IMG/VR virus record: IMGVR_UViG_3300044837_000097 | Location: 1-64,000 of that record | From: a virus | DNA length: 64,000 nt | Reading direction: 5' to 3' (one strand) | Shown here: one piece after another, positions 1-64,000 of the stretch | Layout of the letters: the number at the start of each line of letters is the position of its first letter | Position numbering within the stretch: the stretch's first letter is position 1 | Program-made: the position numbers and the translations under genes | The notes under the pieces: model-generated | What the model saw: only the letters and a program-made list of their open reading frames with translations | Told to the model about the DNA's origin: nothing | The model's database searches: none

Positions 1-97
1 TGGCGGGGGCAGGCCGCCCCATACCCCCTAAAACGCGCCGGATGCGATTTCGTGACAACCCCGCCGCTATTAGGGCGGATGTCACACCCCCCGGCTT

Positions 98-379
98 CTG
101 TGGTACAGTTGACTGTGGGACAGCAAGAAAGGGACCCCCGGCACGTTACTGTGGGACAGTCGTTACTGTGGGACAGTCGTTACTGTGGGACAGTTTTCCG
201 ACAAGTGTTGCTTTTCTGTGGGACAGTCGTTACTGTGGGACAGTCGTTACTGTGGGACAGTCGTTACTGTGGGACAGTCGTTACTGTGGGACAGTCGTTA
301 CTGTGGGACAGTTTTCCGACAAGTGTTGCTTTTCTGTGGGACAGTCGTTACTGTGGGACAGTCGTTACTGTGGGACAGT
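98..379. repeat. 17-bp tandem array (CGTTACTGTGGGACAGT) with palindromic core ACTGT-GGG-ACAGT
   Basis: CTGTGGGACAG at 113,149,166,183,216,233,250,267,284,301,334,351,368; an identical 22-nt linker TTTTCCGACAAGTGTTGCTTTT interrupts the array twice; variant core at 98. Confidence 0.95.
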
Positions 380-389
380 AAGAAGCCTG

Positions 390-418
390 TTGACACCCAC
401 CCGGTGTTGTGGTACAGT
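390..418 (+). promoter_or_regulatory. sigma70-type promoter, probably leaderless transcript of RHH gene
   Basis: TTGACA-17nt-TACAGT, 7 nt before ATG 426. Confidence 0.7.
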
Positions 419-425
419 CGGAACC

Positions 426-635
426 ATGAACAGCCCGATGGCAAAATTTCGTCTCCCGCAAGAGTTGCTCGACCACATCAAGCGCCTGTCCGCTGAGTCC
501 GGCATCCCGGTCTCCGAGGTCATTCGCGCTTGCATCGTCCGCGCGCTCCCGTACGTCGAACAGAAAGCCAAAGAGGTAGTAAGCAGTGACGCCGTATATT
601 CTTCGCCTTCCCAAGGTAAAAACAAAACTGTATGA
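426..635 (+). CDS. ribbon-helix-helix DNA-binding protein
   Basis: MAKFRLPQELLDHIKRLSAESGIPVSEVIRACIVRAL fits the RHH strand-helix-helix pattern; the upstream part of ORF 42..635 is translated repeat. Confidence 0.8.
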   Translation: MNSPMAKFRLPQELLDHIKRLSAESGIPVSEVIRACIVRALPYVEQKAKEVVSSDAVYSSPSQGKNKTV

Positions 636-961
636 ACCGCCGCAGCTTCCTCACTTTTCTGGGGGTGGGCATGGCGGCAGTGGTGGTCGCCCCAGTGGCG
701 GTCAAAGCTGTGGTTCCATCCTCGTTTGACACATCAGATTTTCACGAGTGCACATGTGGCGCGCCGAAGCCCTTAATCGGGACGGCAGAAGAGTGGTGTC
801 CTGTGCACGGGAGTAAAGAATGTCTCGAATCCATTACAGCATCCACCAAGGAGTACGCGGACTACGAGTCCTTCTCGGACTTCCAAATATCGAGTGCGAT
901 ACATGCGAGCGTGAACGAAGCCGCCGCGCAACTCGGGTATCGAGCGGGACTGTCGATTTAG
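632..961 (+). CDS. twin-arginine (Tat) signal protein with C-terminal capsid-like peptide
   Basis: MNRRSFL + hydrophobic stretch; CxC..CxxH motif; C-terminus resembles the spliced capsid protein. Confidence 0.65.
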   Translation: MNRRSFLTFLGVGMAAVVVAPVAVKAVVPSSFDTSDFHECTCGAPKPLIGTAEEWCPVHGSKECLESITASTKEYADYESFSDFQISSAIHASVNEAAAQLGYRAGLSI

Positions 962-1500
962 AACCTGCACGTAGCTACGACGGGAACTCCATCACAGACC
1001 TCAACCGTTACCCAACGTCGATTGAAGGCTGGTCATCGTACAAGACATATTCTGGTCTCGAAGCGCCGCGCGGTTCCAACCGCTCGTTCTTTCAGTATTC
1101 GCCGCTTCCGTCTAGCATAGTTGGATACGACGGGGTCACGAACGAGTTCAACAGATATTGTTCCGAGATGGGCGTCCAGTGTACAATCACGATGAACCCT
1201 TTGAACTACCAACAGTTGATGATGTTCAAAGTCGTGGGCAAGGACGACGTGCTGATTTCCCACCAAGGCAAGTCCCGAATCATGGCACCCGGCGAGACTT
1301 GGACGTTGGAGACCACGCGTATCGACGCGTTGAAAGATTTCAGAAGGGTGGACTGTCTCCCGCGCATTTCAAAGATGGTGAACGGGAATATACATTTCAA
1401 AGATGGTGAACGGGAATATAATGAGACACAACCTTTATGCGTACACAGCGCCGGGAGCAAGCTACCCGCCGTATGTTTCCGTCAATGTGGAAAGCGATGA
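820..1500 (+). CDS. hypothetical protein (start uncertain; 3' end affected by 28-bp duplication)
   Basis: long ORF filling the gap between neighbours; no recognisable motif. Confidence 0.35.
   Translation: MSRIHYSIHQGVRGLRVLLGLPNIECDTCERERSRRATRVSSGTVDLEPARSYDGNSITDLNRYPTSIEGWSSYKTYSGLEAPRGSNRSFFQYSPLPSSIVGYDGVTNEFNRYCSEMGVQCTITMNPLNYQQLMMFKVVGKDDVLISHQGKSRIMAPGETWTLETTRIDALKDFRRVDCLPRISKMVNGNIHFKDGEREYNETQPLCVHSAGSKLPAVCFRQCGKR
1365..1420. repeat. perfect 28-bp tandem duplication
   Basis: CATTTCAAAGATGGTGAACGGGAATATA x2. Confidence 0.95.
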
Positions 1501-1642
1501 CCACACAGTAGAGGTCACTGTGCGTTCCCCGGCGAAGGCTGACGGGTCGTGTGGCGAGACCGCAACTTTGAAGTTGTCGCCCCAAGAGTTCTACGAGTTG
1601 GCGAGTCGCCTTCACGGCTTCGTTTGCACGAGCGGCGCATGA
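1421..1642 (+). CDS. hypothetical protein
   Basis: ORF coupled to next gene by ATGA overlap. Confidence 0.55.
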   Translation: MRHNLYAYTAPGASYPPYVSVNVESDDHTVEVTVRSPAKADGSCGETATLKLSPQEFYELASRLHGFVCTSGA

Positions 1643-1821
1643 GCAAGAAGAACATCATCAGCAAGACCAAGGTTGACAACAACACCGTTCACGTTCGCTT
1701 CGAGAACCCGGACGGTCACAGAGTTTATGAGTACCGGGGTTCCGCGATGCGCGCGATTATGCGCGGCAAGGACCCGGCAGGACTCACGGGCGGAAGGCTC
1801 GTGGAGCATAAAAAGCCGTGA
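1639..1821 (+). CDS. KTSC-like small protein
   Basis: VHVRFENPDGHRVYEYRG resembles the KTSC L-x-V-x-F..G..Y-x-Y pattern. Confidence 0.45.
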   Translation: MSKKNIISKTKVDNNTVHVRFENPDGHRVYEYRGSAMRAIMRGKDPAGLTGGRLVEHKKP

Positions 1822-2108
1822 CATCATTTAGATTTTTAACAGCATCCGAGTTATCGGAAAGAGGTTGGCAGATGGTTAAGTCAAGCGAGTCATACAAGGT
1901 TTACTTGGAGAAGTCCGAGGCTGCACCGGGCGGCGTGCACAGCACACAACCGGAAGGCCGCGCGGGACTTCCGCCAGTTTGTACGGTGACAGAGGCCAAG
2001 GAAGAGAAAGGCGTAGCTATCGAGTGCACTCGCCACCAGACTGGGTTGAATCGTTATCCCATCAACGAGCACGAAGAGAAGCACAAGACCCACGGTCCAA
2101 ACAACTAA
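1818..2108 (+). CDS. hypothetical protein
   Basis: GTGA overlap with the previous gene. Confidence 0.45.
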   Translation: MTSFRFLTASELSERGWQMVKSSESYKVYLEKSEAAPGGVHSTQPEGRAGLPPVCTVTEAKEEKGVAIECTRHQTGLNRYPINEHEEKHKTHGPNN

Positions 2109-2117
2109 GGAGCCGTC

Positions 2118-2279
2118 ATGACCACATTCCATATTGTCGCCAGCCTCGCGCTGGTCGCCTTTGGCTTCGGGCTGGGGCGCATCAAGAACACCAAGGGTTT
2201 CTTCACAAAGGCGAAGGCAGACGCGGCGGCTTTAAAGGCCGCAGCAGCGAAGGCCGAGGCAGAAGCGAAGAAGCTGTAA
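2118..2279 (+). CDS. small membrane-anchored Ala/Lys-rich protein (53 aa, below ORF-track cut-off)
   Basis: AAGGAG RBS; MTTFHIVASLALVAFGFGLGRIK... Confidence 0.7.
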   Translation: MTTFHIVASLALVAFGFGLGRIKNTKGFFTKAKADAAALKAAAAKAEAEAKKL

Positions 2280-2287
2280 AATAGTTC

Positions 2288-2316
2288 TTGACAAAGCACG
2301 GGCGCTGGTGTACCAT
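2288..2316 (+). promoter_or_regulatory. sigma70 promoter at start of tRNA array
   Basis: TTGACA-17nt-TACCAT. Confidence 0.75.
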
Positions 2317-2335
2317 TGTTTCAAGTTTGCACTAC

Positions 2336-2410
2336 GGTGTCGATGGTGTAGCGGCAGCACATGAGATTGTGAATCTCATAGTATGGGTTCGACCCCCATT
2401 CTTCACCCCA
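2336..2410 (+). tRNA. tRNA-His(GTG)
   Basis: G-1, C73, CCA; anticodon arm TGAGA-TTGTGAA-TCTCA; two acceptor-stem mismatches. Confidence 0.85.
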
Positions 2411-2420
2411 AAAATAGTGC

Positions 2421-2449
2421 TTGACAAACGCAGAAAGTTCTGATACACT
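2421..2449 (+). promoter_or_regulatory. sigma70 promoter
   Basis: TTGACA-17nt-TACACT. Confidence 0.8.
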
Positions 2450-2491
2450 GGTTTTAGAGTCAAGAAATTATTGACTAAGAAAGAAGGACAA

Positions 2492-2719
2492 ATGAAGATA
2501 GCCACGCTTCTTGCTGCTTTACTGATTGGTGGATTTGTTTTCGCGCAAACGCCAGCACAAGGCGACCACATAGTTCGTCCGTACGTAAAGAGAAACGGCA
2601 CTATCGTTGCTCCCCACTATCAGACGAACCCAAACAAAACTCAGCGGGATAACTACAGCGCGACGGGCCGATACAACCCCCACACGGGACAATCAGGAAC
2701 TAAACACCCGAAGCGTTAA
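2492..2719 (+). CDS. small exported protein (YxKxNGTxVxPHY..NP..G..GT type)
   Basis: Sec signal peptide, GAAGGA RBS. Confidence 0.75.
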   Translation: MKIATLLAALLIGGFVFAQTPAQGDHIVRPYVKRNGTIVAPHYQTNPNKTQRDNYSATGRYNPHTGQSGTKHPKR

Positions 2720-2729
2720 AAGTTTCAAT

Positions 2730-2803
2730 CAGGAATTCTGATAGTGGTAGTCTACGGGCGTCGGAAGCCTGAGGTGGTCGTTCGATTCGACCATTCCTGA
2801 CCA
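2730..2803 (+). tRNA. tRNA-Pro(CGG)
   Basis: C1-G72, A73, CCA; loop GTCGGAA. Confidence 0.85.
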
Positions 2804-2906
2804 GTTTCATGCATCAAGGCATTGAGACTATTAAAGAAGAAATTTCTAAATGTGGTGTTGTTTGTTCGAACTGTCATAGAATTCGAACATTCAATCGCAC
2901 AGGAAT

Positions 2907-2994
2907 CGGGGCGTAGGCGGGTAAATGGAAGCCCTCCGCTTTTGGAAAGCGGTGCCTACGGGCCTTGGGTGTTCGAGTTACCCCGTCCCGACCA
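2907..2994 (+). tRNA. tRNA-Pro(TGG) with long variable arm
   Basis: C1-G72, A73; CCGCT-TTTGGAA-AGCGG; extra arm GCC-TACG-GGC. Confidence 0.75.
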
Positions 2995-3003
2995 AGTTTC
3001 AGC

Positions 3004-3078
3004 GGAGATAGGGTCAGTTGGTAACGACATGCCCCTGTCACGGGTAAAGTGCGGGTTCGATTCCCGCTATCTCCGCCA
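3004..3078 (+). tRNA. tRNA-Asp(GTC)
   Basis: cloverleaf, loop CTGTCAC, G73, CCA. Confidence 0.9.
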
Positions 3079-3087
3079 AGTTTCAGT

Positions 3088-3162
3088 TCCAATCTGGTCT
3101 AATGGTAGGACACCTCACTGTTAATGAGGAGGGTCCACGTTCGAGTCGTGGGGTTGGAGCCA
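3088..3162 (+). tRNA. tRNA-Asn(GTT)
   Basis: CCTCA-CTGTTAA-TGAGG, G73, CCA. Confidence 0.9.
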
Positions 3163-3166
3163 ATTT

Positions 3167-3522
3167 TTGTGGAGCCGTTAGGTTAATCCACAGACGATAC
3201 CCGCAGGGGTGCTCGTTTCAGTTCAGGCCCCTCGGGGCTGTTCGTACTGACGAGCGCCTTTGAGGGAGCTAACGGTGATAACGAGGCGTCTAAAGCACGC
3301 CTACCACAAAGTAGCACACGCCGAAATAACGCGAAAGCGTCGAACATATCGGGCGGCTACTATAATGTTGTCGCGACAGTAACCGAAACGGGCGTCGTCA
3401 TGAAGCGACCCGGTCTCCTCATGAGTGGTGGCGGGCTTGACCTGCAAAGGGACACAAGGTTACGGCGGGGTGAAACCCGCCCAAAGCGCCTCGGCGGGGC
3501 GCGTTGATAAATGCCGCCCGGA
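3167..3522 (+). ncRNA. large structured ncRNA of unknown family
   Basis: no credible ORF; many stems, GNRA-type loops, potential pseudoknot CCGTTAG/CTAACGG. Confidence 0.55.
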
Positions 3523-3533
3523 TTTGTTTCAAT

Positions 3534-3619
3534 CCGCTGGTGATGTAATAGCAGCCATGAATGCCTTAGAAGCATTTGGTCGAAAGACCGTGAAGGTGCA
3601 ACTCCTTCTCAGCGGACCA
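3534..3619 (+). tRNA. tRNA-Leu(TAG)
   Basis: AATGC-CTTAGAA-GCATT, long variable arm, CCA. Confidence 0.9.
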
Positions 3620-3640
3620 TTTTTGTACGTACATTAAGAA

Positions 3641-3675
3641 GGGGGAGCCGTGAACTCCCCCGACTCTTTCAGACA
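3641..3675 (+). promoter_or_regulatory. degenerate copy of the endonuclease-leader pseudoknot, no downstream ORF
   Basis: GGGGGAG-CCGTGAA-CTCCCCC followed by CTTTCAGAC (pairing partner broken). Confidence 0.6.
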
Positions 3676-3687
3676 TCTAGTTTCAGT

Positions 3688-3766
3688 GGTCGCGTCGGGA
3701 AAACGGGATATCCCAATGGCGTTCTAACCCATACAAAAGTAGGTTCGAATCCTACCGCGACTACCA
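3688..3766 (+). tRNA. tRNA-Arg(TCT)
   Basis: loop GTTCTAA with C:C mismatch closing; canonical T arm; CCA. Confidence 0.75.
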
Positions 3767-3772
3767 TTTTGT

Positions 3773-3847
3773 GGGCTGCTCGTATATCGTATAATGCACA
3801 GCGCTACGAACGCTGGGAGCGGGGTTAGACTCCCCGGTGGCCCTCCA
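3773..3847 (+). tRNA. tRNA-Arg(ACG)
   Basis: CAGCG-CTACGAA-CGCTG, CCA. Confidence 0.88.
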
Positions 3848-3856
3848 AGTTTAATT

Positions 3857-3943
3857 CGCCTGCTGGTGGAATTGGCAGACACGCCGGATTCAAAACCCGG
3901 TGCCCGAGAGGGCGTTAGAGTTCGAATCTCTAGTTGGCGACCA
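3857..3943 (+). tRNA. tRNA-Leu(CAA)
   Basis: loop TTCAAAA, long variable arm, CCA. Confidence 0.9.
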
Positions 3944-3975
3944 TTTTGAAATCCATTGACTACGGTCAGGTGATT

Positions 3976-4395
3976 ATGAACAGCAACCAAAGAAAAGATG
4001 CAACGCTAGGAATGCCTCACGGCACCGCGAGTGGCAGACTTCGGAAGATGATTTTGTTCAATCTTTTGAAAAAGCACGGCGAGAATTCCTGCCATGCTTG
4101 CGGAAAGCCGATTGATTCTGTAGATGCTTTGAGTATTGAGCACAAGAAACCGTGGGAAGGGGTATCGGCTGACTTGTTTTGGGATTTAGAAAACATAGCG
4201 TTTTCGCATCTTCGATGTAATACTCCGAACCGCCCTTACAACAATGGTGGGTGGAACAAGAAACCAGCCCCAGAAGGGATGGCGTGGTGCATCGGACATC
4301 AAGTATTCGAACCAGTCGAAAACTTTTGGAAGAACGCAAGTTTTTGGAATGGTCTTGAGAAGTACTGCAAGACGACCAAGATTCGAAATAGATAA
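3976..4395 (+). CDS. HNH homing endonuclease
   Basis: CHACG..LSIEHKKPW..NIAFSHLRCN. Confidence 0.85.
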   Translation: MNSNQRKDATLGMPHGTASGRLRKMILFNLLKKHGENSCHACGKPIDSVDALSIEHKKPWEGVSADLFWDLENIAFSHLRCNTPNRPYNNGGWNKKPAPEGMAWCIGHQVFEPVENFWKNASFWNGLEKYCKTTKIRNR

Positions 4396-4402
4396 AGATT
4401 TT

Positions 4403-4486
4403 GCGCGTGTGGCGGAAAGGCATACGCAGGGGACTTAAAACCCCCGACCGAAAGGTATGAGGGTCCGACTCCCTCGACGCGCACCA
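4403..4486 (+). tRNA. tRNA-Leu(TAA)
   Basis: loop CTTAAAA, long variable arm, CCA. Confidence 0.9.
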
Positions 4487-4491
4487 AGTTT

Positions 4492-4580
4492 GAGCACTGG
4501 CGGTTCGCCGCGTACTTCAAGACGCGAAGTGCGAATCGTCGGAAAACCTACCTCTCATTGAAGACGAGATTGGATGCTCA
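4492..4580 (+). ncRNA. multi-stem structured RNA, unknown
   Basis: closing stem TGAGCA/TGCTCA enclosing GCGG-TTCG-CCGC and two more stems. Confidence 0.45.
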
Positions 4581-4590
4581 ATTAGTTTAA

Positions 4591-4668
4591 CCCGGATGAT
4601 GCCGAAGTTCACGAGGCGTTCGCCTGCAAAGCGAATTGAAGCAGGTTGGAGTCCTGTCACTGGGTCCA
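4591..4668 (+). tRNA. tRNA-Cys(GCA)
   Basis: TTCGC-CTGCAAA-GCGAA, U73, CCA; bulged acceptor stem. Confidence 0.8.
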
Positions 4669-4759
4669 CTCATGTCGGATACCCGCGCTTGAACAGCGAG
4701 GGAGTAAGGTCCGAATCGTTTAAACGTGCTATGGTAACGAAAACCGGGGCACACATTTT

Positions 4760-5013
4760 TGGTAGCGTAGACTAACGCAGGCCGCAAGGCTTGAGGAAGT
4801 TCCTGCCACATCTCAACATCGAACCGTGGAAGTTGCGGGACGCGTAAGCGTACAAGTAAGCCTTCGTACTGAGCAATCAGTCATTGGAGCGAAGTAACTC
4901 TTTTCGGGTGCAAGTTCAAATAGGACCTGAGTGCTTGTTGAGCATGACGAAGGTCGGGTTGAATGCTTAGACGAATGTTAGTCCACGACAGAAGCAGGGC
5001 TACAGCGCCACCA
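4760..5013 (+). ncRNA. rnpB: RNase P RNA (compact, bacterial type-A-like)
   Basis: P1 TGGTAGCGT/GCGCCACCA; P2 GACTAAC/GTTAGTC; P3 hairpin; CR-I GAGGAAGTTCCTGC; CR-V ACAGAAGCAGGGCTA (P4 pairing); P6 CTCAACA/TGTTGAG; P15/P16 with GGT loop; AGACGAATG before P2 3' strand. Confidence 0.88.
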
Positions 5014-5051
5014 AATAAAAATTTTGATTGCTGGTTTAGCGGCCAGTAATC

Positions 5052-5100
5052 GGGTGGGCGTCCCTAGAAGACGCCCTCCCAACTCTTTCTAGGAGAGCAC
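5052..5100 (+). promoter_or_regulatory. RBS-occluding pseudoknot
   Basis: GGGCGTC-CCTAGAA-GACGCCC; loop complementary to TTCTAGG overlapping SD. Confidence 0.75.
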
Positions 5101-5503
5101 ATGGTTTGTACCAAATGCCGGACGGATAAATCTGTTGATGATTTTTACGATAGACATAAGACTGATAGCAACGTAGGTCGTAAGAAGTCCATTTGTAAAC
5201 TATGTCAACACAAACGAAACAGGGCATCAAACGCTGGCCGTCGTCGTGAACACAGAGATAGATTAGTTGTGATTAAGACAGAGCGCGGTTGTGCGGATTG
5301 TGGTTTTAGAGGATTGTGCCCCGGCGCTGCACTTTCATCACAGAAAACCAGAAGAGAAGAAGTTTGTTATCGCCCATTGTTTGCTGTATTCGTGGGAAAC
5401 GATTTTAGAAGAAGTAGAAAAGTGTGACGTGGTTTGTTCTATTTGTCATACTAAACGACATCAGTGCGCTGCGATTTCGAGCGGCAGAATACCTCCCTCT
5501 TAA
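5101..5503 (+). pseudogene. HNH endonuclease split by +1 frameshift near 5305
   Basis: frame 1 ends its homology at GCADCGF; frame +1 continues EDCAPALHFHH..EVEKCDVVCSICH; paralog of 8505..8855. Confidence 0.8.
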
Positions 5504-5542
5504 GGAGGCTTGGTCTCAGTTCAAGTCTGAGGCGGCGCACCA
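5466..5542 (+). tRNA. tRNA-Lys(CTT)
   Basis: CCTCC-CTCTTAA-GGAGG, CCA. Confidence 0.88.
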
Positions 5543-5549
5543 ATTTTCT

Positions 5550-5626
5550 GAGTCGCGGACGCGAGCGGCAGCGTACTCGCCTTTTAAGCGATGGATGTCC
5601 GAGTTCGAGCCTCGGGCGACTCACCA
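5550..5626 (+). tRNA. tRNA-Lys(TTT)
   Basis: loop CTTTTAA, acceptor GAGTCGC/GCGACTC, CCA. Confidence 0.88.
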
Positions 5627-5741
5627 ATTTTCGAAAGAGACGTGCGCCGCGCACGAGAGCGAAATAATGCGGCGGCGGGCGAATGACGCCCTCAGTCTAC
5701 CAAGACGTTACGAAGAGGTGGAATGCCTCAAAATTTTCTGT

Positions 5742-5817
5742 ACCCGATTATCAAACTGGTCGTATGAACCTCTCCTACAAAGAGGCTGGCAGAGTTCGAT
5801 TCTCTGATTGGGTACCA
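5742..5817 (+). tRNA. tRNA-Val(TAC)
   Basis: CCTCT-CCTACAA-AGAGG, CCA. Confidence 0.85.
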
Positions 5818-5824
5818 ATTTCTG

Positions 5825-5913
5825 TGGGGACGCAGTTCGCGGTAGAGTGAACGCTTGCGATATCCGGTACCGGACTCGTAAGATGGCGAGGGTGAATGAC
5901 CCTTGGGTTCCCA
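5825..5913 (+). ncRNA. cloverleaf tRNA-like RNA without anticodon loop or CCA
   Basis: four fully paired arms; anticodon-position arm capped by palindrome TCCGGTACCGGA. Confidence 0.55.
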
Positions 5914-5919
5914 GATTTT

Positions 5920-6010
5920 TGTCGGTAGCATCAGTATGCAGCGCGGTTTTATAAACCGCGAAGCTCCAGATGAGAGCGCCGAGAGTGGGCAGCACACTCA
6001 CCGACAACCA
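5920..6010 (+). tRNA. atypical tRNA, TAT anticodon (Ile-UAU-like)
   Basis: acceptor TGTCGGT/ACCGACA + ACCA; 4-nt D loop; 6-bp anticodon stem; long variable arm; T loop GGCAGCA. Confidence 0.7.
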
Positions 6011-6012
6011 GT

Positions 6013-6087
6013 GGCCCCGTCATCTAGTGGCGAGGATGCCAGCTTCTCAAGCTGGTCACACGAGTTCGACTCTCGTCGAGGCTACCA
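6013..6087 (+). tRNA. tRNA-Glu(CTC)
   Basis: CCAGC-TTCTCAA-GCTGG, CCA. Confidence 0.9.
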
Positions 6088-6126
6088 AGTTTGAAAATGT
6101 AAGAGGAGCAGTTTTAAGATACTCTC

Positions 6127-6417
6127 ATGGCAAACAACTATAACTCGAATCCGATTTTCATCGACAGCATAATGGCTGCAACCGCGAAGAATAGCGGCGC
6201 GACAACGACCAACCCGTTTCGTATTAAAGAAATTGTGTGGAGTACACCCGGAAGCACCGCAGCAGATTCCGCCGTAATTCAAGACGGCTTGGGTAATGAA
6301 ATTTTCGAACAACAATCAGGTCGAGCAGCACCTGAACTGTTTAATCCGCCAATGGTTATAAATGACTTCAAAGTAACAACTTTGGCAGATGGGCACATTC
6401 TGATTTATTTGGTGTAA
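6127..6417 (+). CDS. hypothetical protein, possibly virion beta-rich protein
   Basis: clean 96-aa ORF between tRNAs. Confidence 0.7.
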   Translation: MANNYNSNPIFIDSIMAATAKNSGATTTNPFRIKEIVWSTPGSTAADSAVIQDGLGNEIFEQQSGRAAPELFNPPMVINDFKVTTLADGHILIYLV

Positions 6418-6451
6418 AGCGCACCGTTATCCGCGCTCTTAGTTTTTCAGT

Positions 6452-6525
6452 GCCGTTATCTGCTATGGGTAGGCAACGAGGCTTTCAACTTCGTAGACAG
6501 GGTTCGAGTCCCTGTAGCGGTACCA
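6452..6525 (+). tRNA. tRNA-Glu(TTC)
   Basis: CGAGG-CTTTCAA-CTTCG, CCA. Confidence 0.88.
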
Positions 6526-6626
6526 ATTTTCGAAACGCGCCCATTCGTAGAGTGGGCTATCCCGGTCACTGCCGGGCGCTACGACGATAGCGTGAGTCGG
6601 TCAATACGACATCGCAAAGTTTCAGT

Positions 6627-6700
6627 GGGGTGCGAGTAGGACGGGAATACGGTTGCCTTGCCCGCATCAAGACGGGGTTCGACTCCCCGGCGCTCCACCA
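6627..6700 (+). tRNA. tRNA-Ala(TGC)
   Basis: G3:U70, A73, CCA; loop CTTGCCC. Confidence 0.8.
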
Positions 6701-6755
6701 AATTATAGGAGAGTGATATGACAGTTATACATTAGGTAACTCGGGAGGGTTATTT

Positions 6756-7118
6756 ATGTCTAAGTCATATCGCAAGCCTTGGGGTACGTATGTTGCTGTA
6801 AAGAGCAGCGCACATGCCGATAAGACGTTCGCCGCTCGCGCAATGCGTAGAGCGCAGAATCAGTCCTTGAGAGAAGCAATTCGTGACGACGACTGGGAAG
6901 GCTGGTTGATTCCCGAACGCTACGAGTGCAGAGACAACGATGTGTGGGGTTGGGGCCGAGACGGCAAGCAGCGTCCGATGTACCCGAGCAATCAGTATAA
7001 CAACCCATACGCATACGTATCCAGTCCGACGTGGATGGATGAAGAACAAATCTTCGCACGCTGGGAAGAACGCAAGAGCCACAACGATGATTTTATGGCC
7101 GATGCTTCTCGTAAATAG
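6756..7118 (+). CDS. hypothetical protein
   Basis: GGAGG RBS; MSKSYRKP..DK..A.R..RR. Confidence 0.75.
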   Translation: MSKSYRKPWGTYVAVKSSAHADKTFAARAMRRAQNQSLREAIRDDDWEGWLIPERYECRDNDVWGWGRDGKQRPMYPSNQYNNPYAYVSSPTWMDEEQIFARWEERKSHNDDFMADASRK

Positions 7119-7126
7119 TTTTCTGT

Positions 7127-7200
7127 TCCTCGCTCGTCCAATGGCAGGACGCATGCTTGATAGGCGTGTTATCGTGGTTCGAGTCCACGGTGAGGAACCA
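7127..7200 (+). tRNA. tRNA-Ile(GAT)
   Basis: loop TTGATAG, CCA. Confidence 0.88.
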
Positions 7201-7284
7201 AGTTCGAACAGACACGGGACCCGCTGTACACGGGTTGTCTGCTTCGGTGAGGAACTCCTGATAGGGCACCGATAAATTTTCTGT

Positions 7285-7361
7285 TGCGGGGTAGAGTTCT
7301 GGTGAACTCCGGTGTCTCATAAGCACACGCAGGCTGGGTTCGATTCCCGCTTCCGCAACCA
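7285..7361 (+). tRNA. tRNA-Met(CAT), initiator-like acceptor stem
   Basis: loop CTCATAA; TGCGGGG..CCGCAACCA; lacks the three G-C anticodon-stem pairs. Confidence 0.8.
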
Positions 7362-7370
7362 ATTTTCTGA

Positions 7371-7444
7371 GCGGGTGTGGTGTAATGGCAGCACCTCATC
7401 CTTCCAAGTTGAGTGTACGGGTCCGAGTCCCGTCGCCCGCTCCA
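7371..7444 (+). tRNA. tRNA-Gly(TCC)
   Basis: loop CTTCCAA, U73, CCA. Confidence 0.88.
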
Positions 7445-7452
7445 AGTTTTGA

Positions 7453-7526
7453 GCCTTGATGGTCTAGTGGTAGAACAGTTCCTTGGTAAGGAACAGGTCG
7501 TGGTTCGATTCCACGTCATGGCTCCA
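7453..7526 (+). tRNA. tRNA-Thr(GGT)
   Basis: GTTCC-TTGGTAA-GGAAC, CCA. Confidence 0.9.
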
Positions 7527-7534
7527 AGTTTTGA

Positions 7535-7608
7535 GCACGGTTAGTTTAGTGGCAGAACTGCCGCCTTGTAAGCGGTTGGCGTGTGTTCGATTCACACCCT
7601 GTGCTCCA
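7535..7608 (+). tRNA. tRNA-Thr(TGT)
   Basis: loop CTTGTAA, CCA. Confidence 0.9.
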
Positions 7609-7616
7609 AGTTCTGA

Positions 7617-7690
7617 GCGATGTTGGTGTAGTGGCAGCACGAGACCTTGCCAAGGTCTAGGTATCGTTTCGATTACGATACGTCGCTCCA
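7617..7690 (+). tRNA. tRNA-Gly(GCC)
   Basis: AGACC-TTGCCAA-GGTCT, U73, CCA. Confidence 0.9.
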
Positions 7691-7705
7691 ATTTTAAGAG
7701 GGACT

Positions 7706-8038
7706 ATGACCGACAACATGAGTGGCTCATCTCAGTTCGCTTTGTTTGCTTTAATCGGCGTCGGAGTTTTGGCCTGCTTAGGCGATGCGTACACAACTTT
7801 AAAGGGCTTCGATGTCGGTTTGGTAGAAGGCAATCCTGTTGCTCGTTGGCTTCAAAAGAAATTGGGATTTTCCTTATCGGCTTTTGTTGCAACTGGATTT
7901 TTTCTTGTATCCACTTCGATAATTTCCGTAGTTAGTCCGACTGCCGCGTTTGCAATAGCAGGTGGAGTCATTGCTCTGGAGACGTTCAATACAGTTCGAA
8001 ACTACTTGTTGTTCAAAAAGTACAGTAAGAAAAAGTAA
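7706..8038 (+). CDS. DUF5658-like membrane protein
   Basis: hydrophobic helices with DxxTT..G..EGNP motif. Confidence 0.7.
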   Translation: MTDNMSGSSQFALFALIGVGVLACLGDAYTTLKGFDVGLVEGNPVARWLQKKLGFSLSAFVATGFFLVSTSIISVVSPTAAFAIAGGVIALETFNTVRNYLLFKKYSKKK

Positions 8039-8062
8039 AGATTGTCAATCCACCAGTTTTGA

Positions 8063-8136
8063 GCACGGTTAGTCCAGTGGCAAGACGCTCCCCTCGTAAG
8101 GCAGAAGCGTTGGTTCGATTCCAGCACTGTGCTCCA
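8063..8136 (+). tRNA. tRNA-Thr(CGT)
   Basis: loop CTCGTAA, CCA. Confidence 0.82.
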
Positions 8137-8144
8137 GTTTCTAC

Positions 8145-8218
8145 TCGCCTTTAGCTCAGTGGTAGAGCGTCCGGCTGTTAACCGGGTGATGTTGGTTCGA
8201 TTCCAGCAGGGTGAGCCA
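8145..8218 (+). tRNA. tRNA-Asn(GTT), second copy
   Basis: canonical D and T arms, loop CTGTTAA, G73. Confidence 0.92.
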
Positions 8219-8223
8219 AGTTT

Positions 8224-8352
8224 CTGTTGTGACGCCGAACGGCAAGGCGCATCTAACATGAGGTAGATTCGAAGGCGGCTTAGTCCGTACGTGCTGACTT
8301 AGACAGCATTCGTCCATCGAGTCTACGTGTGGGTTCGAATCCCATCAACTGA
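8224..8352 (+). ncRNA. tRNA-like RNA with ~60-nt branched insertion, no CCA
   Basis: D arm CGCC-GAACGGCAA-GGCG; T arm GTGGG-TTCGAAT-CCCAT; insert closed by GTAGATTCGA/TCGAGTCTAC. Confidence 0.55.
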
Positions 8353-8362
8353 AAGTTTCAGC

Positions 8363-8438
8363 GAGTCGAAAGTGTTAGTGGCAGCATGTCGGTCTCCAAA
8401 ACCGTACGGTGGGGGTTCAAGTCCCTCTCTTCTCGCCA
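8363..8438 (+). tRNA. tRNA-Trp(CCA)
   Basis: loop CTCCAAA, G73, CCA. Confidence 0.82.
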
Positions 8439-8461
8439 ATTTTTGTACGTACAATTAGAAA

Positions 8462-8504
8462 GAGGGGAGCCGCGAACTCCCCTCAATCCTTTCGCGGGGG
8501 ATTT
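8462..8504 (+). promoter_or_regulatory. RBS-occluding pseudoknot
   Basis: GAGGGGAG-CCGCGAA-CTCCCCTC; loop complementary to TTCGCGG overlapping SD. Confidence 0.75.
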
Positions 8505-8855
8505 ATGAAGTGCGAATATCACGTTTGTAATAAAGAAGCAGGCACAAAAAGATATTGTTCTCGACCATGTAATACAAAACACCGTATTCACAAGGCAAGA
8601 AAAATTCAAAAACAGAAAGCCGTTGAATATCTCGGCGGTAAGTGCTCTCAGTGTGGATACAGCCGATGCATCGAGGCACTTCATTTTCACCACTTGAGAG
8701 ACAAACTTTTTGAAATCGGTAAGATGATTGGCTATCGTCAGGCGTGGTTAAAAATTCAAGCAGAACTAGATAAGTGTGTTTTACTTTGCGCCAACTGCCA
8801 TCATGAGTTTCATTACGGAGGGTTGACAGAACCCGGCATTGTGTCCGCTTGCTAA
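8505..8855 (+). CDS. HNH endonuclease
   Basis: GGKCSQCGY..ALHFHH..ELDKCVLLCANCHHEFH. Confidence 0.88.
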   Translation: MKCEYHVCNKEAGTKRYCSRPCNTKHRIHKARKIQKQKAVEYLGGKCSQCGYSRCIEALHFHHLRDKLFEIGKMIGYRQAWLKIQAELDKCVLLCANCHHEFHYGGLTEPGIVSAC

Positions 8856-8906
8856 GCGGCAGCCACCCGAGAGGGTGTGTAGGTTCAAATCCTACACCTT
8901 CCGCCA
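8817..8906 (+). tRNA. tRNA-Ser(GCT)
   Basis: loop TTGCTAA, long variable arm, G73. Confidence 0.9.
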
Positions 8907-8913
8907 ATTTTAC

Positions 8914-9000
8914 GGATGATTGGGCTTCATGGGGAGCAGCAGTCTTGAAAACTGTCCCGACTGAAAGGTCGAGAGGGTTCGATTCCTTCATCATCCGCCA
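8914..9000 (+). tRNA. tRNA-Ser(TGA)
   Basis: loop CTTGAAA, long variable arm, G73. Confidence 0.88.
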
Positions 9001-9005
9001 TTTAT

Positions 9006-9090
9006 GGAAGACAGTGCGAATGGCTCGCAACGGGTTTCGAACACCCGACCAGCCGCAAGGCTGACAGCTCAATTCTGTTCTCTTCCCCCA
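9006..9090 (+). tRNA. tRNA-Ser(CGA), atypical
   Basis: CGGGT-TTCGAAC-ACCCG, long variable arm; T loop CTCAATT, C73. Confidence 0.65.
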
Positions 9091-9091
9091 T

Positions 9092-9166
9092 CCCGTGCTA
9101 GTGTTAGCGGTAGCACCCCGGCTTGAAACCCCGGTAGGTAAGGTTCGAATCCTTAGAGCGGGACCA
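9092..9166 (+). tRNA. tRNA-Phe(GAA)
   Basis: loop TTGAAAC, CCA; acceptor mismatches. Confidence 0.75.
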
Positions 9167-9175
9167 AGTTTCTGT

Positions 9176-9255
9176 GCCTCGGTAGCTCAGAGCGATAAGA
9201 GCAATCGGTTTTTAACCGATAGGTCGTCCGCGCTGCGTCGGATTCGAGGCTTCCA
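9176..9255 (+). tRNA. tRNA-Lys(TTT)-like with aberrant T arm
   Basis: good D and anticodon arms (ATCGG-TTTTTAA-CCGAT); T loop lacks TTC. Confidence 0.55.
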
Positions 9256-9264
9256 ATTTTCTGT

Positions 9265-9338
9265 TGAGATGTCGTTTAATGGTAGGACAAGCGGCTTTGA
9301 CCCGCTGAATAAAGGTTCGAATCCTTTCGCCTCAACCA
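9265..9338 (+). tRNA. tRNA-Gln(TTG)
   Basis: U1-A72, loop CTTTGAC, CCA. Confidence 0.88.
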
Positions 9339-9436
9339 ATCTCGCGTCGTCGGTCAGGTACTTTGAGAGCGCGGCTAGACGCAATCTCGGAGGAAAAGGA
9401 CCCCATCGCCCTAGTGGGGACGGCGTTTATTTCTGT

Positions 9437-9510
9437 TCGGATGTCTTTCAACGGTAGGAAGCGCGGCTCTGAACCGCGTAATGCACGTTCGAGTCGTGCC
9501 GCCCGAACCA
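9437..9510 (+). tRNA. tRNA-Gln(CTG)
   Basis: U1-A72, CGCGG-CTCTGAA-CCGCG, CCA. Confidence 0.88.
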
Positions 9511-9516
9511 ATCTTA

Positions 9517-9552
9517 AAAGAGCCTCACCTTCCCGGTGGGGCTTTTGTGTTT
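9517..9552 (+). terminator. intrinsic terminator ending tRNA array
   Basis: GAGCCTCACC-TTCCC-GGTGGGGCTT followed by T-rich tail. Confidence 0.7.
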
Positions 9553-9562
9553 CAGGAGACTT

Positions 9563-9925
9563 ATGGCCCCAACAGGCACCGCTGTTTATCAGCAAGCATC
9601 GACGCAGCAAGGCAGCACTCTCGCGACTGCATACACCAACCCCAGTAACCTCGACTTGTTGCAAATCGTTTCGAAGAAGGGTGGCGCGGTTCTACTGAAC
9701 GTGGACCATGCCGGGGCAGTTCACAAGCCAGCCTCGGGAGCGACAGGCGATACTATCATCGGTGATTTTGCCACGAACTTTCAATCAAGTGACAACGCAA
9801 CGGTTGCCCAACTGTTCGCGGACACATTCTCGAATCCCTCCAAGCAGGATATCATCCAAGCCATCAACATTGGTGGAAACGTTCACTACTACCTTGACTT
9901 TCAAGGAGTGGCGCACGGTTCTTAA
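9563..9925 (+). CDS. hypothetical protein with internal duplication (NPSNLDLLQI / NPSKQDIIQA)
   Basis: AGGAG RBS; two similar halves. Confidence 0.75.
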   Translation: MAPTGTAVYQQASTQQGSTLATAYTNPSNLDLLQIVSKKGGAVLLNVDHAGAVHKPASGATGDTIIGDFATNFQSSDNATVAQLFADTFSNPSKQDIIQAINIGGNVHYYLDFQGVAHGS

Positions 9926-10030
9926 TCCCCTGCGCTGAACTTCCATGTGGCAGAGAACCTGTCCACGTTGTGGTAAGCAGATTTTCAAACGCGACCCTTG
10001 GGTCGTAATCGTGTGTTTGTGTGGGTGGAT

Positions 10031-10294
10031 ATGGCACGCATGACAAAGAAACAGTTGGAAGAGAAAATTGCACAGCTTGAGCAGCGCATTATCGAACTGC
10101 AAAGTCAGATGCTTGCTCTTTTTCTTCGTCAGCCAATCGCGCCCCAAGCGCTGCCTACGTTTCAGCCGCCTGTGGTGATTCCGTCGCCGGTGATGCCATA
10201 TCTTCCGCACATCGGAGACTGGCCGGGTCATTCAACAACGATTTGTACTTCATCAAATTTGTCGAGTTGCCTCGAAAGAACGCAGCGCGATTGA
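10031..10294 (+). CDS. hypothetical coiled-coil/Pro-rich protein
   Basis: heptad N-terminus then Pro-rich tail. Confidence 0.55.
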   Translation: MARMTKKQLEEKIAQLEQRIIELQSQMLALFLRQPIAPQALPTFQPPVVIPSPVMPYLPHIGDWPGHSTTICTSSNLSSCLERTQRD

Positions 10295-10419
10295 CGGCAA
10301 TCCGCACCTTCGGGCAGCGGCAAGCTGTAAGCAGGAAAGCGGTTGGCGCTCAACGCCGTCCGCACTTCCTTCTCTGGGCCGGGGTCACAACTCGGTAGAG
10401 AGGGATAAGGAAAACAATC

Positions 10420-11004
10420 ATGTCAGTTATCGCAGACTTTCAAGTAAGTCCGTTGTTCCCGTCAATTGTCGGCGGCACAGGCACCACCGCGAAGTATTTC
10501 CCGCGCGCGCTTGGCGCATCCATCGGCGTACAGAGCGTAGCTCCGTCGTCAACGAACGCCGCAGGCCAGTTGAGCGTTCCGGGCAACTCAATTTTGAACG
10601 GCCAGCTTTTTGAAGTTCTCGTTGGCGCATCGTTCGGAAACGATTCGGGCGACCCATCGGGCACCGTGAAGTTGGAACTGGTTGCCAACACGGGCACGTT
10701 GACGACCCCGTCGTATACCGTGCTTGCATCGACCACCGCACAGGTTCCGTCAACACAGCCTGTTGACGCAGCCTTCAAGGTGACCTTGTTCGGTACCAGC
10801 GCATCAGGCATTGTGCAGGGTTCGTACCTAGCATTGATGAACGGCGCAATCAACAATACCACTCCGAAGGCGTTGGACAACAACCTTTCGGGCATCAAGT
10901 TCTCGAACGGCGTGCCGTTCGGATTGGTGGTTCGCGCAACGTTCGGAACGTCGGACGCGACGAACACCGCTTCGTTGTACCAGTTCCAGATTGCCGCAGC
11001 GTAA
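10420..11004 (+). CDS. putative virion structural/decoration protein
   Basis: strong RBS, Gly/Ser/Thr/Ala-rich beta composition, followed by terminator. Confidence 0.7.
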   Translation: MSVIADFQVSPLFPSIVGGTGTTAKYFPRALGASIGVQSVAPSSTNAAGQLSVPGNSILNGQLFEVLVGASFGNDSGDPSGTVKLELVANTGTLTTPSYTVLASTTAQVPSTQPVDAAFKVTLFGTSASGIVQGSYLALMNGAINNTTPKALDNNLSGIKFSNGVPFGLVVRATFGTSDATNTASLYQFQIAAA

Positions 11005-11009
11005 AACTT

Positions 11010-11040
11010 AGGGGCGGGCTTCGGCTCGCCTCACTTTTCC
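11010..11040 (+). terminator. intrinsic terminator
   Basis: GGGGCGGGC-TTCG-GCTCGCCTC then CTTTT. Confidence 0.65.
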
Positions 11041-11131
11041 TGTCGCAGGTGCGCCCCTAAATACGGCGACCTCGCAGCGTGTGAAATCCACGGCGCGTCG
11101 AGTCATAGCCCCGACACCCTTTAAGGACACT

Positions 11132-11449
11132 ATGTTTGACCCAGCACAACTGACACTGGGACAGGTGTCTTCGGCCCTCAGAGACTTTGCTATCGTAGGA
11201 TTCCTTGTCGGCGGCGCGTGGAAAGCACGCGGCCTGTTTGAGAGCGGCAAGAAATTCTTTGAGCGTTTGACGACATTCATGACTGTGGTTCAAGAAGATA
11301 GCGCATTTATCCGAGAGGGTATGCGAACGCTTTTGACCAATCACCTGACCCATATGGAAGCAGACTTGAGAAATATGTCCCAGCGACAGGTTCGCGCGAC
11401 GGAGTACGAGCGCGCAGCTTATTTGACCGAGGACGAGACGGAGAAGTAA
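11132..11449 (+). CDS. single-TM protein (holin/antiholin-like)
   Basis: AAGGA RBS; one TM then coiled coil. Confidence 0.55.
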   Translation: MFDPAQLTLGQVSSALRDFAIVGFLVGGAWKARGLFESGKKFFERLTTFMTVVQEDSAFIREGMRTLLTNHLTHMEADLRNMSQRQVRATEYERAAYLTEDETEK

Positions 11450-11632
11450 ATGCCGTTCGAGAGCAAAGCCCAACAAGGCTACCTTCACGCGCACCCGGAA
11501 AAACTAGGTGCGGCAAAACTGGCTGAGTTTGACGCGGCTACGAAGGGGATGCACCACCTCCCAGAGCACGTAAAGGACGGGAAGCCGTCTTATAAGCAAG
11601 TGCGCGCGACAAGAAAAGAGGTCAATAAGTAA
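11450..11632 (+). CDS. small phage protein (MPFxSKAQ type)
   Basis: TAAATG coupling; N-terminus typical of small phage head-region genes. Confidence 0.7.
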   Translation: MPFESKAQQGYLHAHPEKLGAAKLAEFDAATKGMHHLPEHVKDGKPSYKQVRATRKEVNK

Positions 11633-11641
11633 GGGGATAAC

Positions 11642-12322
11642 GTGGCAGATAAACTAGTACAAATTGAGCCAGCCTCTGGCGTACAGAGATGGGCGCTTGC
11701 GTTCGTTGGCGGCAAAGACACTGGCGACCAGCCGAAGTCTTGCTTCAATTGCCCGTTCCTTTACATTCACCAAAAACGCTGTCAGATTCACGGACCTGAT
11801 ATTGTCATTGACCGCGTTACAAAAGACGGAAATGTTTATACGCCCGTTTGTATCTACCAACGCGGCGGAACACCGCTCTCGGTTGGGGATAACGAAGTTG
11901 TTTACAACGTGAACACGCTTGGTGATAAAGCGGCGGACCAAACAGGATTAGAGTGGGCTAAAAGCCCCGCCGGGACAAATTGCGGTGGGTTCAAGCAGGG
12001 CGCGTCTTGCAAACACTTCGTAGTTACGGATGATAAAGGCGTTGACGGTAATTGCGCTCTTATGTCCAAAGAACAAGATGAGACCAGCGATTCCATGTCT
12101 GAGCACAAAGGACAAAGCGTTGACTGGGACGATTGCTGCGATGGTCACGAAGGCGAAAACATATCTTGGCGAGAAGCACAGAAGTTAATGCCAACCGAGT
12201 CTAAGAAGTTTAAGTTAGAAGATTCTAGTTTCGGGGCACAGAAGAGTCAACCAAAAACCGAAGATTCTGAGTACGCCCGCGCAAGAGAAATCCGTAAACA
12301 GAAGCAGAATTTGAATTATTAG
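11642..12322 (+). CDS. Cys-rich protein with two HiPIP-like Cys clusters
   Basis: CFNCPF..C..C and CGG..CKHF..C..CC. Confidence 0.6.
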   Translation: MADKLVQIEPASGVQRWALAFVGGKDTGDQPKSCFNCPFLYIHQKRCQIHGPDIVIDRVTKDGNVYTPVCIYQRGGTPLSVGDNEVVYNVNTLGDKAADQTGLEWAKSPAGTNCGGFKQGASCKHFVVTDDKGVDGNCALMSKEQDETSDSMSEHKGQSVDWDDCCDGHEGENISWREAQKLMPTESKKFKLEDSSFGAQKSQPKTEDSEYARAREIRKQKQNLNY

Positions 12323-12372
12323 TTAAAATTCCTCGGGAAAAGACGTTTTTCAACGAATTAGGAGATATTTTT

Positions 12373-12639
12373 ATGGAGCACAAAAATAGGGCGCATCACG
12401 GTTTTTCTCACTCCCATTTTGAACACCACGCTGACGGCAGTATCACAGTCCACCACGCTCATCACGACGGCCCTCATAAGGATGTCAAACATGCGGCTGC
12501 GGACCTCGACGAAGCTCATGATTCTATGCAGGATAATCTCGGCACACCAAATTCCGGCGAAGGTCATGATATGAATAACGTGGCGATGGCACCGGGCGCA
12601 GCAGCACCGGGAACGGCGGCAGCACCCACCGGGGCTTAA
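12373..12639 (+). CDS. His-rich small protein
   Basis: AGGAG RBS; many His in first 55 aa. Confidence 0.7.
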   Translation: MEHKNRAHHGFSHSHFEHHADGSITVHHAHHDGPHKDVKHAAADLDEAHDSMQDNLGTPNSGEGHDMNNVAMAPGAAAPGTAAAPTGA

Positions 12640-12640
12640 T

Positions 12641-12838
12641 ATGGCAAAGCATAACGTCTCTCTTTACAGAGCAATGCATGGATTGCGTCGTGGCGGCCTG
12701 CACCGCGCGCTCCACATCCCGGAAGACCAGCCGATTCCGGCAGACCGTTTGGAAGCGGCAAAGAACTCGAAGAACTCTCACGTCAAGCACATGGCAAATT
12801 TCGCAGCGACGATGAGCGGATTTAAGCACAAGGGATAA
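12641..12838 (+). CDS. small basic phage protein (GxLHRxLxIPxxxxIP type)
   Basis: operon spacing and motif. Confidence 0.7.
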   Translation: MAKHNVSLYRAMHGLRRGGLHRALHIPEDQPIPADRLEAAKNSKNSHVKHMANFAATMSGFKHKG

Positions 12839-12839
12839 C

Positions 12840-13142
12840 ATGAAACTCAAGCTGGACTTCCTCACCCGCGCATTCGAGAAGGTCTCACCGTGGCTGGGCA
12901 AAGCGTTCAGCGACAGTGGGACTCCCAGCAGTTCTCGGCTAATGACTATCCCGCACAGTTTAACAGCTATTTTCTGTGCCGTGTACATGACAGTGAAAAC
13001 TGGCGGTCACCCGGACGGGATGGCGTTGACAGCACTGGGCGGATTCGCGACAGTTCATTATGCAATCAACCGCGCGACCACTGCTTGGAGCAAGGATAAT
13101 ACTCCGAAGCTAGACGCCTCGGCAGAGCCATCAAAAGTTTAG
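12840..13142 (+). CDS. two-TM holin-like protein
   Basis: S-D-x-G-x-P-S-S-x-R then two hydrophobic helices. Confidence 0.55.
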   Translation: MKLKLDFLTRAFEKVSPWLGKAFSDSGTPSSSRLMTIPHSLTAIFCAVYMTVKTGGHPDGMALTALGGFATVHYAINRATTAWSKDNTPKLDASAEPSKV

Positions 13143-13221
13143 TAACCCGGAGCAGGGGGTCCCGCGAGGGAGCCGGGCTGGACGGTAATGCTCTGCAAAG
13201 AGCCGTTCACGAGAAAGCACG

Positions 13222-13956
13222 ATGAAGACTCTTCGCGGCCTGCTACTTGGCGTATGTTTGGTACTTTCCGTTCACCCAACACAGGCGGCAAATAAGAAGC
13301 ACGAGAAAGCACTGAATTCGACGTTCGTTCTTTACGGGCGCTCTGTCGGACAACACGTAGACCACCACGCATTATGCACGGCTTTCGTTTACAAGAAAGC
13401 GTCAGACGGATACTTTCTTCTAACAGCGGGGCATTGCTTTACAGCGGGAGCGCCTGCGGATGCGACCTACCTAGTTGCAGAAGGGCAGGTGAAAGATAAT
13501 CCAACTCTTCAACCTGTTGAAGTTTTGAATCACGTTGACCGGGCGGATATGGATGTGGCTGAACTTCATTTGAAGACCACGAAGAAATACGAAATTCTTG
13601 AATTGGATAAAAACCCGGCCAAGATAGACGACAAAGTTTTTTATGTGGGTTACCCGGAAATCGTAGCACAGGCTGTTTATACTGGTCGCGTCTCCAGCAA
13701 CATCATCGAGAGCGTCGGCCCGGACCCGAACGAACCTTGCGACCTTTGTAAGGGGCGTTTCATGATTCAAACGGGCGGCGGTGGAGGGGCAAGCGGCTCC
13801 CCTATCATCAGCGAACACACCGGTAAAGTTGTAGGAATTTTAGAAGGACACCTTTTTGAGAATGGCGTGGTTGTGGTTCCGGCTCCGGCTATTGAAGTTT
13901 ATTACGAGAAAGAGGGCCACTCAAAAAACGCACAAAGCGGGGAGAAAATCGAATGA
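13222..13956 (+). CDS. exported trypsin-like serine protease
   Basis: signal peptide; LTAGHC, DVAE, GASGSP catalytic motifs. Confidence 0.88.
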   Translation: MKTLRGLLLGVCLVLSVHPTQAANKKHEKALNSTFVLYGRSVGQHVDHHALCTAFVYKKASDGYFLLTAGHCFTAGAPADATYLVAEGQVKDNPTLQPVEVLNHVDRADMDVAELHLKTTKKYEILELDKNPAKIDDKVFYVGYPEIVAQAVYTGRVSSNIIESVGPDPNEPCDLCKGRFMIQTGGGGGASGSPIISEHTGKVVGILEGHLFENGVVVVPAPAIEVYYEKEGHSKNAQSGEKIE

Positions 13957-14066
13957 TTTTGCTTCTAATAAGTCTGCCACTTGTTGCTGTTATCGGCTTC
14001 TTGTTCGGGCTTGGTTTTCAACTCGCAAAGAAAGTTTTGAAGGCATAAGCCAATCGAGGAGTTAGC

Positions 14067-14339
14067 ATGGGCACAACAGCGAGCGTTATCGCCAGCGCGA
14101 AGAAGGCGTTGAACGACGCCGATAACTTCGGCCAGCGCGAGACAGGAAACAGAAAAGCTGGCGGCTTGCCGAGCTACAAGCAGGCAAGAGCGGCACGCCC
14201 CACGGCATCCACAGCATCAACGGCAGCCGCACCGCCGAGCACCGACAACCGCGAGTTCGCGGGAGTCCGTGCGAACCAGTCCAACGAACTTAATGCCGCT
14301 CTCGCAAGTCGAGAGCAGGCTCGGAAGGCACTGGAATAA
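14067..14339 (+). CDS. hypothetical protein
   Basis: GAGGAG RBS. Confidence 0.7.
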   Translation: MGTTASVIASAKKALNDADNFGQRETGNRKAGGLPSYKQARAARPTASTASTAAAPPSTDNREFAGVRANQSNELNAALASREQARKALE

Positions 14340-14360
14340 ATAATATCCGAGAGGCATCCA

Positions 14361-16607
14361 ATGGGTTTGACAGCAGCGCAGAGAAAGGCAAACCAGAGAG
14401 CACGCGAAAAGGGCATACCCGAGCCGTTCGGCGTGGAGTACGTCAGCAAAGTTGTGCAAGCGAAAGAATCTGCCGCTGAAAAGGAAAGCAGCGTGCGTCG
14501 TTTGCTCGACGAGGTTGCGGCACAGGATGCGATAGGAAAGAGATTCAAGAGCGAAGCGCGCAGTCTGACACGTCTTGTACGTATCTTCTACGGGCAACCG
14601 GAGAGTGGAGACGTAGACGGTGCAGAGGCCAGCGAGAGCACGCCAAAGAAGACCAAAGGTCCGAAGCGCGTCAACCCTTCCGAGACCCGGGTTCGTATTC
14701 AGAATACCCAAGCTGACCCTCTTGAACGAGGCAAAGGCCGTCGTCGTTCTCTCGAAGGCACAGAGTACGAGACGGACGACATCGTCGGATTCTGGCGCTG
14801 GCTTGAGTTGCGTGACCGTGCGCGTAAAGACTTGTTCTGGCTGGGCCGCGTGCTCGGCAAGGGCTTGTACCGCTCCGTTCACCAAATTATCTGCGACCAG
14901 TTCGTTCCAAAGAATTTTGGGGGCGCGTGGTTGAACTCGGACGGCGCGGAAGATACGACTCGTCCAACGATTGAGCCGTACTACTTCGAGGGCTACACAC
15001 TCGACGACTTCCACGATGCAATCGACGACCACCACCAGTGGCGCGACCACGAAATGATGTTACTTGACTCTCGTGGATTTTACAAGAGCACCATCGACGG
15101 AGTTGACGCGGTGCAGTGGTTGTTGAACTGCCCGGACATTCGCATCCTCATCTTGACGGGTGAGTACAAGCTGGCCGTCAAGTTCCAAAGCGAAATCAAA
15201 AAGTATTTTCACCTTGCAGAAGGACAGGAACCGGGAGCGATTCACTTGTTGTTTCCCGAGTACGTTCTGTACGGCAAGGAAGGTACCTCGGACAGTCCGT
15301 TAGAATGTCCGGCCCGCATGTTGAACCAAGGCGAACCCTCGCTGTGGGTTAACTCGATTGTCGCGAACCTTTCTGGTTGGCACTGCGACATCAAAAAGGG
15401 CGACGATATTGTTACCGACGAGAACTCAAATAGCGACGACTCTCGCGAGAAGTTGAAAGAGAAGTACGACGGTACCGACGACCTTTTGGACCCGCACGGG
15501 TTCATGGACCACATCGGCACCCGCTACTTCACTGACGACTGGTACGGTATGCGCCTGTCACCGGATAAAGAGACCGGGCAGGTTGCGCCGATTAAGTATT
15601 TCAAGCGCGGATGCTGGGTAATCAAACCAGAATACGCGAACATTAAGTTGAGCCAATTAACCGAGGATATGGTCGAATTGACCTTCCCTCAGCGTTGGAG
15701 CTTCAACAAACTCCGCTCACTTCTGTTGAAGAAGATGGCGGGCACTGGCAGTGACCGCGCCTTCCGCAATCAGCAGATGAACGAACCTACTGACGCGATG
15801 GAAGACAGCGGGTTCCGCATCAGCTTCGATGAAGCTACGATGCGCAAGCACATGTACCCGGGCGAGACCGCGCCGAAGCATGGCGAGACCTTCATTGTTT
15901 GGGACTGGGCGCTGTCGGACAAGAAGACATCGGATTATTCAGTGGGCGTCGTTGGCCGACTGTACAAGAGCGACACAGGACTGTGGTCGTTCTCAATCCT
16001 AGAAATAGTTTACGATAAGTGGAAGTATAGTGAACTCGCCTTTCAAATCGTGCTTCTCGCAAAGAAGTGGGGTCCAAAGGTGACGATGGTTGAGCAGTCG
16101 AACGGGTACGAAATGCTACGCGACGAAATCATCCGCGTCGGCAATAAGTACGGTTACCAGCCATATATTTACGCGAAACCGCCGTCTCGTCAGGAGAACG
16201 CAAAGCGCAACCGCATCAAGTCGCTTGAAATTCTTTTGAATGAAAACCGGCTCCACTTCGTGATGGGTCCGTGGATTGACGAGACCATCAAACAGTTTAC
16301 CCAGTACACCGGGGAGAAGAAGAACAAAGGCCGTAAGGACGACATCCCGGACGCCGCTTCTTACCTCGTGTACTTCATTCCGGCAGATTCAAGACCGAGC
16401 CCAGAAGGTTCGGACCCGGAAGAAGAGAAGAGACTAGAGGAAGAACAAACCAAGCAGGCAGCCAAACAATACCACTATGGTCGCTACTTTGGTCAGCATC
16501 TTCCCACCAATAAGCAGGCCGGACCCGTCATTGAAGAGGTTGCCGCGCCGAAGCCGCAGGACCCGCGCTTACGCTTGTTTGGAAAAAACGGGGCATTTAG
16601 AATGTGA
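14361..16607 (+). CDS. terminase large subunit
   Basis: SRGFYKST Walker A, GWHCDIKKGDD Walker B, IGTRY coupling motif, RNase H-like WDWA..DYS..KDDIPDA. Confidence 0.92.
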   Translation: MGLTAAQRKANQRAREKGIPEPFGVEYVSKVVQAKESAAEKESSVRRLLDEVAAQDAIGKRFKSEARSLTRLVRIFYGQPESGDVDGAEASESTPKKTKGPKRVNPSETRVRIQNTQADPLERGKGRRRSLEGTEYETDDIVGFWRWLELRDRARKDLFWLGRVLGKGLYRSVHQIICDQFVPKNFGGAWLNSDGAEDTTRPTIEPYYFEGYTLDDFHDAIDDHHQWRDHEMMLLDSRGFYKSTIDGVDAVQWLLNCPDIRILILTGEYKLAVKFQSEIKKYFHLAEGQEPGAIHLLFPEYVLYGKEGTSDSPLECPARMLNQGEPSLWVNSIVANLSGWHCDIKKGDDIVTDENSNSDDSREKLKEKYDGTDDLLDPHGFMDHIGTRYFTDDWYGMRLSPDKETGQVAPIKYFKRGCWVIKPEYANIKLSQLTEDMVELTFPQRWSFNKLRSLLLKKMAGTGSDRAFRNQQMNEPTDAMEDSGFRISFDEATMRKHMYPGETAPKHGETFIVWDWALSDKKTSDYSVGVVGRLYKSDTGLWSFSILEIVYDKWKYSELAFQIVLLAKKWGPKVTMVEQSNGYEMLRDEIIRVGNKYGYQPYIYAKPPSRQENAKRNRIKSLEILLNENRLHFVMGPWIDETIKQFTQYTGEKKNKGRKDDIPDAASYLVYFIPADSRPSPEGSDPEEEKRLEEEQTKQAAKQYHYGRYFGQHLPTNKQAGPVIEEVAAPKPQDPRLRLFGKNGAFRM

Positions 16608-16648
16608 AAGTCTTCTTAACACGAGTTGCAACTTGTGTTAAGACTTAA

Positions 16649-16704
16649 GATTAGGGAAGTTGTGCCAGTAACACGGCTTCCTTAATCACTCTTTACTGGA
16701 GAGA
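16649..16704 (+). promoter_or_regulatory. RBS-occluding pseudoknot
   Basis: long stem with loop CCAGTAA complementary to TTACTGG overlapping SD. Confidence 0.75.
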
Positions 16705-17334
16705 ATGATGTCGAAAAACCCTTTATGCAAACACGGCGATTTATATTATTGTAAACAGTGTGGTGGAAAAGGCCGCTGCCCGCATGGGCGAATTCGTTAC
16801 TCTTGCAAAGACTGCAATGTTTTGGGTACGGGCGGCGAGGCTATTTGTGAACATAATAATCGCCGATACCGGTGTGTAGAGTGTAAGGTTTTAGGAGTTG
16901 GTGGAAGTTCTCTGTGTGAACACAATAAAGTTAAACGAAACTGTATTCAATGTGGCGGTGCCGGAATTTGTGAGCACGGCAGGCAGAAAAGTAATTGTAA
17001 GAAATGCAGTGGTTTTGTTCGTTTGGCAAGAACGATGCACCAATCTGCTAAAAAGAGAGCAAAGAAGAAAAGTCTCCCTTTTGAGTTGTCGGTACAAGAT
17101 GTTTTAGATTTAATCGGGAGTGGAATTTGTCCTATTTTTGGTACGCCGTTCGAAACAGGATTTGGTCTTCATAAAACATCGGCATCTCTTGATAGATTTA
17201 AGCCCGAGTTGGGTTACACCAAAGAAAATTGTTCGGTTATTTCCCATTTGGCTAACGCAATGAAGCAGGGCGCAAACGCGGACGAAATTCAGCGTTTGGC
17301 GGATTGGGTGCGCTCAAAAGAAAAGACTCAATAG
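16705..17334 (+). CDS. free-standing HNH-type endonuclease with CxH..CxxC repeats
   Basis: five CxH..CxxC repeats; CPIFG..SLDRF..GYTKENC..AN.MK. Confidence 0.82.
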   Translation: MMSKNPLCKHGDLYYCKQCGGKGRCPHGRIRYSCKDCNVLGTGGEAICEHNNRRYRCVECKVLGVGGSSLCEHNKVKRNCIQCGGAGICEHGRQKSNCKKCSGFVRLARTMHQSAKKRAKKKSLPFELSVQDVLDLIGSGICPIFGTPFETGFGLHKTSASLDRFKPELGYTKENCSVISHLANAMKQGANADEIQRLADWVRSKEKTQ

Positions 17335-17353
17335 GAATATCAGGTGAATCGTA

Positions 17354-19492
17354 ATGGCAGAGTTTGAACCGGAAGTAGTTGGCGCGCGTGACGAAAAAGA
17401 GGCGCAGATTGCTGCGTTGTATCAGGACCCAGCAAACGAAATCACCGCCGAGAACACGTATATCGACAGCGAGACCGGAACCATTCAGCTCAACGACGAA
17501 GCGGCTATTCGCCTCGTATTGACCGACACCGACACGGCTGACAACTTTATCAACGTCAACCAGTGGGCATCAGGCTGGACGATGGCGGACTTGTTGTACC
17601 AGTCCCCGGTATCCGGTGACGGCTCGGGAAACACAACCGACGTTGTGAGTTCTGCCGTTCCGAAGTTCATGGTATCGAATCACATCTCGTCGATTGTGCC
17701 GAAGATTATGGGCGGCATCTTCTACGAGGACCCGTGCTTCATGCTGCGTCCGTCACCGGGCACCACGCCGCAGGTCATCCAAGCGAAGACCGCCGTCTTC
17801 ACTTTTCAATTGAAGGCTATGCGCTACGAAGAAGAAGTAGAGCGCGGACTGGAACAGATGGCGTTGCTTGGCACCGCAATTTGGAAGTGGGGCTATACCG
17901 AGTACGACAAGACGCTCAAGAAATACAAGCGTTACGCCGACCAGCAACAGATTACTGACGGCGGCGAGACGGTGTCGATTGACACGCCGTCGTCGGACGA
18001 CTTCGAGATTGAATTCTACTCGAAGAAGGTCTCTCACCCGTGGATTAAGTTCTGCGACCTCCGCACGGTCCTTGTGGACCCGGGATGCCGCGTGGGCGAC
18101 ATCCGCGCAGCGAAGTGGGTTGTCTACCGCGATTACGCGACGTACGACGACCTGAATAAACTTCGCGGGCTAGAAGGCTACAACATCCCAGAAGAAGATG
18201 TTCTCAAGGCGATGTTCATGCGCCCGGTCAACCCGGGTAAGCCCGACAACATTTCGATGACCCTGCCGGAAGGCATGATGGGCTACTTGCAGCACAGTCG
18301 CCCGAGAAACATCAAGACCTCAGCAGACCCGACTCGCCAACCTCTAGAAATTCTGGAGCGTTGGGATAATGAGAAGGTCATGGTGGTCCTGATTTATAAC
18401 GGTCACAACATTCTTATTCGCAACGAAGCGAATCCTTACGGGAAGATTCCGTTCTTCTCGGCAAACTGGCGCAACATCCCGGACAGCTTCTACGGTCAGG
18501 GTCTTGGCCTGCTAATCGGCAGCGAGCAAATCGTTGAGCAAGGCGTAACAAACCTCGCACTCGACCTGCTTGCCTACTGCTTGCAGCCCGTGGCTCTACG
18601 TAAGAAAGGATTCAACGCACCAACGCAGAACACACGATGGGAACAGGGCGGCATTATCGACGTTGAAGAAGACGTTGAGAAGGCGTTCAAGTTCCTACAA
18701 ATGCCGACGCCTCCGCAAGAAGCGTTTGCCTTCATCCAGCAATCACAGAGCGCGGGCGCTGCCACATCAGGCGCGAACGAGCAGGTTATGCAGGGCGCAG
18801 GGCACGCGGGCATTTCGACGACAGGCATGAGAAGTGGTACTGGCGCGGCGGCTGTTATCAGCGCGAACGCCAGCCGTCTCGACGGCCCAACGGGCCGTTT
18901 CGTCCGCCAAGTGTTCGAGCCGTGGTTGCATCAGATGGACGATTTGAACAACGACCTTCTACCGACTCAAGTCATGAAGGATATTCTTGGCGAAGAGTTG
19001 GGCGGGTCGATTAAGCTGGACCACATCGAGTACAGAAACTCGTCGGTCAAGTATGAAGTTCTGGCGGGAGCCAACCTCGGTGCCAAGAAGGAAATGGCAC
19101 AGGCTCTACCGTTCATCATTCAGTTGATGACCAACCCAGTCTTCGTGAAGAACGCGAACGACGCCGGATACCAGTTCGACGCAATCGCAATCTTCCAAGC
19201 GTTCGTGGACGCAGCAGGCTGGAAGTTCTCTCAGGCTTTTCTACGCAAGATGTCGGACAAAGAAGCCCAGCAGTTTCAGGCGAACAGTCCAGCAGCACTC
19301 GCGCAACAGCAGGCCAAGAACGCACAAGCCGCCGCAGACCAGAAGTTCAAGCAGGAACAGACTCTCGAAAACCAGAAGCAACTCGGCAAAGCCGGAAACG
19401 AGGCGGTACGCGCTTCTATCGAGAAGGCTACACTGCCAGCACTTATGGGTACACCACAAGTCGCTGGTTTTGGCCAAGTCACGGCTTTATAA
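17354..19492 (+). CDS. portal protein
   Basis: 712 aa after terminase; VDP..A.W and PDSFYGQG motifs of podovirus portals. Confidence 0.88.
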   Translation: MAEFEPEVVGARDEKEAQIAALYQDPANEITAENTYIDSETGTIQLNDEAAIRLVLTDTDTADNFINVNQWASGWTMADLLYQSPVSGDGSGNTTDVVSSAVPKFMVSNHISSIVPKIMGGIFYEDPCFMLRPSPGTTPQVIQAKTAVFTFQLKAMRYEEEVERGLEQMALLGTAIWKWGYTEYDKTLKKYKRYADQQQITDGGETVSIDTPSSDDFEIEFYSKKVSHPWIKFCDLRTVLVDPGCRVGDIRAAKWVVYRDYATYDDLNKLRGLEGYNIPEEDVLKAMFMRPVNPGKPDNISMTLPEGMMGYLQHSRPRNIKTSADPTRQPLEILERWDNEKVMVVLIYNGHNILIRNEANPYGKIPFFSANWRNIPDSFYGQGLGLLIGSEQIVEQGVTNLALDLLAYCLQPVALRKKGFNAPTQNTRWEQGGIIDVEEDVEKAFKFLQMPTPPQEAFAFIQQSQSAGAATSGANEQVMQGAGHAGISTTGMRSGTGAAAVISANASRLDGPTGRFVRQVFEPWLHQMDDLNNDLLPTQVMKDILGEELGGSIKLDHIEYRNSSVKYEVLAGANLGAKKEMAQALPFIIQLMTNPVFVKNANDAGYQFDAIAIFQAFVDAAGWKFSQAFLRKMSDKEAQQFQANSPAALAQQQAKNAQAAADQKFKQEQTLENQKQLGKAGNEAVRASIEKATLPALMGTPQVAGFGQVTAL

Positions 19493-19537
19493 ACTAATCA
19501 GGGTGGGGCTTCGGCCCCTCTTATAAGGAAGTACCCA

Positions 19538-19912
19538 ATGGCAGAACGTGAACTACTCGGCGCAACCCTTTCATATGAGGAGCGCATCGCTGTCGCACAG
19601 CTATCGCAGCAACCGGGCTGGCAGATTTTGGTTCGAATGATTGCCGAAGCGTGCCGCAACGCGACAGAAGCAGTCATCAGGTTGGACCCTCAGACAGAGC
19701 GTTATCAGGACAAGGTCGTGGCGCTGCAAACAACCGCACGAGCCATGAACAAGTTTAGTGCGGCGGTCCTTGATTCAGTCAAGGTTCATCAGCGCACCGC
19801 AGTAAGAGAAGCACAGCGTAAGGAAAACCCAGTGGTGGAAGGCGAAGTGCCGAACCGCTTTAAGGGATTCCGTATGCCAACGACACAATCTCCCTCCGAG
19901 GGAGCGAAGTAA
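19538..19912 (+). CDS. small head-module protein following portal
   Basis: position; L..QPGWQIL motif. Confidence 0.65.
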   Translation: MAERELLGATLSYEERIAVAQLSQQPGWQILVRMIAEACRNATEAVIRLDPQTERYQDKVVALQTTARAMNKFSAAVLDSVKVHQRTAVREAQRKENPVVEGEVPNRFKGFRMPTTQSPSEGAK

Positions 19913-19926
19913 GAATCAAATTCTAG

Positions 19927-21228
19927 GTGGACAAAATGAGTTCAATCACTCGCGAGCAGGTCTTGGCTATCAAGACATTTGCCGAAGTTGCAAAGCTGTT
20001 GAAGGAAAGTCCGGACGAGATGCGCCCGATTATGAAGGGTGAAGTTCTAGTCCACATCCAGTCGCTCATCAATGCGCGCAACGTGCAGCTTGCTGGGCAG
20101 GAGACCGAGGTTGACCGCCAACTGGCGTTGAACAACCCTCCTTCGACGGAAGAGTTGGCCGAGCAAGCCGCAGCCGTGGCAGCAGAGTCTGCCGCTGTTG
20201 TGCCGCCTGTCGTCGAGGCGACGCCGCCAGCCACAGTTGACCACACCGAGGAAGACGCGTCGTGGAAGACCGAAGGCGTGACCGTGCAGCGTGATGCGCA
20301 AGGCAAGATTGTTCGCATGGTCCAAGAGTATCAGGTTCGTGATGATGACGACTCTCCGATTGGTCGTCCGACGCACCTTGAGGCCCGTACGCCGTACGAG
20401 TTGCTCTCGAAGCAGCGCGTGGCTCACGAGAACGCGACCCGTGCGTTCCACCGCTTGAAGAAGCAGAAGTTGACCTTTAAGCAGACCGAAGAAAATCGTT
20501 TGCTGACTCCCGCCGAGATTAGTGCGGCAGCAACCAAGGCACTCGAAGGCAAAGACGCCGCCGAGGCCGAGAAGATTGTACGCAGCGTGCTTGAGAACGA
20601 CTTCAAGCAGAAGGAAACCGCGCTGCTAAATGAACGCGAATACGCGGAAGGACAGAAGATTGGAAACACCTTCATCCGCCGCCACTTGCACGACTTCAAT
20701 GCGAACGAAGCAAACTTGAAGGCGCTTGGTGAGTATCTTCGCGAGCATAACATGGAATTTACGTTGGACAACTTGGAGGCCGCATTCATCGACCTCCGAG
20801 ACCAAGGTAATAAACTCGCCGCCGTTAACGCGGCGGTAACAAGACCAGCGGAGTCGGCTAATACCCCGGCAACCGCGACTCCCGCAGCAGCGCCAACGTC
20901 GGAACTCCCGGCGACGGCACCGGCAGCGGCAGTGACACCACCAGTAGTAGCCCAACCAGCGGCTGCCGTAAGCCAGCCAGTAGTTGAAGCAACGGTATCT
21001 ACGCCTGTCGCGCCGAATCCGGCACCAGCGACCCGTAGACCGGGAGTGAACGGGAGCATTACTCCGGGAACGATGAGCGCACATCGTCCGGGAGCAGTGG
21101 ACCCGGCGCTCGCGCGCAAAGAGTTTATGAAGGAACTCAAGGCCATGACATCGGACCAAATTCGCAAGAAGCTAAACGACTCTCAGTTCGTGAAGCAGCT
21201 TGAGACGTACGGCGTCAAGGTTCGCTAA
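19927..21228 (+). CDS. scaffolding protein
   Basis: helical, Ala/Pro-rich linker, short C-terminal helix, directly upstream of capsid. Confidence 0.75.
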   Translation: MDKMSSITREQVLAIKTFAEVAKLLKESPDEMRPIMKGEVLVHIQSLINARNVQLAGQETEVDRQLALNNPPSTEELAEQAAAVAAESAAVVPPVVEATPPATVDHTEEDASWKTEGVTVQRDAQGKIVRMVQEYQVRDDDDSPIGRPTHLEARTPYELLSKQRVAHENATRAFHRLKKQKLTFKQTEENRLLTPAEISAAATKALEGKDAAEAEKIVRSVLENDFKQKETALLNEREYAEGQKIGNTFIRRHLHDFNANEANLKALGEYLREHNMEFTLDNLEAAFIDLRDQGNKLAAVNAAVTRPAESANTPATATPAAAPTSELPATAPAAAVTPPVVAQPAAAVSQPVVEATVSTPVAPNPAPATRRPGVNGSITPGTMSAHRPGAVDPALARKEFMKELKAMTSDQIRKKLNDSQFVKQLETYGVKVR

Positions 21229-21271
21229 AACCCTCTCCCGCAAACGCGGAGATTAGCTTGCAGAGTGAACT

Positions 21272-24200
21272 ATGTCTGGACCAAATCCAGCAGCATCAAA
21301 CGTAGCAAACGTCCTAACGGCGCAAGCCATCATCAAAAAGGTGACACTCTAAAACAACTTGACTGAAAGAGTCAAATGTGCTAGAATAGACAATCTCTTC
21401 TTATTGACTTGAAACCTGAAACGGCAACAAGGCGGAAGCCGAAAGGCACCGTGAGAGACTAAGCGAAGAGACGCCGAAAGGCGATGCGATAGTCCGTTCT
21501 TCCGAGAAAACAATCGGAAGAAGCAAGCAGAAATGACTTGCTCTCTGGAATACACCAGAGTAACAAAACAGCTTCGACAAGGAACTTATCCCTATCGCGT
21601 AAGCGAGCAAGTTCCGAAGGAATGACATGAAGGTACGAAACATCGTTGGACAGACTTTTGGGAGACTGGCCGCCCAGAGTGCCGCAGGCAGTAACAGCAG
21701 GGGGCGAGCACTGTGGTTGTGTCGTTGTTCTTGTGGCAAAGAGAAAATAGTTCTCGGAGACCACTTAACACGAAAGGATGCCAAAGGCGTAAGGTCTTGC
21801 GGATGTTTACAGCAAGAGAATCGTACAAAGCATGGAGCATTTTCTTCAAATTCAGATATAAAATACCACGTTCGTTATTCTCTTCTGGCAGGCTTGAAGG
21901 ACAGAAGCCGCAGAAGGGGCTACGAATCAGACTTAGAAATCTCCGACATACCCGAGATTCCTGAGCTTTGTCCCGTTCTTGGGACTCGTTTGAGTTTGCA
22001 CCGAAACAGCCACGGCAAAGGAAAAGGCAGAGGCAGAAATAGACAAGACGCCTCTCCATCAATAGACAGATTTAATTCAAATCTTCCGTACCTTAAAAAG
22101 TACAAAGATAATCTGTGTATTATTTCGTGGCGAGCAAACAAGCTAAAGTCAGACGCGTCTCTTGTCGAGATGAAGAAAGTGGTGGAATATCTTGAAAATT
22201 GGGGCACTCAGCAGAGTGAAAAATCTTCTCTAATTGACTCGAAACCCAACCAAATCGGGGGCAACGAGGCGGAAGCGAATAGCGCCGTGAGAGACTAATC
22301 GAGAAGACGCCGAGAGGCGATGTAATAGTCCGGTCTAACAAATGAAAATTGTTAGAGGCAGGCGGAAACGACCAGTCCCGTGATGGGCGTCACGGTAACA
22401 TATACGAACCTAAAGGGTAATACAAACGCCTTCGTTGGAGCAGCAGAGCGTCGTGTTCAGGGCCTTCACATGGGCATCAACCGTACGTTCTTCCAGTACA
22501 ACACGCTATCGGGTGACATCACCCAGAAGGCGGACGGTACTGTAGGCTCGCCGGAAACCATCACCCAGTTGAGCGCACCCGCTCAAATCGGTGAGTGGAA
22601 AAACTAAGTTATTCCACTATAAACTCAGCTATATCAAATTAGGTCTTGACAAACCGCAAAGGCTCTTGTTAAGATGAGTTTGAGGAAACTCTAAATGGAA
22701 AAGAAAGCGTGGCCGTATGTGGCCGGATTGCTAGATGCAGAAGGGACAATCCAGATTGGCGTCGATAGAAGGCCAGACGGCGTAATCGGGATGTCGCTTC
22801 AAATTATCATCACTAATACCGACACTCGACTGATGAAGTGGCTTAGTTCAAACTTCGGGGGGAAGTTCTACCGAAGGAAGAACACTCGCGGCTTTTCATC
22901 GAGCGAGTCTCCCGATATTTACTTTTGGTGGCTTTTCGGTAAAGAAAAACAAGAAGCATTTCTTCTCGGTATCCTTCCTTTTCTCAAAACAAAGAAACAA
23001 GAGGCCCTTCTGGGTCTTGAGTTTGTTCGTTTGGTCGGGTGGAATAAAGAAAGAAAACTTCAAATAGCGGAAGAAATGAAAGCCGCTAAGGTTAGTGATG
23101 TAGAGAAAGATAGGCAAGTTAATCTGACAAGGCTTACCCCCGCAGAAGACTCGGCATACGCCGCAGGGCTTTTTGATGGGGATGGTTCAATCGGCTCAAG
23201 CGTAGAGATTACTCAAAAGAGGATTCTTCTGATGAGGTGGCTCTTGATGTGCTTTGGCGGAAGGTTTAACCAACGCAGCATGAACGGCGGTAAAACTTTT
23301 TTCAGGTGGCGTCTCTCAGGAAAGAAAAACAAAGAGTTGTTTCTTCTTGATTTGATTCCTCATCTTGTTATTAAACGGGACAGTGCAAGAGCATTGCTCG
23401 CTTCTCTTAGAGCATCAAAGAGTTCCGCAACGACTGACATGTTGAGTACTTCGCAAGAAGTGAAGACACAGTCTGAACTTACTGGTGACAGTAAGAGCGA
23501 CCCTGTGAAGACACAGGACTCCATAAACAAAAAGTAACTTCGCGAACTTTTCGTCGTTCGCAATTGCAGCAGCAATTGACGAACTCGTTGGCAACAGCGC
23601 CGTGGAACTTGGCTACCAAGCTGGGCAGTCCATCAGCGAGTTGTACAGCGCAGTAGCAGACAGCGCCAACTCGGTTGACTCACAGGTTAACCAGTCATCG
23701 TTGCTTGCATCTCCGTACACGCTTGACCTTGGCACCATCCGTGAGTTGAAGCAGCAGCTTGTTTCAAAGAACGTGTTGCCGTGCAAGCGCGGTATGTTCT
23801 TGGGCGCAATTAGCCCGAACGTGTTGGGCGACATTTACAATGCAACGACTGTGAACAACAGCATCGTTGACTTGTGGAAGTACGAGAACATGGAGAAGTA
23901 CGACCAGATGGCAGGTTCGGACCAGAACAAGGTCATCGTGTTGCCGGGTACCAACATCGGCTTCATGCAGACCCCGTTCGTGACCACGACTGCTAACTAC
24001 CAGTCAACAGGCAAAATTGGCTACCGCACATACGTGTTCGGTAACTACGCCATGATTGGTGTGTGGTTGCAGGTACCGGGCGACACCGACCTTGACGACG
24101 GTGACTGGAAGACGATTGACTGCCGCGTCGTAACCGACGCGCCGATGTCATCGTTTGACCCAGTTTCGACGATTGGCGGATGGTGTTCGTACAAATTTCA

Positions 24201-24282
24201 TCAAACCGTTACGTTGCCACCGGCAACGGGAACAAACACGCAGCGTATCCGCTACGTAGATTCGGTTCCGGCCATTCAGTAA
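21272..24282 (+). CDS. major capsid protein, spliced: exons 21272-21333, 21572-21593, 22407-22600, 23535-24282 (341 aa)
   Basis: joined exons give one open 1026-nt frame MSGPNP..AIIFDKELIPNLKG..QIGEWNNFANFSS..ELGYQAGQS..VPAIQ; position after scaffold. Confidence 0.88.
21334..21571 (+). mobile_element. group I intron 1 (ORF-less, 238 nt)
   Basis: P1 with U:G (TCAT|C / GGTGA), P3 CTCTTC/GAAGAG, P7 GACTA/TAGTC, terminal G. Confidence 0.9.
21359..21387 (+). promoter_or_regulatory. sigma70 promoter inside intron 1
   Basis: TTGACT-17nt-TAGAAT with extended -10 TG. Confidence 0.6.
21594..22406 (+). mobile_element. group I intron 2 with endonuclease ORF in P1 loop
   Basis: exon CCCT|A pairs with TGGGG at ~22200; P2 CACTC/GAGTG; P3 CTTCTC/GAGAAG; P7 GACTA/TAGTC; terminal G. 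Confidence 0.88.
21627..22298 (+). CDS. intron-encoded HNH-type homing endonuclease
   Basis: GQTFGRL..WLCRCSCG..SCGC N-domain; CPVLG..SIDRF..NLCIISWRANKLK. Confidence 0.88.
   Translation: MKVRNIVGQTFGRLAAQSAAGSNSRGRALWLCRCSCGKEKIVLGDHLTRKDAKGVRSCGCLQQENRTKHGAFSSNSDIKYHVRYSLLAGLKDRSRRRGYESDLEISDIPEIPELCPVLGTRLSLHRNSHGKGKGRGRNRQDASPSIDRFNSNLPYLKKYKDNLCIISWRANKLKSDASLVEMKKVVEYLENWGTQQSEKSSLIDSKPNQIGGNEAEANSAVRD
22601..23534 (+). mobile_element. group I intron 3 with LAGLIDADG ORF in P6
   Basis: IGS GTTATTCCAC complementary to ligated exons GTGGAA|TAAC; P3 ACTCAGC/GTTGAGT; P6 GGAAACTCT/AGAGTTCC; P7 GACTG/CAGTC; terminal G. Confidence 0.82.
22646..22675 (+). promoter_or_regulatory. sigma70 promoter inside intron 3
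   Basis: TTGACA-18nt-TAAGAT with TG extension, 20 nt before ORF. Confidence 0.6.
22695..23537 (+). CDS. double-motif LAGLIDADG homing endonuclease
   Basis: YVAGLLDAEG and YAAGLFDGDG. Confidence 0.92.
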   Translation: MEKKAWPYVAGLLDAEGTIQIGVDRRPDGVIGMSLQIIITNTDTRLMKWLSSNFGGKFYRRKNTRGFSSSESPDIYFWWLFGKEKQEAFLLGILPFLKTKKQEALLGLEFVRLVGWNKERKLQIAEEMKAAKVSDVEKDRQVNLTRLTPAEDSAYAAGLFDGDGSIGSSVEITQKRILLMRWLLMCFGGRFNQRSMNGGKTFFRWRLSGKKNKELFLLDLIPHLVIKRDSARALLASLRASKSSATTDMLSTSQEVKTQSELTGDSKSDPVKTQDSINKK

Positions 24283-24333
24283 CTAAATAGTTACTATGAC
24301 GAACTTCCCACGGGCTTATAATCCGTGGCTTAC

Positions 24334-24381
24334 TAATCAGGGGGAGCCTCGAACTCCCCCAGATTATCTTTCGAGGAGATT
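24334..24381 (+). promoter_or_regulatory. RBS-occluding pseudoknot
   Basis: GGGGGAG-CCTCGAA-CTCCCCC; loop complementary to TTCGAGG overlapping SD GAGGAG. Confidence 0.78.
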
Positions 24382-24810
24382 ATGTCAGAAGCAACAAGAG
24401 CAGCAAGTCGTCGTTATTATCAAAAGAATAAGGAAGCAGAAAAGATTCGTTCGAAGAAATGGCGTCAAGACAACCCAGAAAAATATAAAGAATGGGCAGA
24501 GAAGAATAAAGAAAAACGACGTGCTGCCAGTCGTCGATATGAATACAATATCACACCAGAAGAGTATGAACGAAAGAAAGCAGAACAAGGAAACAAATGT
24601 GCTATTTGCCGACAGGAAACTAATTTGCTTGTAGTAGACCATAATCATCTGTGTTGTCCATCGAGAAAAAGCCGAGCAGGATATAAAACTTGTGGCAGAT
24701 GTAATCGTGGCCTCTTATGTCGTTCATGTAATACAGCAATCGGATTGTTCAAAGAATCGGAGCAAGTCCTCAGCAGCGCAATCCAATATCTCAAAGGATA
24801 CCAACAATGA
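24382..24810 (+). CDS. endonuclease VII-family free-standing endonuclease
   Basis: QGNKCAIC..VDHNH..RGLLCRSCNTAIG. Confidence 0.9.
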   Translation: MSEATRAASRRYYQKNKEAEKIRSKKWRQDNPEKYKEWAEKNKEKRRAASRRYEYNITPEEYERKKAEQGNKCAICRQETNLLVVDHNHLCCPSRKSRAGYKTCGRCNRGLLCRSCNTAIGLFKESEQVLSSAIQYLKGYQQ

Positions 24811-25550
24811 GCATCATTTTACCGGGACAAGACGAAACGAGCAAGTACGGCGGCCAGATTCTGAACCCGGAGGGTCCGAAGCAGGACTTCTTCGTGCCGG
24901 GGTCCGACGTTGAGAATCCTTTCAACGAGCGCCACGACATCAACGCTACACACGAAGCCATCGGAGAACTGTTGAAGGATGGCACACCGAATTGGGTAAA
25001 GTGGCCGAACGAATACAAGTCGATGGCGAAGGAATCTTTCGCATCGCACCGAGAGGACTCGGAACGCATGGCGGCGCAGTACAAGTGGGCCGACCAAGCA
25101 GTCTTGACGGACAAAGCGTCTCGTCGAGTCAACGGGATTATGACCCGCGATTTTATGACGCGCAAATTGCGCGCCAACGACATCGTTTCCACTCTTTTGC
25201 AGAGTGACTACATCAACCACGGAGGAGGCCCGACAGCCGCCCTCTGGTGTGTTGTGCCGAACAGTTCTAAACTACGCTTTGTCTGCTATGTGGACATCCC
25301 GATGATGTTCGAATGGAGTGTGTTGAAGCTAGACCAGTACGGCATCCCGGCAGGCGAGGAGTCTCGTGGCTGGCGCACTGTCGCAGTTCAACTGGTTCAG
25401 AAAGACATCATTACCGAGGCGCAGTGCCATAAGATATTCGGCGCGCCCCCGGCAAACAGAATTTCCGACAGATACTATCGCACTCTTTGGGAGAAGAGGC
25501 ACGGGAAACCGTATCTCGACGAAGAAGACCGCGAAGGCTTCGGAAGTTAA
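24807..25550 (+). CDS. hypothetical protein
   Basis: 247-aa ORF, ATGA-coupled. Confidence 0.75.
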   Translation: MSIILPGQDETSKYGGQILNPEGPKQDFFVPGSDVENPFNERHDINATHEAIGELLKDGTPNWVKWPNEYKSMAKESFASHREDSERMAAQYKWADQAVLTDKASRRVNGIMTRDFMTRKLRANDIVSTLLQSDYINHGGGPTAALWCVVPNSSKLRFVCYVDIPMMFEWSVLKLDQYGIPAGEESRGWRTVAVQLVQKDIITEAQCHKIFGAPPANRISDRYYRTLWEKRHGKPYLDEEDREGFGS

Positions 25551-25630
25551 CGGACGTTGTTTGTCCGACTCGCCTGACCCCGGGCGTCTAACAAGTTCAG
25601 GGCAACCGGAAATTCCGGCTCAAGGAAGTT

Positions 25631-26218
25631 ATGACAAATCAGAAGGGCAGCGGTACTCCGGGCGAGACCCCGGCAACAGAAGTAGACGTACAGTCGGTGC
25701 TCGCAGAAGCATCGAAGACAGGCAATCTATCGGAAGCGAAGTTTATGGCTTTGCTCTCGATTATGATGGCGAAGGAAGCCCGCCTCGCTGAGAAAGAAGC
25801 CGCACTTGAAGTTCAAATCAAGGCGCGTGACCAGCAGCGCAAGCACGAGTCGGAGCAGTACACCATAGCGAAGATTGAGACGCAGAAGGCATGTCGCCAC
25901 TTGAAGGGTGGTAAAGGCCGCACGCGCGGTCAACAGCGCGACCCGTCCGTTTACCTTCACACGTACACCAACGGTGACCGCGTAATCAAGTGCACTTTGT
26001 GCAGCGCGAAATGGATGCCGAAAGACACCGCCGACTATCTGGACCGTAACGGAAACAAAATTCCGAACTGGACAGGCATCGGTTGGGTACAGGCGTTTGA
26101 AATGGTGGAAGACAGCAGCAACAAGCCGTCGTCATCAGAACGCTTTGGAAACACCGCACCGACCTCGATGGTTCCGACCAACGAGCGCGGCGCACAAGTT
26201 GCCAACCTACAGATTTAA
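25631..26218 (+). CDS. hypothetical protein with coiled coil and CxH..CxxC site
   Basis: AAGGA RBS. Confidence 0.75.
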   Translation: MTNQKGSGTPGETPATEVDVQSVLAEASKTGNLSEAKFMALLSIMMAKEARLAEKEAALEVQIKARDQQRKHESEQYTIAKIETQKACRHLKGGKGRTRGQQRDPSVYLHTYTNGDRVIKCTLCSAKWMPKDTADYLDRNGNKIPNWTGIGWVQAFEMVEDSSNKPSSSERFGNTAPTSMVPTNERGAQVANLQI

Positions 26219-26228
26219 TCTCTAAACC

Positions 26229-26255
26229 GAGGGGCGGCGGTTCCGCCCCCTTTTT
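26229..26255 (+). terminator. intrinsic terminator
   Basis: AGGGGCGG-CGGTT-CCGCCCCT-TTTT. Confidence 0.8.
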
Positions 26256-26369
26256 CTCAGGGGAAAAATGGCCTCAGTCGCAACCAGCCAAACAACTCAA
26301 GCCTCGCAATACGGATTCTGCACCCCATCACATTTTAACGCGCCCTCATCTGCGCGAGGATTTTAATTT

Positions 26370-28337
26370 ATGACAGCAAAAGGCGTAAACTCTCCCGCAC
26401 CTACGACAGCAGAAGTTGTCGGCGGCGTATATAATGTAGCCCCACCAGTGCTGGTCGATGGACAAGCAACTGCGTTACAAGTTGATGTCAATGGGAAACT
26501 CATCACTTCCGGTGGCAGCGGAGGCGGTGGTAACGTAAACATCACCGGAGTTAACAGCAACCCTCCTGCATTGAACAATCCGCTTCCTGTAGAGTTATCA
26601 GATGGCTCACAAGCGGTAGGAACTGCCAGCAACCCATTGAGCGTCAACGTAATCACGGGCGGCGGCTCAAACGCGTCTGTGGGCGTGACCGGCGCGTCAG
26701 CACCGGCTTCTGCGACAGAGATTGGTATTGTTGATGGCACAGGAAAGCTACAGAACGTTTCTCCGACAAGCCCTCTCCCAATTAGCGCGGCATCTCTTCC
26801 TCTTCCGACGCTAGCTGCGACAAGCACTAAACAGTCGGATGGTAGTCAGAAGAGTCAAGTTGTGGACGGCTCTGGTAACGTAGTTGGTACCACGGGAAAC
26901 GCTCTCGATGTAAACATTAAGACAGGTATTTCAAATCCTCTCCCCGTCTCTGCCGCTTCCTTGCCGCTCCCGGCTCTTGCTGCTACGTCCACTAAGCAGT
27001 CAGATGGTACTCAGAAAACGCAAGTTGTAGACGGTTCTGGTAACGTAATCAGTTCTACCGGAAACGCTCTCGATGTAAACATTAAGACGGGTATTTCAAA
27101 TCCGCTTCCCATCAGTGGCACCGTCGTAACGAACGCCGATACGACAATCGGTGGAACAGTTGCACCAAGCAAAGAAATCTTAGTGGCGGGAAAAACCAAC
27201 GACGGCACGCCACAGTATCAGCCTATCCCAGAGGGCGCGGGTGGCCGCTCTGTTATCGTAGAAGGTGTTGCTGGCGGAACAGCCGTTCCGGTTTCAGGAG
27301 CGGTGACCTCAAACCAAGGGACGGCAAACGCAACGCCTTGGAATGAGAATCTCTCCCAATGGGGCGGAACGGCAGTATCTGCGCCTCCTGCAACAGCCGT
27401 GCAGCCAACCGGAGCCGAAGTCGGACCAGTAATTAAGGCTCTCTTGAGAAAGAATCAAGACCTACTGAGCACTGCGACTATTGGCTCTGGCGCAACTTTC
27501 ACCTCTGCGGTTTTCGATACCCAGCAAACAGGGGGAGGAGTTCAAGGTGTTATCGGTTTCCTGATTCCGAGTTCTGGTTTCGGTAGCAATGCTTTGAAGT
27601 TTGATACTACCGATGACTCCACATTCACGGTATTCACAACGCAGCAATTTACCCCGTCAGCCAACGTGTTTGGACAAGTTTATGTTAACTTGTCGGGGCG
27701 ATATTGGAGACTTCGCTTTATAAACGGAGCTTCGGCGCAAACGAATCCGATTCTCTCTGTTACGACCCTATCTACGAACAAGACTCTGTCTCCGTCAATG
27801 GGCACTAACTTAAACGACGGCCTTCTTCAAACTTTACTAAGCTCGTCTATTAGCGACACCACAACCGCTGCTCTTTGGGCTTCCGCAAACGCGGGCACAG
27901 GAGCGGCTGCTCTTAGTGCTCAATATGTAATCACTAGCGGTCCTGCGGCTGGTTCGAACTGGGCAGCACTTAGAACTCCTACGACTTTTAAAACGGCAAC
28001 TGCAACCGCTTCCGGCAACACGGCGGTGTGGACCCCCACTTCTGGAAAGAAATTCCGTTTGATGCGCTTCATGGTTCAGATTACCGGAAACGCCATAACA
28101 GCAAGTGGTGTAGTTGTAACAGTCAGTTTTCAAGACTCTGCGTCAGCGATGAATATTGCTATGGACGCGTTCGTCCCCTCGGCTTCTTTGGGGACCGGTG
28201 ACGATTTTATCAGCCCTTGGGTTGACCTCGGAAACGGCTTCTTGAGCGCGGCGGCGAACAACGTTTTGAACATAAACCTGTCGTCTGCGTTGACCGGCGG
28301 AAACGTCAGAGTAACAGTCTGCGGGACGGAGGAATAA
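26370..28337 (+). CDS. virion fibre/decoration protein with 55-aa duplication
   Basis: recurring NPLPV motifs, G/S/T-rich. Confidence 0.75.
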   Translation: MTAKGVNSPAPTTAEVVGGVYNVAPPVLVDGQATALQVDVNGKLITSGGSGGGGNVNITGVNSNPPALNNPLPVELSDGSQAVGTASNPLSVNVITGGGSNASVGVTGASAPASATEIGIVDGTGKLQNVSPTSPLPISAASLPLPTLAATSTKQSDGSQKSQVVDGSGNVVGTTGNALDVNIKTGISNPLPVSAASLPLPALAATSTKQSDGTQKTQVVDGSGNVISSTGNALDVNIKTGISNPLPISGTVVTNADTTIGGTVAPSKEILVAGKTNDGTPQYQPIPEGAGGRSVIVEGVAGGTAVPVSGAVTSNQGTANATPWNENLSQWGGTAVSAPPATAVQPTGAEVGPVIKALLRKNQDLLSTATIGSGATFTSAVFDTQQTGGGVQGVIGFLIPSSGFGSNALKFDTTDDSTFTVFTTQQFTPSANVFGQVYVNLSGRYWRLRFINGASAQTNPILSVTTLSTNKTLSPSMGTNLNDGLLQTLLSSSISDTTTAALWASANAGTGAAALSAQYVITSGPAAGSNWAALRTPTTFKTATATASGNTAVWTPTSGKKFRLMRFMVQITGNAITASGVVVTVSFQDSASAMNIAMDAFVPSASLGTGDDFISPWVDLGNGFLSAAANNVLNINLSSALTGGNVRVTVCGTEE

Positions 28338-28829
28338 ATGTACTCATCTCCAACATCAACAAGAGGCGTACAAGCGGCATCTGCGAATCCGACCCAAGAT
28401 TTAAAAGATTCTGGTCGCGTAATAAAAATCTTCTCGGCCTCTTTCTCGGCAGCGACAACAGAAGCGATTGTTACTCTGACTCCCGTCTCGGATGGCACGG
28501 CAGGCTCCACTGGGACTAGCTTCACCGTTACAGCGGGAAAGAGGTTGCGTCTTCAATCCTTCTCAGTTACCACAAAGAACGCAGGGGCTGCTATTCAGGG
28601 CGTTGTTTGTAATCTTAGAATAGCAGCAAGTGGCGCTGTTACTGCCACTTCGTCTCTGGTTGCCACCGTTGGCGCTGGCACTTTATCAGCGACAGCAAAC
28701 AACGCCGCAGGCGCGGCTATGGATTTTCCAGATGGCTTGGAATTGAGTGGCACCATGCAGCTTGGTATCTCTCAAGTCGGTACGGCAACAGCCGGAAATG
28801 TTGTTACTTTAATCGGATACGAGTACTAA
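28338..28829 (+). CDS. virion protein paralogous to C-terminal domain of preceding gene
   Basis: TAGKRLRL vs TSGKKFRL; ends VTLIGYEY vs VTVCGTEE. Confidence 0.7.
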   Translation: MYSSPTSTRGVQAASANPTQDLKDSGRVIKIFSASFSAATTEAIVTLTPVSDGTAGSTGTSFTVTAGKRLRLQSFSVTTKNAGAAIQGVVCNLRIAASGAVTATSSLVATVGAGTLSATANNAAGAAMDFPDGLELSGTMQLGISQVGTATAGNVVTLIGYEY

Positions 28830-29093
28830 ATGGCGCACACATACGTAGTAACTTCAAACAGTTATACTCCCGGTGTTCCCGGCCCTGACCCCCTCGTAAC
28901 AATCATTGGAACAGTAGACGGCATTGCCGTAACCGTCCAAGTTTGGAAGAGTGCTTACGACGCCGCTCGCTTAATAAGTCTTGCTGCGTTAGAGGCATTG
29001 GTAGCACCTATAATGCTGGCGCAAGCGCAAATTAATCAACCCCCGGCTCCTTCGGTTCCGGTCAACCAAATAACCGGGACATTTATTCAGTAA
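28830..29093 (+). CDS. hypothetical protein
   Basis: TAAATG-coupled. Confidence 0.7.
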   Translation: MAHTYVVTSNSYTPGVPGPDPLVTIIGTVDGIAVTVQVWKSAYDAARLISLAALEALVAPIMLAQAQINQPPAPSVPVNQITGTFIQ

Positions 29094-29106
29094 AAGGAAA
29101 CAACAA

Positions 29107-29784
29107 ATGACAACAGCCGACATTCAACAGCAAGTGGATTTGATTTTTCAACAATTAGCAGAATTGCGCGAATCTGTGGGGGCTTTCAAGCACTGGGATA
29201 ACTGTCGCAGAGGGCAACAAGGACTCAAAGGTGAGAAAGGCGACCCCGGTTCCGATGGCGTTAGCAACATTCCGGGCATCAACGGTAAAGATGGCCGCGA
29301 CGGGAAGGACGGAGTATCCTGCGTGTGCAAAGCCGGACTTGATGGTCGCGACGGCATCGACGGTAAGGACGGAGTAAACGGCGCAGATGGTAAGGACGGT
29401 CTCGATGGTGTAAATGGCCGCGATGGTGTGGACGGCATAGACGGTAAGGATGGCTTAAGCGGTGTGGACGGCAAAGACGGTAAGGATGGCCTAAGCGGTG
29501 TGGATGGTAAAAACGGCCTAGATGCAAAGGGTGAGAAAGGCGACAGAGGAGATAAGGGTGAACCGGGCGTATCCGGGCGCAACGGCGCAGACGGAGAAAA
29601 AGGCGCGGATGGTAAAGACGGCACCAACGGCATAGACGGCACCAACGGCATAGACGGCAAGGATGGTCGAGATGGCGTGGATGGAACTCCCGGCCCCCGA
29701 GGACCCGCAGGAGACATCAATGCCGCTGTTACTCAATCACTGGCGGCTGTTACCAACTTTTTGAAAGAGAAGAACCTAATTTAA
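29107..29784 (+). CDS. collagen-like (Gly-X-Y) fibre protein
   Basis: long GxD/GxK triplet run. Confidence 0.9.
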   Translation: MTTADIQQQVDLIFQQLAELRESVGAFKHWDNCRRGQQGLKGEKGDPGSDGVSNIPGINGKDGRDGKDGVSCVCKAGLDGRDGIDGKDGVNGADGKDGLDGVNGRDGVDGIDGKDGLSGVDGKDGKDGLSGVDGKNGLDAKGEKGDRGDKGEPGVSGRNGADGEKGADGKDGTNGIDGTNGIDGKDGRDGVDGTPGPRGPAGDINAAVTQSLAAVTNFLKEKNLI

Positions 29785-29791
29785 GGATTTT

Positions 29792-31132
29792 ATGGCATAC
29801 GGATACCTCTCAAGTGACTCGCTAATCACATTGCAACAGTTGGTTGATGTTGCGCAAACGTTTGGTGATTTGGAACCGATTTTGAACGTGGGCGGACAAG
29901 CGCAGACTACCGCGCTATCCTGTGCCAACACTGTTATGAACGCCATCACGGGCGTGAATTTCCCGTGGAAGTGGAATGAGTTCAATATCCCGCCGTTCTA
30001 CACCAACAGTTTTCAGCAGGATTATGCAGCGACCCTTCCGGCAGGGTTGTACTCAGGCATTACGCTGACTGATGTGGTCTCGGTTTCTCTGTCCCAAGGC
30101 ACCGCAGTTTACGCGGGCACTGTGTTGAACGGTGAGTTCGGGTTTTTCGTCGGCATAGCTTTCGTGGTGACTGGATTCGGTAACTCGGCCAACAACGGTA
30201 CGTTCATGTGCGTGGCGTCTTCTTCGACTTCGATTGTGTTGCAGAACAAAAACGCAGTCGTGCAGTCCGGTCAGACCGCTTCGGCGGTTTCAGCGGCCAG
30301 CGGTATCCGCGACCTCGCGTGGTTGGAGCGCGGCGTAGCTTTCGACATCAACAACTCGGCTCAACCGAAGCCGTATGTGCGCGTCGAAGTAGGACGCCAG
30401 TTGCCTCAAATCACCGCGAGCTATACAGGCGGCGCTGGATTGGGTGACCCGGGCTTCTTCTGTAATTGGTTTCCGAACCGCGCACTCTACTACGGTGTTT
30501 GGGGTCAGCAACAGACGGGTGGCGCAACGCTTGGTAATAACCCGGTTGCGGGCAGCGTGTACACTCAGCCGCTCGGCAACAATTCGCAGCCTGCAAACCC
30601 TTACACTCAAATCATCGACGCTAACGGCAATTTCTTGCTCTTGACCACGTACGGCACCGAGGGCGTGTCCGCGCCGTTGGCAGCGAAGAACGCGTGCCCG
30701 GGCACCACGGTATCCGGTTCCGGCGCAACGACAGTCTGGACCGTTCTGGACCCGAATGGTTGGGGCTTCCGTGTTTCGCCTGTGCCGTCATCAACCGGAA
30801 CCGAGTGGCAGTTCAACTTGACCGCTCAAATGAAGCCTGTGCGCTTCGTTTCTCTTGACCAGACCCTAGCACCGCTGCCGGACGAGTTTGAGCCAATCTT
30901 CCGCGAGGGCTTCATCTGCCAGTTGTATCGTCGCTCCCCGGAGAAGGCCGTGTACGCGAAGTTTGCAGGCGAGTGGCAGCTATGGCTTCGCACATTGAAC
31001 GAACTTCGTTTGCGCGAAGACCGCGAACAAGAAGAGAATAAGTTTATTCCATCCCGCACTATTTTTGGTGCAGCCCGCAGCCGCAACAACTTCCAAGGCG
31101 GCGCGTGGCCCTTCAATTACCCGAGACCATAA
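29792..31132 (+). CDS. head-tail adaptor-like protein
   Basis: FPWKWN motif, C-terminal PLPDEF helix, position. Confidence 0.6.
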   Translation: MAYGYLSSDSLITLQQLVDVAQTFGDLEPILNVGGQAQTTALSCANTVMNAITGVNFPWKWNEFNIPPFYTNSFQQDYAATLPAGLYSGITLTDVVSVSLSQGTAVYAGTVLNGEFGFFVGIAFVVTGFGNSANNGTFMCVASSSTSIVLQNKNAVVQSGQTASAVSAASGIRDLAWLERGVAFDINNSAQPKPYVRVEVGRQLPQITASYTGGAGLGDPGFFCNWFPNRALYYGVWGQQQTGGATLGNNPVAGSVYTQPLGNNSQPANPYTQIIDANGNFLLLTTYGTEGVSAPLAAKNACPGTTVSGSGATTVWTVLDPNGWGFRVSPVPSSTGTEWQFNLTAQMKPVRFVSLDQTLAPLPDEFEPIFREGFICQLYRRSPEKAVYAKFAGEWQLWLRTLNELRLREDREQEENKFIPSRTIFGAARSRNNFQGGAWPFNYPRP

Positions 31133-32089
31133 ATGTTCACATTCACAATACAGAACTCTGCCTACTTCGCACAGCCGTTCGTTCAGTACGCGCCGCTCAC
31201 CGCTGGATTCGGCTTCGAGCCTTCAACCACGATTTGCTCGATGATTCGCAATTCTCTTCTGTCTGCGCCGATGTCTTGGTTCTTCAACCGCAACGAGATA
31301 ACTTTTCCAACGGTTGTAGGCCAGCAGGACTACTTGCAATCAATCAGTGCGAACGGAAATGATTTTGGCTTCATCGAGAAGGCAACGCTGACGGACGACC
31401 AAGGCAACATCATCGAAATTAAGGATGTGTACAACACGGCTCCTTTGGCTGTGTCGGCATTCAAGCAGCAACCGAGCGCGATAGCTGCACAGCAAATCAC
31501 CTACAGCGGCGTAACGCAATCGGTAAAGTTCCGCTTCCTCGGCGTGCCGAATCAGATTTACACCGTGACGGTTACTTATCAGAAGCTGGCTCCTCAGTTC
31601 GGACCTTTTTCGATTAGCGCGTCTTCGGCGGCATCAGGTGGAAACACTACGTACACCGGAACGTTTGACCCTTACTCTTTGCCAACAGGCGCGATAGCTA
31701 CAATCGCCGGATTCGTTTCTCCCAACACGGCCAACAATGGGTCCTTCACGATTGTGAGTTGCAATGCGACAACCTTGGTGGTAGCAAACACCGCAGGCAC
31801 GGCGGTCAGTGGCATCACCGCGTTCGCCTTGAATTTGTCGTGGTCTCCAATCCCCAACCAGTTCAGCGACATCTACAACAATCTTTATCTGTCTGAGGTT
31901 TTATCGGTCCACGACGATGCTCGTGCGCAATTGTATCGCCAGCGCGGCGTGGCTGCGTTCCTAGCGAAGTCGTCTGGTCTCACAGAGACGCAGAAGAACG
32001 CGTTCGTTCAACAGTGGATTGCTCGCGGTTCAGAGCGCGCATCCGCAGCACAAGCAATTCAAAGAGGCGACTTGGGGCGTAGTGTATAA
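31133..32089 (+). CDS. second adaptor/tail tubular A-like protein
   Basis: WFFNR..TVVGQQDY, PNQIYTVTVTY, PIPNQF. Confidence 0.6.
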   Translation: MFTFTIQNSAYFAQPFVQYAPLTAGFGFEPSTTICSMIRNSLLSAPMSWFFNRNEITFPTVVGQQDYLQSISANGNDFGFIEKATLTDDQGNIIEIKDVYNTAPLAVSAFKQQPSAIAAQQITYSGVTQSVKFRFLGVPNQIYTVTVTYQKLAPQFGPFSISASSAASGGNTTYTGTFDPYSLPTGAIATIAGFVSPNTANNGSFTIVSCNATTLVVANTAGTAVSGITAFALNLSWSPIPNQFSDIYNNLYLSEVLSVHDDARAQLYRQRGVAAFLAKSSGLTETQKNAFVQQWIARGSERASAAQAIQRGDLGRSV

Positions 32090-35000
32090 TGACTAGCACA
32101 TTTGAACAGAACGGCGGTCAACCTCAAAAGCAGCCGAAGTATACGGCTATTTTCGTGGACCGCGCATTCACCGGACTTTACACACAGCGCCCCGCCCTGC
32201 ACGACCCGTCCGACGTGGTCACCTCTCACTATTACGGCGGGCGTCCCGACGCTTTACTTACTGGGCGTAACGTCGAGTTGACGAATCGCAATACGTTGCA
32301 GCGTCGTCCGGGTATGGTACCTTTCCGCACCACACCGGGAGAGGGCGCATCGTACGCTACTGCGCCTGACCGCGCATTCTCTTTTCAGCTAGCTAATGGC
32401 ACAATCCGCGTTATTATAGACACGGGAGATAGCGGATTGCTTGCTATTACCGCCGCGGCAAACGCATCAGCGGGAACTACCGTTTATACCGGGACCTTCC
32501 CGGGCGGCGCATCGAACGGCTATGCGGGACTGACCTTCGTTGTTGCTGGATTCTCCACGAACCTGATTAATAATGGAACATTCACCTGCACCGCTTCTTC
32601 GACTACAACTCTCACGCTAAACAACCCCAACGGTATCGCTGAAACGATAGCCGCAACCGCAGATACTGCGGGCGGTGTGTATTGGGATAAGATGGATGGT
32701 ACCGCGACTTTGCTGGTTGCCAAGTCTCCGGGCGCAGGACAGATGTACTTCATTTCAGTCGCTGGCGTGTTGTATATGGGCGACGGCATCGACACGAGAA
32801 AATACACCCCGTTAAATGTCAATGGAATTATTTGGAATTGGGGTATTGTTGCGCCAACCGCCCAGCCAACAATCGGCTTGACTCCATCCGGCGCTGCGGC
32901 CACTCGTTGGCAGATTAACACAAACTTCACGACGATGGGCTTAACGAAGGACACGAACGCTACGCCTCTCATCTGGCAACTTATCAGCGTCAACGCTGAC
33001 GGCTCACAAGCTGCGACTGCTCAGTTTGGAACGGCGGGCAACGGTGAACCAAACTGGCCGACAGCGGAAGGCGCAACGCTTGTTGATAACAGCGTAACGT
33101 GGCTGAATATGGGTCCGGTCAGTGCGATTCTGCCGAACACTTTTTATACCGACCTCGGTATCGGCGGCGGTTACGCGGGGGAAAACTTTTCTCAACCGGG
33201 GGCTGGCACCGCGATTAACTCCATTTACGGGAACTTTAAGAACTCTGGACATCTCGGCAACACGGGTGGAACACTTCCCGCGTTCTCTGGAGCATATCCG
33301 GGTCCGGCTGGCGGGTACTTCAACAACAACACTCACTGGTTCGCAATCGGAAGTTTTAACACGCCGACACAATTATTGGCGCTGCGCTGGAAGCCATCTA
33401 AGGTTTACGCTAACTGGGCACCCACAGGCGCAAACGCATCAATTGCGGGAACACCAGATTTCATTTTGACTGGCAACCTTCCGGCAGCAGCAGGCACCGT
33501 GGTTAATCTGTTCATCCCCAAGGTTGGCGGAACATCAGGTAGCGGATACAATCCTTTCCCCTCAACGTCGGTCTTCGGAAACACGGTCACTGATAATCAG
33601 CTTTCGTGGTTGTGCTTGGGACCCGCCGCGTGGCAGTCAACTTTCGCGTACACTCCTTGGGTCGCTCAAGGTACCGCATTTGGCTGTGTCTTCGATGGCG
33701 CAAACTTTCAAGTCTGCGTAAAGTCAGCCGGTACCGGATTGAGCGGCTCTCATATTCCGGGCACCGCGATTGTAACAGCAGCTAGTGTGGTCGTCACAAA
33801 CTCGGGCACAACAACAATTTTCACTAAGAGCGCAGGCTCTTGGCTGGCGACTCCGTCAGCAGGCGACCAGATTTTGACTTCTGGTTTTGCGAATGCGGCG
33901 AACAATGGTACCTTCTTGGTTGTGTCTGCAACATCGAATACAATCGTTGTTAACGTAAACACCGGGTCACCGGAAACAGCGACAGCAACAATCACGCTGA
34001 GTCCGTGGGGCACCGGTTATGGTGCTGCAACTCAAGACGGTGGTATTACGTGGACCTGCGTCGGGCAGAATGTGCCTTGGGTCGCGGGTTCTGGTACGAC
34101 AGGAATTTGGCACCTGCCAACGGCTGGCTTTCAACCACCGGGACCGAGTGAGCAATTTGGTGGTTCCGAAGTTGCGGAGAGCGGCTTCGTCCAAGCCGTT
34201 GTGAATTCTGGAAAATCTGGACCATCTACGCCGCCTGTTTGGCCGACAACCATCGGCTCTACAGTTACTGATGCCGGTTCTCCCACAATTACGTGGCAGA
34301 CAGCAGCGGCGATTTCCTCTCAGTCGTTGGCTTGGTCATTTGGACTGGCATACGCATACAGCTTCAAGGCTCGCCCAATCGATGATATTTACTCGCCGTT
34401 GCCGCTTGGCGGCGGACTGGTTCCTCCGGGTAGCGTTCCTCTAGGCATCCCGTTTGGTTCCGAGACCAACGCCATATCTTCTGCGTCACCAGTAAACCAA
34501 ATCGTTGGCGCAAATACCGGTTCCGTCAATACTATCTCGGGTAATTATAGCCCCGACCCGCAAGTTGACACCATCGTAATTTGGCGTTCAGCCGATACTG
34601 CGTCTGGCTCAAACACCATGTTTGAGTTGACGGAGATTCCGAACGTGCCCGCGTTGGCGGGTGTGGTAATGTGGAAGTTCCAAGACTTCCTGCCCAGCGT
34701 TGCAGCGGGGTCATTTCCGGGATTGAATGTTCTTCTACCTGCGCCGGTTGACGGCGTGAACAATCCGCCACTACCGACCTTCTTGCCGCAAGTTTTTAAC
34801 TTTCAGCGCATTTGGGGGTCGAATGGTCAGCAAGTAAATTTCTCGGGCGGACCAGACACCAATGTTGGCAACCCGAACGAGGCATTCAACGAATCGGACG
34901 AGTTGCCGTTCCTCGCTCCTGTTACGCGCTTGGTCAAAACTCCTCAAGGCATCGTGACCTTCTTAACAGACAGTATCGAAATTATCGGCGGTGGTCCAGC

Positions 35001-35871
35001 GACAGCGACATTCGCTTCTGTTACGATGGCACCCGGCGTCGGTTTGCTATCTTTCAACGCCTGCGATGTTTTTGCGGGTGAAATTTATTTCTTCTCCAGC
35101 GATAATCAGTTTCGAGTAATTACACCGTCTTTGAACATGTCGTTGTTTGGATTCCCGTTAGGCGACCAGTTCGCGAACAACCCGTCGTTTGGGAGCTTAG
35201 ATACGACGTGGGACCCCTCGAAAGTTTACGTTGCTGTTCACCAGAATGGTACCGATAACTGCGTCTTCGTTGCGGACGGCTCAACTGGCTGGTATCGGTT
35301 GAATCCTCATCAAGTTCCGGGCGCGTCACAAGGGCCGGAACCGATTTGGTCGCCGTACGCAGTAATCACGGGCGGCGTAAAGATGGTGCAGAGCGTTGAG
35401 ACTGCGCCGGGAATCAAGCAACTGCTTGGCGGCGGTGTCTCGCCGGGAGATAACATTCTCTCGCGCAGCTTGACCAACTTCCAAGACGACGGCGCATCAT
35501 ACGACGCGTTCGTCACGATGGGCAGCATCACTCTCGCAAAGCCGGGAACTTTGGCGCTATTGAAGTTCTTAGAGTTCGATTTCTCCGGTGTTGCGTATCA
35601 GCCGGTAATAAGTTATCTGTTGAACGAAATTAGCGGAACTTTTACCCCCTTCGTGAACGGGACATTCGGCGTACCGCAATTCGACCCGCCATCGCTGTAC
35701 GGCGATACGATTGCTCCCACAAGTTATAGCCCGAACCGCTATTACTTTAGTGCGAACGCGTCCTTGGCTCGTTGCCGTCACATGCAGATTAAAATAGATT
35801 TCGGAACCACATCGAACGGTGACGAAATGTATAGTTTGGCGGTTTATGGTCGTTCGATTGTAGAGAACTAA
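32089..35871 (+). CDS. tail nozzle / stabilisation protein with inserted beta modules
   Basis: N-terminal NVE..LQRRPG, propeller-like C-terminus; repeated PxWP..GxTxxDxxxxW modules. Confidence 0.7.
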   Translation: MTSTFEQNGGQPQKQPKYTAIFVDRAFTGLYTQRPALHDPSDVVTSHYYGGRPDALLTGRNVELTNRNTLQRRPGMVPFRTTPGEGASYATAPDRAFSFQLANGTIRVIIDTGDSGLLAITAAANASAGTTVYTGTFPGGASNGYAGLTFVVAGFSTNLINNGTFTCTASSTTTLTLNNPNGIAETIAATADTAGGVYWDKMDGTATLLVAKSPGAGQMYFISVAGVLYMGDGIDTRKYTPLNVNGIIWNWGIVAPTAQPTIGLTPSGAAATRWQINTNFTTMGLTKDTNATPLIWQLISVNADGSQAATAQFGTAGNGEPNWPTAEGATLVDNSVTWLNMGPVSAILPNTFYTDLGIGGGYAGENFSQPGAGTAINSIYGNFKNSGHLGNTGGTLPAFSGAYPGPAGGYFNNNTHWFAIGSFNTPTQLLALRWKPSKVYANWAPTGANASIAGTPDFILTGNLPAAAGTVVNLFIPKVGGTSGSGYNPFPSTSVFGNTVTDNQLSWLCLGPAAWQSTFAYTPWVAQGTAFGCVFDGANFQVCVKSAGTGLSGSHIPGTAIVTAASVVVTNSGTTTIFTKSAGSWLATPSAGDQILTSGFANAANNGTFLVVSATSNTIVVNVNTGSPETATATITLSPWGTGYGAATQDGGITWTCVGQNVPWVAGSGTTGIWHLPTAGFQPPGPSEQFGGSEVAESGFVQAVVNSGKSGPSTPPVWPTTIGSTVTDAGSPTITWQTAAAISSQSLAWSFGLAYAYSFKARPIDDIYSPLPLGGGLVPPGSVPLGIPFGSETNAISSASPVNQIVGANTGSVNTISGNYSPDPQVDTIVIWRSADTASGSNTMFELTEIPNVPALAGVVMWKFQDFLPSVAAGSFPGLNVLLPAPVDGVNNPPLPTFLPQVFNFQRIWGSNGQQVNFSGGPDTNVGNPNEAFNESDELPFLAPVTRLVKTPQGIVTFLTDSIEIIGGGPATATFASVTMAPGVGLLSFNACDVFAGEIYFFSSDNQFRVITPSLNMSLFGFPLGDQFANNPSFGSLDTTWDPSKVYVAVHQNGTDNCVFVADGSTGWYRLNPHQVPGASQGPEPIWSPYAVITGGVKMVQSVETAPGIKQLLGGGVSPGDNILSRSLTNFQDDGASYDAFVTMGSITLAKPGTLALLKFLEFDFSGVAYQPVISYLLNEISGTFTPFVNGTFGVPQFDPPSLYGDTIAPTSYSPNRYYFSANASLARCRHMQIKIDFGTTSNGDEMYSLAVYGRSIVEN

Positions 35872-37640
35872 TGCCTGATAACCCGTACTTGACAAGCGAA
35901 GAAGAAGTTCCGAGTAATTGGTCTCCGGTTGAAACCGAGACGATGGGGCCGGGAAAATCTCCTGCGCCCCCTATTCCGCACGCGATGCCCCAGTATTTCT
36001 CCGGCTCGATGCCGCCTGCGCTGCAACACGATACATCATTTGTGAGCACGGAGGTGGGGAGTCCCCGCATCCCGAAGACATCGCTTATGCCACTGGGCTT
36101 GCAGCTTAGTTCTATCACCAGCGCGGCGATTCAAAGCACTGCTACGAACATTGCACAGATAACGCCGGGTCCGAGCGGCGGTGGCGGTGGTGGAATCTCT
36201 AGCATCACTTTGAATATTCCAAATATTTTTACCCCTACTACTCAAACGAAAACGACAGACCCCGTAGTGTTGGCATTTACTCTGGCAACGGAACTTCCGG
36301 GAACTTATCTCGGCGTTCCAAGCGGCGCGGGATTAGGCGCACTGGAAGCATTTAACGTCGTAAGCAATCTAACGGGCGCTGGCGGGTCGGCCACGGTAAC
36401 GGTAACGAGCACGCCAAGCACGGCGACATCGTGGGCGCTTCTACCCGTCGTTACAAAAAATGGATACGCCGGGGCGGGATTAGGCGCGTGGACCGGGATA
36501 ACTGGAAACGACGGGCTTAAAGGCACGTTCATCAAAAATATAACCGGAACTTCCCCGGTTTCTGTTTCAGAGCCGCTCATCGCCAACGATACAGCGACCT
36601 TGGCTTTAGCTATTTTTTCCGGGCCTCTGCCTACTATAGTTCAGCAGAATACGGCGTCGTCGTGGACCGGGCAAACCATGTCCAAGGCTTACGGAAGTAG
36701 CAACACTGCGGGAAACACATTATTCATTATTTTTCAATACACGCTTTCTTCCACCGCCTTTGGTGTGTCCGCTTCCGACACAGCCGGAAACTCCTACGTA
36801 ACCTTGGCTTCTACCTTTGGAGGAAGCACGGCAATCGGAGCCACAGCCCAATTGATTATGATTGCTCCTGCCTGCTTGGGCGGTGCTAACACCGTCAACG
36901 TAAAAGTAACGGGAGGCAGCGGAGCAACCCCGGCAGGTCTGCTTCAAATTTTTGAAATTGCTCCGATAGCCGCAGGCGCGGGTGTCCCTTTTTTCCACCC
37001 TCTTTTCCCGGGAGATATTCCACCCATCAATTTGAGTTCAGTTGGTAACGGCGGAATACAAAACATCCTTGGTTTAGCAAACGGGGGCACTAAATCCGAT
37101 TTGTCCGGTACCGGAGGGCCAAGCCAATTCATATCTCAACTGAGTGCGGGGGCGGCTCTCAGCCCGACACAGCCGGATTTTGGTGACTTGGCCGGATTAA
37201 ACAAAGCAATTAAGTACAACAACATCGCGCTTGTAGGCGTGGGTTTGCCGTCCCTGATTGCTCTAGTAGACCGTACCGCACAAACGGCGGCTATTACCAC
37301 AACCAATCTGCTAGCTTCGGTACCAACTACAGGGCAATACAGGCTGTCATGGAACGCGAAGGTTACAACGCCGGACGGGGCTAGTTCGACGTTAGGTGCT
37401 TTGACAATCACGTATACAGATGCCGACAACACGGTTCAAACCATCACAGCGGCAGCACAGAGCAAGAACGGAGTAATTGAAACTTCCGACACGGGAAACT
37501 CGACTACGGCGGTTTTACTCGGCGTCCCTATGATGTTAAACGCGCGTTCCGCTACAGCTATCCAATACGCTATGGCGTACGCCTCGGGCACGCCAGCGAC
37601 GATGGCCTACAACCTTCATATAAAATTGGAGTCTTTGTAA
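35871..37640 (+). CDS. tail fibre/spike protein
   Basis: G/S/T-rich; GILGLANGGT-like fibre motif. Confidence 0.65.
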   Translation: MPDNPYLTSEEEVPSNWSPVETETMGPGKSPAPPIPHAMPQYFSGSMPPALQHDTSFVSTEVGSPRIPKTSLMPLGLQLSSITSAAIQSTATNIAQITPGPSGGGGGGISSITLNIPNIFTPTTQTKTTDPVVLAFTLATELPGTYLGVPSGAGLGALEAFNVVSNLTGAGGSATVTVTSTPSTATSWALLPVVTKNGYAGAGLGAWTGITGNDGLKGTFIKNITGTSPVSVSEPLIANDTATLALAIFSGPLPTIVQQNTASSWTGQTMSKAYGSSNTAGNTLFIIFQYTLSSTAFGVSASDTAGNSYVTLASTFGGSTAIGATAQLIMIAPACLGGANTVNVKVTGGSGATPAGLLQIFEIAPIAAGAGVPFFHPLFPGDIPPINLSSVGNGGIQNILGLANGGTKSDLSGTGGPSQFISQLSAGAALSPTQPDFGDLAGLNKAIKYNNIALVGVGLPSLIALVDRTAQTAAITTTNLLASVPTTGQYRLSWNAKVTTPDGASSTLGALTITYTDADNTVQTITAAAQSKNGVIETSDTGNSTTAVLLGVPMMLNARSATAIQYAMAYASGTPATMAYNLHIKLESL

Positions 37641-38059
37641 TGATAAAATTCACAGCATCGACAATTAGCGATATTCCTCAAATCGCGGAGTGGATTGCTG
37701 CCGACCCGTATCACAAGCACCAAGGTCAGCCAGAATGGTGGCTCACTGGAAGTGGGCTACTCACCTTCTGTTTACAAGACGATAAAGGCCCCCTGACCTT
37801 TGTCAGACTGGACGAAGAAGGTGAGCACGTTCGTATCCATACGCAGTTCGCGCCAAAAGAGATTGTTTCACAACGCCGACTTCTCCTTGGTATGATTGAT
37901 TGTTTGACAGAACTAGTTAAAATTTATCGAACTCAATCGAGGGCGGGTCTGATATTTAATTCAGTCAGCCCGACTTTGGTGGCTTTCATGGAAAAGTGTT
38001 TCGATTTTAAGAGTGTCGGTGGCGATGACTACCGATTGGACTTCGAGGTGCAGAAATAA
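37640..38059 (+). CDS. GNAT-like protein preceding ejection genes
   Basis: size, position, IHTQF motif. Confidence 0.5.
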   Translation: MIKFTASTISDIPQIAEWIAADPYHKHQGQPEWWLTGSGLLTFCLQDDKGPLTFVRLDEEGEHVRIHTQFAPKEIVSQRRLLLGMIDCLTELVKIYRTQSRAGLIFNSVSPTLVAFMEKCFDFKSVGGDDYRLDFEVQK

Positions 38060-38679
38060 TGTGTGGACCCAGCAGCGCAGAAACTTCTTTGCAGGCGCAA
38101 ACGCAGGCGTTCTCAAACGTCTTGCAACAAAACTACGGCACGTTGTTCGGTAAGCAGCAAGGCGTGCTTGACAGCATCAACAAGTCCTTGTCCCCGATTG
38201 TGGCGGCAGGACCGAGTCAGCGTGGCTTCTCTGGTGCTGAAACTTCTGCGCTACAAACGCAGGCCATTGAGAACGCAGGCGCGGCCAACACGGCAGCCCA
38301 ACAAGCGGCGCGCACGTATGGCGCAGGACAAGGCGGCGGTGGAACCAGCGGCTTGACCTCTGGCATCACGAAACAGATTCAATCAGCTATCGCTAGCCAG
38401 AGCGCCGGGGCTGAGAGTGCGCAATTGAACAAGATTAACTTGGAAGATTTCAACCAAGGCAACCAGAACTACTGGCGCGCTCAAGGCGGCATGAATGCGC
38501 TGGCGGCTGGCTACAGCCCGAACGCTTCGGCATCAGAAGCCGGGTCGGAAGCCGGACAGTCGTTCCAAGAGGCAGCGAAGATTAATCAAGAGAACAACGC
38601 GCTCGGTCAGGACATCGCAGGCTTCGCAACCGCAGCAATCGGTTCGGCTGGCGACATCTTCAAGGCGTACAAGGGATAA
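38059..38679 (+). CDS. ejection/internal virion protein (small)
   Basis: MCG start, A/G/Q/S-rich. Confidence 0.65.
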   Translation: MCGPSSAETSLQAQTQAFSNVLQQNYGTLFGKQQGVLDSINKSLSPIVAAGPSQRGFSGAETSALQTQAIENAGAANTAAQQAARTYGAGQGGGGTSGLTSGITKQIQSAIASQSAGAESAQLNKINLEDFNQGNQNYWRAQGGMNALAAGYSPNASASEAGSEAGQSFQEAAKINQENNALGQDIAGFATAAIGSAGDIFKAYKG

Positions 38680-38682
38680 GCT

Positions 38683-38937
38683 ATGAGCATCGGAGAGGGA
38701 TTCCAAGAACTCGCCAAAGTAGCGAGCGACTACACCAACAACGGGATGGGCCAAGGCGGCGCATACGCGGCGGTCAGAGCGGCGCGCTCTCGCGAAGCCA
38801 TCCATGACAGGGATAAAGCTGCGCAGTCGAAGGCTAAGACGACGACTGCCCCAGCCAATCTTGAGAGCGACACCAATCCACCAGCGGGCGACGTAGGCGA
38901 TGCAACTCCCAAATCGGGCGACTCGGAAGTAGCTTGA
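38683..38937 (+). CDS. hypothetical protein
   Basis: operon spacing, RBS. Confidence 0.6.
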   Translation: MSIGEGFQELAKVASDYTNNGMGQGGAYAAVRAARSREAIHDRDKAAQSKAKTTTAPANLESDTNPPAGDVGDATPKSGDSEVA

Positions 38938-38962
38938 CATTTTTCGGCAATACTGATACACT
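38934..38962 (+). promoter_or_regulatory. sigma70 promoter
   Basis: TTGACA-17nt-TACACT. Confidence 0.75.
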
Positions 38963-38971
38963 ATTTAAAGG

Positions 38972-41092
38972 ATGAAAATGGGAAATACACCTACATCACA
39001 GATTCTTCAAGGTTTGGTAGGCACGAGCGCAGAGCCAGCAGTGCAGGTTCCGATGCGCCCAACAGAGCCTGTGCAAGTCCCGATGCGTCCCTCGGACCAG
39101 CCAGCCGACACCACGGCTGCGCCGCCCGCCCCAGTAGCTGCGGGTGTTGAGCAGACGCCTTACGAGAAAGAGGGCGGCACCCTACCGATGCACCCTGTGG
39201 ACGCAATGGCAACGATGTTTATGAAGCACGTCACCGACGAGGCCAAAGAAAATTCGCCGGGTTCCTTCGGCGCAAAGTTGGCGGGCGCACTTGACGCTGC
39301 GGGCGCTGGCTTGGGCGATGCTCGCACAGGCGGCGACCCGGGACAAGGTCACGGATGGTTGAGCGCGGTAGGCGCAACGTTGGGCGCACGCACCCAGCGT
39401 TTAGAGCATCTGAAAGAGATTGCCTTCGACCAGAAGGAGCGTTTGAAGAACGACCAGATTAACCTCGCGACTGCGAACGCGAACTTGCGCCAGCACGCGA
39501 TGACAATTCAGCAGCAAGAAAAGACCATCCGTGACGCGAGTGCATCATCCGGCTCGAAGTTCATGGACACGCTGCGCGCCAATTACAAGGTATCGGACAA
39601 CATCTCTCAAGATGAACTGATGTCGAGAGCGCAAGCAGACCCGAAGTTCTTGCAGACTCACACTGCTCGCATCACAGGCTATGAGCCTGTAATGGGTTCA
39701 GACGGTAAGCCGAAGATGGTGGATGGTGTGCCTGTCGAAATGCCGAAGTTCAGTATCGCGGACATCGCACCGGGCGACATGTCGAAGCAGTACACGGTTG
39801 ACGCGACCCACGCGAAGAAGTGGGCCGATTCAGGATTGAAGCCGCTGGAAGCTGGCACAGTTATGCCTGTCAGCGTTGCAAACCAGATGGACGTGCAAGC
39901 GGAACGCTACGGCACCACGCTTGGTTTGTTGAACTTGTCGAAGGTTCAGCCTTTGCCGGATTCGGTGAAGGACCAGATGGTATCTGCGTTGCAAGACCCG
40001 GAAGTTCAGCACGCGGTCTCCATGCAGCCGGGTAGCCCGCTAGCCGGATTGTATGAGGCATCCGAGAACGTTGGACAGCACTTGCAAGTGGCGCAACAGC
40101 AGTTGGCCGCTGCTCAAAAGAGCGGTAATGCCGATGTGGTAACGAAGGCACAACAGAATCTAGCTGATGTGCAGCAAACGCAAAAGAATTTGGACCAAAC
40201 GATTAACTCTGGCTTCACGCCGCAGGAGCGTTCTGCGTACCAGAAGCAGATGGAAACAGACCGCAAGCAGACGGAAGTGGAGAAACAGAACGCGGCACGC
40301 GATGCCGAGACCGCACGCCACAACCGCGCCGAGGAAGCAATCAAGACCTTGGAGGCAAGCGGTGGTTCCCCGGAAGCGTTGCAGGACATGGGCCAGAAGT
40401 TGGCCGATGCGGAAATGGTTCCATCCCAGCTATCGAAGCGTTCAAAGAATTACAACGCCTCGTGGCTATCGGCGGACAAGCAGTCTTGGAGCACATACGG
40501 AAAGCCGTACGATGGCGCGCAAGCGGAGTCGGAATACAAGTACGCTTCCAACTCTACCAACCAGAACGTGCTCAAGCTGGTTAACGGCGTAACGGACAAG
40601 GGCGGGTCTCTTGACATCGCTTTGGATGCTGCGAAAGCACTTCCGGGCATGGACTCGCAGACCTTGAACAAGGTTTTCAACACGACCAAGACCGAGTTCG
40701 GAAACAAGGCACTCAGCGACTTCCAGACCGCTATGCTCGGTCTCTCAGACGAATACGCGAAGATTATGGGCGGCGGCAACGCCACCGTCGCGGGCCAGCA
40801 GCAGGCTCTCGATATTTTGAAGGCCGCGTACGCGAAGAACCAAATGGCAGGTGCTGCGACAATCGTTCGCAAGGACATCGCGGCACGTCAGCGTGGTATC
40901 ATCGGCAAAAACCGCTTTTTGCAGAAGCAATACTACGGAAACAACGGTATGACCGTAACGATGATTTCGCCGGACGGGAAGAACTATCAAGAAGTCCCGA
41001 AAAGCCAAGCGCAGTTTTACACCGGCAAGGGCGCACGCATCGCTAACAAGCAGGACTACGCCAACCTTAACATTACGTCCACGGACCACTAA
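38972..41092 (+). CDS. ejection/internal virion protein (medium)
   Basis: helical A/Q-rich; AETARHNRAEE motif; C-terminal VTMISPDG motif. Confidence 0.7.
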   Translation: MKMGNTPTSQILQGLVGTSAEPAVQVPMRPTEPVQVPMRPSDQPADTTAAPPAPVAAGVEQTPYEKEGGTLPMHPVDAMATMFMKHVTDEAKENSPGSFGAKLAGALDAAGAGLGDARTGGDPGQGHGWLSAVGATLGARTQRLEHLKEIAFDQKERLKNDQINLATANANLRQHAMTIQQQEKTIRDASASSGSKFMDTLRANYKVSDNISQDELMSRAQADPKFLQTHTARITGYEPVMGSDGKPKMVDGVPVEMPKFSIADIAPGDMSKQYTVDATHAKKWADSGLKPLEAGTVMPVSVANQMDVQAERYGTTLGLLNLSKVQPLPDSVKDQMVSALQDPEVQHAVSMQPGSPLAGLYEASENVGQHLQVAQQQLAAAQKSGNADVVTKAQQNLADVQQTQKNLDQTINSGFTPQERSAYQKQMETDRKQTEVEKQNAARDAETARHNRAEEAIKTLEASGGSPEALQDMGQKLADAEMVPSQLSKRSKNYNASWLSADKQSWSTYGKPYDGAQAESEYKYASNSTNQNVLKLVNGVTDKGGSLDIALDAAKALPGMDSQTLNKVFNTTKTEFGNKALSDFQTAMLGLSDEYAKIMGGGNATVAGQQQALDILKAAYAKNQMAGAATIVRKDIAARQRGIIGKNRFLQKQYYGNNGMTVTMISPDGKNYQEVPKSQAQFYTGKGARIANKQDYANLNITSTDH

Positions 41093-41094
41093 AA

Positions 41095-44000
41095 ATGACC
41101 GACCAGAATTCGAATTGGTTTGACCAGAACGCGCCGGGGGCTGCACCGCAACAAGGTCAGCCCGCCCCACAGCAAGCTGCGCCAGCACCAACGCCTGCGC
41201 CACAGCCTGCGGGTAATTGGTTTGACCAGAATCCAGCGCCAGCAGCTACGCCAGCCGCTGCCGAAACGGAAGAGAAAGCTGCACCAGCACAGCCGCAAGG
41301 TTTGTGGGACAAAATCAAGACCGCAGTAGCGGGGCCGACGACAGCACTGGGTACACCACTTGGCGAGGACCAATCACAAGAACTATCAGGCTTGGGCGAC
41401 ATCTTGCAAGGTAACGTGAAGCAAGGCGCGGGAAAAATCTGGAATTCCGAAAAGATTGATGCGAAGAACATCGTGCCGGGTTCACCTGCGGAATGGGCTA
41501 TCCGTCAGTTCGACCCGGACTTCCACGGTGGGGCAACGAAGGAAGCCATCGCTGCGATGAAGGCAAAGAACCCGAATGCGGGCGAGAAGCCGCTTCTCGA
41601 CGTTGCTCAATTCATCGACATGAAGAAGCACCCGATTGGAAAGGCTTTGACGGAAGTCGCACAAGGCTTCACCTCCCCGGAGAATATCGCCATCATGTAC
41701 GGCACCGGAGGTCTCGGTTTGATTGGGCAGACGCCGAAGGCTTTGAAAGCGTTCGGCACGATGAGCCGCCTAATCTCTGCGGGCTTCGCATATCAGGCAC
41801 TACAAGGTGCGTACGAACACTCGAAGGCTTTCAAGGAAGCGTTTGATGCAGGCGACGAGGAACGTGCCGAATACGAGTTGACCCACGCAGTTGCGGGCGG
41901 CGTAATCGGAACACAGGCTGCGACTCACGCGGCGGAAGGTTTGCCACTACCGGGCTACGACAAGGGCGGTAAGGGCAATGCAGTAAAGCCGCTGGTCGAA
42001 TTGTCACCGACAGAGAAGAAAGTTGCGGGCGCAATTAGCACCGCAGTCGGTCACGCAGCGGATGCCACCAAGAACTTTACTGCGGAAAAACTACAAGCCG
42101 CGACAGACCGCGTTGGTGTCGTATTCGGAAGAACTGCGGACTTCGATGAGGCCGTCACCCGCGTTGCGAACATGATGGGCAAGAAGGCGGGTCCAGAATT
42201 TAAGGAGAAGGTCTCAAACGCTAGTGATGATTTGAAGCAGATTATCAACGAAGACACCACCAACAAGATTGTGGACCCGGAGACGGCGGCGCAAGCAGTT
42301 GACCGCCACATTCAGGGCAACATCGAGGCACCGTTGCTGCAAGAAGCACACGCAACGAAGGATTCAACAGAGCCTGTTGTGCCGGATTTCAAGGCCCGCT
42401 TGAATGAGCGTCTTGACAAGTTCTTCGATGAGAACGCGGGCAAGTACGGTTCACCGGAAGAGGAAGACGTTATCAAGCAGCGTATTCTGGACCGCATGGA
42501 CCGCGACCAAGACCTCGGCAATGGTGTGAAGATTGCGCGTGAGCCGAATTTATACGAAGCCGAAAATATCCGCCAAGGCTTGAACAAGGAAGCTGGTAGC
42601 GTATTTGAGCAGGGCACTAGCAGCGGATACCGCGCTGCGGCAGCAGAGACCTCGAACTTTATGCGTGAGGTCATCGACGAATCATACAAGGCGAATGGCG
42701 TTCAAGGCGTGCCGGACGCACGCGCAAAGGAAGCAGACCTAATTGACATTCGTGATGCGTTGAGAGACGCACAAGGCCGCTTCGAAGCACAAAAAGCGAC
42801 TCCTGCTCTGTTGAAACTGTTCTCTCTCGGTAAGTTGGCCGGGATGGTTGGTGCTGTAGGAGCGCACTTCTTCGGCAGCGATATTCTAGGCGGCGCGCTG
42901 GCGGCAGGCTCTGCGTGGAAGGCTATCCACGAGCACAATGTCTCGAATTTGGAAGGCAACTTGGAACGCGCCCGACAGTTGGCCGCGCGTGAACAGGGAG
43001 CCTCGGCCACCGTTCCTGAGTTCAACCAGACCCCGGTTCCGCCGCCAGCGGGTCCTGCGGGAGCACAGATTCCACCGAACATGCCGCCGCGTCCGACCCC
43101 GCCTCAGCCTGCGACCCGCCCTGCGGTTAATCACACGCTGAACGGCGAACTCGCATCGTACTTCTCAGAAGACCGCGCGACTTCGCCAGAAGAGTACAAC
43201 GGCCTGCTTGACCGCTTCAAGGAGAAGTTTGCGACAATGAAGCAGAGCGTTGCCGACTTGAAGGCTAAGGGACAGGAGTTGCCGGAAGCCTACAAGGATG
43301 AGTGGAAGCAGGCGAACGAACTCCACGCCACGATTCAGAAGGAAGGCGCGAAGGAAGATGCTGCGCTGGAAAAAGAAAACAAGAAGCGCCAAGACAAGTA
43401 TGTGAAGGATAGTCAAGACTGGACCAGTCAGTTGCAGACCGAAACACAGAAGCAGGCCGAATTGACGAGACAGCAGAAGGATGCGGAGTCGCAGGCCAAG
43501 ATTCAGGAAGAGAAGGCCCGTGTTGACGCAATCTTGAAGGATGAGCGTGTAGCTCACAGCCCGTTGATGAAGTCCACCGATGAGGCGCAGCCGATTGAGG
43601 GTGTGGAAGGACGTTCCTCGAAGGAACTTCACCGCCATGAGCACGGCCACATTATGGCGAACGTAGCGGAAGGTTTGAATCCGTTCACGTTTGTCGCCGC
43701 AGAGCATCCAGACGCAGTGGAGAGCGGCGCTGCGGCACAAGTCCACACGGACGTATCGGGTGCGGAAGAAGGCCCGAAGGGCATCGCACAACGCGTTGTC
43801 GGCATCTTGGGCGGTCCCGCGTTTGACGAAGTGCACCAAGGCATCACGATTGGCCGTAACACCGGGGCACGCGCCGACATCAGCCGCGCTCGCGAGATTC
43901 TGCGTGAAGAAGGCGGATTGAAGGGCAACCAGTTGGAGAAAGTATTTGACGCTCTATATGACAGAGCGAAGGAACACGTTTCAAACCCGGAAGCACTTGC

Positions 44001-47000
44001 ACTGGTTGACGCTAACGCGGACCTGCGCGAGGCTGGACTTCACAAGAACTTCCACATGTCACCGGGACGTATGGAAGAGTACGTTAAGAAACTAAAGGGA
44101 GCATATCGAAATGGCGAAACACCAAGCACCGAAGGAGTTCGTGAAGGGGATTCCGATGGAGGAGTACCGCAAGGAGAATCCGCTGGAACCGGAAACGGTG
44201 GAAGCGAACAAGATGGGGCTGTTGAAAGAACACGCACCGAAGCTGCACGAAAGAGCGACGAAGGCGCAGAAGCAGCAGCAGCCAGAGAAGAACGCTCAAG
44301 CGTAAAGGCCGCGATGCCGCCAGAGCGTTCAACTGGTGACGCGGAACTTGACAAGAAGATTAAGAGCGGCGGGGCTATCCCTGCCGGACGCTTCGGACCT
44401 CTGGCGATGTTCCACCACCCGGAGACTGGAAGCACACTGGCGTTGAAACCGGAAGAGATTACGCCGGAAGCTGTGAAGGAGCACGTCGCCAAGAGCACGG
44501 AGAAATACACTCAGGGCGACATCCGCAACACTGCGCGTCAATACAACGAGGTACGCGGGCTGCCGGAAGTCAACCCGGCCCCAGTGACCGAGGACCCGCG
44601 CGTTCAAGAAATGGGCCGCGTGTACGATGAGTTGAAGCACAACCCGAATGACCCGAAGGTCGAGGCATCATACAAAGCATTCAAAAACGAACTGGACCAT
44701 CAGTACGACGCGCTGACGAAGGCTGGATTTAAGTTTGACACCTCGAAAGAGGACCCGTATCCGTCGTACGACGCAATGCGCCAAGACATTCTGCGCAACA
44801 AGCACTTGACGGCATGGGAAGGTGCAGCACCGCCAGCAGACCACCCGCTGGCAGAGCGCGACCCGAAGACTGGATTTACGTATAACGAAAAGTTCCGCTT
44901 GGTGCATGACGTTCTAGGGCACGCGGCGCACGACGCCGACTTTAGCGGGAACGGAGAAGAATCTGCGTGGAACTACCACCGTCAGATGTTCTCCCCGGAA
45001 GCCCAGCCTGCGCTCGCTGCCGAAACCCGTGGGCAGGTTGCTTCGTTCACTCGTAACGGAAAATTCCCGGACACACAGAAGGCTGTCTTGATGCCGGACG
45101 CTTACAATATGCGCCCGGAAGACATTATGAAGTCAAGTCTGTCGAAGACGGGTGGCAACGCAATCAAGAAGTTGGAGAACTCGAACGAAGAGTTCGCACG
45201 CCCTATCGGCTACGATTCAAGCAAGCCGTTCACTAATAAGACAGCACCTGCGGTGATTTTGCCGGATGGACGAATCATTCCTGCTCGTTTGTCGCATGCG
45301 GACATCGCCGGGGAAGCTGGATTCAAGGATGATTTTGACGGCGTTCAAGACCTGTTGAAACACACGGATGGAGTACGCGTCATGTACCCAGACCGTGGCC
45401 GTGGAAACATCGGCATCCAGTCCCACGCAAATCCGAACGATGTTCAAACCGGGACTGTCGCCAGCGTATTGAAGCACGCTGCGGAAGCGGGCATCGGAGA
45501 CGGAAAGAACTTCGTGTGGGATTTGGGCGCGCCGGGCAAGGACCATGTTTCAGGCTCTGGCACCATCAACGATTATCGTCGAGCAATCGAATCGAAAGGA
45601 GTAGAGAAGTCGAATCTCAATTGGGCGAAGAAGGTAGAGGACGAGCCGTTCGGTGGCGTTAACCCGAACGACCCGGAGGCACCGAGCAAGAAGTATGCGT
45701 TCGAGTTGTCACCGGAGAATCGCCACACGCCTGAGAAGCTGACTGCGCAAGAGGCACAAGCGTTCGCAGAACGTCCAGATGTGAAGGAATTGCTAGCGAC
45801 TCACCCGGACATAAAGCTGGGTTGGGACACAACGACACAAGGCCGTCCTGAGTTGAATATCGGCGTATCGACGAACGATTTGGACACCGCAAAGAAAGTT
45901 GCGGGCAAGTTGGACCAGCGCGCAATCGTAGACACACAGACCGGGGACGAGATTTCAGCAGGCGGTACGGGAACGAAGACCGAGTTCCCTGACTACCCGC
46001 TGGCGGACAGATTGAAAGACCTCGGCATCGAGAAGTCAGACATCGCGAAGTCACCGAAGGGTTCCAGCGTCCCATTGATGGAGAATCCGCTTCCAGTTAA
46101 AGGTACGATGGAAGGGAATGAAGTCGGCACGCTCGACTTGACCAAGGCACTAAACGCTTACAGCCGCAAGCAGCTTCCGTCGTTGGAGCCGGGTTCGGAG
46201 CCGAAGGAGATGGTTGACCGCGCGAAGAAGATTGCGGAAGACGAAGCGAAGTATCAGTTGGCGCAGTCAAAGACTGGCACCGAATGGTACACCACGGAAA
46301 TGAAGGACCACGATAAGGTCTTGACGGACCTGCGCCCTGAGTTGTTGACGGGACCGGAGACAACTTCGGAAGCGCCGTGGACTCACACCGCGAAGATGAC
46401 TTTGTTCAAGGCGGCGGAAGCTATTTTGTCATCCGGCCAGAAGCCGTATGCGAACGTGAAGTCGGCGCTGCGCGCTTGGGATGCATACAACGAGACAGGA
46501 GAATTTCCTCGCAGTAATCCGGCAACAGGCAAGGAAGGAATGTCGTGGGGTCCGCGTGGCGTTAATGCATACGGCAGCGCCTTTGACTCGTTGAATAAAT
46601 TGATTCAAGAGAAGGGCGAGAAAGGCGCAGCGGATTGGCTGCTATCTGAACACCCAGTGAAGGAACTGCGTAGCTATCAGTCGGAAGGCCAATCTCCTGT
46701 GAAGGGTAAAGCAGACGAAAATGAAACGGGCGCAATGATTCTAGGCGCGAAGCGTGGGCCATTCATGCAGAACCTTCACGGCATCGAGTCGAAGTTCACC
46801 GCCGACATGTGGGTATCGCGTAGCTGGAACCGCTGGATGGGCACACTGGACTTGGACCCTCGCATCGAGAACAAGGGCAAGATGACATCGGAGTCGGACG
46901 CGCCACGCAATAACACGGAGCGCACGCTTATGAATCAATCATTCTCCGAGACTGCAAACAAATTGGGGTTGACGACTTCCAGCTTGCAAGCCGTTTTGTG

Positions 47001-47247
47001 GTACTATGAGCAGGCGTTGTATCGTGCCCACGGGCTTCCTGTAGAGTCATGGTCGTTCTCTGACGCTGCAAAGCGAGTAGGGAAGGAAGCCAGCGCACCA
47101 CCGGAAGCGGAGCAGACCGGATTTGGTTTCGGAGCCAACGAAAACACTAGTCCGAAGGAAGCCGGGTTTAGAGGCTTGACCGCACCGGAGCTTAAGAACG
47201 GCTCGGCGGTCCACGCTCTCGACCTCATTAACGCGTTGAAGAAATAG
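41095..47247 (+). CDS. large polyvalent ejection protein (2050 aa)
   Basis: WFDQN repeats; HEHGH M41-like peptidase; FRLVHDVLGH zincin-like; C-terminal TADMW..LQAVLWY glycosylase-like domain. Confidence 0.8.
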   Translation: MTDQNSNWFDQNAPGAAPQQGQPAPQQAAPAPTPAPQPAGNWFDQNPAPAATPAAAETEEKAAPAQPQGLWDKIKTAVAGPTTALGTPLGEDQSQELSGLGDILQGNVKQGAGKIWNSEKIDAKNIVPGSPAEWAIRQFDPDFHGGATKEAIAAMKAKNPNAGEKPLLDVAQFIDMKKHPIGKALTEVAQGFTSPENIAIMYGTGGLGLIGQTPKALKAFGTMSRLISAGFAYQALQGAYEHSKAFKEAFDAGDEERAEYELTHAVAGGVIGTQAATHAAEGLPLPGYDKGGKGNAVKPLVELSPTEKKVAGAISTAVGHAADATKNFTAEKLQAATDRVGVVFGRTADFDEAVTRVANMMGKKAGPEFKEKVSNASDDLKQIINEDTTNKIVDPETAAQAVDRHIQGNIEAPLLQEAHATKDSTEPVVPDFKARLNERLDKFFDENAGKYGSPEEEDVIKQRILDRMDRDQDLGNGVKIAREPNLYEAENIRQGLNKEAGSVFEQGTSSGYRAAAAETSNFMREVIDESYKANGVQGVPDARAKEADLIDIRDALRDAQGRFEAQKATPALLKLFSLGKLAGMVGAVGAHFFGSDILGGALAAGSAWKAIHEHNVSNLEGNLERARQLAAREQGASATVPEFNQTPVPPPAGPAGAQIPPNMPPRPTPPQPATRPAVNHTLNGELASYFSEDRATSPEEYNGLLDRFKEKFATMKQSVADLKAKGQELPEAYKDEWKQANELHATIQKEGAKEDAALEKENKKRQDKYVKDSQDWTSQLQTETQKQAELTRQQKDAESQAKIQEEKARVDAILKDERVAHSPLMKSTDEAQPIEGVEGRSSKELHRHEHGHIMANVAEGLNPFTFVAAEHPDAVESGAAAQVHTDVSGAEEGPKGIAQRVVGILGGPAFDEVHQGITIGRNTGARADISRAREILREEGGLKGNQLEKVFDALYDRAKEHVSNPEALALVDANADLREAGLHKNFHMSPGRMEEYVKKLKGAYRNGETPSTEGVREGDSDGGVPQGESAGTGNGGSEQDGAVERTRTEAARKSDEGAEAAAAREERSSVKAAMPPERSTGDAELDKKIKSGGAIPAGRFGPLAMFHHPETGSTLALKPEEITPEAVKEHVAKSTEKYTQGDIRNTARQYNEVRGLPEVNPAPVTEDPRVQEMGRVYDELKHNPNDPKVEASYKAFKNELDHQYDALTKAGFKFDTSKEDPYPSYDAMRQDILRNKHLTAWEGAAPPADHPLAERDPKTGFTYNEKFRLVHDVLGHAAHDADFSGNGEESAWNYHRQMFSPEAQPALAAETRGQVASFTRNGKFPDTQKAVLMPDAYNMRPEDIMKSSLSKTGGNAIKKLENSNEEFARPIGYDSSKPFTNKTAPAVILPDGRIIPARLSHADIAGEAGFKDDFDGVQDLLKHTDGVRVMYPDRGRGNIGIQSHANPNDVQTGTVASVLKHAAEAGIGDGKNFVWDLGAPGKDHVSGSGTINDYRRAIESKGVEKSNLNWAKKVEDEPFGGVNPNDPEAPSKKYAFELSPENRHTPEKLTAQEAQAFAERPDVKELLATHPDIKLGWDTTTQGRPELNIGVSTNDLDTAKKVAGKLDQRAIVDTQTGDEISAGGTGTKTEFPDYPLADRLKDLGIEKSDIAKSPKGSSVPLMENPLPVKGTMEGNEVGTLDLTKALNAYSRKQLPSLEPGSEPKEMVDRAKKIAEDEAKYQLAQSKTGTEWYTTEMKDHDKVLTDLRPELLTGPETTSEAPWTHTAKMTLFKAAEAILSSGQKPYANVKSALRAWDAYNETGEFPRSNPATGKEGMSWGPRGVNAYGSAFDSLNKLIQEKGEKGAADWLLSEHPVKELRSYQSEGQSPVKGKADENETGAMILGAKRGPFMQNLHGIESKFTADMWVSRSWNRWMGTLDLDPRIENKGKMTSESDAPRNNTERTLMNQSFSETANKLGLTTSSLQAVLWYYEQALYRAHGLPVESWSFSDAAKRVGKEASAPPEAEQTGFGFGANENTSPKEAGFRGLTAPELKNGSAVHALDLINALKK

Positions 47248-47250
47248 CCC

Positions 47251-47279
47251 TTGACAATCAGTCGGAAGTGGGATACACT
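47251..47279 (+). promoter_or_regulatory. sigma70 promoter
   Basis: TTGACA-17nt-TACACT. Confidence 0.8.
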
Positions 47280-47295
47280 CGTATTTGGAGGAATT

Positions 47296-47466
47296 ATGGA
47301 AGCGAAACTAGGACCCACGGAATTCCAAGCCGAAGTTCAAAAGCTGCAAGCTGCGGGTAAGCTGCCGCCGCTGGAAGACCTTTTGAGCGCGGTGTCCGAG
47401 GCCCGTGAAAAGTACGCTCCACAAATTCTCGAAGCCAGAAAAAAGGGAGACGACGATGGCGCATAG
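47296..47466 (+). CDS. hypothetical protein
   Basis: GGAGG RBS after promoter. Confidence 0.7.
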   Translation: MEAKLGPTEFQAEVQKLQAAGKLPPLEDLLSAVSEAREKYAPQILEARKKGDDDGA

Positions 47467-47644
47467 CGCAGGCAGCGGAGACAAGTTGGCTCGTGGCGCA
47501 GTTCGAGCGGTTTACATGGTGCGTGACGAGAAGAGCGTGACGCAGGATGCTTGGGATGCCATGTTTGCAGATTTTGACCCGAAGAAGTTTCAAGAAGAGA
47601 AGCCGAAGGTGGAAGGAAAGAAAGAAATTTCGCGCAAGAGGTAA
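47456..47644 (+). CDS. hypothetical protein
   Basis: GGGAG RBS, overlap. Confidence 0.6.
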   Translation: MAHSAGSGDKLARGAVRAVYMVRDEKSVTQDAWDAMFADFDPKKFQEEKPKVEGKKEISRKR

Positions 47645-47646
47645 GC

Positions 47647-48393
47647 ATGAGAGTAGTAGCGGTCCCAGCAGCGAATAGACCGGAACTTCTGGCCTTGACG
47701 CTGGAACGCTTGTCTCAGTCAAACAACCTGCCCGAGGTCCACATTTATGCGGACTCGGTTTCAGAATCCCGCCTCCGAGAGTTCGAGGTCGTTCGCGACC
47801 TTTATCTCCCGGAGGCTTTTTTGTTTCACGCCCGCTCTCACGTTCCGGCGATTTCCGGCGCTTGGAATATCTTGAACTGTTTGAAGGACGCCGCTCGGTG
47901 GGCGAATGAGGTTTACTTGGTGGAGGAAGACGTGCTGGTCTTTTCGAACTTCTTCGATTGGCACGCAACTCAGACCTCAGACATTTCTTGCGGACGAATT
48001 ATGCCGAGATACCCAGACTTCAAGCTGTACACGAACCCGGGGAGCCGCTTCTCTCGTTGCGCGCTCGATGCTTTGGTGCCGCACGTTTGTGACGAGTATT
48101 ACCGCGATACAGACGCTTACTGCGATAAAGTGAAGCCGGGGGTCCACATTTCCACGCTAGATGATGGGCTGATTCGCCGAGTGGTCGCTGCGGAGAATTT
48201 AACGGTGACGTTCCCGCCGTCTCCGGTCTGCGCTCACGTTGGATTTCGTTGGCTTGGTCGATTGGACATTTACCAAATCCCGGACGGGACGTTGGAGGAA
48301 AGAATTGAGAGGGTCCGCGAGTTGGTCGCAAACCCCCCGAATAAAGAACGTTACGCGAGAGATTGGGAGCCTTTTACGGTTGGACCCCGATGA
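47647..48393 (+). CDS. GT-A fold glycosyltransferase
   Basis: VVAVPAANRPELL, YLVEEDV (DxD-like), C-terminal HVG. Confidence 0.75.
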   Translation: MRVVAVPAANRPELLALTLERLSQSNNLPEVHIYADSVSESRLREFEVVRDLYLPEAFLFHARSHVPAISGAWNILNCLKDAARWANEVYLVEEDVLVFSNFFDWHATQTSDISCGRIMPRYPDFKLYTNPGSRFSRCALDALVPHVCDEYYRDTDAYCDKVKPGVHISTLDDGLIRRVVAAENLTVTFPPSPVCAHVGFRWLGRLDIYQIPDGTLEERIERVRELVANPPNKERYARDWEPFTVGPR

Positions 48394-48728
48394 TTCCCCA
48401 ATCGTTGACTCTTCCCGCATCCGTTCAAAAAGAACATCCCAAGCAGCGCGAAGAATAGAAATAGTCCGAGCGCCAGTTTACCCTTAGTAGTTTCGCATTT
48501 CATACATAGCTCGCGAGATTCGTTGTACGTGGTAAACGCTCCACATTTCTTGCACTGCGGCCAATCGACTTCGACCCTCCCGTACTCCGGGCACGGCAGC
48601 ACGCTCAACGCTCCCCAATTCAATACCGGACTAGAACGCCCCAATGCTTTGAGTTCCGCCGCTCGGATGCGCGGGTTATGTTCGTGATAGAACGACTGGC
48701 CCGGGTAATCTTCAATGGTAGATTTCAT
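48351..48728 (-). CDS. hypothetical Zn-finger/membrane protein
   Basis: CxxC pairs then TM; coupled to upstream ORFs. Confidence 0.5.
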   Translation of the reverse strand: MKSTIEDYPGQSFYHEHNPRIRAAELKALGRSSPVLNWGALSVLPCPEYGRVEVDWPQCKKCGAFTTYNESRELCMKCETTKGKLALGLFLFFALLGMFFLNGCGKSQRLGNHRGPTVKGSQSLA

Positions 48729-48900
48729 GGACGATTATCACCTTGGTTGGATAATGATTGACGGACGGCCCACACCTGCACTGCAAAGACAGTTCGTGGC
48801 CCTTCATCAGGTAGCCCTCGATTGCCGGAGCGACGTGGACCGCGCTGTTCGCGTCGTGGAATGTTTTCCACTGGATGTGGGGGATGTCTTTACCCGGCAT
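48712..48900 (-). CDS. hypothetical small His/Cys protein
   Basis: HVAP..H..CRCGP..IVH. Confidence 0.6.
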   Translation of the reverse strand: MPGKDIPHIQWKTFHDANSAVHVAPAIEGYLMKGHELSLQCRCGPSVNHYPTKVIIVHEIYH

Positions 48901-49078
48901 TTTTCTTCTCCACGAATCGGCAGAACACCACGCCGTAAAAACGGTCGTTATCTTTGGTCAAGTTCACCGAGACGACCTCTTGGTTCTCGCTATCCTCAAT
49001 CAGTTCCAACTCCCCTTCCATACGTCTGACGATGGAGTGGAATTCTTTATCAACATATTTGAACGAGTGGATTATCAT
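48890..49078 (-). CDS. hypothetical protein
   Basis: ATGA overlap with NAMPT-like stop. Confidence 0.55.
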   Translation of the reverse strand: MIIHSFKYVDKEFHSIVRRMEGELELIEDSENQEVVSVNLTKDNDRFYGVVFCRFVEKKNAG

Positions 49079-50634
49079 GCTTGCCCTCTCACGCGCTGGC
49101 GGATTGCATCGAAGGTATCGTCCAACAGCAGCGCGCCATTGAAGACCTTCTTGAAGACAGTGTCGCACTCGAACCCGTCCAAGAGGCGCGGGTCCAGAGT
49201 TTCGACGACCTCAATCTGGTCGTCGCGCTCCGGGTTGAAGACGGCTACCGGTATGCCACGGTGCGATTTCTTGTGCGCGTTGTCGGTGACCGGGTCTTTG
49301 AAGATTGCCTCCACGCGGGGAACGCATTCGTACCCGGTTCCGTTCTCGTCGGTAATAATCCAACGCTCAATCGCCGTTGCTTTGAAAGCGAAGTTATAAG
49401 TGTCGCGGGTCACGTATTGATATGTGTACGAGCCGATGCCGAAGACGAAGTTGTACGGGTGAAATTCTTTCTTCGCTGCGCGAGTGAGAATTTGGTCGGC
49501 TCTATCCACGGTAATCGAATCGCCGTAAATGAGTCCCGCTTTATTAATCATCTTCAAAAAATTCGTGGTGTAAGCCGCTCTGGTGTAACCAAGGGCAGCA
49601 GACAGTAGATGCGCCGCTCCGTGCCATTCAGGTGAATACGGAACAGCGTTGTCGTCACCCGTAAGAATCTTCACCGGGTCGCCGCTGTCAGGACGGATGA
49701 CAACTTTACCATCGCGGGCAAGGATGCTGTCTTTTAAACTGGGGATGATTTCGGTTAAAACCTTCCAAAGGTCCCAAGTGTCCGAGACGATGGAGACGAT
49801 GCCGTTCGGATACACGTCCTCAATCAGACGGCGGAACGTTTCGCGCTCCGATTCCTTCGACCCGGCGCACATCACGCTGTGCTCCGTGGCCGGAACCGAG
49901 CCGCCACACGAAAGATTGGCATGGTAGTATTTCTTCGCATCCAGAATCGCCGGGAGCGTGTCGGTGCCGTTGAACGAGAGCAAGTGCCCCATACCACTTA
50001 GCACCGCGCTGTCGAATCCGCTGAGTCCACGGTAAGAGAAGTCGTGGCCTTGCCAGTCGATGAAGCTGAGGTCGGTCTCCCCGGCTGCCTTCGCGTGCTT
50101 TTTGAAGAGGCGACGATAACGAAGCGCCGTGGAAGCTGAGGTGCACGCGTGCCAGAGGCTGTTGGAGCACATCGTCTCGATGTAATTCGGGAGCCAGAAG
50201 GCCCAATCTTGGTTGTTCACAATGACCATCGCGGGAACTCCGAGCGGGACATACGTGCCCTCCGGTACCGCATAAATGTCGAGCGGGAGTGAGCCGTGGT
50301 CGAACAACTGCTTGATGTGGTCCACACGGGCATCGACACCGAGCGTGGCCTTCATCACTTTCTTGTACTCGCGCTCCACATCGACCCACTCCCGGTCAAA
50401 GAAATAGTCGTTGAACTGTTGAATCAGCACTCGCTTGATGAAGCGTTGAAGACCGAAAAAGATAACTCCGGTCTCGCCTTCCACACGAGTACTACGAGGC
50501 GTGAAGTTCACCCAGATTTTCTTGATGCCCTTCGGATACTGGTCAACGTGTCCGAACTTGTAAAAGTCGATGAGGAAAATCGGGTTCGTATCGTCCCACC
50601 ATGCTTCGCCTTTGAAGTCTGTGTAGTCGCCCAT
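49075..50634 (-). CDS. nicotinamide phosphoribosyltransferase-family enzyme (Namat-like)
   Basis: DFYKFGH, HDFSYRG, GTDT, SVPATEHSVM, SIVSDTWD, IRPDSGDP. Confidence 0.93.
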   Translation of the reverse strand: MGDYTDFKGEAWWDDTNPIFLIDFYKFGHVDQYPKGIKKIWVNFTPRSTRVEGETGVIFFGLQRFIKRVLIQQFNDYFFDREWVDVEREYKKVMKATLGVDARVDHIKQLFDHGSLPLDIYAVPEGTYVPLGVPAMVIVNNQDWAFWLPNYIETMCSNSLWHACTSASTALRYRRLFKKHAKAAGETDLSFIDWQGHDFSYRGLSGFDSAVLSGMGHLLSFNGTDTLPAILDAKKYYHANLSCGGSVPATEHSVMCAGSKESERETFRRLIEDVYPNGIVSIVSDTWDLWKVLTEIIPSLKDSILARDGKVVIRPDSGDPVKILTGDDNAVPYSPEWHGAAHLLSAALGYTRAAYTTNFLKMINKAGLIYGDSITVDRADQILTRAAKKEFHPYNFVFGIGSYTYQYVTRDTYNFAFKATAIERWIITDENGTGYECVPRVEAIFKDPVTDNAHKKSHRGIPVAVFNPERDDQIEVVETLDPRLLDGFECDTVFKKVFNGALLLDDTFDAIRQRVRGQA

Positions 50635-51493
50635 CTCTCACCTCGTTGAACGTGTCGTATTCCTGTCCCTTGATGCTGTAACCGGAAATGTACAACTCGG
50701 TGATTCCGCCGTCCGCCGCCAGCACTTGAGTGCCTTTGGAGAAGATACCGTGGCTGACGTACAGCGCCAGTTTTATATTCGGATTCTTTTTCTTGATGAG
50801 TTGGCCCAACCCGACGAAGGTTCCGCCGCCATCGCAGATGTCATCAATAATCAGAGCGGACTTGTAATACTTGATGCCGGAACCAATCTTGAATCCGGTC
50901 AGTTTGCCCGTCGCCGCATCTCGAATCTTGCCAGCGACCAGTACAGGCAGTTTATACTTGCTGAGGTCGTAACGCTTCGCCGCGCCAACGTCCGGGAGCA
51001 CCAGCACCAAACTCTTCTTGCCCATATCCTGAATGATTGGAAGAAGTTGGTCGGTGGGTTCATAGGTTGGCAGCACGTTCACGATACCGTACGCCCTCGC
51101 TAGTCCCGCATTGTGAGCATCGAAGGTCCATACGCTAGTGAACTCCAACGCCTCGATAAATTTCATGAAGATTCCGAAACCGTGAGAGTCGCCATCCACG
51201 AAGCGGCGGTCAGCGCGGGCGTACGGCAGATATGGAAGAAAAAGACTACGCTCTCGAAACAGTCGGCCCTTCGTTTTAAACGCGGTGTACTGAATCGCGT
51301 CGTTCAGTTGCGCGAGTTCAATCACATCCGGGATGGGATTGGCGACGATTTCGTACGCGTCCACGCCGTCCTTCAAAACCGCTGCGATGCCGTTCGCAGT
51401 CAAGCGGGTCTGGATTTCCCCAGCCGGATACTTGATGACCTCATACAACTTGCCTCGGTCATCAGGAATGTTGAATTTCATTTTCATTCTCAT
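50543..51493 (-). CDS. ribose-phosphate pyrophosphokinase-family enzyme (Adps-like)
   Basis: YPAGE, PYLPYARADR, DAH, LPDVGA, IIDDICDGGGTF, SHGIFS. Confidence 0.92.
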   Translation of the reverse strand: MRMKMKFNIPDDRGKLYEVIKYPAGEIQTRLTANGIAAVLKDGVDAYEIVANPIPDVIELAQLNDAIQYTAFKTKGRLFRERSLFLPYLPYARADRRFVDGDSHGFGIFMKFIEALEFTSVWTFDAHNAGLARAYGIVNVLPTYEPTDQLLPIIQDMGKKSLVLVLPDVGAAKRYDLSKYKLPVLVAGKIRDAATGKLTGFKIGSGIKYYKSALIIDDICDGGGTFVGLGQLIKKKNPNIKLALYVSHGIFSKGTQVLAADGGITELYISGYSIKGQEYDTFNEVRDGRLHRLQRRSMVGRYEPDFPHRLLQVRTR

Positions 51494-51541
51494 TTTCTTT
51501 TCCTTTGATTTTCAACCACGCGATAAATTCCAGCGCGGCCT

Positions 51542-52003
51542 TTAACCCTCGTGTTTTTCTTCCGGGTCCTTAAAACCCATCCGCTTCGCAGTCTTCCGGC
51601 ACTTCGCCATCGTCTCCTCGTACGCCTTTATCGGGCAGTAATACTTATTGAAGTGAACTTCCCACCAACCCAAATCCGAATCGTGGACCACGAAGTAGCC
51701 AGCGCCGTTGCCCGTCTTGATGACCGCGACGTAAACCGCGTCTCGGCCTGCATAGCTCATATTCTCGATAATCCGCCACGCTTGCATCATCGCCGCGCCA
51801 TCTTCCCAGCGATACAATTCATTCAACTCGCCGTTGGCATAATCGTAGAGGATGCCGCCCCATTCGTACGGCGCGAGATAGTTATACAACCGCGCCCAAA
51901 GCTGGATGAGCCAGCGTTTCACGATACCTTCCTCCTCGCGCGGCCAAGTTCCCAAGCGATTCGACAAAGGCGTCGAATCTCGGGACTCTTGGTCGTGTCC
52001 CAC
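51542..52003 (-). CDS. hypothetical protein (start probably ~51922)
   Basis: operon context. Confidence 0.55.
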   Translation of the reverse strand: MGHDQESRDSTPLSNRLGTWPREEEGIVKRWLIQLWARLYNYLAPYEWGGILYDYANGELNELYRWEDGAAMMQAWRIIENMSYAGRDAVYVAVIKTGNGAGYFVVHDSDLGWWEVHFNKYYCPIKAYEETMAKCRKTAKRMGFKDPEEKHEG

Positions 52004-52365
52004 GAATTGAACCAGTCCTCGAAACGGTCAAATAGCGGCGTTGACTCCGCGCGACGTGCCTCGGATTGTAGGTCGATGATGACCTTGCCGAGCGCGCCGA
52101 TGTCAACCGGATAATACTTGCCCTCTATCCAAACGCCGAAGCCGTGAGGCGCACCGCCGACAATCTCTAAAGGCTGCGGTGCTTGGTTCACCACCTTCAA
52201 CTTGGATGCGAGAAATGCGCCCTTCTGCCTGATGGCCTCCCCGCTCTCCATCGAGACCGACGCGAACGTGTTTTTTCTAAACGTGAACAAATCAACCACT
52301 GTGCCGACCCCGGCCCAGTAGCAGTTTAGCTCTTTTGTGACTAAAACCTTGTCTCCGATGTTCAT
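51919..52365 (-). CDS. hypothetical protein with KOW/SH3-like N-terminus
   Basis: MNIGDKVLV..GVGTVV. Confidence 0.6.
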   Translation of the reverse strand: MNIGDKVLVTKELNCYWAGVGTVVDLFTFRKNTFASVSMESGEAIRQKGAFLASKLKVVNQAPQPLEIVGGAPHGFGVWIEGKYYPVDIGALGKVIIDLQSEARRAESTPLFDRFEDWFNSWDTTKSPEIRRLCRIAWELGRARRKVS

Positions 52366-53240
52366 AGTTGAAACCCCAGTCCGGCTTTTTCAGACCAATC
52401 TTTGCGTGCAGCGATTTCGTTGCCGACCTTCGTATATCGAGCGGTGACATCTTTTCCGGCGTGACCCGCCCAAAACTTAATAAGAGATTCCGGCACGCTG
52501 GCGAGTTCGAGGTGCGTGATACGGAAGCGGCGTAGCGCATGAAAGCCTTCGATGCCGAGCGCCTTGAACTTGCGGCGATACGTGCTCTCTGAATCGGGGA
52601 ACATTGGGCCTTCCAAATTCGCGAATTGCGAACGCAGAAGGGCGTTGACTTCCGGGTGCAGGTCCACGGTGCGTTTCCCGGCCTTGGTCTTGGGTGCGGG
52701 CTGAAATGTGCCCATAACGAGGGTCCCAGAGACCGTAATCGACCCTTGTATGGGGTCCCAGACGTTCCCTTGCCCGATAGCCAGCGTCTCTCCGATTCTA
52801 AGGCCCGTGGAGGCTAGGATGGCTACCAAGGCTTGGATAGAGCCGTTTGTCGTTTCTAGGGCATTCTGGAGCGTTTGGGAAGCCGTTATGGGGGCCTTCT
52901 GGGTGTCCGGGTCCACCTTTGGGGCCTTGATGAAGTCCGAGTTCCAAACCACCGGGTGGAGGCAGTTGCCGCGCGAATCCACCGCGCTCTTGACAATCTG
53001 CTTTACAAGGGTGACCGCCAAGCTTATCGTGGCGGGACTGAGTTCAGCCTCCGCGAGACGGCTGACCAGCGACTTAGCGGTCTTGTTGTCCACCTCCGCA
53101 AGGTCCAACCCACCGATGGCGGGAAGGATGCGGCGGTCCAGAAGAGAACGATAAACGTGGAGGGTATTGGGACGTGCGGCCCCCGCGATGTCGGCAATAT
53201 ACGCCTCGGCTTGTTCTGCAAACGTCAATGCGCTCTCCAT
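52362..53240 (-). CDS. int: tyrosine recombinase/integrase
   Basis: TGLRIGE, PKTKAG, FHALRR, GH..T.RY. Confidence 0.93.
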   Translation of the reverse strand: MESALTFAEQAEAYIADIAGAARPNTLHVYRSLLDRRILPAIGGLDLAEVDNKTAKSLVSRLAEAELSPATISLAVTLVKQIVKSAVDSRGNCLHPVVWNSDFIKAPKVDPDTQKAPITASQTLQNALETTNGSIQALVAILASTGLRIGETLAIGQGNVWDPIQGSITVSGTLVMGTFQPAPKTKAGKRTVDLHPEVNALLRSQFANLEGPMFPDSESTYRRKFKALGIEGFHALRRFRITHLELASVPESLIKFWAGHAGKDVTARYTKVGNEIAARKDWSEKAGLGFQL

Positions 53241-53246
53241 GACGAG

Positions 53247-53275
53247 AGTGTCTCAAAGTTTCCGACTTTTGTCAA
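53247..53275 (-). promoter_or_regulatory. sigma70 promoter, probably leaderless integrase mRNA
   Basis: TTGACA-17nt-GACACT ending 6 nt before ATG. Confidence 0.65.
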
Positions 53276-53685
53276 GAACTATTTTCGGTATTTATTATAG
53301 CTCCCGTATTTTACGGGCAAACCACGGCTTTCTAAAATTTCAATTGTCCTTTATGGGCAGTTTTTGCATCCAACTCAACAAGCTCCGCGCGTAAATTCTC
53401 GTCCATTGGTTCCGGGCATGTAAACTCCCCGGCTGGTGCGCGTTGCCACGTTACGCCGCCCCGACTGCCGCTTTTAAGCGGTAGAATGTCCGAAACATTT
53501 CACTTCTTCTCATCGTCTCGCTCCCGGGCACTCTTTCAATCCGCACGAGTAGTCCGTGGGCGACTTGGCGCATATGTCGCCACAGTCGCACGGCCTCGGG
53601 TCGTGCTGTCGTCGAATCAAAGAGAAGACGACGAGGAACAACACCGCGAAGATGTACATCCCAATCCGGTAGTAGTATCCCGGCT

Positions 53686-53880
53686 TCACTCTTTTTCAGC
53701 CGAGTGAATCAACAGAACGCCCGCGCCCAAAATAAACAGAAGGGCGTAAGCGAGCAACACATCGGGATTGTGGATTTGAGGCTCGTTAGTTCTGCCGATA
53801 GCAAGGCCAAGCGAGACCAGTGTGCCGAAAAACCCGACCAACGCAAACACTGCACCGAAGATTGCTTTTGCTAGTTTCAT
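53686..53880 (-). CDS. two-TM small membrane protein
   Basis: GAGGGG RBS, two hydrophobic helices. Confidence 0.65.
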   Translation of the reverse strand: MKLAKAIFGAVFALVGFFGTLVSLGLAIGRTNEPQIHNPDVLLAYALLFILGAGVLLIHSAEKE

Positions 53881-54052
53881 TTTCCCCTCGCATTCTGATT
53901 CAAAATTTCGATGTCATTCAAATGTTTTGCTTTCTCTTCCTGCTTCTTTTTCTGCTGTCTTTCTTCTGCGTCCTGAATGCTGAGTTCTAGATTGGGGTAA
54001 TAAGCGCCGAACAAAACTCTATTGATGACATCTAATTCACTAATTCTGGGCA

Positions 54053-54538
54053 TCAATGCACCGCCTCAAAATAGTTGTCAATCAGAACTTGCCGGAACGC
54101 GCCTTGCATATCGAGTTGAATCATGCACGAGCGCCAGTAGCGCCCGTGGTCGATGGGTTCCCCGTCCAAGGTGACATCCTCGCCCCACGTCTTGACGTGG
54201 CACATTTCGTGCAGCATGGTGAGTTGTCCGGTTCGAGCGGCGACTACGGAGGTCTCATTGAAATGAATGATGAAGCTGCCGTCCGACATCTTCATCGTGC
54301 TGGCCATCCACTTCGGATTCGTCTCCAACATGTCGATGACCAGAACTTGAGGGAGTTTCTTTCCAAAGTATCCAACGTTATAGACCTCGTACAAACTTTG
54401 CATGTACGCAGCGTCCACTACTCCATTGGCGTTGGCTGTGGCCCGGACAGGAACGAGGTGTTCCTGCCCGCAGCCGAACAACCACGAACAAAGAACCGCC
54501 AGAGCTATCGTGAGCAGAACTTTTGTTCGAGTAGACAT
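54053..54538 (-). CDS. SprT-like zinc metalloprotease with signal/lipoprotein peptide
   Basis: LHEMCH..DHG..W; LFGC lipobox-like. Confidence 0.75.
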   Translation of the reverse strand: MSTRTKVLLTIALAVLCSWLFGCGQEHLVPVRATANANGVVDAAYMQSLYEVYNVGYFGKKLPQVLVIDMLETNPKWMASTMKMSDGSFIIHFNETSVVAARTGQLTMLHEMCHVKTWGEDVTLDGEPIDHGRYWRSCMIQLDMQGAFRQVLIDNYFEAVH

Positions 54539-54539
54539 G

Positions 54540-54872
54540 TTAGTAGCGGCCTCCCGAGTTAGCCCAATACAGAACCTTTGAGCCGACTGGCAGGTGGCGG
54601 TTGGAACTGGTGGACTGGATGAAGATTTCCCAGTCACCGTGGTCCCCCGGAGACAGTTTAATCGTGCCTTGCGTCGGCAAGCCGAGCAAGTCGCGAGCAC
54701 TCTGTCCGGCGTAAACTGCGCCGTCCCTGCGGTTGCGAATCACAATCAGCTTCGAGGCTTGAACGGCCTTCTCGGTCTTCACCAACTCGTAGAATGCGGA
54801 GCCGCGCTGATACGCCGTGCGCGTCTTCTTTTCCACAAACGGCCCGATTTCAACGACACGATACCCGTTACT
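54540..54872 (-). pseudogene. C-terminal fragment of phage vWA-associated protein
   Basis: GSAFYELVKTE..VYAG..ARDLLGLP..PGDH..IFIQSTSSNR; no convincing start or N-terminal domain. Confidence 0.55.
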
Positions 54873-55028
54873 CAAGGTTGTTTCTCCATGTGTTGAATTT
54901 TTCGTCGATACTGGCCCTCTCCGCTCGGATTTGTTCGATGCGCTCAACGATGCGCGCCGGGTCAACTTGTTGCTCCCCCGCCCGGAAGGGTATGGGAAGC
55001 AGAATTTTATTGTCCAAAGTGGACTCCG

Positions 55029-55394
55029 TTAAGGAACCAGAGGGCCAGAATCATCAGCGCCAGCAAGGACATCCCCACCGTCGTCGTTATCAGTCTCGCC
55101 ATCCTCGTCCAATCGAATGATGTCTGCATGTTCATACAGGTTACCCTCGCCCGTTGTAATTGTCAAGTCCAAAACCGTGCCCAGTTGAATCTCTGGGTTC
55201 GACAAGATGTCGGAGTCGGCGGGCAGGACCGTGCCCACTGGCTTGATAAGAATCTCTTCGTACGTATCCGGGTGCTGGCGCAGAACTTCCGCCTCCACCA
55301 CATTGTAGCGGTTCGGGAGCGTCTCGTCCGGCTTCAAAACCACGCGGGCGTTTTTGATGGTGTGCCCGTGACCGGGGATGTATCCGACTATCAC
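55029..55394 (-). CDS. hypothetical acidic protein
   Basis: coupled ORF. Confidence 0.55.
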   Translation of the reverse strand: MIVGYIPGHGHTIKNARVVLKPDETLPNRYNVVEAEVLRQHPDTYEEILIKPVGTVLPADSDILSNPEIQLGTVLDLTITTGEGNLYEHADIIRLDEDGETDNDDGGDVLAGADDSGPLVP

Positions 55395-55579
55395 TCGCTC
55401 ACCGTCACGATGAGCTTGTCCGATAAATTGTAAGGAACCGAAACCTGTTCAAAAATCTCCGCGAGCCATCGAGTCTTCTCGCCCGTTTGCAGGATGGTGA
55501 TGTCGTAGAAGCCACCGCCCTCGGACTTGGTGGCCTCCACGACAATCCCGTTGATAAGATATTTGGCCGGGTTGTTCAT
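55391..55579 (-). CDS. hypothetical protein
   Basis: AAGGA RBS. Confidence 0.6.
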   Translation of the reverse strand: MNNPAKYLINGIVVEATKSEGGGFYDITILQTGEKTRWLAEIFEQVSVPYNLSDKLIVTVSE

Positions 55580-55637
55580 TTATTCGTTGTCCTTCTTCTC
55601 GTCTTGCGCCTGTTTTTCTTTGCGTTCATGGATAGCA

Positions 55638-55910
55638 TTACGGACTTCCACGGCCTTTGCTTCGCGCCGACATCAAGTCGAGATTAGCAAGAAAACCCCC
55701 GCCTGCTCCATCGACCATCATAGTTGGGAGTTCGCCATCCCATTTGTCGTGCATCAACTCGATGGTGCGGAGTTGTAGCAGTTCGGGCGTGATGTTCCCG
55801 ACCTGTAAACGCTGCGCTTCTGCTTTCGCCTTCGCGACGATGAGGTTAGATTCCGCCTCGCCTTTCGCATTTGCAATACGCGCATTGGCTTCGCCTTCCG
55901 CCTTGGCCGC
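55638..55910 (-). pseudogene. SPFH/prohibitin C-terminal remnant without start
   Basis: AAKAEGEANARIANAKGEAES..ITPELLQLRTIE..KWDGELP. Confidence 0.65.
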
Positions 55911-56243
55911 CTACTTCCCTGACTTAGCCCATTGGATAAGCGCACGACGGCTGTCACCGACGAAACGCATACACCCAATCTGAATAAACTTTTTCCTGCG
56001 CTGGGTCGTGCCGTGCGTGATGGCGCATGGAAAATCGGGGTCAGAAGAAATTTTGAGTTTGCGGCTCAAGGGGCCGTTCAACCCAACCATGATGGTTGGA
56101 AGATTAGATTTTAGCGCCGCCTTCAACGCGGAGCGATACAAAAACCAAGACATCAGGGAGTTCTCAATCATCACCTCGTCTAGGAGGGTGAAGGAGTTCG
56201 AATACTGACTAGATGGTCGGATGGTTTTCTTCATGTTAATCAC
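55911..56243 (-). CDS. hypothetical protein
   Basis: AAAGGA RBS downstream of promoter. Confidence 0.55.
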   Translation of the reverse strand: MINMKKTIRPSSQYSNSFTLLDEVMIENSLMSWFLYRSALKAALKSNLPTIMVGLNGPLSRKLKISSDPDFPCAITHGTTQRRKKFIQIGCMRFVGDSRRALIQWAKSGK

Positions 56244-56293
56244 TCAATCCTTTCACGCAGACAAGCTGCTTAATTTTCACTAACAACGAACAA

Positions 56294-56322
56294 AGTGTAC
56301 TAAACCACATTCGAAATGTCAA
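56294..56322 (-). promoter_or_regulatory. sigma70 promoter
   Basis: TTGACA-17nt-TACACT. Confidence 0.78.
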
Positions 56323-56405
56323 GAACAAAATTTGCGGGTCGCCACCCAGCACGACCCAGCCAATAAGGGCCGGGATTCCGTGCTGAGGACAGAATAGTTC
56401 CCACA

Positions 56406-56774
56406 TTAACGCACGTAGCAGGACAGCTTGGCGAAGGGGTTTTCCTTCGTTTTGGTGTCAGCCAGCACGATGCTGAGGACGGTGCCGAACGCGATGGTCA
56501 ATCCCGGCTGAGGCTCATACAAGCCTTTGCCGATTTTGACGTGCTCTTTGCGGACCAGCGTGCGCTCGATTTCCGCCGCCAATTGACGATGCGACATGTG
56601 CGGTACGCGGGCCTCGAAGGTGGCAACGCGCTCCGCTTCTACCTTCTTCTCGGCTTCCGCCTTTGCGATTGCTGCCGCTAAAGCCGCCTTATCTTCTGCC
56701 GACATCGTTTGCACAGGCGCTGGCTTGCGGTGACGCTTCTGATTCGGATTGTGTTTACCCTTTGATTCGGCCAT
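56406..56774 (-). CDS. hypothetical protein
   Basis: GAGGTG RBS. Confidence 0.75.
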   Translation of the reverse strand: MAESKGKHNPNQKRHRKPAPVQTMSAEDKAALAAAIAKAEAEKKVEAERVATFEARVPHMSHRQLAAEIERTLVRKEHVKIGKGLYEPQPGLTIAFGTVLSIVLADTKTKENPFAKLSCYVR

Positions 56775-56856
56775 CGTTAATCACCTCTCTGAATTTTCCA
56801 TCCTTGTCGCTCATGCTAGTACTCCCCCGTCTAAGATAACTTCTTGAAATTTTCTT

Positions 56857-57288
56857 TTACTTCTCTTGCGCAGGCGGATTTTGTACATAATCCCAAAAAG
56901 GCTTACACTGTCTCAAAAGAGTAGGACGTTTCTCTAATGCGCCCAAGGTCACATTACACAGTGTGCACAAAATCCCGCGAACTTTCCTTCCTTTGTGGTC
57001 AACATTCGGTGTAGACCACCGGCCATCAAACTTTTTAATTTTACAAATCGCACATCTGTTTCTCTGTTTTTGAAAAAGTCTTCTATAGCAGGCAAGCGAA
57101 AGTCCGTATTTTGAGAGAAGCCAATTCGCTCTCTTTATTTTCTTTCCCGCCCCCTTATACCATCGACGCTGCGCCGCAAGAACTTTCTTTGCAAACTTTC
57201 GACGATATGCTCGCCCTCGTTTCAATAATCTTTTCCGATTCTTTTGGTAATATTTTCTGTCATAATTCGCTCTTTTTGAGTTTCCCAT
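56857..57288 (-). CDS. endonuclease VII-family endonuclease
   Basis: KYGL..QRNRCAIC..VDH..VRGILCTLCN. Confidence 0.88.
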   Translation of the reverse strand: MGNSKRANYDRKYYQKNRKRLLKRGRAYRRKFAKKVLAAQRRWYKGAGKKIKRANWLLSKYGLSLACYRRLFQKQRNRCAICKIKKFDGRWSTPNVDHKGRKVRGILCTLCNVTLGALEKRPTLLRQCKPFWDYVQNPPAQEK

Positions 57289-57478
57289 CTAAAATAACCT
57301 CGGCGAACTTTCCGCTTTTGCACTTCCACATCCACTTCCCGGCGTCCTCGAAATACACCGCCTTGTGGCGGCACACGTAGCAACCGCCGCAGCGGGAGCA
57401 GATGAAAACCTTGTCTCCCACTGCATTGGTCAGTTGACAATTATGCCTCGACATCGAACTGTGCGTCACTCCTGTCAA
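57260..57478 (-). CDS. small Cys-rich protein
   Basis: CSRCGGCYVCRH. Confidence 0.5.
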   Translation of the reverse strand: MTGVTHSSMSRHNCQLTNAVGDKVFICSRCGGCYVCRHKAVYFEDAGKWMWKCKSGKFAEVILDGKLKKSEL

Positions 57479-57484
57479 TAAGCC

Positions 57485-57808
57485 TCATACGTCCCTTCCC
57501 TCTCTCCACACAGTGAGGTGTGGCTCAACTCGGATTCCGATAGTGCCGAGTTTTTGGATGTGCTCCCCGATTGTCGGGCACGAGGAGTTGAACGCCCTTG
57601 CAATTTTCATATCGTGAGTGAAGATTGGTCGGCCTGACGGCTTGAAACCGTAAAAGTACGGCGGGGTCGCCTTTTGTTTCAACAGCACAAGGTCGGTGAT
57701 TGCCAAAGCCGAGACCTCAATTTTCTCTTCGGCGTAGTGAGGATTTCCTTTCCCCAACTGTGCGAGAAATTTCGCCGCCGCTGTGTGTACATCATCTTGA
57801 TACATCAC
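57485..57808 (-). CDS. hypothetical protein
   Basis: AAAGGA RBS. Confidence 0.65.
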   Translation of the reverse strand: MMYQDDVHTAAAKFLAQLGKGNPHYAEEKIEVSALAITDLVLLKQKATPPYFYGFKPSGRPIFTHDMKIARAFNSSCPTIGEHIQKLGTIGIRVEPHLTVWREGRDV

Positions 57809-57863
57809 GTTCCTTTCGCTTGATAAGATGGGGGTCTTTCGACCCCCTTGAATCGGGACCCGG

Positions 57864-58565
57864 TTACTTGCCGCTAATGCACTCTTCCAAAGTGACGCCC
57901 GACTTTGCCACTTCTGGCAGAGCTAGGATGACCTTGCAAGCTGCGACTTTGGAGCCGATGGCTGCCAGCAAACGCGCATCTTCGCGCGCTTCGCAACCCT
58001 TATCAATCTTGCCGCCGCCGAGCGAGAAGCCGAAACCCGCCGCTTGGCCTGCGCCGCTGTACGACTTGAAACATGGAACCGTGGGGAATGTTTCCGGGGC
58101 AATCGCGCTGGCGGTCTGACGCACGTCTTGGAATGAGGTGCTTTGTGCGTTCGACTGCGGGCCGTTCGATGCCGAGGAATTGGAAGTGCTGGAAGCAGAG
58201 CCACCGTTCGCCGTCTGGGACTGGGACGCGTTCGAATTGCTCTTGACGGTATTCGAGTTCGTATTCTCATTCGCGTTGGCGTTCACGTTCGTGTTGTGGA
58301 CGTTGGTCTTCACGCTGTTGAGAACCGAGGTGAGATTATCGTTGGTCACATTGACCGTGCTGGAGCCGCCGTTCGCAGTTCCACCAGTGCCGCCGCTTCC
58401 ACCGTTACCGCCCGGATTGCCGCCGTTCTTCTGACAGGACGGAGTGCCCTTGCCCTTGTCCTTGCCGTTACCACAGTCATTCGCGAGCGTGAAGCTGGCG
58501 AGACCGAGGGTGAGCAAGGCTACCAAAAATGCCTTTGTCATAATTTCTCCCATTAATCCTGCCAC
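57864..58565 (-). CDS. exported low-complexity (Asn/Gly/Ser) protein with Cys-containing C-domain
   Basis: signal peptide (likely start 58541 with GGAG RBS). Confidence 0.75.
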   Translation of the reverse strand: MAGLMGEIMTKAFLVALLTLGLASFTLANDCGNGKDKGKGTPSCQKNGGNPGGNGGSGGTGGTANGGSSTVNVTNDNLTSVLNSVKTNVHNTNVNANANENTNSNTVKSNSNASQSQTANGGSASSTSNSSASNGPQSNAQSTSFQDVRQTASAIAPETFPTVPCFKSYSGAGQAAGFGFSLGGGKIDKGCEAREDARLLAAIGSKVAACKVILALPEVAKSGVTLEECISGK

Positions 58566-58610
58566 ACGTCGTGCTGTACGGTCAGGTGGTCGTTCTTGTT
58601 ATTGTGGAGA

Positions 58611-59156
58611 TTAACAAACATCGTCGGCATTGTCAAGCACATTTTTCCAGCACCACATACAGACCTTAGGTCCTGTCGGACTATACTCGTACTCAAATAG
58701 ATACTCTTTACAAACAACACAGCGTTCCGTTGGAATAATCTTGACCTTGTCGTAAGAAGAGACTGGGGGCGCAGGTTTAGGCAAGACCCGGCAACAAACG
58801 AAGCCAAGGACCTCGTCCATGTATTCGTCCGGCTTCATCGTGTCCTGCTTGTCGAGTTTCAGTTTCTTCTTGAGTTCTTTCGTGTGGGCGGCGAGTTGCG
58901 CTTTGGTCGCGACGTTTCTGTCTTCGACCTCTTTCAGTCGAGTGTACTCGGCGCGCGCCTCCGGGGAGATAGTAAGGACAGGAGGCTTGTCCTCACGTAA
59001 CTTGGTGAGCGGTGCTGCCTTAATGGAATACCAGACCCACGACGGCGGACCAGTGGTCTTAAATCCAGCGGCCTTCGTCAGCGGTTGTTCGATTCTAAAA
59101 TCGGTCCCAAACTCCGCTTCAAAGCGTCGTAGGTCCGGGTTCCATCGTAGATTCAT
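58611..59156 (-). CDS. hypothetical protein (HARP-like N-terminus, Zn-finger C-terminus)
   Basis: KAAGF...WY; CVVC..CMWC. Confidence 0.6.
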   Translation of the reverse strand: MNLRWNPDLRRFEAEFGTDFRIEQPLTKAAGFKTTGPPSWVWYSIKAAPLTKLREDKPPVLTISPEARAEYTRLKEVEDRNVATKAQLAAHTKELKKKLKLDKQDTMKPDEYMDEVLGFVCCRVLPKPAPPVSSYDKVKIIPTERCVVCKEYLFEYEYSPTGPKVCMWCWKNVLDNADDVC

Positions 59157-59425
59157 TACGTGTCGAGAATGCTTCCAATCTGTTCCAGTTTTTGTTCCAC
59201 GGGCGTGCGAGTCAGCGCCTTGATAACGGCCAGCTTCTCTTCCATTTCAGTGAGTTTCAAACTGTCCTTCACAAGCGAATCAATGTCACCGTTTAGCGCC
59301 GACCACATCTCTTTCCACTGTCCGTACACGACCTGCTCTTGCTCATCCTTCGGTTCCAGTTGTTCAATCTGGTTGGTTATCCAGCCTTGTGCGAACGATA
59401 CGCGTTCCAAATCATCCATCTTCAT
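59156..59425 (-). CDS. hypothetical protein
   Basis: coupled helical ORF. Confidence 0.65.
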   Translation of the reverse strand: MKMDDLERVSFAQGWITNQIEQLEPKDEQEQVVYGQWKEMWSALNGDIDSLVKDSLKLTEMEEKLAVIKALTRTPVEQKLEQIGSILDT

Positions 59426-59787
59426 AATCCCATCCTGTTGCGACGGCCCTTGTCGTCGTCTTTTTCTCTGTCTTTCTCATCCAGATTGCGGAAATAATTC
59501 CGGTCTGCCAGCGAGTAGTTGATGTACAACGAGTGGAACATCACGTAACACACGTCGCAAATCGAGTGCGCTTTGAAGGTCAACGCCAGCGTGCCTTCGC
59601 AGCGGCAGAATCCGTCCTTGCAACCCAAAGCAATCTCTTTGTACTCATTATCGGAGAGCGTGATGTTGCAAATATCGCAGCGATTTTTCAGCTTGCGGCG
59701 CAAAAGGTCCCACTGCCACACATTCTTGAAAACCGTGAGAGGAGTCTCGGGATGTTTCAACCCGTGAATCCAGTTCGCAATGTTCAC
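59422..59787 (-). CDS. hypothetical Cys-rich protein
   Basis: coupled ORF with CxxC pairs. Confidence 0.55.
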   Translation of the reverse strand: MNIANWIHGLKHPETPLTVFKNVWQWDLLRRKLKNRCDICNITLSDNEYKEIALGCKDGFCRCEGTLALTFKAHSICDVCYVMFHSLYINYSLADRNYFRNLDEKDREKDDDKGRRNRMGL

Positions 59788-60290
59788 GATTGAATCCTAC
59801 TTGTCCACCCATGCAGGAACTCCACGTCTTGCGGGTTGCGGTTTACCACATCCATGCAGTGATTGATGAGCACCACGCGATACGCATTGATATTGCCGTG
59901 GTCGTTCATTGCTGCCAGCGTGTTTGGTCCGAAAACTCCGTCCGAGACCACGCTGATACCTTGAGACAGAGAGACCTGCAACAGCTTTACCGCCGTCTTC
60001 ACGCCGAACAGCACGCCCATGTCAAATAGTTTCTCGGCCAGCGCTTGGTCGTTAATCTGTGAGTACAGCGGCTTAACATAATGTTCACGATAGTAGGCGA
60101 TAGCTTGTTCTTCTGTGAGATTTTCGATATCAGTTCCGGGCATATCAAGCGCGGTTATTCCATACTTCGTACCGATTAAATCACCCTCTCCTACCACGCC
60201 CAGAGACCAATTAGCGCGGTCATTCAGGTTCTTTTGAAAACCGCCCTCGTGTTGAAGAGTCAGTTTTATCGCTTTATTCATGTCCGCCAT
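59784..60290 (-). CDS. GH108 endolysin with peptidoglycan-binding domain
   Basis: HEGG..D..GTKYGIT; DGVFGPNT; FLHGWTSR. Confidence 0.9.
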   Translation of the reverse strand: MADMNKAIKLTLQHEGGFQKNLNDRANWSLGVVGEGDLIGTKYGITALDMPGTDIENLTEEQAIAYYREHYVKPLYSQINDQALAEKLFDMGVLFGVKTAVKLLQVSLSQGISVVSDGVFGPNTLAAMNDHGNINAYRVVLINHCMDVVNRNPQDVEFLHGWTSRIQS

Positions 60291-60447
60291 GTGTTTCCTC
60301 TCCTAATTTGAACACCCCTCTACTTTGCAAAGATAGTTACGCTTGTTCTGAGAATCTGAATACCCTCTATACCCTAAAGAAGACTCTGTCTGAATTAAAT
60401 ATTTCAAAGTCTTGAAAATTTTATCGGCGCGCATTTTCAAAAGCCCG

Positions 60448-61557
60448 CTAGCGCCTTTTGAATAGCGATTTTACTATCTGCCATAGTCCTTTCTCCTCGC
60501 AACTGTCATTCTCTACCGCGTGAAAGAATCCTTCCCACACCGACAAACCCCAAGCGTCGTGCGCCTTCAACGCGCTAATTCCTAACTGGCGCGTCTCGTC
60601 TTGACGTAGCAGACTCAACCCGACGTGCGCGACTTCCTTCGCGTTGTCCGGGTCCGCCGTCCACAAAAACGGTGCCCATGAGATTGCAGGCGAGACCACC
60701 GAGGGCACACCGGCGTTGATGCCATCCGCCGTAATCATGTTGAATGACTCAGTGTATGAGACCTGTATGAGCAAATCCATGCTGCCGACGACTTCAATGA
60801 AGTCGTCCCAATAGCGCCACGGATGGCGAATGAGCGTAACGCCGGACTCTTCCAGCATCTGCTCAATGGCAAGAGACGTGAAGTTTCCGCCCTCTTCGCC
60901 CCCAACTGACATGTGAAACTCGACGGGCACTTTCAAGTGGCGTTGAATCGAAACCGCTGCCGCAGCCGCCGTCATGAAATTCTTCTGAGGACGCACGGCA
61001 CCGAACGCCCCAATCTTAATTGTCTGAGTCGGCAGACCGTCCTTCGGCACTGGCGCTGGCTTCATCTTGGTGCGCGCCAACGGATACAGGTTCGGTAACA
61101 GGACCGCATCGCGATGGAAGGTCTCGCGGAGCCACTCCACAAAACGCTCCGAATTGCCACCCACGGAAAGATTCGAGTGTTCTTGGGATAGGTGAATGTA
61201 CTGGCGCAGCAAACGAACGCCTTCAAAATCGGCCTGCAAGAATCCCACATTCGAGTGAGACAAGACGACGAAGTGGATATACGGGAAATGCTCCAAGAGT
61301 GAACGCAAGTCGTGAACGCTCAACCACGGCGCGGAGATAATGACGTGCGTCAATGGCTCCCCGTGTTCTTCTTTGTAGCCGTCGATGGCGTAAACCAAAT
61401 CGATGTTATGTCGAACCGGGAAAACCGTTACGTCGATTCCCGCTTCCTTCAAAACTTCTGCCGTCGCGAACCCGGCCACGTTCAACCCTGTGCAAGAGGA
61501 GCGCAGCCAAGCTGCGAAGTCCTTGAATGCGAGTGCTACTCGTACTTTACGCTTCAT
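60448..61557 (-). CDS. GT-B (GT4-like) glycosyltransferase
   Basis: GAVRPQKN; SYTESFNMITAD..GVPSV. Confidence 0.8.
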   Translation of the reverse strand: MKRKVRVALAFKDFAAWLRSSCTGLNVAGFATAEVLKEAGIDVTVFPVRHNIDLVYAIDGYKEEHGEPLTHVIISAPWLSVHDLRSLLEHFPYIHFVVLSHSNVGFLQADFEGVRLLRQYIHLSQEHSNLSVGGNSERFVEWLRETFHRDAVLLPNLYPLARTKMKPAPVPKDGLPTQTIKIGAFGAVRPQKNFMTAAAAAVSIQRHLKVPVEFHMSVGGEEGGNFTSLAIEQMLEESGVTLIRHPWRYWDDFIEVVGSMDLLIQVSYTESFNMITADGINAGVPSVVSPAISWAPFLWTADPDNAKEVAHVGLSLLRQDETRQLGISALKAHDAWGLSVWEGFFHAVENDSCEEKGLWQIVKSLFKRR

Positions 61558-62179
61558 TGGTTTTCTTCCTTGGGCCTGTGGCCTGATAACGCTCTGGGTG
61601 CGCTAGAAACTTTTGTAGTTCAATCGGACGATAGTCCGTGTACTCCACGGCGAACAGTCGTTGCCACTTGTGCTTCAACTGCTTCGTGAAGTCTACGCCG
61701 TGCAATTCCTTGTCACGTTGTATACGCTCCGGGCTGTGAAAACCATCCCAGATATTATGGAAGTGTCCGTGCACGTTGACCGCAGCGCCGAGGGGCAGGC
61801 CCTCTTCCAGCGCACCGTACGGACGGTGACCATCCGACTTTATGATGGCGTTGGCTGGCTCGTGGGTGAACAGCACGTCGCGGAAGGTGAAGCTGTCCAC
61901 AGAGATGTGGAAACCGTGTTCCATCCACCACGTGTTCGAGTGAGAGCGGTCGTGGTTGCCGCGCACCAGTATCTTACGACCCGGCCACGCTTGCACCATC
62001 CACTCCCAGTCCGCGTACTTGCCGATGCCCACGTCGCCGCAGTGTATCAGCATGTCGCCTTCCTTCACTGTGTTCATCACGTTGCGGTGTATCTGTTCGG
62101 TGAAGTCACTGGGGCGCTGGCAATACGTCTCCATGCTTGCGTGTTTCAGATGGGTATCCGAAATTAAATAAACTTGCAT
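61547..62179 (-). CDS. calcineurin-like metallophosphoesterase
   Basis: SDTH, GD, GNHD, HEP, HGHFH; GGAGG RBS before ATG 62179. Confidence 0.9.
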   Translation of the reverse strand: MQVYLISDTHLKHASMETYCQRPSDFTEQIHRNVMNTVKEGDMLIHCGDVGIGKYADWEWMVQAWPGRKILVRGNHDRSHSNTWWMEHGFHISVDSFTFRDVLFTHEPANAIIKSDGHRPYGALEEGLPLGAAVNVHGHFHNIWDGFHSPERIQRDKELHGVDFTKQLKHKWQRLFAVEYTDYRPIELQKFLAHPERYQATGPRKKTNEA

Positions 62180-62286
62180 GTTTTCGCCCTCCTGTATAAA
62201 GTCGTCGTGCCAGTCTTTCGCCGCAAACGCTTCCACTTCGGTTTTGTTTGGCAGGTAAATTAGGTTACTCGTCTTTCCCGAATTTG

Positions 62287-63036
62287 TCAACGGTAATCTC
62301 CGCTCAAGTACGCAGCCCATTGGTCGCGCATCCAACTCGACTTCGGGTCATGTCCCTTCGAGTGGCCCTCCGGGGTAAGAAAATACTTTACCACGCGTTG
62401 CTCCAAAGGCATCGAGAGAATTTCGCCGCGTGATGCCTCCATTCCCAAAACCTGACCAACCCAATAGTCCTCGTTCGCGCCGTTCAACGTCACGCTGGCC
62501 TTCGGGAAGGTGTCCGCGATAATCGTCGCGGCCTTGCGTGAGAGGAAGTAGCCTGCTCCGCTGGCCCACGAGTACACGCGGTCCACTAACTGCATTTGAC
62601 CATCTTTGTTGCGAATCTCACGTGGCCCACACGCGCCCCACTCGCCATTGAACGTACCTGCATAGTCCGCGATTTCGTAGTTTGACTTCTCAATACGCTT
62701 CGGGTAAACGCAGCAATCGGTGTCTACGAGCAAGACGTGGTCGAGCGCGCGGTCAGTCATCCACTGGCAGATGCCGCGCGTTTTGAAAACCAGACCCTCG
62801 TACGTATCCGGGCATTCGAGGATAACCTCGTCCGACTTCGGGCTGTACGAGTTCTGCGGTGTCGGGTGAACCGACTTAATAACGCCGCCCAGTTCCAGCG
62901 ATGGGCGACCTAGAAAGAATTTAGTCTGGATTCCACGGTCACGAAGATAAGCGCCCCACGTCCCACGAATGTTATCGTGCGCTCCCGCATCCAAATCGCG
63001 GAAGCAACTTTTAACAGCAACGAGAAGTCGCGACAT
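62287..63036 (-). CDS. GT31/Fringe-like glycosyltransferase
   Basis: VAVKS..IRGTWG..DTYEGLVFKT..VDTD..SGAGYFLSR..EDYWVG. Confidence 0.82.
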   Translation of the reverse strand: MSRLLVAVKSCFRDLDAGAHDNIRGTWGAYLRDRGIQTKFFLGRPSLELGGVIKSVHPTPQNSYSPKSDEVILECPDTYEGLVFKTRGICQWMTDRALDHVLLVDTDCCVYPKRIEKSNYEIADYAGTFNGEWGACGPREIRNKDGQMQLVDRVYSWASGAGYFLSRKAATIIADTFPKASVTLNGANEDYWVGQVLGMEASRGEILSMPLEQRVVKYFLTPEGHSKGHDPKSSWMRDQWAAYLSGDYR

Positions 63037-63946
63037 AGCTCCTCCCCAAAACCTTATCGACCAGCGCGCGGCCTTCCTTCAAACTGAGTTGAAAACCACT
63101 CGCATTCTGGTGCCCGCCGCCTCCGTACGCCTTCGCGATGGCGCTCACGTCTATGTTGCTCCCTTCTTTATTGCTGCGGAGGGAGAACTGAATGAGGCCG
63201 TCGCCGCGTTCAAACCACAAGAGGGCGATGTCGTACCCGGCCTTGCATGCTGCGTTGCCCGCTTCGCTCACCCCGGTATACGGGATGTTGAGCACGGCGG
63301 TGCAATAATTGTGGCCCTCGAATACGAAGACGCCTTCTTGCCGGTCGGCTACAACGTTCTTCGTGTAGTATTCGATGTAACGACGAACCCCGATTCCTCC
63401 AAGTTCTGCTGTTTCGGGTGTGTCAATCATATCCCACGACTCTACAGTTCGAGGCACCGTCATAAGATACGCGTTAATCTCTTGCGATTTCGGCAGTGCC
63501 CAATTCCAGAGGTCTTGGTCCTCCGTGTAATCCACCCACCACGGGCGGTAGCTCTTATGCGGGCCCACCAATAAATGACCAGCGTTAAAATCAGGCGAGT
63601 TTTTCCCGAATAGATAATCCCACGCGAGTCCTGCGCCGGAACGCTTCATATCGAAGGTAGCGTACGGCGCACCCTCTAACGCGGCTTGTGCCGTTTTATG
63701 GTGGTCGAGCAGACGAAAAGATTTCGCTGCGGAGTTCAGGCGGTCATTCAACTCGCGGGTGCGCAGCGAGTAGTCCACCATGATTACATCTTTGCCTGTG
63801 CAGTATGTGAAGAGTTCTTCCAGCGCCTCCGGTAGTAGGCCGTGGTTCAATCCCATCAACTCCGCTTCCGGGTATTTCTTCTTGCAAATATAAGCGGCAC
63901 ACCAGCCATCGGAACAATTTGCGTGGAACAATATTAAATCCATCAA
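63011..63946 (-). CDS. DHH/DHHA1 phosphoesterase
   Basis: HANCSDG, VDYS, LDHH, SLRS, GGGGH..ASG. Confidence 0.9.
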   Translation of the reverse strand: MMDLILFHANCSDGWCAAYICKKKYPEAELMGLNHGLLPEALEELFTYCTGKDVIMVDYSLRTRELNDRLNSAAKSFRLLDHHKTAQAALEGAPYATFDMKRSGAGLAWDYLFGKNSPDFNAGHLLVGPHKSYRPWWVDYTEDQDLWNWALPKSQEINAYLMTVPRTVESWDMIDTPETAELGGIGVRRYIEYYTKNVVADRQEGVFVFEGHNYCTAVLNIPYTGVSEAGNAACKAGYDIALLWFERGDGLIQFSLRSNKEGSNIDVSAIAKAYGGGGHQNASGFQLSLKEGRALVDKVLGRSYVATSRCC

Positions 63947-64000
63947 ACACCTCTCTTATTAACAGGCTAAAGACGCCGCTTACCCACCGTAAACGGAGGG

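What the first reader, a model, noticed from the sequence alone, without database searches (positions are those of the whole stretch)
4760..5013. Phage-encoded compact RNase P RNA embedded in the phage's own tRNA array
Seen: a 254-nt segment with the catalytic-domain hallmarks of bacterial RNase P RNA. These are P1, P2 (GACTAAC/GTTAGTC), P3, CR-I GAGGAAGTTCCTGC pairing with CR-V ACAGAAGCAGGGCTA (P4), the type-A P6 pseudoknot CTCAACA/TGTTGAG, and P15/P16/P17 with a GGT loop. P8, P9 and a short P12-like GCAA hairpin are present, but I see no P18 and no P13/P14. Established: RNase P RNA matures tRNA 5' ends, the L15 GGU pairs with CCA, and the gene is normally cellular housekeeping. Inference: the phage brings its own ribozyme to process a ~34-tRNA precursor, including many non-canonical tRNAs. 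It would probably borrow host RnpA, as no rnpA is visible in this window.
Basis: partly seen in the sequence, partly recalled or inferred. Interest (0 to 1): 0.92.

Follow-up and report, generated by a model that had tools for sequence, protein, structure and literature searches.

The report
Phage-encoded compact RNase P ribozyme gene
An uncultured phage of about 100 kb carries, inside its own cluster of 31 tRNA genes, a slimmed-down but structurally intact copy of RNase P RNA, the ribozyme that trims the front end of new tRNAs and is normally a strictly cellular gene.

Summary
Window 4761-5013 (+) is a real RNase P RNA of bacterial class A ancestry. Rfam RF00010 aligns it end to end at 84.9 bits (E 4.5e-26 in a 991-base search). 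That is below the 100-bit gathering score, so a standard scan misses it.

The record is a tailed phage (terminase, portal). I found 21 distinct homologues in other viral contigs and 107 homologous loci among 111 from metagenome and genome scans. Every one lies in a tRNA array on the same strand.

On a 22-sequence alignment, 94% of cells pair against about 36% in slid controls. 46 of 66 pairs change on both sides, including the P4 and P6 pseudoknots.

The catalytic core is complete: P1-P5, bulged U, P15-P17, L15 GGU. P13/P14, J11/12 and P18 are missing. P1 to P1 is 252 nt.

No rnpA is in this record or in 21 relatives' records. The carrier records form one deep clade of roughly 100 kb phages.

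The likely role is 5' maturation of the phage's polycistronic CCA-encoding pre-tRNAs with the host's RnpA. That is inferred, not shown.

Nine literature searches found no description. This scan has already noted the same family and other phage RNase P RNAs on other DNA.

The parts
4761..5013 (+). RNase P RNA gene (P1 5' G to the A that completes a terminal CCA); 252 nt from P1 to P1
   Evidence: RF00010 4759-5018, 84.9 bits, model 1-367. Helix coordinates. No ORF of 40 aa or more covers 4812-5035.
4761..4767 (+). P1 5' strand, pairs with 5006-5012
   Evidence: 6 of 7 pairs in the window. 4 of 7 pairs show double-sided change in the family. 68.5% of cells are paired, lowered by a conserved mismatch at position 4 and three misaligned rows.
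4770..4776 (+). P2 5' strand, pairs with 4977-4983
   Evidence: 97.2% of cells paired; 4 of 7 pairs with double-sided change.
4779..4792 (+). P3 hairpin, 5 bp with a GCAA loop; minimal here
   Evidence: Read from sequence. The P3 region is 10-61 nt in relatives.
4793..4806 (+). CR-I and P4 5' strand with bulged U4801
   Evidence: P4 is 100% paired; 5 of 8 pairs covary; the bulged U is present in 22 of 22. RNAalifold found P4 unaided.
4813..4818 (+). P6 5' strand, pseudoknot with the P17 loop at 4936-4941
   Evidence: 90.2% of cells paired; 5 of 6 pairs with double-sided change.
4819..4907 (+). Reduced specificity domain: P5/7, P8, P9 (GNRA loop), P10, P11, P12 (GCAA loop) and the conserved joiner CATTGGAG at 4882-4889; no P13/P14 and no J11/12 module
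   Evidence: Helices found by RNAalifold and covarying. L9 is GNRA in 22 of 22 and the joiner begins CATT in 19 of 22. Model insert sizes are 17 for 28 and 11 for 49, with J11/12 gapped. P8 covariation is seen in L229, L231 and L249.
4910..4966 (+). P15-P16-P17 arm with CR-IV (CAAATAGG) and the L15 loop GGGTT, whose GGU lies at 4957-4959
   Evidence: P15 100%, P16 96.6% and P17 95.4% paired with covariation. CGGGT is present in 22 of 22.
4967..4976 (+). Joiner from P15 to P2 (the J18/2 equivalent); P18 is absent
   Evidence: 0 nt where the model has 24. AGA.G.ATG is invariant. 3 of 22 relatives carry a 17-33 nt hairpin insert at this site.
4988..5001 (+). CR-V (ACAGAA) and P4 3' strand
   Evidence: ACAGAA in 21 of 22. 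Pairs listed.
5006..5013 (+). P1 3' strand ending in CC, then A: a terminal CCA
   Evidence: CCA at this position in 20 of 22 aligned sequences. L004 lacks it, and the L042 row was cut short by my own coordinates.
2337..9510 (+). tRNA array: 31 tRNA genes, all on the + strand, the presumed substrates
   Evidence: ARAGORN. 30 of 31 end in an encoded CCA; the base before the tRNA is T in 19 of 31; many spacers are 6-13 nt.
2288..2316 (+). Promoter-like site upstream of the first tRNA (weak evidence)
   Evidence: TTGACA-17-TACCAT, 10 of 12 matches. The region has 9 sites where 5.7 +/- 2.2 are expected from shuffles.

Best explanation
Window 4761-5013 encodes a functional, size-reduced RNase P RNA of bacterial class A descent that belongs to the phage, not to a host.

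Shown by computation: it has the class A catalytic-domain architecture, its helices are kept by compensatory change, and it is a conserved trait of a clade of roughly 100 kb phages, always inside their tRNA arrays.

Inferred mechanism: the RNA is transcribed with the tRNAs as part of one long precursor and is released by the same cuts that free its tRNA neighbours. It folds into the P1-P4 / P15-P17 core and, most likely together with the host's RnpA protein, cleaves the 5' leaders of the phage's closely packed pre-tRNAs. The invariant L15 GGU would hold the genomically encoded 3' CCA of each substrate.

Encoding the enzyme alongside its substrates would scale RNase P capacity with the burst of phage pre-tRNA.
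For: - End-to-end match to RF00010, 84.9 bits, E 4.5e-26 and 8.9e-28 over the whole record. Class A is the best member of the RNase P clan.
- The record is a phage: terminase large subunit E 5.4e-48 and portal E 3.6e-24. It is an IMG/VR virus record of 82.7 kb, estimated 81% complete.
- Covariation on 22 sequences: 94.0% of 1,417 cells paired against 35.7-37.1% when partners are slid. 46 of 66 pairs change on both sides, against 29.3 +/- 2.2 in shuffles (0 of 500 reach it). The covariation score is 0.509 against 0.149 in shuffles and 0.06-0.08 when slid.
- RNAalifold found P4, P5/7, P8-P12 and P15-P17 unaided.
- P8, which was fixed by my fishing pattern, covaries in three members found without it.
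- Catalytic-core signatures on the 22 rows: bulged U 22 of 22, ACAGAA 21 of 22, CGGGT 22 of 22, GCAA 22 of 22, CAAATAGG 20 of 22, L9 GNRA 22 of 22.
- Context: 22 of 22 distinct viral homologues and 107 of 107 homologous loci from the metagenome and genome scans lie in arrays whose tRNAs are all on the RNA's strand.
- Substrate fit: 30 of 31 window tRNA genes and 1,485 of 1,498 tRNA calls in the related loci end in an encoded CCA.
- Lineage: TerL homologues at 31-76% identity in 19 of 21 relatives' records, including 5 of 5 records at least 90% complete. RNA and TerL identity to the window correlate (Spearman 0.55, p 0.015, n = 19; the points are not independent).
- Not a cellular variant: the P8-P9 signature occurs in 3 contigs of 185,579 species genomes. 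Two are phage-like contigs with tRNA arrays in one MAG and one is a chance match.
- From the abstract of PMC7049720 (listing): separating polycistronic pre-tRNAs is the essential function of RNase P in E. coli. That fits a need in phages with 6-13 nt spacers.
Against: - No activity or expression data exist for this RNA.
- The score is below Rfam's curated cut-off (84.9 against 100).
- The specificity domain lacks J11/12 and P13/P14, and P18 is absent. From recalled knowledge, in class A RNAs these parts help read the tRNA elbow and brace the fold, so activity could be weak or changed.
- The P4 pair next to the bulged U is U.G in 19 of 22 sequences, not the G-C of the model consensus.
- No rnpA is present in this or 21 related records, and the host is unknown. 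The protein partner is therefore an assumption.
- The single-sequence fold is not significantly stable (z -1.89).
- The one earlier viral RNase P-like RNA I found in print, in orthopoxviruses, had no pre-tRNA processing activity in vitro (passage in PMC3001073).
Confidence: 0.75

Rival explanations
1. The RNA is catalytic but does not use the host's RnpA. It acts alone, or with an unrecognised phage protein, as a self-sufficient phage RNase P specialised for its own CCA-bearing tRNAs.
For: No rnpA in the window's record or in 21 relatives' records, five of them at least 90% complete. The S-domain is remodelled with its own conserved joiner (CATT in 19 of 22). Most genes of the phage have no family match (7 of 10 large proteins gave no PHROG hit; 7 of 10 small ones gave no Pfam hit), which leaves room for an unknown cofactor.
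Against: From recalled knowledge, bacterial RNase P RNAs need the protein in vivo. The regions the model marks as conserved around P2-P4, J18/2 and P15 are all kept, so nothing suggests loss of RnpA binding. In many relatives the RNA is flanked directly by tRNAs, so no conserved neighbouring protein gene was seen.
Confidence: 0.12
2. The RNA is a non-catalytic decoy or sponge. It would bind host RnpA, or compete with host RNase P RNA, and so redirect or depress host tRNA processing.
For: A decoy role was proposed for the inactive orthopoxvirus RNase P-like RNA (passage in PMC3001073). The specificity domain is reduced.
Against: A decoy would not need the bulged U, CR-I, CR-IV and CR-V, the L15 GGU and the P6 pseudoknot to stay invariant or compensated across phages whose TerL identity to the window's falls to about 31-40%. 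Placement inside CCA-encoding tRNA arrays in all cases points to the phage's own tRNAs.
Confidence: 0.06
3. The RNA is a working RNase P whose main targets are not tRNAs. Candidates are tRNA-like or other structured elements in phage transcripts, such as the non-coding stretches within the array.
For: Unassigned non-coding stretches lie within the array, for example 4487-4758 and 3167-3522 (first-reader note e1-6133342). RNase P is known to cut some non-tRNA substrates (passage in PMC11143913).
Against: The only constant neighbours across all homologues are tRNA genes. The intervening stretches differ between relatives.
Confidence: 0.05
4. The element is a decaying host rnpB fragment picked up by chance, or host DNA joined to the phage contig during assembly.
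For: It is short, scores below the gathering cut-off, and the window's copy is the shortest of the 22 aligned.
Against: All helices are intact in the window. Compensatory changes occur across 22 sequences. About 91 distinct copies were counted in phage-like contexts. TerL is shared by the carrier contigs. No cellular genome carries this variant outside phage-like contigs.
Confidence: 0.02

Closest known systems
Bacterial class A RNase P RNA (Rfam RF00010; rnpB / M1 RNA type)
   Same: P1-P4 core with bulged U, CR-I, CR-IV and CR-V, the P6 pseudoknot to the P17 loop, P15/P16 internal loop with GGU, P8, P9 with a GNRA loop, and P10-P12.
   Different: About 252 nt against a 367-position model. It has no P13/P14, no J11/12 module and no P18. 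It has U.G instead of G-C beside the bulged U in 19 of 22 sequences. It is encoded by a phage inside a tRNA array, with no rnpA in the genome. It scores below the family's gathering cut-off.
Minimal type T RNase P RNA of Thermoproteaceae (Pyrobaculum)
   Same: A natural RNase P RNA that has shed much of the specificity domain yet is reported active (passage in PMC7191817).
   Different: Type T lacks P11, J11/12, J12/11 and P12 altogether and is archaeal and cellular (same passage). The phage RNA keeps P7-P12, and its best clan match is bacterial class A.
Theta (minimal HDV-like) ribozymes next to tRNA genes of gut phages
   Same: Phage-encoded ribozymes placed beside phage tRNA genes and proposed to make tRNA maturation less dependent on host RNases (Discussion passage of PMC10879173).
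   Different: Theta ribozymes are small self-cleaving RNAs acting in cis on 3' trailers. The RNA here is a trans-acting RNase P homologue for 5' leaders.
Orthopoxvirus (camelpox) RNase P-like RNA
   Same: A virus-encoded RNA with some resemblance to RNase P RNA (passage in PMC3001073).
   Different: That RNA comes from a eukaryotic virus, showed only partial structural similarity and had no pre-tRNA processing activity in vitro. The phage RNA has a complete, covarying catalytic core and sits among tRNA genes.
Other phage RNase P RNAs noted by this scan and seen here in L254
   Same: Compact RNase P RNAs inside phage tRNA arrays. L254 has a 284 nt copy at 180.7 bits, with a tmRNA nearby. Earlier notes are listed.
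   Different: L254 is a different lineage. My family profile matches only its 3' half, and it passes the Rfam cut-off, whereas the window's family does not.

Membership tests
Bacterial class A RNase P RNA (RF00010) | Score at or above Rfam's gathering cut-off (100 bits) | tested here: not met
   84.9 bits, full-length alignment, E 4.5e-26. Absent from the gathering-threshold scan. Relatives score 74.7-95 bits.
Bacterial class A RNase P RNA (RF00010) | P4 helix between CR-I and CR-V with a bulged U | tested here: met
   8 pairs, 100% of cells paired, 5 pairs covary, and the bulged U is in 22 of 22.
Bacterial class A RNase P RNA (RF00010) | P6 pseudoknot between the P5/P7 junction and the P17 loop (class A, not class B) | tested here: met
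   6 pairs, 90.2% paired, 5 pairs with double-sided change.
Bacterial class A RNase P RNA (RF00010) | P15/P16 internal loop carrying GGU, the CCA-binding site (role recalled from the literature) | tested here: met
   CGGGT in 22 of 22; P15 and P16 covary. CCA binding itself was not tested.
Bacterial class A RNase P RNA (RF00010) | Specificity-domain modules J11/12 and P13/P14 | tested here: not met
   J11/12 positions are gapped, and 11 nt stand in place of the model's 49. No helix is found there in the family alignment.
Bacterial class A RNase P RNA (RF00010) | P18 hairpin | tested here: not met
   0 nt in place of 24 in the window. 3 of 22 family members have a 17-33 nt insert at the site.
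Bacterial class A RNase P RNA (RF00010) | Endonucleolytic removal of pre-tRNA 5' leaders | not testable with these tools
   Needs a cleavage assay or complementation.
Bacterial RNase P holoenzyme | RnpA (PF00825) protein partner | tested here: not met
   No match at E <= 1 in the record and none at E <= 0.1 in 21 relatives' records. A host-supplied protein cannot be tested.
Phage-borne reduced RNase P RNA family (defined here) | Location in a same-strand tRNA array of a phage contig | tested here: met
   22 of 22 and 107 of 107. TerL homologue in 19 of 21 records.

The most novel reading that the evidence does not exclude
These phages run their own tRNA 5'-processing enzyme. It would be a pared-down RNase P ribozyme, made in step with its substrates from the same precursor, that has dropped the canonical elbow-reading modules (J11/12, P13/P14) and P18. 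It would work either without protein or with an as yet unrecognised phage protein. That would make phage tRNA supply independent of host RNase P, for instance when host transcription is shut off or host RNase P is limiting or targeted. It would be the first natural RNase P of a virus and a naturally minimised bacterial-type ribozyme.
Probability: 0.25. Interest if true: 0.9.

Novelty: new variant of a known kind. Interest (0 to 1): 0.8.

Why it matters
RNase P RNA is treated as a universal housekeeping gene of cells. A conserved viral lineage of it would add a ribozyme to the list of translation-related functions that phages carry. It would also offer natural experiments in how small a bacterial-type RNase P RNA can get (252 nt here, without P13/P14 and P18). 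It raises a testable question about why phages with 20-30 or more tightly packed tRNA genes need extra or private RNase P capacity. On the practical side, these RNAs score below Rfam's cut-off, so routine annotation of viral contigs overlooks them. Compact natural RNase P RNAs may also be useful for in vitro tRNA-array processing.

Tried and rejected
- The whole-window Rfam scan at gathering thresholds listed only 20 tRNAs. The RNase P match appears only at E-value thresholds. This is a matter of the cut-off, not of absence.
- The single-sequence MFE fold gave z -1.89 and a structure that cannot show the P4 and P6 pseudoknots. I did not use it as support.
- I considered extending P1 by a TAG/CTA pairing (4768-4770 with 5000-5002). 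I rejected it because C5000 and T5001 belong to the covarying P4 helix.
- blastn of the element, and megablast of 20 kb of the window, against 50,697 deposited phage records found nothing. No cultured or deposited relative is in that collection at that sensitivity.
- The search for related loci with the ORF at 820-1500 found no relative. With the ORF at 10420-11004 it found two loci, of which L002 (a 7.9 kb contig) has no RNase P match.
- A family covariance model could not be built because the alignment has 471 columns and the limit is 400. The covariation counts therefore rest on a MAFFT alignment in which P1 and P2 of L004, L073 and L088 are misaligned. That lowers the P1 figures.
- Sequencing runs: no RNA holder is listed. 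Three DNA rows hold small shares of the words, and I did not lay them. Read laying was not used. This says nothing about expression or habitat.
- The promoter and terminator scan gave 9 promoter-like sites where 5.7 +/- 2.2 are expected, and terminator-like sites at the chance level. It is only weakly suggestive of one promoter region before the first tRNA.
- The script that locates P1 in about 130 loci is approximate. It mislocated the P1 5' strand in at least L047 and L003 when compared. Its gap and length figures are rough, and I report them only under things noticed.
- The P8-independent pattern gave 29 new loci. 23 of them have no profile hit and no tRNA, so they are chance matches.
- Host identity was not determined. 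I found no suitable tool route for a virus record.
- Literature. Nine searches found no report of a phage-encoded RNase P RNA. I read passages by term search in PMC11143913, PMC6582537, PMC10879173, PMC7191817, PMC8172020, PMC3001073 and PMC10690425, and read section 11 of PMC8172020 in full. PMC10690425 lists 324 IMG/VR RNAs already in Rfam only in supplements, which I could not open. Subscription journals are not covered by the library.

Full report
WHAT IS THERE

The window is bases 1-64000 of an 82,715-base IMG/VR virus record, classed linear and estimated 81% complete. It encodes a terminase large subunit (14361-16607, PHROG 38, E 5.4e-48) and a portal protein (17354-19492, E 3.6e-24). 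It is therefore a tailed phage. ARAGORN finds 31 tRNA genes between 2337 and 9510, all on the + strand.

A standard Rfam scan at gathering thresholds reports only 20 tRNAs. A permissive scan of 4480-5470 aligns bacterial class A RNase P RNA (RF00010) end to end (model 1-367) to 4759-5018 on the + strand. The score is 84.9 bits with E 4.5e-26, against a gathering cut-off of 100. The same match has E 8.9e-28 over the whole record. No ORF of 40 aa or more covers 4812-5035.

ANATOMY OF THE WINDOW'S COPY

- P1: 4761-4767 with 5006-5012.
- P2: 4770-4776 with 4977-4983.
- P3: 4779-4792, 5 bp with a GCAA loop.
- CR-I and P4: 4798-4800 and 4802-4806 with 4994-5001, with U4801 bulged.
- P6: 4813-4818 with 4936-4941, in the P17 loop.
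- P5/7: 4819-4823 with 4903-4907.
- P8: 4824-4838.
- P9: 4840-4851 with a GTAA loop.
- P10: 4855-4856 with 4900-4901.
- P11: 4862-4866 with 4890-4894.
- P12: 4868-4881 with a GCAA loop.
- An 8-nt joiner at 4882-4889.
- P15, P16 and P17 within 4910-4966. The 3' side of the internal loop reads GGGTT and holds the GGU at 4957-4959.
- A 10-nt joiner to P2.
- CR-V, ACAGAA, at 4988-4993.

Against the Rfam model, the P18 insert is 0 nt instead of 24 and the P13/P14 insert is 11 nt instead of 49. P12 is 17 nt instead of 28, and the J11/12 positions are deleted.

IS IT MORE THAN A LOOK-ALIKE?

A gene 5.4 kb downstream led to a related contig, L003. It has an RF00010 match of 92.5 bits beside tRNAs. Two pattern scans of viral contigs, built from the RNA's own conserved motifs, were then screened with an nhmmer profile. 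That gave 30 hits among the 115 loci held. After I dropped the window's own locus and duplicates, 22 distinct homologues remained.

I aligned the window with 21 of them. L028, a weak 25.9-bit partial hit, was left out. RNAalifold on its own recovered P4, P5/7, P8-P12 and P15-P17, and 33 of its 46 pairs showed double-sided change.

I added P1, P2 and the P6 pseudoknot from the window's coordinates and counted 66 pairs:
- 94.0% of 1,417 cells form standard pairs, against 35.7-37.1% when the 3' partners are slid by 1-3 columns.
- 46 pairs change on both sides, against 29.3 +/- 2.2 in shuffles; 0 of 500 shuffles reach it.
- The covariation score is 0.509, against 0.149 in shuffles and 0.06-0.08 when slid.
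- P4 is paired in 100% of cells and 5 of its 8 pairs covary.
- P6 is paired in 90.2% of cells and 5 of its 6 pairs covary.
- P1 is weakest, at 68.5%. This is because of a conserved mismatch at its fourth pair and three misaligned rows.

P8 never varies in that set, but only because my pattern fixed it. A later scan that did not use P8 found three more full-length members (L229, L231, L249). Their P8 stems differ by compensatory changes.

The core signatures are essentially invariant. The bulged U, CGGGT, GCAA and the GNRA loop of P9 are each present in 22 of 22 sequences. ACAGAA is in 21 of 22 and CAAATAGG in 20 of 22.

WHERE IT OCCURS

All 22 distinct viral homologues lie in loci with 6-32 tRNA genes, and every one of those tRNAs is on the RNA's strand.

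A more specific P8-P9 pattern found 108 metagenome contigs and 3 contigs among 185,579 species genomes. Of these 111 loci, 107 match the family profile. All 107 lie in same-strand tRNA arrays, and 83 distinct complete sequences were counted among them.

Of the three genome hits, two are contigs of 99.9 kb and 36.7 kb binned as an 'uncultured archaeon'. Both carry the RNA (79.8 and 95 bits) inside tRNA arrays, so they look like phage contigs in a MAG. The third, in Deinococcus, has no RNase P match and is a chance pattern hit. I therefore found no cellular genome with this variant.

A homologue of the window's TerL (31-76% identity) is present in 19 of 21 relatives' records. That includes all 5 records estimated at least 90% complete, which measure 98.5-105 kb; two of them have terminal repeats. 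The two records without a hit are about 20% complete. RNA identity and TerL identity to the window correlate modestly (Spearman 0.55, p 0.015, n = 19; the points are not independent).

The simplest reading is a single old acquisition kept by descent in a clade of roughly 100 kb phages. The window's copy, at 252 nt, is the shortest of the 22 aligned, which range from 252 to 344 nt. By a rougher script it is among the four shortest of 85.

HOW IT PROBABLY WORKS

Shown: the complete class A catalytic architecture is under structural selection in phages, always among tRNA genes.

Inferred: the RNA is the catalytic subunit of an RNase P that matures the phage's own tRNAs. Three observations fit this.
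- 30 of 31 tRNA genes of the window encode their 3' CCA, as do 1,485 of 1,498 tRNA calls in the related loci. From recalled literature, the CCA is the partner of the L15 GGU, and the GGU is invariant here.
- Many tRNAs are only 6-13 nt apart. By the abstract of PMC7049720 (listed), separating polycistronic pre-tRNAs is the essential job of RNase P in E. coli.
- The RNA occupies a slot in the array and ends in CCA like its neighbours, in 20 of 22 sequences. It could therefore be released and trimmed by the same steps that free the tRNAs.

No rnpA (PF00825) is present in the window's record (E <= 1). None is present in 21 relatives' records (E <= 0.1; the record of L042 was not held and so not searched). 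The control genomes did ring in the same searches. Alternatively there is none, or it is an unknown phage protein.

POINTS AGAINST

- There are no activity or expression data, and no RNA-holding run was listed.
- The score is below Rfam's cut-off.
- The modules that in class A RNAs read the tRNA elbow (J11/12, P13/P14) and P18 are missing.
- The pair beside the bulged U is U.G in 19 of 22 sequences.
- The single-sequence fold is not significantly stable.
- The one earlier virus-encoded RNase P-like RNA that I found in print, in orthopoxviruses, was inactive in vitro (passage in PMC3001073).

COMPARISON WITH WHAT IS KNOWN

The RNA works like, and descends from, bacterial class A RNase P RNA. 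It fails three membership features: the gathering score, the J11/12 and P13/P14 modules, and P18. I therefore file it as a reduced phage-borne variant, not a plain member.

It is less reduced than the archaeal type T RNA, which lacks P11-P12 as well (passage in PMC7191817).

In phage biology the nearest published analogues I found are the theta ribozymes beside phage tRNAs, proposed to process 3' trailers (PMC10879173).

A different phage lineage, L254, carries a 284-nt RNase P RNA that does pass the Rfam cut-off at 180.7 bits. It sits in an array that also holds a tmRNA. The phenomenon is therefore wider than this clade.

NOVELTY

Nine full-text searches and term searches in seven papers found no description of a phage-encoded RNase P RNA (14, 37, 40, 51-53, 68, 69). 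A 2024 review of RNase P mentions phage tRNAs only as substrates; 12 of 27 matching places were shown. A survey of structured RNAs in IMG/VR covered RNAs of 29-151 bases, excluded Rfam matches, and never mentions RNase P in its main text. I could not see its supplements.

The library does not cover subscription journals, so 'not in print' is provisional.

This scan has met the same family before on other DNA (notes e1-6022514, e1-5990358, e1-6056676 and e1-6062723). It has also met other phage RNase P RNAs (e1-6047439, e1-5728804, e1-5981551 and e1-5367886). I treated these as leads only and tested the claims on this window myself.

VERDICT

The element is a genuine, structurally conserved, phage-borne reduced RNase P RNA. 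Its role in phage pre-tRNA 5' maturation is very plausible but untested. I class it as a new variant of a known kind, with interest 0.8.

Noticed in passing
window 4601-4657 (within the unassigned stretch 4487-4758): A sub-threshold tRNA match (24.4 bits, E 0.017, model 10-63). By eye it has a GCA (Cys) anticodon, an acceptor-like pairing and a following CCA. ARAGORN's 31 tRNAs include no Cys and no Tyr, so this may be a non-canonical tRNA-Cys.
   Followed up: partly
window 5011-5013 and the 3' ends of the aligned homologues: The RNase P RNA itself ends in CCA, with the two C's paired in P1, in 20 of 22 aligned sequences. It is usually preceded by a T-rich spacer like those between the tRNAs. 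It may be trimmed like a tRNA, or its own CCA may interact with L15.
   Followed up: partly
L254 8848-9131 and 10741-11084: A different phage contig (58.9 kb) has a 284-nt RNase P RNA scoring 180.7 bits, above Rfam's cut-off. It lies in a 27-tRNA array that also holds a tmRNA at 119.3 bits.
   Followed up: partly
L235 10293-10636; L240 1081-1335: Two further viral contigs have RNase P-like matches with few or no tRNAs nearby. L235 matches RF00010 at 80.5 bits over 344 nt. L240 matches RNaseP_arch at 59.1 bits over 255 nt. Both are below their cut-offs.
   Followed up: no
L117, L118 (genome contigs): Two contigs (99.9 kb and 36.7 kb) of a MAG titled 'uncultured archaeon isolate LFW-28' carry this phage-type RNase P RNA within long tRNA arrays. 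They are probably phage contigs binned into the MAG.
   Followed up: partly
window 3934-4395 and 5101-5427: Small ORFs are interspersed in the tRNA array. The ORF at 3934-4395 matches HNH endonuclease (PF01844, E 7.6e-06). The Cys-rich ORF directly downstream of the RNase P RNA has no Pfam match. A first-reader note (e1-6133340) calls 5101 a free-standing endonuclease gene with a pseudoknot over its ribosome-binding site.
   Followed up: no
window 2288-2316 and 2421-2449: Two promoter-like sites with perfect TTGACA -35 boxes flank the first tRNA (His, 2337-2410). Apart from one hairpin inside a tRNA gene and two weak 6-bp stems, no terminator-like site lies on the + strand through the array.
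   Followed up: no
window 2730-9510, inter-tRNA spacers: Spacers after the encoded CCA are stereotyped (AGTTTC, ATTTTC or AGTTTT, often then TGT, AGT or TGA before the next tRNA). The base before the tRNA is T in 19 of 31. This may be a shared processing signal.
   Followed up: no
L003 4174-4258, L004 3756-3843, L005 3258-3342, L117 2761-2843: Sub-threshold tRNA-Sec matches (37.9-43 bits against a cut-off of 47) recur in the relatives' arrays. They are probably long-variable-arm tRNAs, but I did not examine them.
   Followed up: no
window 49075-50634 (-): The phage encodes a nicotinamide phosphoribosyltransferase (PHROG 448, E 1.1e-155).
   Followed up: no

Follow-up and report, generated by a model that had tools for sequence, protein, structure and literature searches.

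How a complete protein can be produced from a gene that appears in an open reading frame list as fragments only is the question raised by positions 21272-24282 of a 64,000-nt stretch of viral DNA (termed the window; positions 1 to 64,000 of the IMG/VR record IMGVR_UViG_3300044837_000097). The 3' piece of the locus, 23602-24282, is listed as an ORF of 226 aa. The ORF track had been described as fragmentary in an earlier note on this DNA, which expected standard annotation to report a truncated capsid of exactly this length; both statements hold. It is highly probable that the locus represents the HK97-fold capsid gene of an uncultivated tailed phage from soil or peat, interrupted by three group I introns and spliced to a product of 341 aa. 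The exons and introns of this reading are as follows.

21272..21333, plus strand: exon 1 of the putative major capsid gene, 62 nt, from the ATG to codon 21 phase 2, encoding MSGPNPAASNVANVLTAQAI(I)
21334..21571, plus strand: intron 1, 238 nt, group I intron lacking an ORF, omega G at 21571
21572..21593, plus strand: exon 2, the micro-exon, 22 nt, encoding (I)FDKELIP
21594..22406, plus strand: intron 2, group I intron, 813 nt, with an endonuclease gene in the P1 loop
22407..22600, plus strand: exon 3, 194 nt, 3' end at A22600
22601..23534, plus strand: intron 3, 934 nt, from a second family of group I introns, omega G at 23534
23535..24282, plus strand: exon 4, 748 nt, stop included

The joined reading frame

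The earlier note had proposed that removal of 21334-21571, 21594-22406 and 22601-23534 opens one frame of 341 aa, and its coordinates and arithmetic are correct: the four exons (62 + 22 + 194 + 748 nt) amount to 1026 nt, i.e. 341 codons plus the stop, with zero internal stops. The alignment to intron-less homologues recommended there was carried out. All 16 uninterrupted homologues examined are colinear with the joined protein and align ungapped over all junctions (AQAII/FDKELIP/NLKG and IGEWN/NFANF; identity 74-92%), and chance is therefore excluded as the source of the frame. Uninterrupted homologues are mostly exactly 341 aa long; exon 4 is supported by 296 homologues at E<=0.001, with identities of up to 92% and many of exactly 341 aa, and in 24 of 80 related loci the capsid gene is uninterrupted, ungapped and 341 codons long. 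Exon 1 is colinear with the homologues as well. The joined exons are under strong purifying selection (dN/dS about 0.08-0.10), with values of 0.077-0.103 at dS 0.76-1.68 in comparisons with six intron-less genes.

The micro-exon is 22 nt long and encodes (I)FDKELIP, as previously noted. Its residues F22, D23, K24, E25, L26 and P28 are invariant among 33 homologues, and the same 22-nt exon recurs between two introns in three relatives (L019, L021 and L070). Translation from each exon onward into its intron encounters a stop after 2-7 codons. Skipping of exon 2, predicted in the note to shift the frame, does so in silico, with a stop after 22 codons.

Identity of the interrupted gene

The structure modelled with AlphaFold was that of a homologue, P0001, which is identical to the spliced product at 314 of 341 positions (92%). 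An input of 33 sequences, all at least 73% identical, resulted in a pLDDT of 35.7 and was discarded; the model used was obtained with 68 diverse sequences (pLDDT 81, pTM 0.75). Foldseek retrieved 331 PDB chains for this model at E<=0.001, and the best ones were all phage capsid proteins, namely those of N4, Moo19, LME-1 and Pan3 (TM 0.55-0.66; E 3.7e-13 for N4 9e99). On this model, the homologue has the HK97 capsid fold. The gene order reads large terminase (14361-16607), portal (17354-19492), an A/P-rich ORF of 433 aa and then the capsid gene, and the homologue of Tunturiibacter phage Tunturi_3 was annotated by its depositors as 'major head protein'. Among cultured phages the Tunturi phages, whose hosts are Acidobacteriota, are the closest relatives, at 38% identity. 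Modelled fold, gene order and annotated homologue together support the assignment of 21272-24282 as a major capsid gene, which had been claimed from the outset. No family in Pfam or PHROGs was matched by the capsid exons, a profile of the capsid family met only chance-level kinesin matches among PDB sequences (E>=0.006), and megablast of the region against cultured phages gave no match.

A ribozyme family shared by introns 1 and 2

The following elements were assigned in the first two introns.

21330-21334 / 21340-21344, plus strand: P1 of intron 1, UCAU/C with GGUGA, U21333.G21341
21394-21524, plus strand: core of intron 1 (P3-P9), coordinates from sequence
21394-21400 / 21465-21471, plus strand: P3 of intron 1
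G21455 and 21457-21461 / 21490-21495, plus strand: P7 of intron 1
21472-21483, plus strand: P8 of intron 1
22200..22218, plus strand: candidate guide of intron 2, U22200 and GGGG 22201-22204 pairing with CCCU/A at 21590-21594, followed by the P2 hairpin at 22205-22218

Folding of intron 1 recovered P1, P3, P8 and P9, and the terminal U21333 of exon 1 forms a U.G pair with G21341 in the MFE fold. Intron 2 is preceded by the exon-terminal U21593 and has G22406 as its final base. The cores of the two introns are 78% identical over 116 nt and, judged by their sequences, the introns are sister copies of one ribozyme family. An alignment of 28 introns from relatives, none of them from the window (A1), served to build a covariance model (R1). 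R1 detects intron 1 with 144.1 bits (E 3.3e-29) and intron 2, matched at 22224-22359, with 100.2 bits (E 8.7e-20); these are its only matches at E<0.1 in the 64-kb window, and the whole 82.7-kb record holds nothing beyond them at E<=0.001. Within A1, 90.6% of the cells are paired and both sides have changed in 28 of the 38 pairs, a degree of pairing reached by none of 500 shuffles and compared with 34-43% in slid controls. Changes on both sides affect P3 (7/7), P4/P5 (5/7), P6 (5/7), P8 (4/4) and P7 (1/6), and the cells of P3, P6, P7 and P8 are 100% paired.

The guide of intron 2 was placed by homology and probably lies directly before P2-P3, where ORF-less relatives carry theirs; in relative L063 the guide in this position is GAGT with the exon AACTT, instead of AACCT/GGGT. 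A guide near the 5' end of intron 2 itself was also sought, and RNAduplex gave none covering the splice site. P1 is short in both introns (4-5 bp) and would close a loop of about 600 nt in intron 2. P10, evaluated by eye, comprises 3 bp in intron 1 and at most 2 bp in intron 2. This helix is dispensable for some introns. Introns 1 and 2 were unreported by the Rfam model RF00028 even at E<=10.

Intron 3 and its A-U splice site

Intron 3 represents a second family with the following elements.

22606-22611 and 22612-22618, plus strand: guide, P10 part and P1 part
22623-22629 / 23441-23447, plus strand: P3
22634-22640 / 22677-22683, plus strand: P4
22644-22652 / 22666-22674, plus strand: P5
22684-22692 / 23419-23426, plus strand: P6
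23432-23436 / 23469-23473, plus strand: P7
23448-23461, 23478-23495 and 23502-23517, plus strand: P8, P9 and P9.1

Compensatory changes are found in P3, P4, P6, P8, P9 and P9.1 of the seven homologous introns of this family, and they keep P3, P4, P9 and P9.1 across all seven. P6 holds in five of the seven (only 3/8 pairs in L075/L079), P7 is invariant in five of the seven, and P5/P8 refold locally in each copy. The guide covaries with its exon (GGTGAAT/GTTCACC versus GGCGAGT/GCTCGCC), as does the first base of the 3' exon with the base opposite it in P10 (T-A in the window, C-G in L015). P10 comprises 6 bp (AAGUUA / UAACUU) and P1 7 bp (22594-22600 / 22612-22618), in which the pair at the cleavage site is A22600-U22612, not U.G. 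The A at the 5' splice site is kept in all four copies at site 278 and in the copy at site 277. Among in-frame alternative junctions for intron 3, none has a U at -1; junctions of the EWKNF-variant type all lack the terminal G in addition, and ending the 5' exon in U, with a G acceptor further downstream, would remove the invariant W92/N93.

A U.G pair at the 5' splice site is near-universal among group I introns, and in the Tetrahymena intron Watson-Crick replacements of this pair reportedly slow the first step strongly. Efficient autocatalysis by intron 3 is uncertain for this reason. At site 274, sister copies of the family, L050 and L075 among them, keep the U.G pair and share the same P7, and their last base is A in place of the omega G. 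The family may thus constitute a natural group I lineage without the two most conserved splice-site nucleotides, with A-U at sites 277/278 and a terminal A at site 274, a reading that we put forward tentatively and consider almost as probable as its opposite. If such introns splice efficiently enough for a capsid gene, either splice-site recognition is altered or the LAGLIDADG protein described below compensates. A literature search for natural 5' splice sites other than U.G returned nothing usable, and absence from print is not claimed.

Intron-borne endonuclease genes

Two introns contain an ORF for a candidate homing endonuclease.

21627..22298, plus strand: ORF of intron 2, 223 aa, HNH-type homing endonuclease candidate
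22695..23537, plus strand: ORF of intron 3, 280 aa, double-motif LAGLIDADG endonuclease, in L6

The ORF of intron 2 is related to phrog_374 ('HNH endonuclease', E 3.9e-18) and phrog_3322 (E 4.1e-18) and has no match in Pfam. It is situated between the 5' splice site and the guide, and its final ~30 codons run across the guide, P2 and P3-P6; homologous ORFs occupy the same position in six other introns of the intron 1/2 family. The ORF of intron 3 contains the motifs VAGLLDAEG and AAGLFDGDG and matches PF00961 (E 8.6e-7), PF14528 (E 1.4e-4) and phrog_5046 (E 8.5e-26). The 3' part of this ORF extends over P6'-P9.1, with the stop codon straddling the 3' splice site. Both ORFs thus overlap the ribozyme core, and each has a start codon and a ribosome-binding site of its own. 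The endonucleases are presumably active, and the LAGLIDADG protein is possibly also a maturase.

Group I membership

All three introns terminate in G (G21571, G22406 and G23534), and the 5' exon ends in T before introns 1 and 2 and in A before intron 3. A terminal G is present in 49 of the 53 insertions listed for the window and related loci; the others are three site-274 copies ending in A and a mis-resolved double intron (L070 'site 73'). The rule that the exon ends in U and the intron in G is followed by 46 of the 53. The conserved core, consisting of the P3-P7 pseudoknot, the P4-P6 domain, P8 and a bulged P7, is present in both families.

A search with group I models, suggested earlier as a check, had a divided outcome: R1 finds introns 1 and 2, and the Rfam group I model reaches its gathering score nowhere in the window. 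In E-value mode RF00028 reports intron 3 only (23394-23495, 24.2 bits, E 0.003; gathering score 50). In view of the covariation results, we read the failure of Rfam as a limit of that single model. The covariation and the R1 scores bear out the claim that all three are group I introns, each ending in G and containing a P3/P7 core and an internal guide.

Spread and mobility among relatives

Of 80 related capsid genes, 42 contain at least one intron, at no fewer than 14 sites, always on the coding strand and always within the capsid gene. Double introns were resolved by eye in the window, L019 and L021 (each automatically taken as one 1051-nt insert), in L070 ('site 73') and in L079 ('site 954'). 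The cassette of intron 1, micro-exon and intron 2 shows 98-100% identity between genes whose remaining sequence is about 80% identical, which points to homing. Between the window and L019/L021, identities within the cassette are 238/238 for intron 1, 22/22 for exon 2 and 799-811/813 for intron 2; downstream of it, they are 56-59/60 for the next 60 nt, 104-106/134 for the rest of exon 3 and 581-632/748 for exon 4. DNA contigs from two metagenome runs have introns 1 and 2 and lack intron 3 (joints 22606>23542/23545). The four runs compared consist of DNA contigs, and no RNA run is among those listed as containing the stretch. The ORF-less intron 1 most likely spreads by co-conversion with intron 2.

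Of 20 unrelated loci sampled, 6 have the same ribozyme core adjoining a P22-type coat gene. A motif scan for the R1 family yielded at least 120 stretches, for which the shares of capsid and nucleotide-metabolism genes come from a sample.

Proposed expression and alternative explanations

Observed are the colinearity, the ribozyme covariation, the presence/absence polymorphism, the near-identical cassette and the purifying selection, together with the modelled capsid fold; splicing, autocatalytic and efficient, is what the sequences lead us to expect. Each transcribed intron would fold into a ribozyme whose guide forms P1 with the last bases of the upstream exon and, in introns 1 and 3, also P10 with the first bases of the downstream exon. 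Two transesterifications would ligate the exons, yielding an mRNA for the 341-aa capsid protein, with the HNH gene accommodated in the P1 loop of intron 2 and the LAGLIDADG gene in L6 of intron 3. The record was assembled from a metagenome, with completeness estimated at 81% by CheckV, so this exact genome need not be viable.

The insertions could be derived from group I introns, with intron 3, perhaps also intron 2, needing a protein helper, e.g. its own LAGLIDADG maturase. LAGLIDADG maturases are known from fungal mitochondria, and such help would suit the A-U in place of U.G in all 4 site-278 copies and the site-277 copy, the intact LAGLIDADG ORF overlapping the core, and the weak P10 of intron 2 with its P1 spanning about 600 nt. 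Against it, intron 3 has the full set of core helices, with the 7-bp P1 and the 6-bp P10 present and covarying, and nothing else in it looks degenerate. We regard a helper as rather unlikely; it refines the preferred explanation and does not contradict it.

A dead capsid gene, in which the insertions are mobile DNA that stays unspliced and the genome is defective or mis-assembled, is very improbable. The incomplete metagenome assembly and the introns' escape from Rfam would agree with decay, but a perfect frame of 341 codons at a dN/dS of about 0.08-0.10 would not, nor would helices upheld by compensatory changes. The same cassette moreover recurs in other samples, on the independent contigs L019 and L021, and on contigs of two public runs, and such introns are confined to the coding strand of the capsid gene in the 42 of 80 relatives. 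Still less credence is given to removal of the interruptions as inteins or by translational bypassing, or to a capsid assembled from separately translated pieces, even if LAGLIDADG and HNH domains are found in inteins too and split phage genes are known. The stops located directly after the junctions, 2-7 codons past each, exclude all three; besides, no DNA frame fuses an endonuclease to capsid sequence, the endonuclease ORFs have their own translation signals, intron 1 has no ORF at all, and a 22-nt exon is too small for a separate gene. With 238-934 nt, the insertions are also well above known bypass gaps, all of which, to our knowledge, are far shorter.

Known systems

The three-intron capsid gene is real, but close precedents exist in other phages, and the rarity implied by the earlier note was overstated, as the published descriptions of OHFV01000001 (PMC10136315), Twort orf142 (PMC10136302) and LittleE (PMC3706429) indicate. 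In orf142 of Staphylococcus phage Twort, three group I introns are described, two of which are highly similar and separated by an exon of 23 nt (PMC10136302). The arrangement in the window, related introns (78% over 116 nt) flanking a 22-nt exon, is of this type, i.e. an exon of about 20-35 nt between related introns. As far as these sources describe it, orf142 is a tail tube gene (PMC11878797) with IA2 ribozymes (PMC10136302), compared with a capsid gene, another host phylum and another ribozyme family in the window, where one intron of the pair also differs from the Twort pair by an HNH gene in L1. Exon skipping was seen by RT-PCR in Twort and is known here as an in-silico frameshift.

Three group I introns are reported in the major capsid gene of the crAss-like 'Zeta' phage OHFV01000001 (PMC10136315), a gut member of the Crassvirales in contrast to the soil lineage of the window; the two are likened by description only. 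For the capsid intron of mycobacteriophage LittleE, alongside which a Tuc2009 capsid intron is cited, RT-PCR and N-terminal sequencing gave proof of splicing (PMC3706429). Like the window, LittleE has a LAGLIDADG-like ORF in a capsid intron; this intron was found via intron-less relatives, and in LittleE the exon ends in U and the intron in G (PMC3706429). From the same account, it differs in having a single intron with the ORF on the opposite strand, whereas the three introns of the window are known from sequence alone. An intron between gp44 and gp45 of Roseobacter phage CRP-118 (OR420741.1) belongs to the family of introns 1 and 2 (R1 77.2 bits, E 6.2e-16; P3 compensated; blastn 76% over 109 nt). 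It is unannotated in the record and lies between ribonucleotide reductase CDS fragments of a marine podophage, in contrast to the capsid gene of the window. The word 'intron' is absent from the main text of the Tunturi virus paper (PMC11924767), and 'capsid' and 'wobble' do not occur in the review PMC3984707.

Implications

Gene callers produce only fragments of such capsids, here the 226-aa piece, and the same evidently applies to many relatives, so that truncated 'proteins' of 230-320 aa are numerous in the database. With its A-U site, intron 3 is a concrete natural system in which the role of the U.G wobble can be tested, and the two-intron cassette is a clean natural case of an ORF-less intron riding on the endonuclease of its neighbour. 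Mobile group I introns seem to have a major reservoir in the capsid genes of soil phages, and a phage would appear able to bear three ribozyme-dependent steps in its most highly expressed late gene, one of them over a 22-nt exon.

The interrupted capsid gene

At 21272-24282 (+), the ORF list contains the capsid reading frame only as fragments (a 33-aa start, a 75-aa piece and a 226-aa 3' piece), among which 223-aa and 280-aa ORFs are interspersed. When the following four exons are joined, a single open frame of 341 codons (1026 nt) is obtained, just as the earlier note had proposed.

21272-21333 (+), exon 1
21572-21593 (+), exon 2
22407-22600 (+), exon 3
23535-24282 (+), exon 4

Inteins and read-through are ruled out for the three insertions, since a stop codon is encountered within 2-7 codons when each exon is read on into its insertion. 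With the exon-4 translation as query, 296 database homologues were obtained at E<=0.001, many of them exactly 341 aa long, with identities of up to 92%. The comparison with intron-less capsid homologues suggested in the earlier note was carried out with 16 proteins, picked across the identity range among 120 matches listed (of 296). They are 74-92% identical to the spliced product and colinear with it, with no gaps at any of the three junctions (slashes; AQAII/FDKELIP/NLKG and IGEWN/NFANF). The junction residues F22, D23, K24, E25, L26, P28, N29, G90, E91, W92 and N93 are invariant across 33 homologues, and dN/dS of the joined exons against six uninterrupted genes is 0.077-0.103 at dS 0.76-1.68. 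Together, colinearity, invariant residues and dN/dS argue that the pieces evolve as a single functional coding sequence.

The capsid exons found no match in Pfam, PHROGs or a PDB sequence profile. Among cultured phages, only gp6 of Tunturiibacter phage Tunturi_3 is homologous to their product (38% identity, E 2e-30), and it carries the annotation 'major head protein'. The capsid gene is preceded, in this order, by genes for the large terminase, a free-standing HNH protein, the portal and an Ala/Pro-rich 433-aa ORF.

14361-16607, large terminase, upstream of the capsid gene
16705-17334 (+), free-standing HNH-type ORF between terminase and portal, phrog_3322
17354-19492, portal, upstream of the capsid gene
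24382-24810 (+), endonuclease VII-like ORF directly 3' of the capsid gene (Pfam PF02945, E 2.6e-18)

A 68-sequence alignment including distant relatives served as input for an AlphaFold model of P0001, an uninterrupted homologue with 314/341 positions the same as in the spliced product (pLDDT 81, pTM 0.75). The best PDB matches of this model are the HK97-fold capsids of phages N4, Moo19, LME-1 and Pan3 (E down to 3.7e-13, TM 0.55-0.66). These model matches, the head-module gene order and the annotated homologue support the earlier designation of the predicted product as the major capsid protein.

The head module is flanked by the two free-standing endonuclease genes (both +), of which the HNH-type ORF shares phrog_3322 with the ORF of intron 2 (26% identity over 90 aa).

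Introns 1 and 2 share a ribozyme family

The window belongs to an 82.7-kb IMG/VR virus record. Eighty related loci were gathered by an IMG/VR scan with exon 4, and their insertions were mapped by local tblastn with the spliced product and junction refinement. ORF-less insertions of 168-247 nt in these capsid relatives clearly form a single family. The cores of 28 ORF-less members, with the window introns left out, were aligned (A1), and a group I structure comprising P3, P4, P5, P6, P6a, P7 (pseudoknot), P8 and P9 was written on the alignment. In this structure 90.6% of cells are paired and 28 of 38 pairs show changes on both sides, values reached by 0 of 500 shuffles; slid by 1-3 columns as a control, it is only 34-43% paired. 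P9 aligns poorly (57% paired). Five of the six P7 pairs are invariant, and the sixth alternates between A-U and G-C (17 to 11).

The covariance model built from A1 (R1) matches intron 1 at 21394-21524 (144.1 bits, E 3.3e-29) and intron 2 at 22224-22359 (100.2 bits, E 8.7e-20), neither of which had entered the model, and so substantiates the group I cores that had been claimed for both. The sole further match within the 64-kb window lies on the 3' core of intron 3 (12.5 bits, E 0.59), and the whole 82.7-kb record gave no additional matches at E<=0.001.

In the MFE fold of intron 1, P1 is formed and places the U21333.G21341 pair at the splice site. A convincing guide was sought near the 5' end of intron 2, and none was found there. 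In 7/7 ORF-bearing introns of the family that were examined, an HNH-type ORF follows the 5' splice site and precedes a G-rich guide, which is immediately 5' of P2 and P3. The guide varies in step with the exon: L063 has GAGT where the exon reads AACTT, and elsewhere GGGT accompanies AACCT. From its conserved position we infer that the guide of intron 2 is U22200-G22204, pairing with CCCU/A. The endonuclease gene would therefore sit in the P1 loop, its last ~30 codons reading through the ribozyme core. By this placement P1 has only 4-5 bp and P10 is almost absent.

Intron 3 and its A-U splice site

Seven homologous insertions were found at nt 274, 277 and 278 of the capsid coding sequence (window, L015, L043, L076, L050 (= L051), L075 and L079). 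Compensatory changes across them preserve P3 (ACTCAGC/GTTGAGT, ATTTAGT/ACTAAAT, ACTTGAC/GTCAAG(C)), P4, P9 and P9.1, the last with 6/6 positions paired in 7/7 copies and five different sequences. Every copy has P5 and P8 hairpins at the same location, with unrelated sequences, and P6 is kept in five copies, L075 and L079 having 3/8 pairs. The guide (22606-22618) base-pairs with the 3'-terminal 7 nt of exon 3 and with the 5'-terminal 6 nt of exon 4; the first base of exon 4 covaries with its partner, the pair being T-A in the window and C-G in L015, L043 and L076. The compensatory changes uphold the group I core claimed for this intron too. The LAGLIDADG ORF (Pfam PF00961) begins directly after the 5' strand of P6 and so lies in L6; it continues through P6', P7, P8 and P9, and its stop spans the 3' splice site.

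The last base of exon 3 is A22600, which pairs with U22612, and an exon-terminal A is common to all four site-278 copies and the site-277 copy. In the three copies at site 274 the 5' splice site is a canonical U.G, yet the intron ends in A. Alternative in-frame junctions for intron 3 were rejected: all yield EWKNF, without a terminal G and without U at -1.

The sisters at site 274, 4 nt upstream, occupy 3966-4995 in L050/L051 and 3066-3701 in L075. Their end at A was assigned by colinearity and a 5-bp P10; P7 is unchanged in L050/L051 and differs by one pair in L075.

The observation at 21272-24282 is thus confirmed, and sequence comparison supports its interpretation as three group I introns with putative splicing.

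Distribution and probable cassette transfer

The 341-codon gene is uninterrupted and ungapped in 24/80 loci. Insertions recur in the coding sequence at nt 62, 84, 89, 274, 277, 278, 925, 931, 934, 941, 945, 978 and 993, with two extra sites at nt 954 (L079) and ~12 nt before the stop (L049 and L081); 46 of 53 listed insertions obey the rule that the exon ends in T and the intron in G. R1 detected 55 copies across 39/80 loci, all on the coding strand and within the capsid gene, and none in the flanks of the 80 loci (up to 5 kb on each side of the gene). Once LAGLIDADG-type introns are added, 42/80 loci are intron-bearing, L079 with four introns. A 29-nt micro-exon separates the site-925 and site-954 introns of L079 (5640-6105), and in L049 (~5945-6160) and L081 (~5975-6180) the terminal exon has just 12 nt and a stop codon (PAIQ*).

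The arrangement of intron 1, 22-nt exon and intron 2 also occurs in two loci from other samples, L019 and L021. Both are identical to the window in intron 1 (238/238) and exon 2 (22/22), and nearly so in intron 2 (799/813 and 811/813, respectively). Identity in exon 3 is 56-59/60 over the first 60 nt and 104-106/134 over the remainder, and in exon 4 it is 581-632/748. Endonuclease-driven homing predicts just this pattern: an almost unchanged cassette, together with a short co-converted flank, between genes whose identity is otherwise ~80%. Homing of the whole cassette would explain the persistence of the ORF-less intron 1, which would travel with intron 2. The 22-nt exon is also present in L070, where instead the HNH gene resides in the site-62 intron and the site-84 intron is ORF-less. 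Single occupancy is seen at site 62 (L047 and L077) and site 84 (L069).

DNA contigs from two runs, one of soil and one of peat, contain introns 1 and 2 and lack intron 3; they represent alleles at the DNA level and not products of RNA splicing.

Hosts beyond this capsid gene

The sole cultured-phage match to intron 1 is in Roseobacter phage CRP-118 (L086, OR420741.1), between two ribonucleotide reductase CDS fragments (77.2 bits by R1). The ~400-nt gap between gp44 and gp45 (2481-2880) holds this unannotated group I core. A core-motif scan of IMG/VR gave at least 120 stretches, with 79 new loci readable, and the present capsid family occurs in 15/79 among the matches listed. From the other 64 loci, 20 flanking open frames were sampled (not a census) by length and closeness to the motif. 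Pfam assigned six to P22-type coat proteins, five to ribonucleotide reductases, one to a LAGLIDADG ORF and one to a TnsA-like protein; seven had no match. The P22_CoatProtein frames (L087, L138, L148, L154, L145 and L158; E 8e-17 to 8e-32) adjoin the motif, so that this intron family apparently also occupies capsid genes from an unrelated HK97 family.

Other features of the window

632-961 (+), small ORF with a Tat-signal-like start (MNRRSFL), ending in a diverged copy of capsid residues ~88-128
2337-9507 (all +), 20 tRNA genes (Rfam at gathering score)

The copied segment spans the intron 3 site. In a capsid profile search, over 20 small proteins of 72-109 aa match capsid positions ~80-137 only, and 6/7 examined start with M[NQE]RR.FL; together they form a recurrent family.

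Precedents and significance

Twort orf142, which has three group I introns and a 23-nt exon (PMC10136302), encodes the tail tube protein (PMC11878797). A crAss-like Zeta phage is described with three group I introns in the major capsid gene (PMC10136315), as in the window. Splicing of the capsid intron of mycobacteriophage LittleE was proven by RT-PCR (PMC3706429, which also cites a Tuc2009 capsid intron), whereas that in the window is predicted from sequence. Introns are not mentioned in the main text of the publication describing the Tunturi phages, the closest cultured relatives (PMC11924767). Given the Twort, Zeta-phage and LittleE precedents, an intron-split capsid gene is therefore not of a new kind. 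What goes beyond them is the intron density in this capsid family, the two-intron cassette that was apparently transferred as a unit, and intron 3 with its non-canonical splice site.
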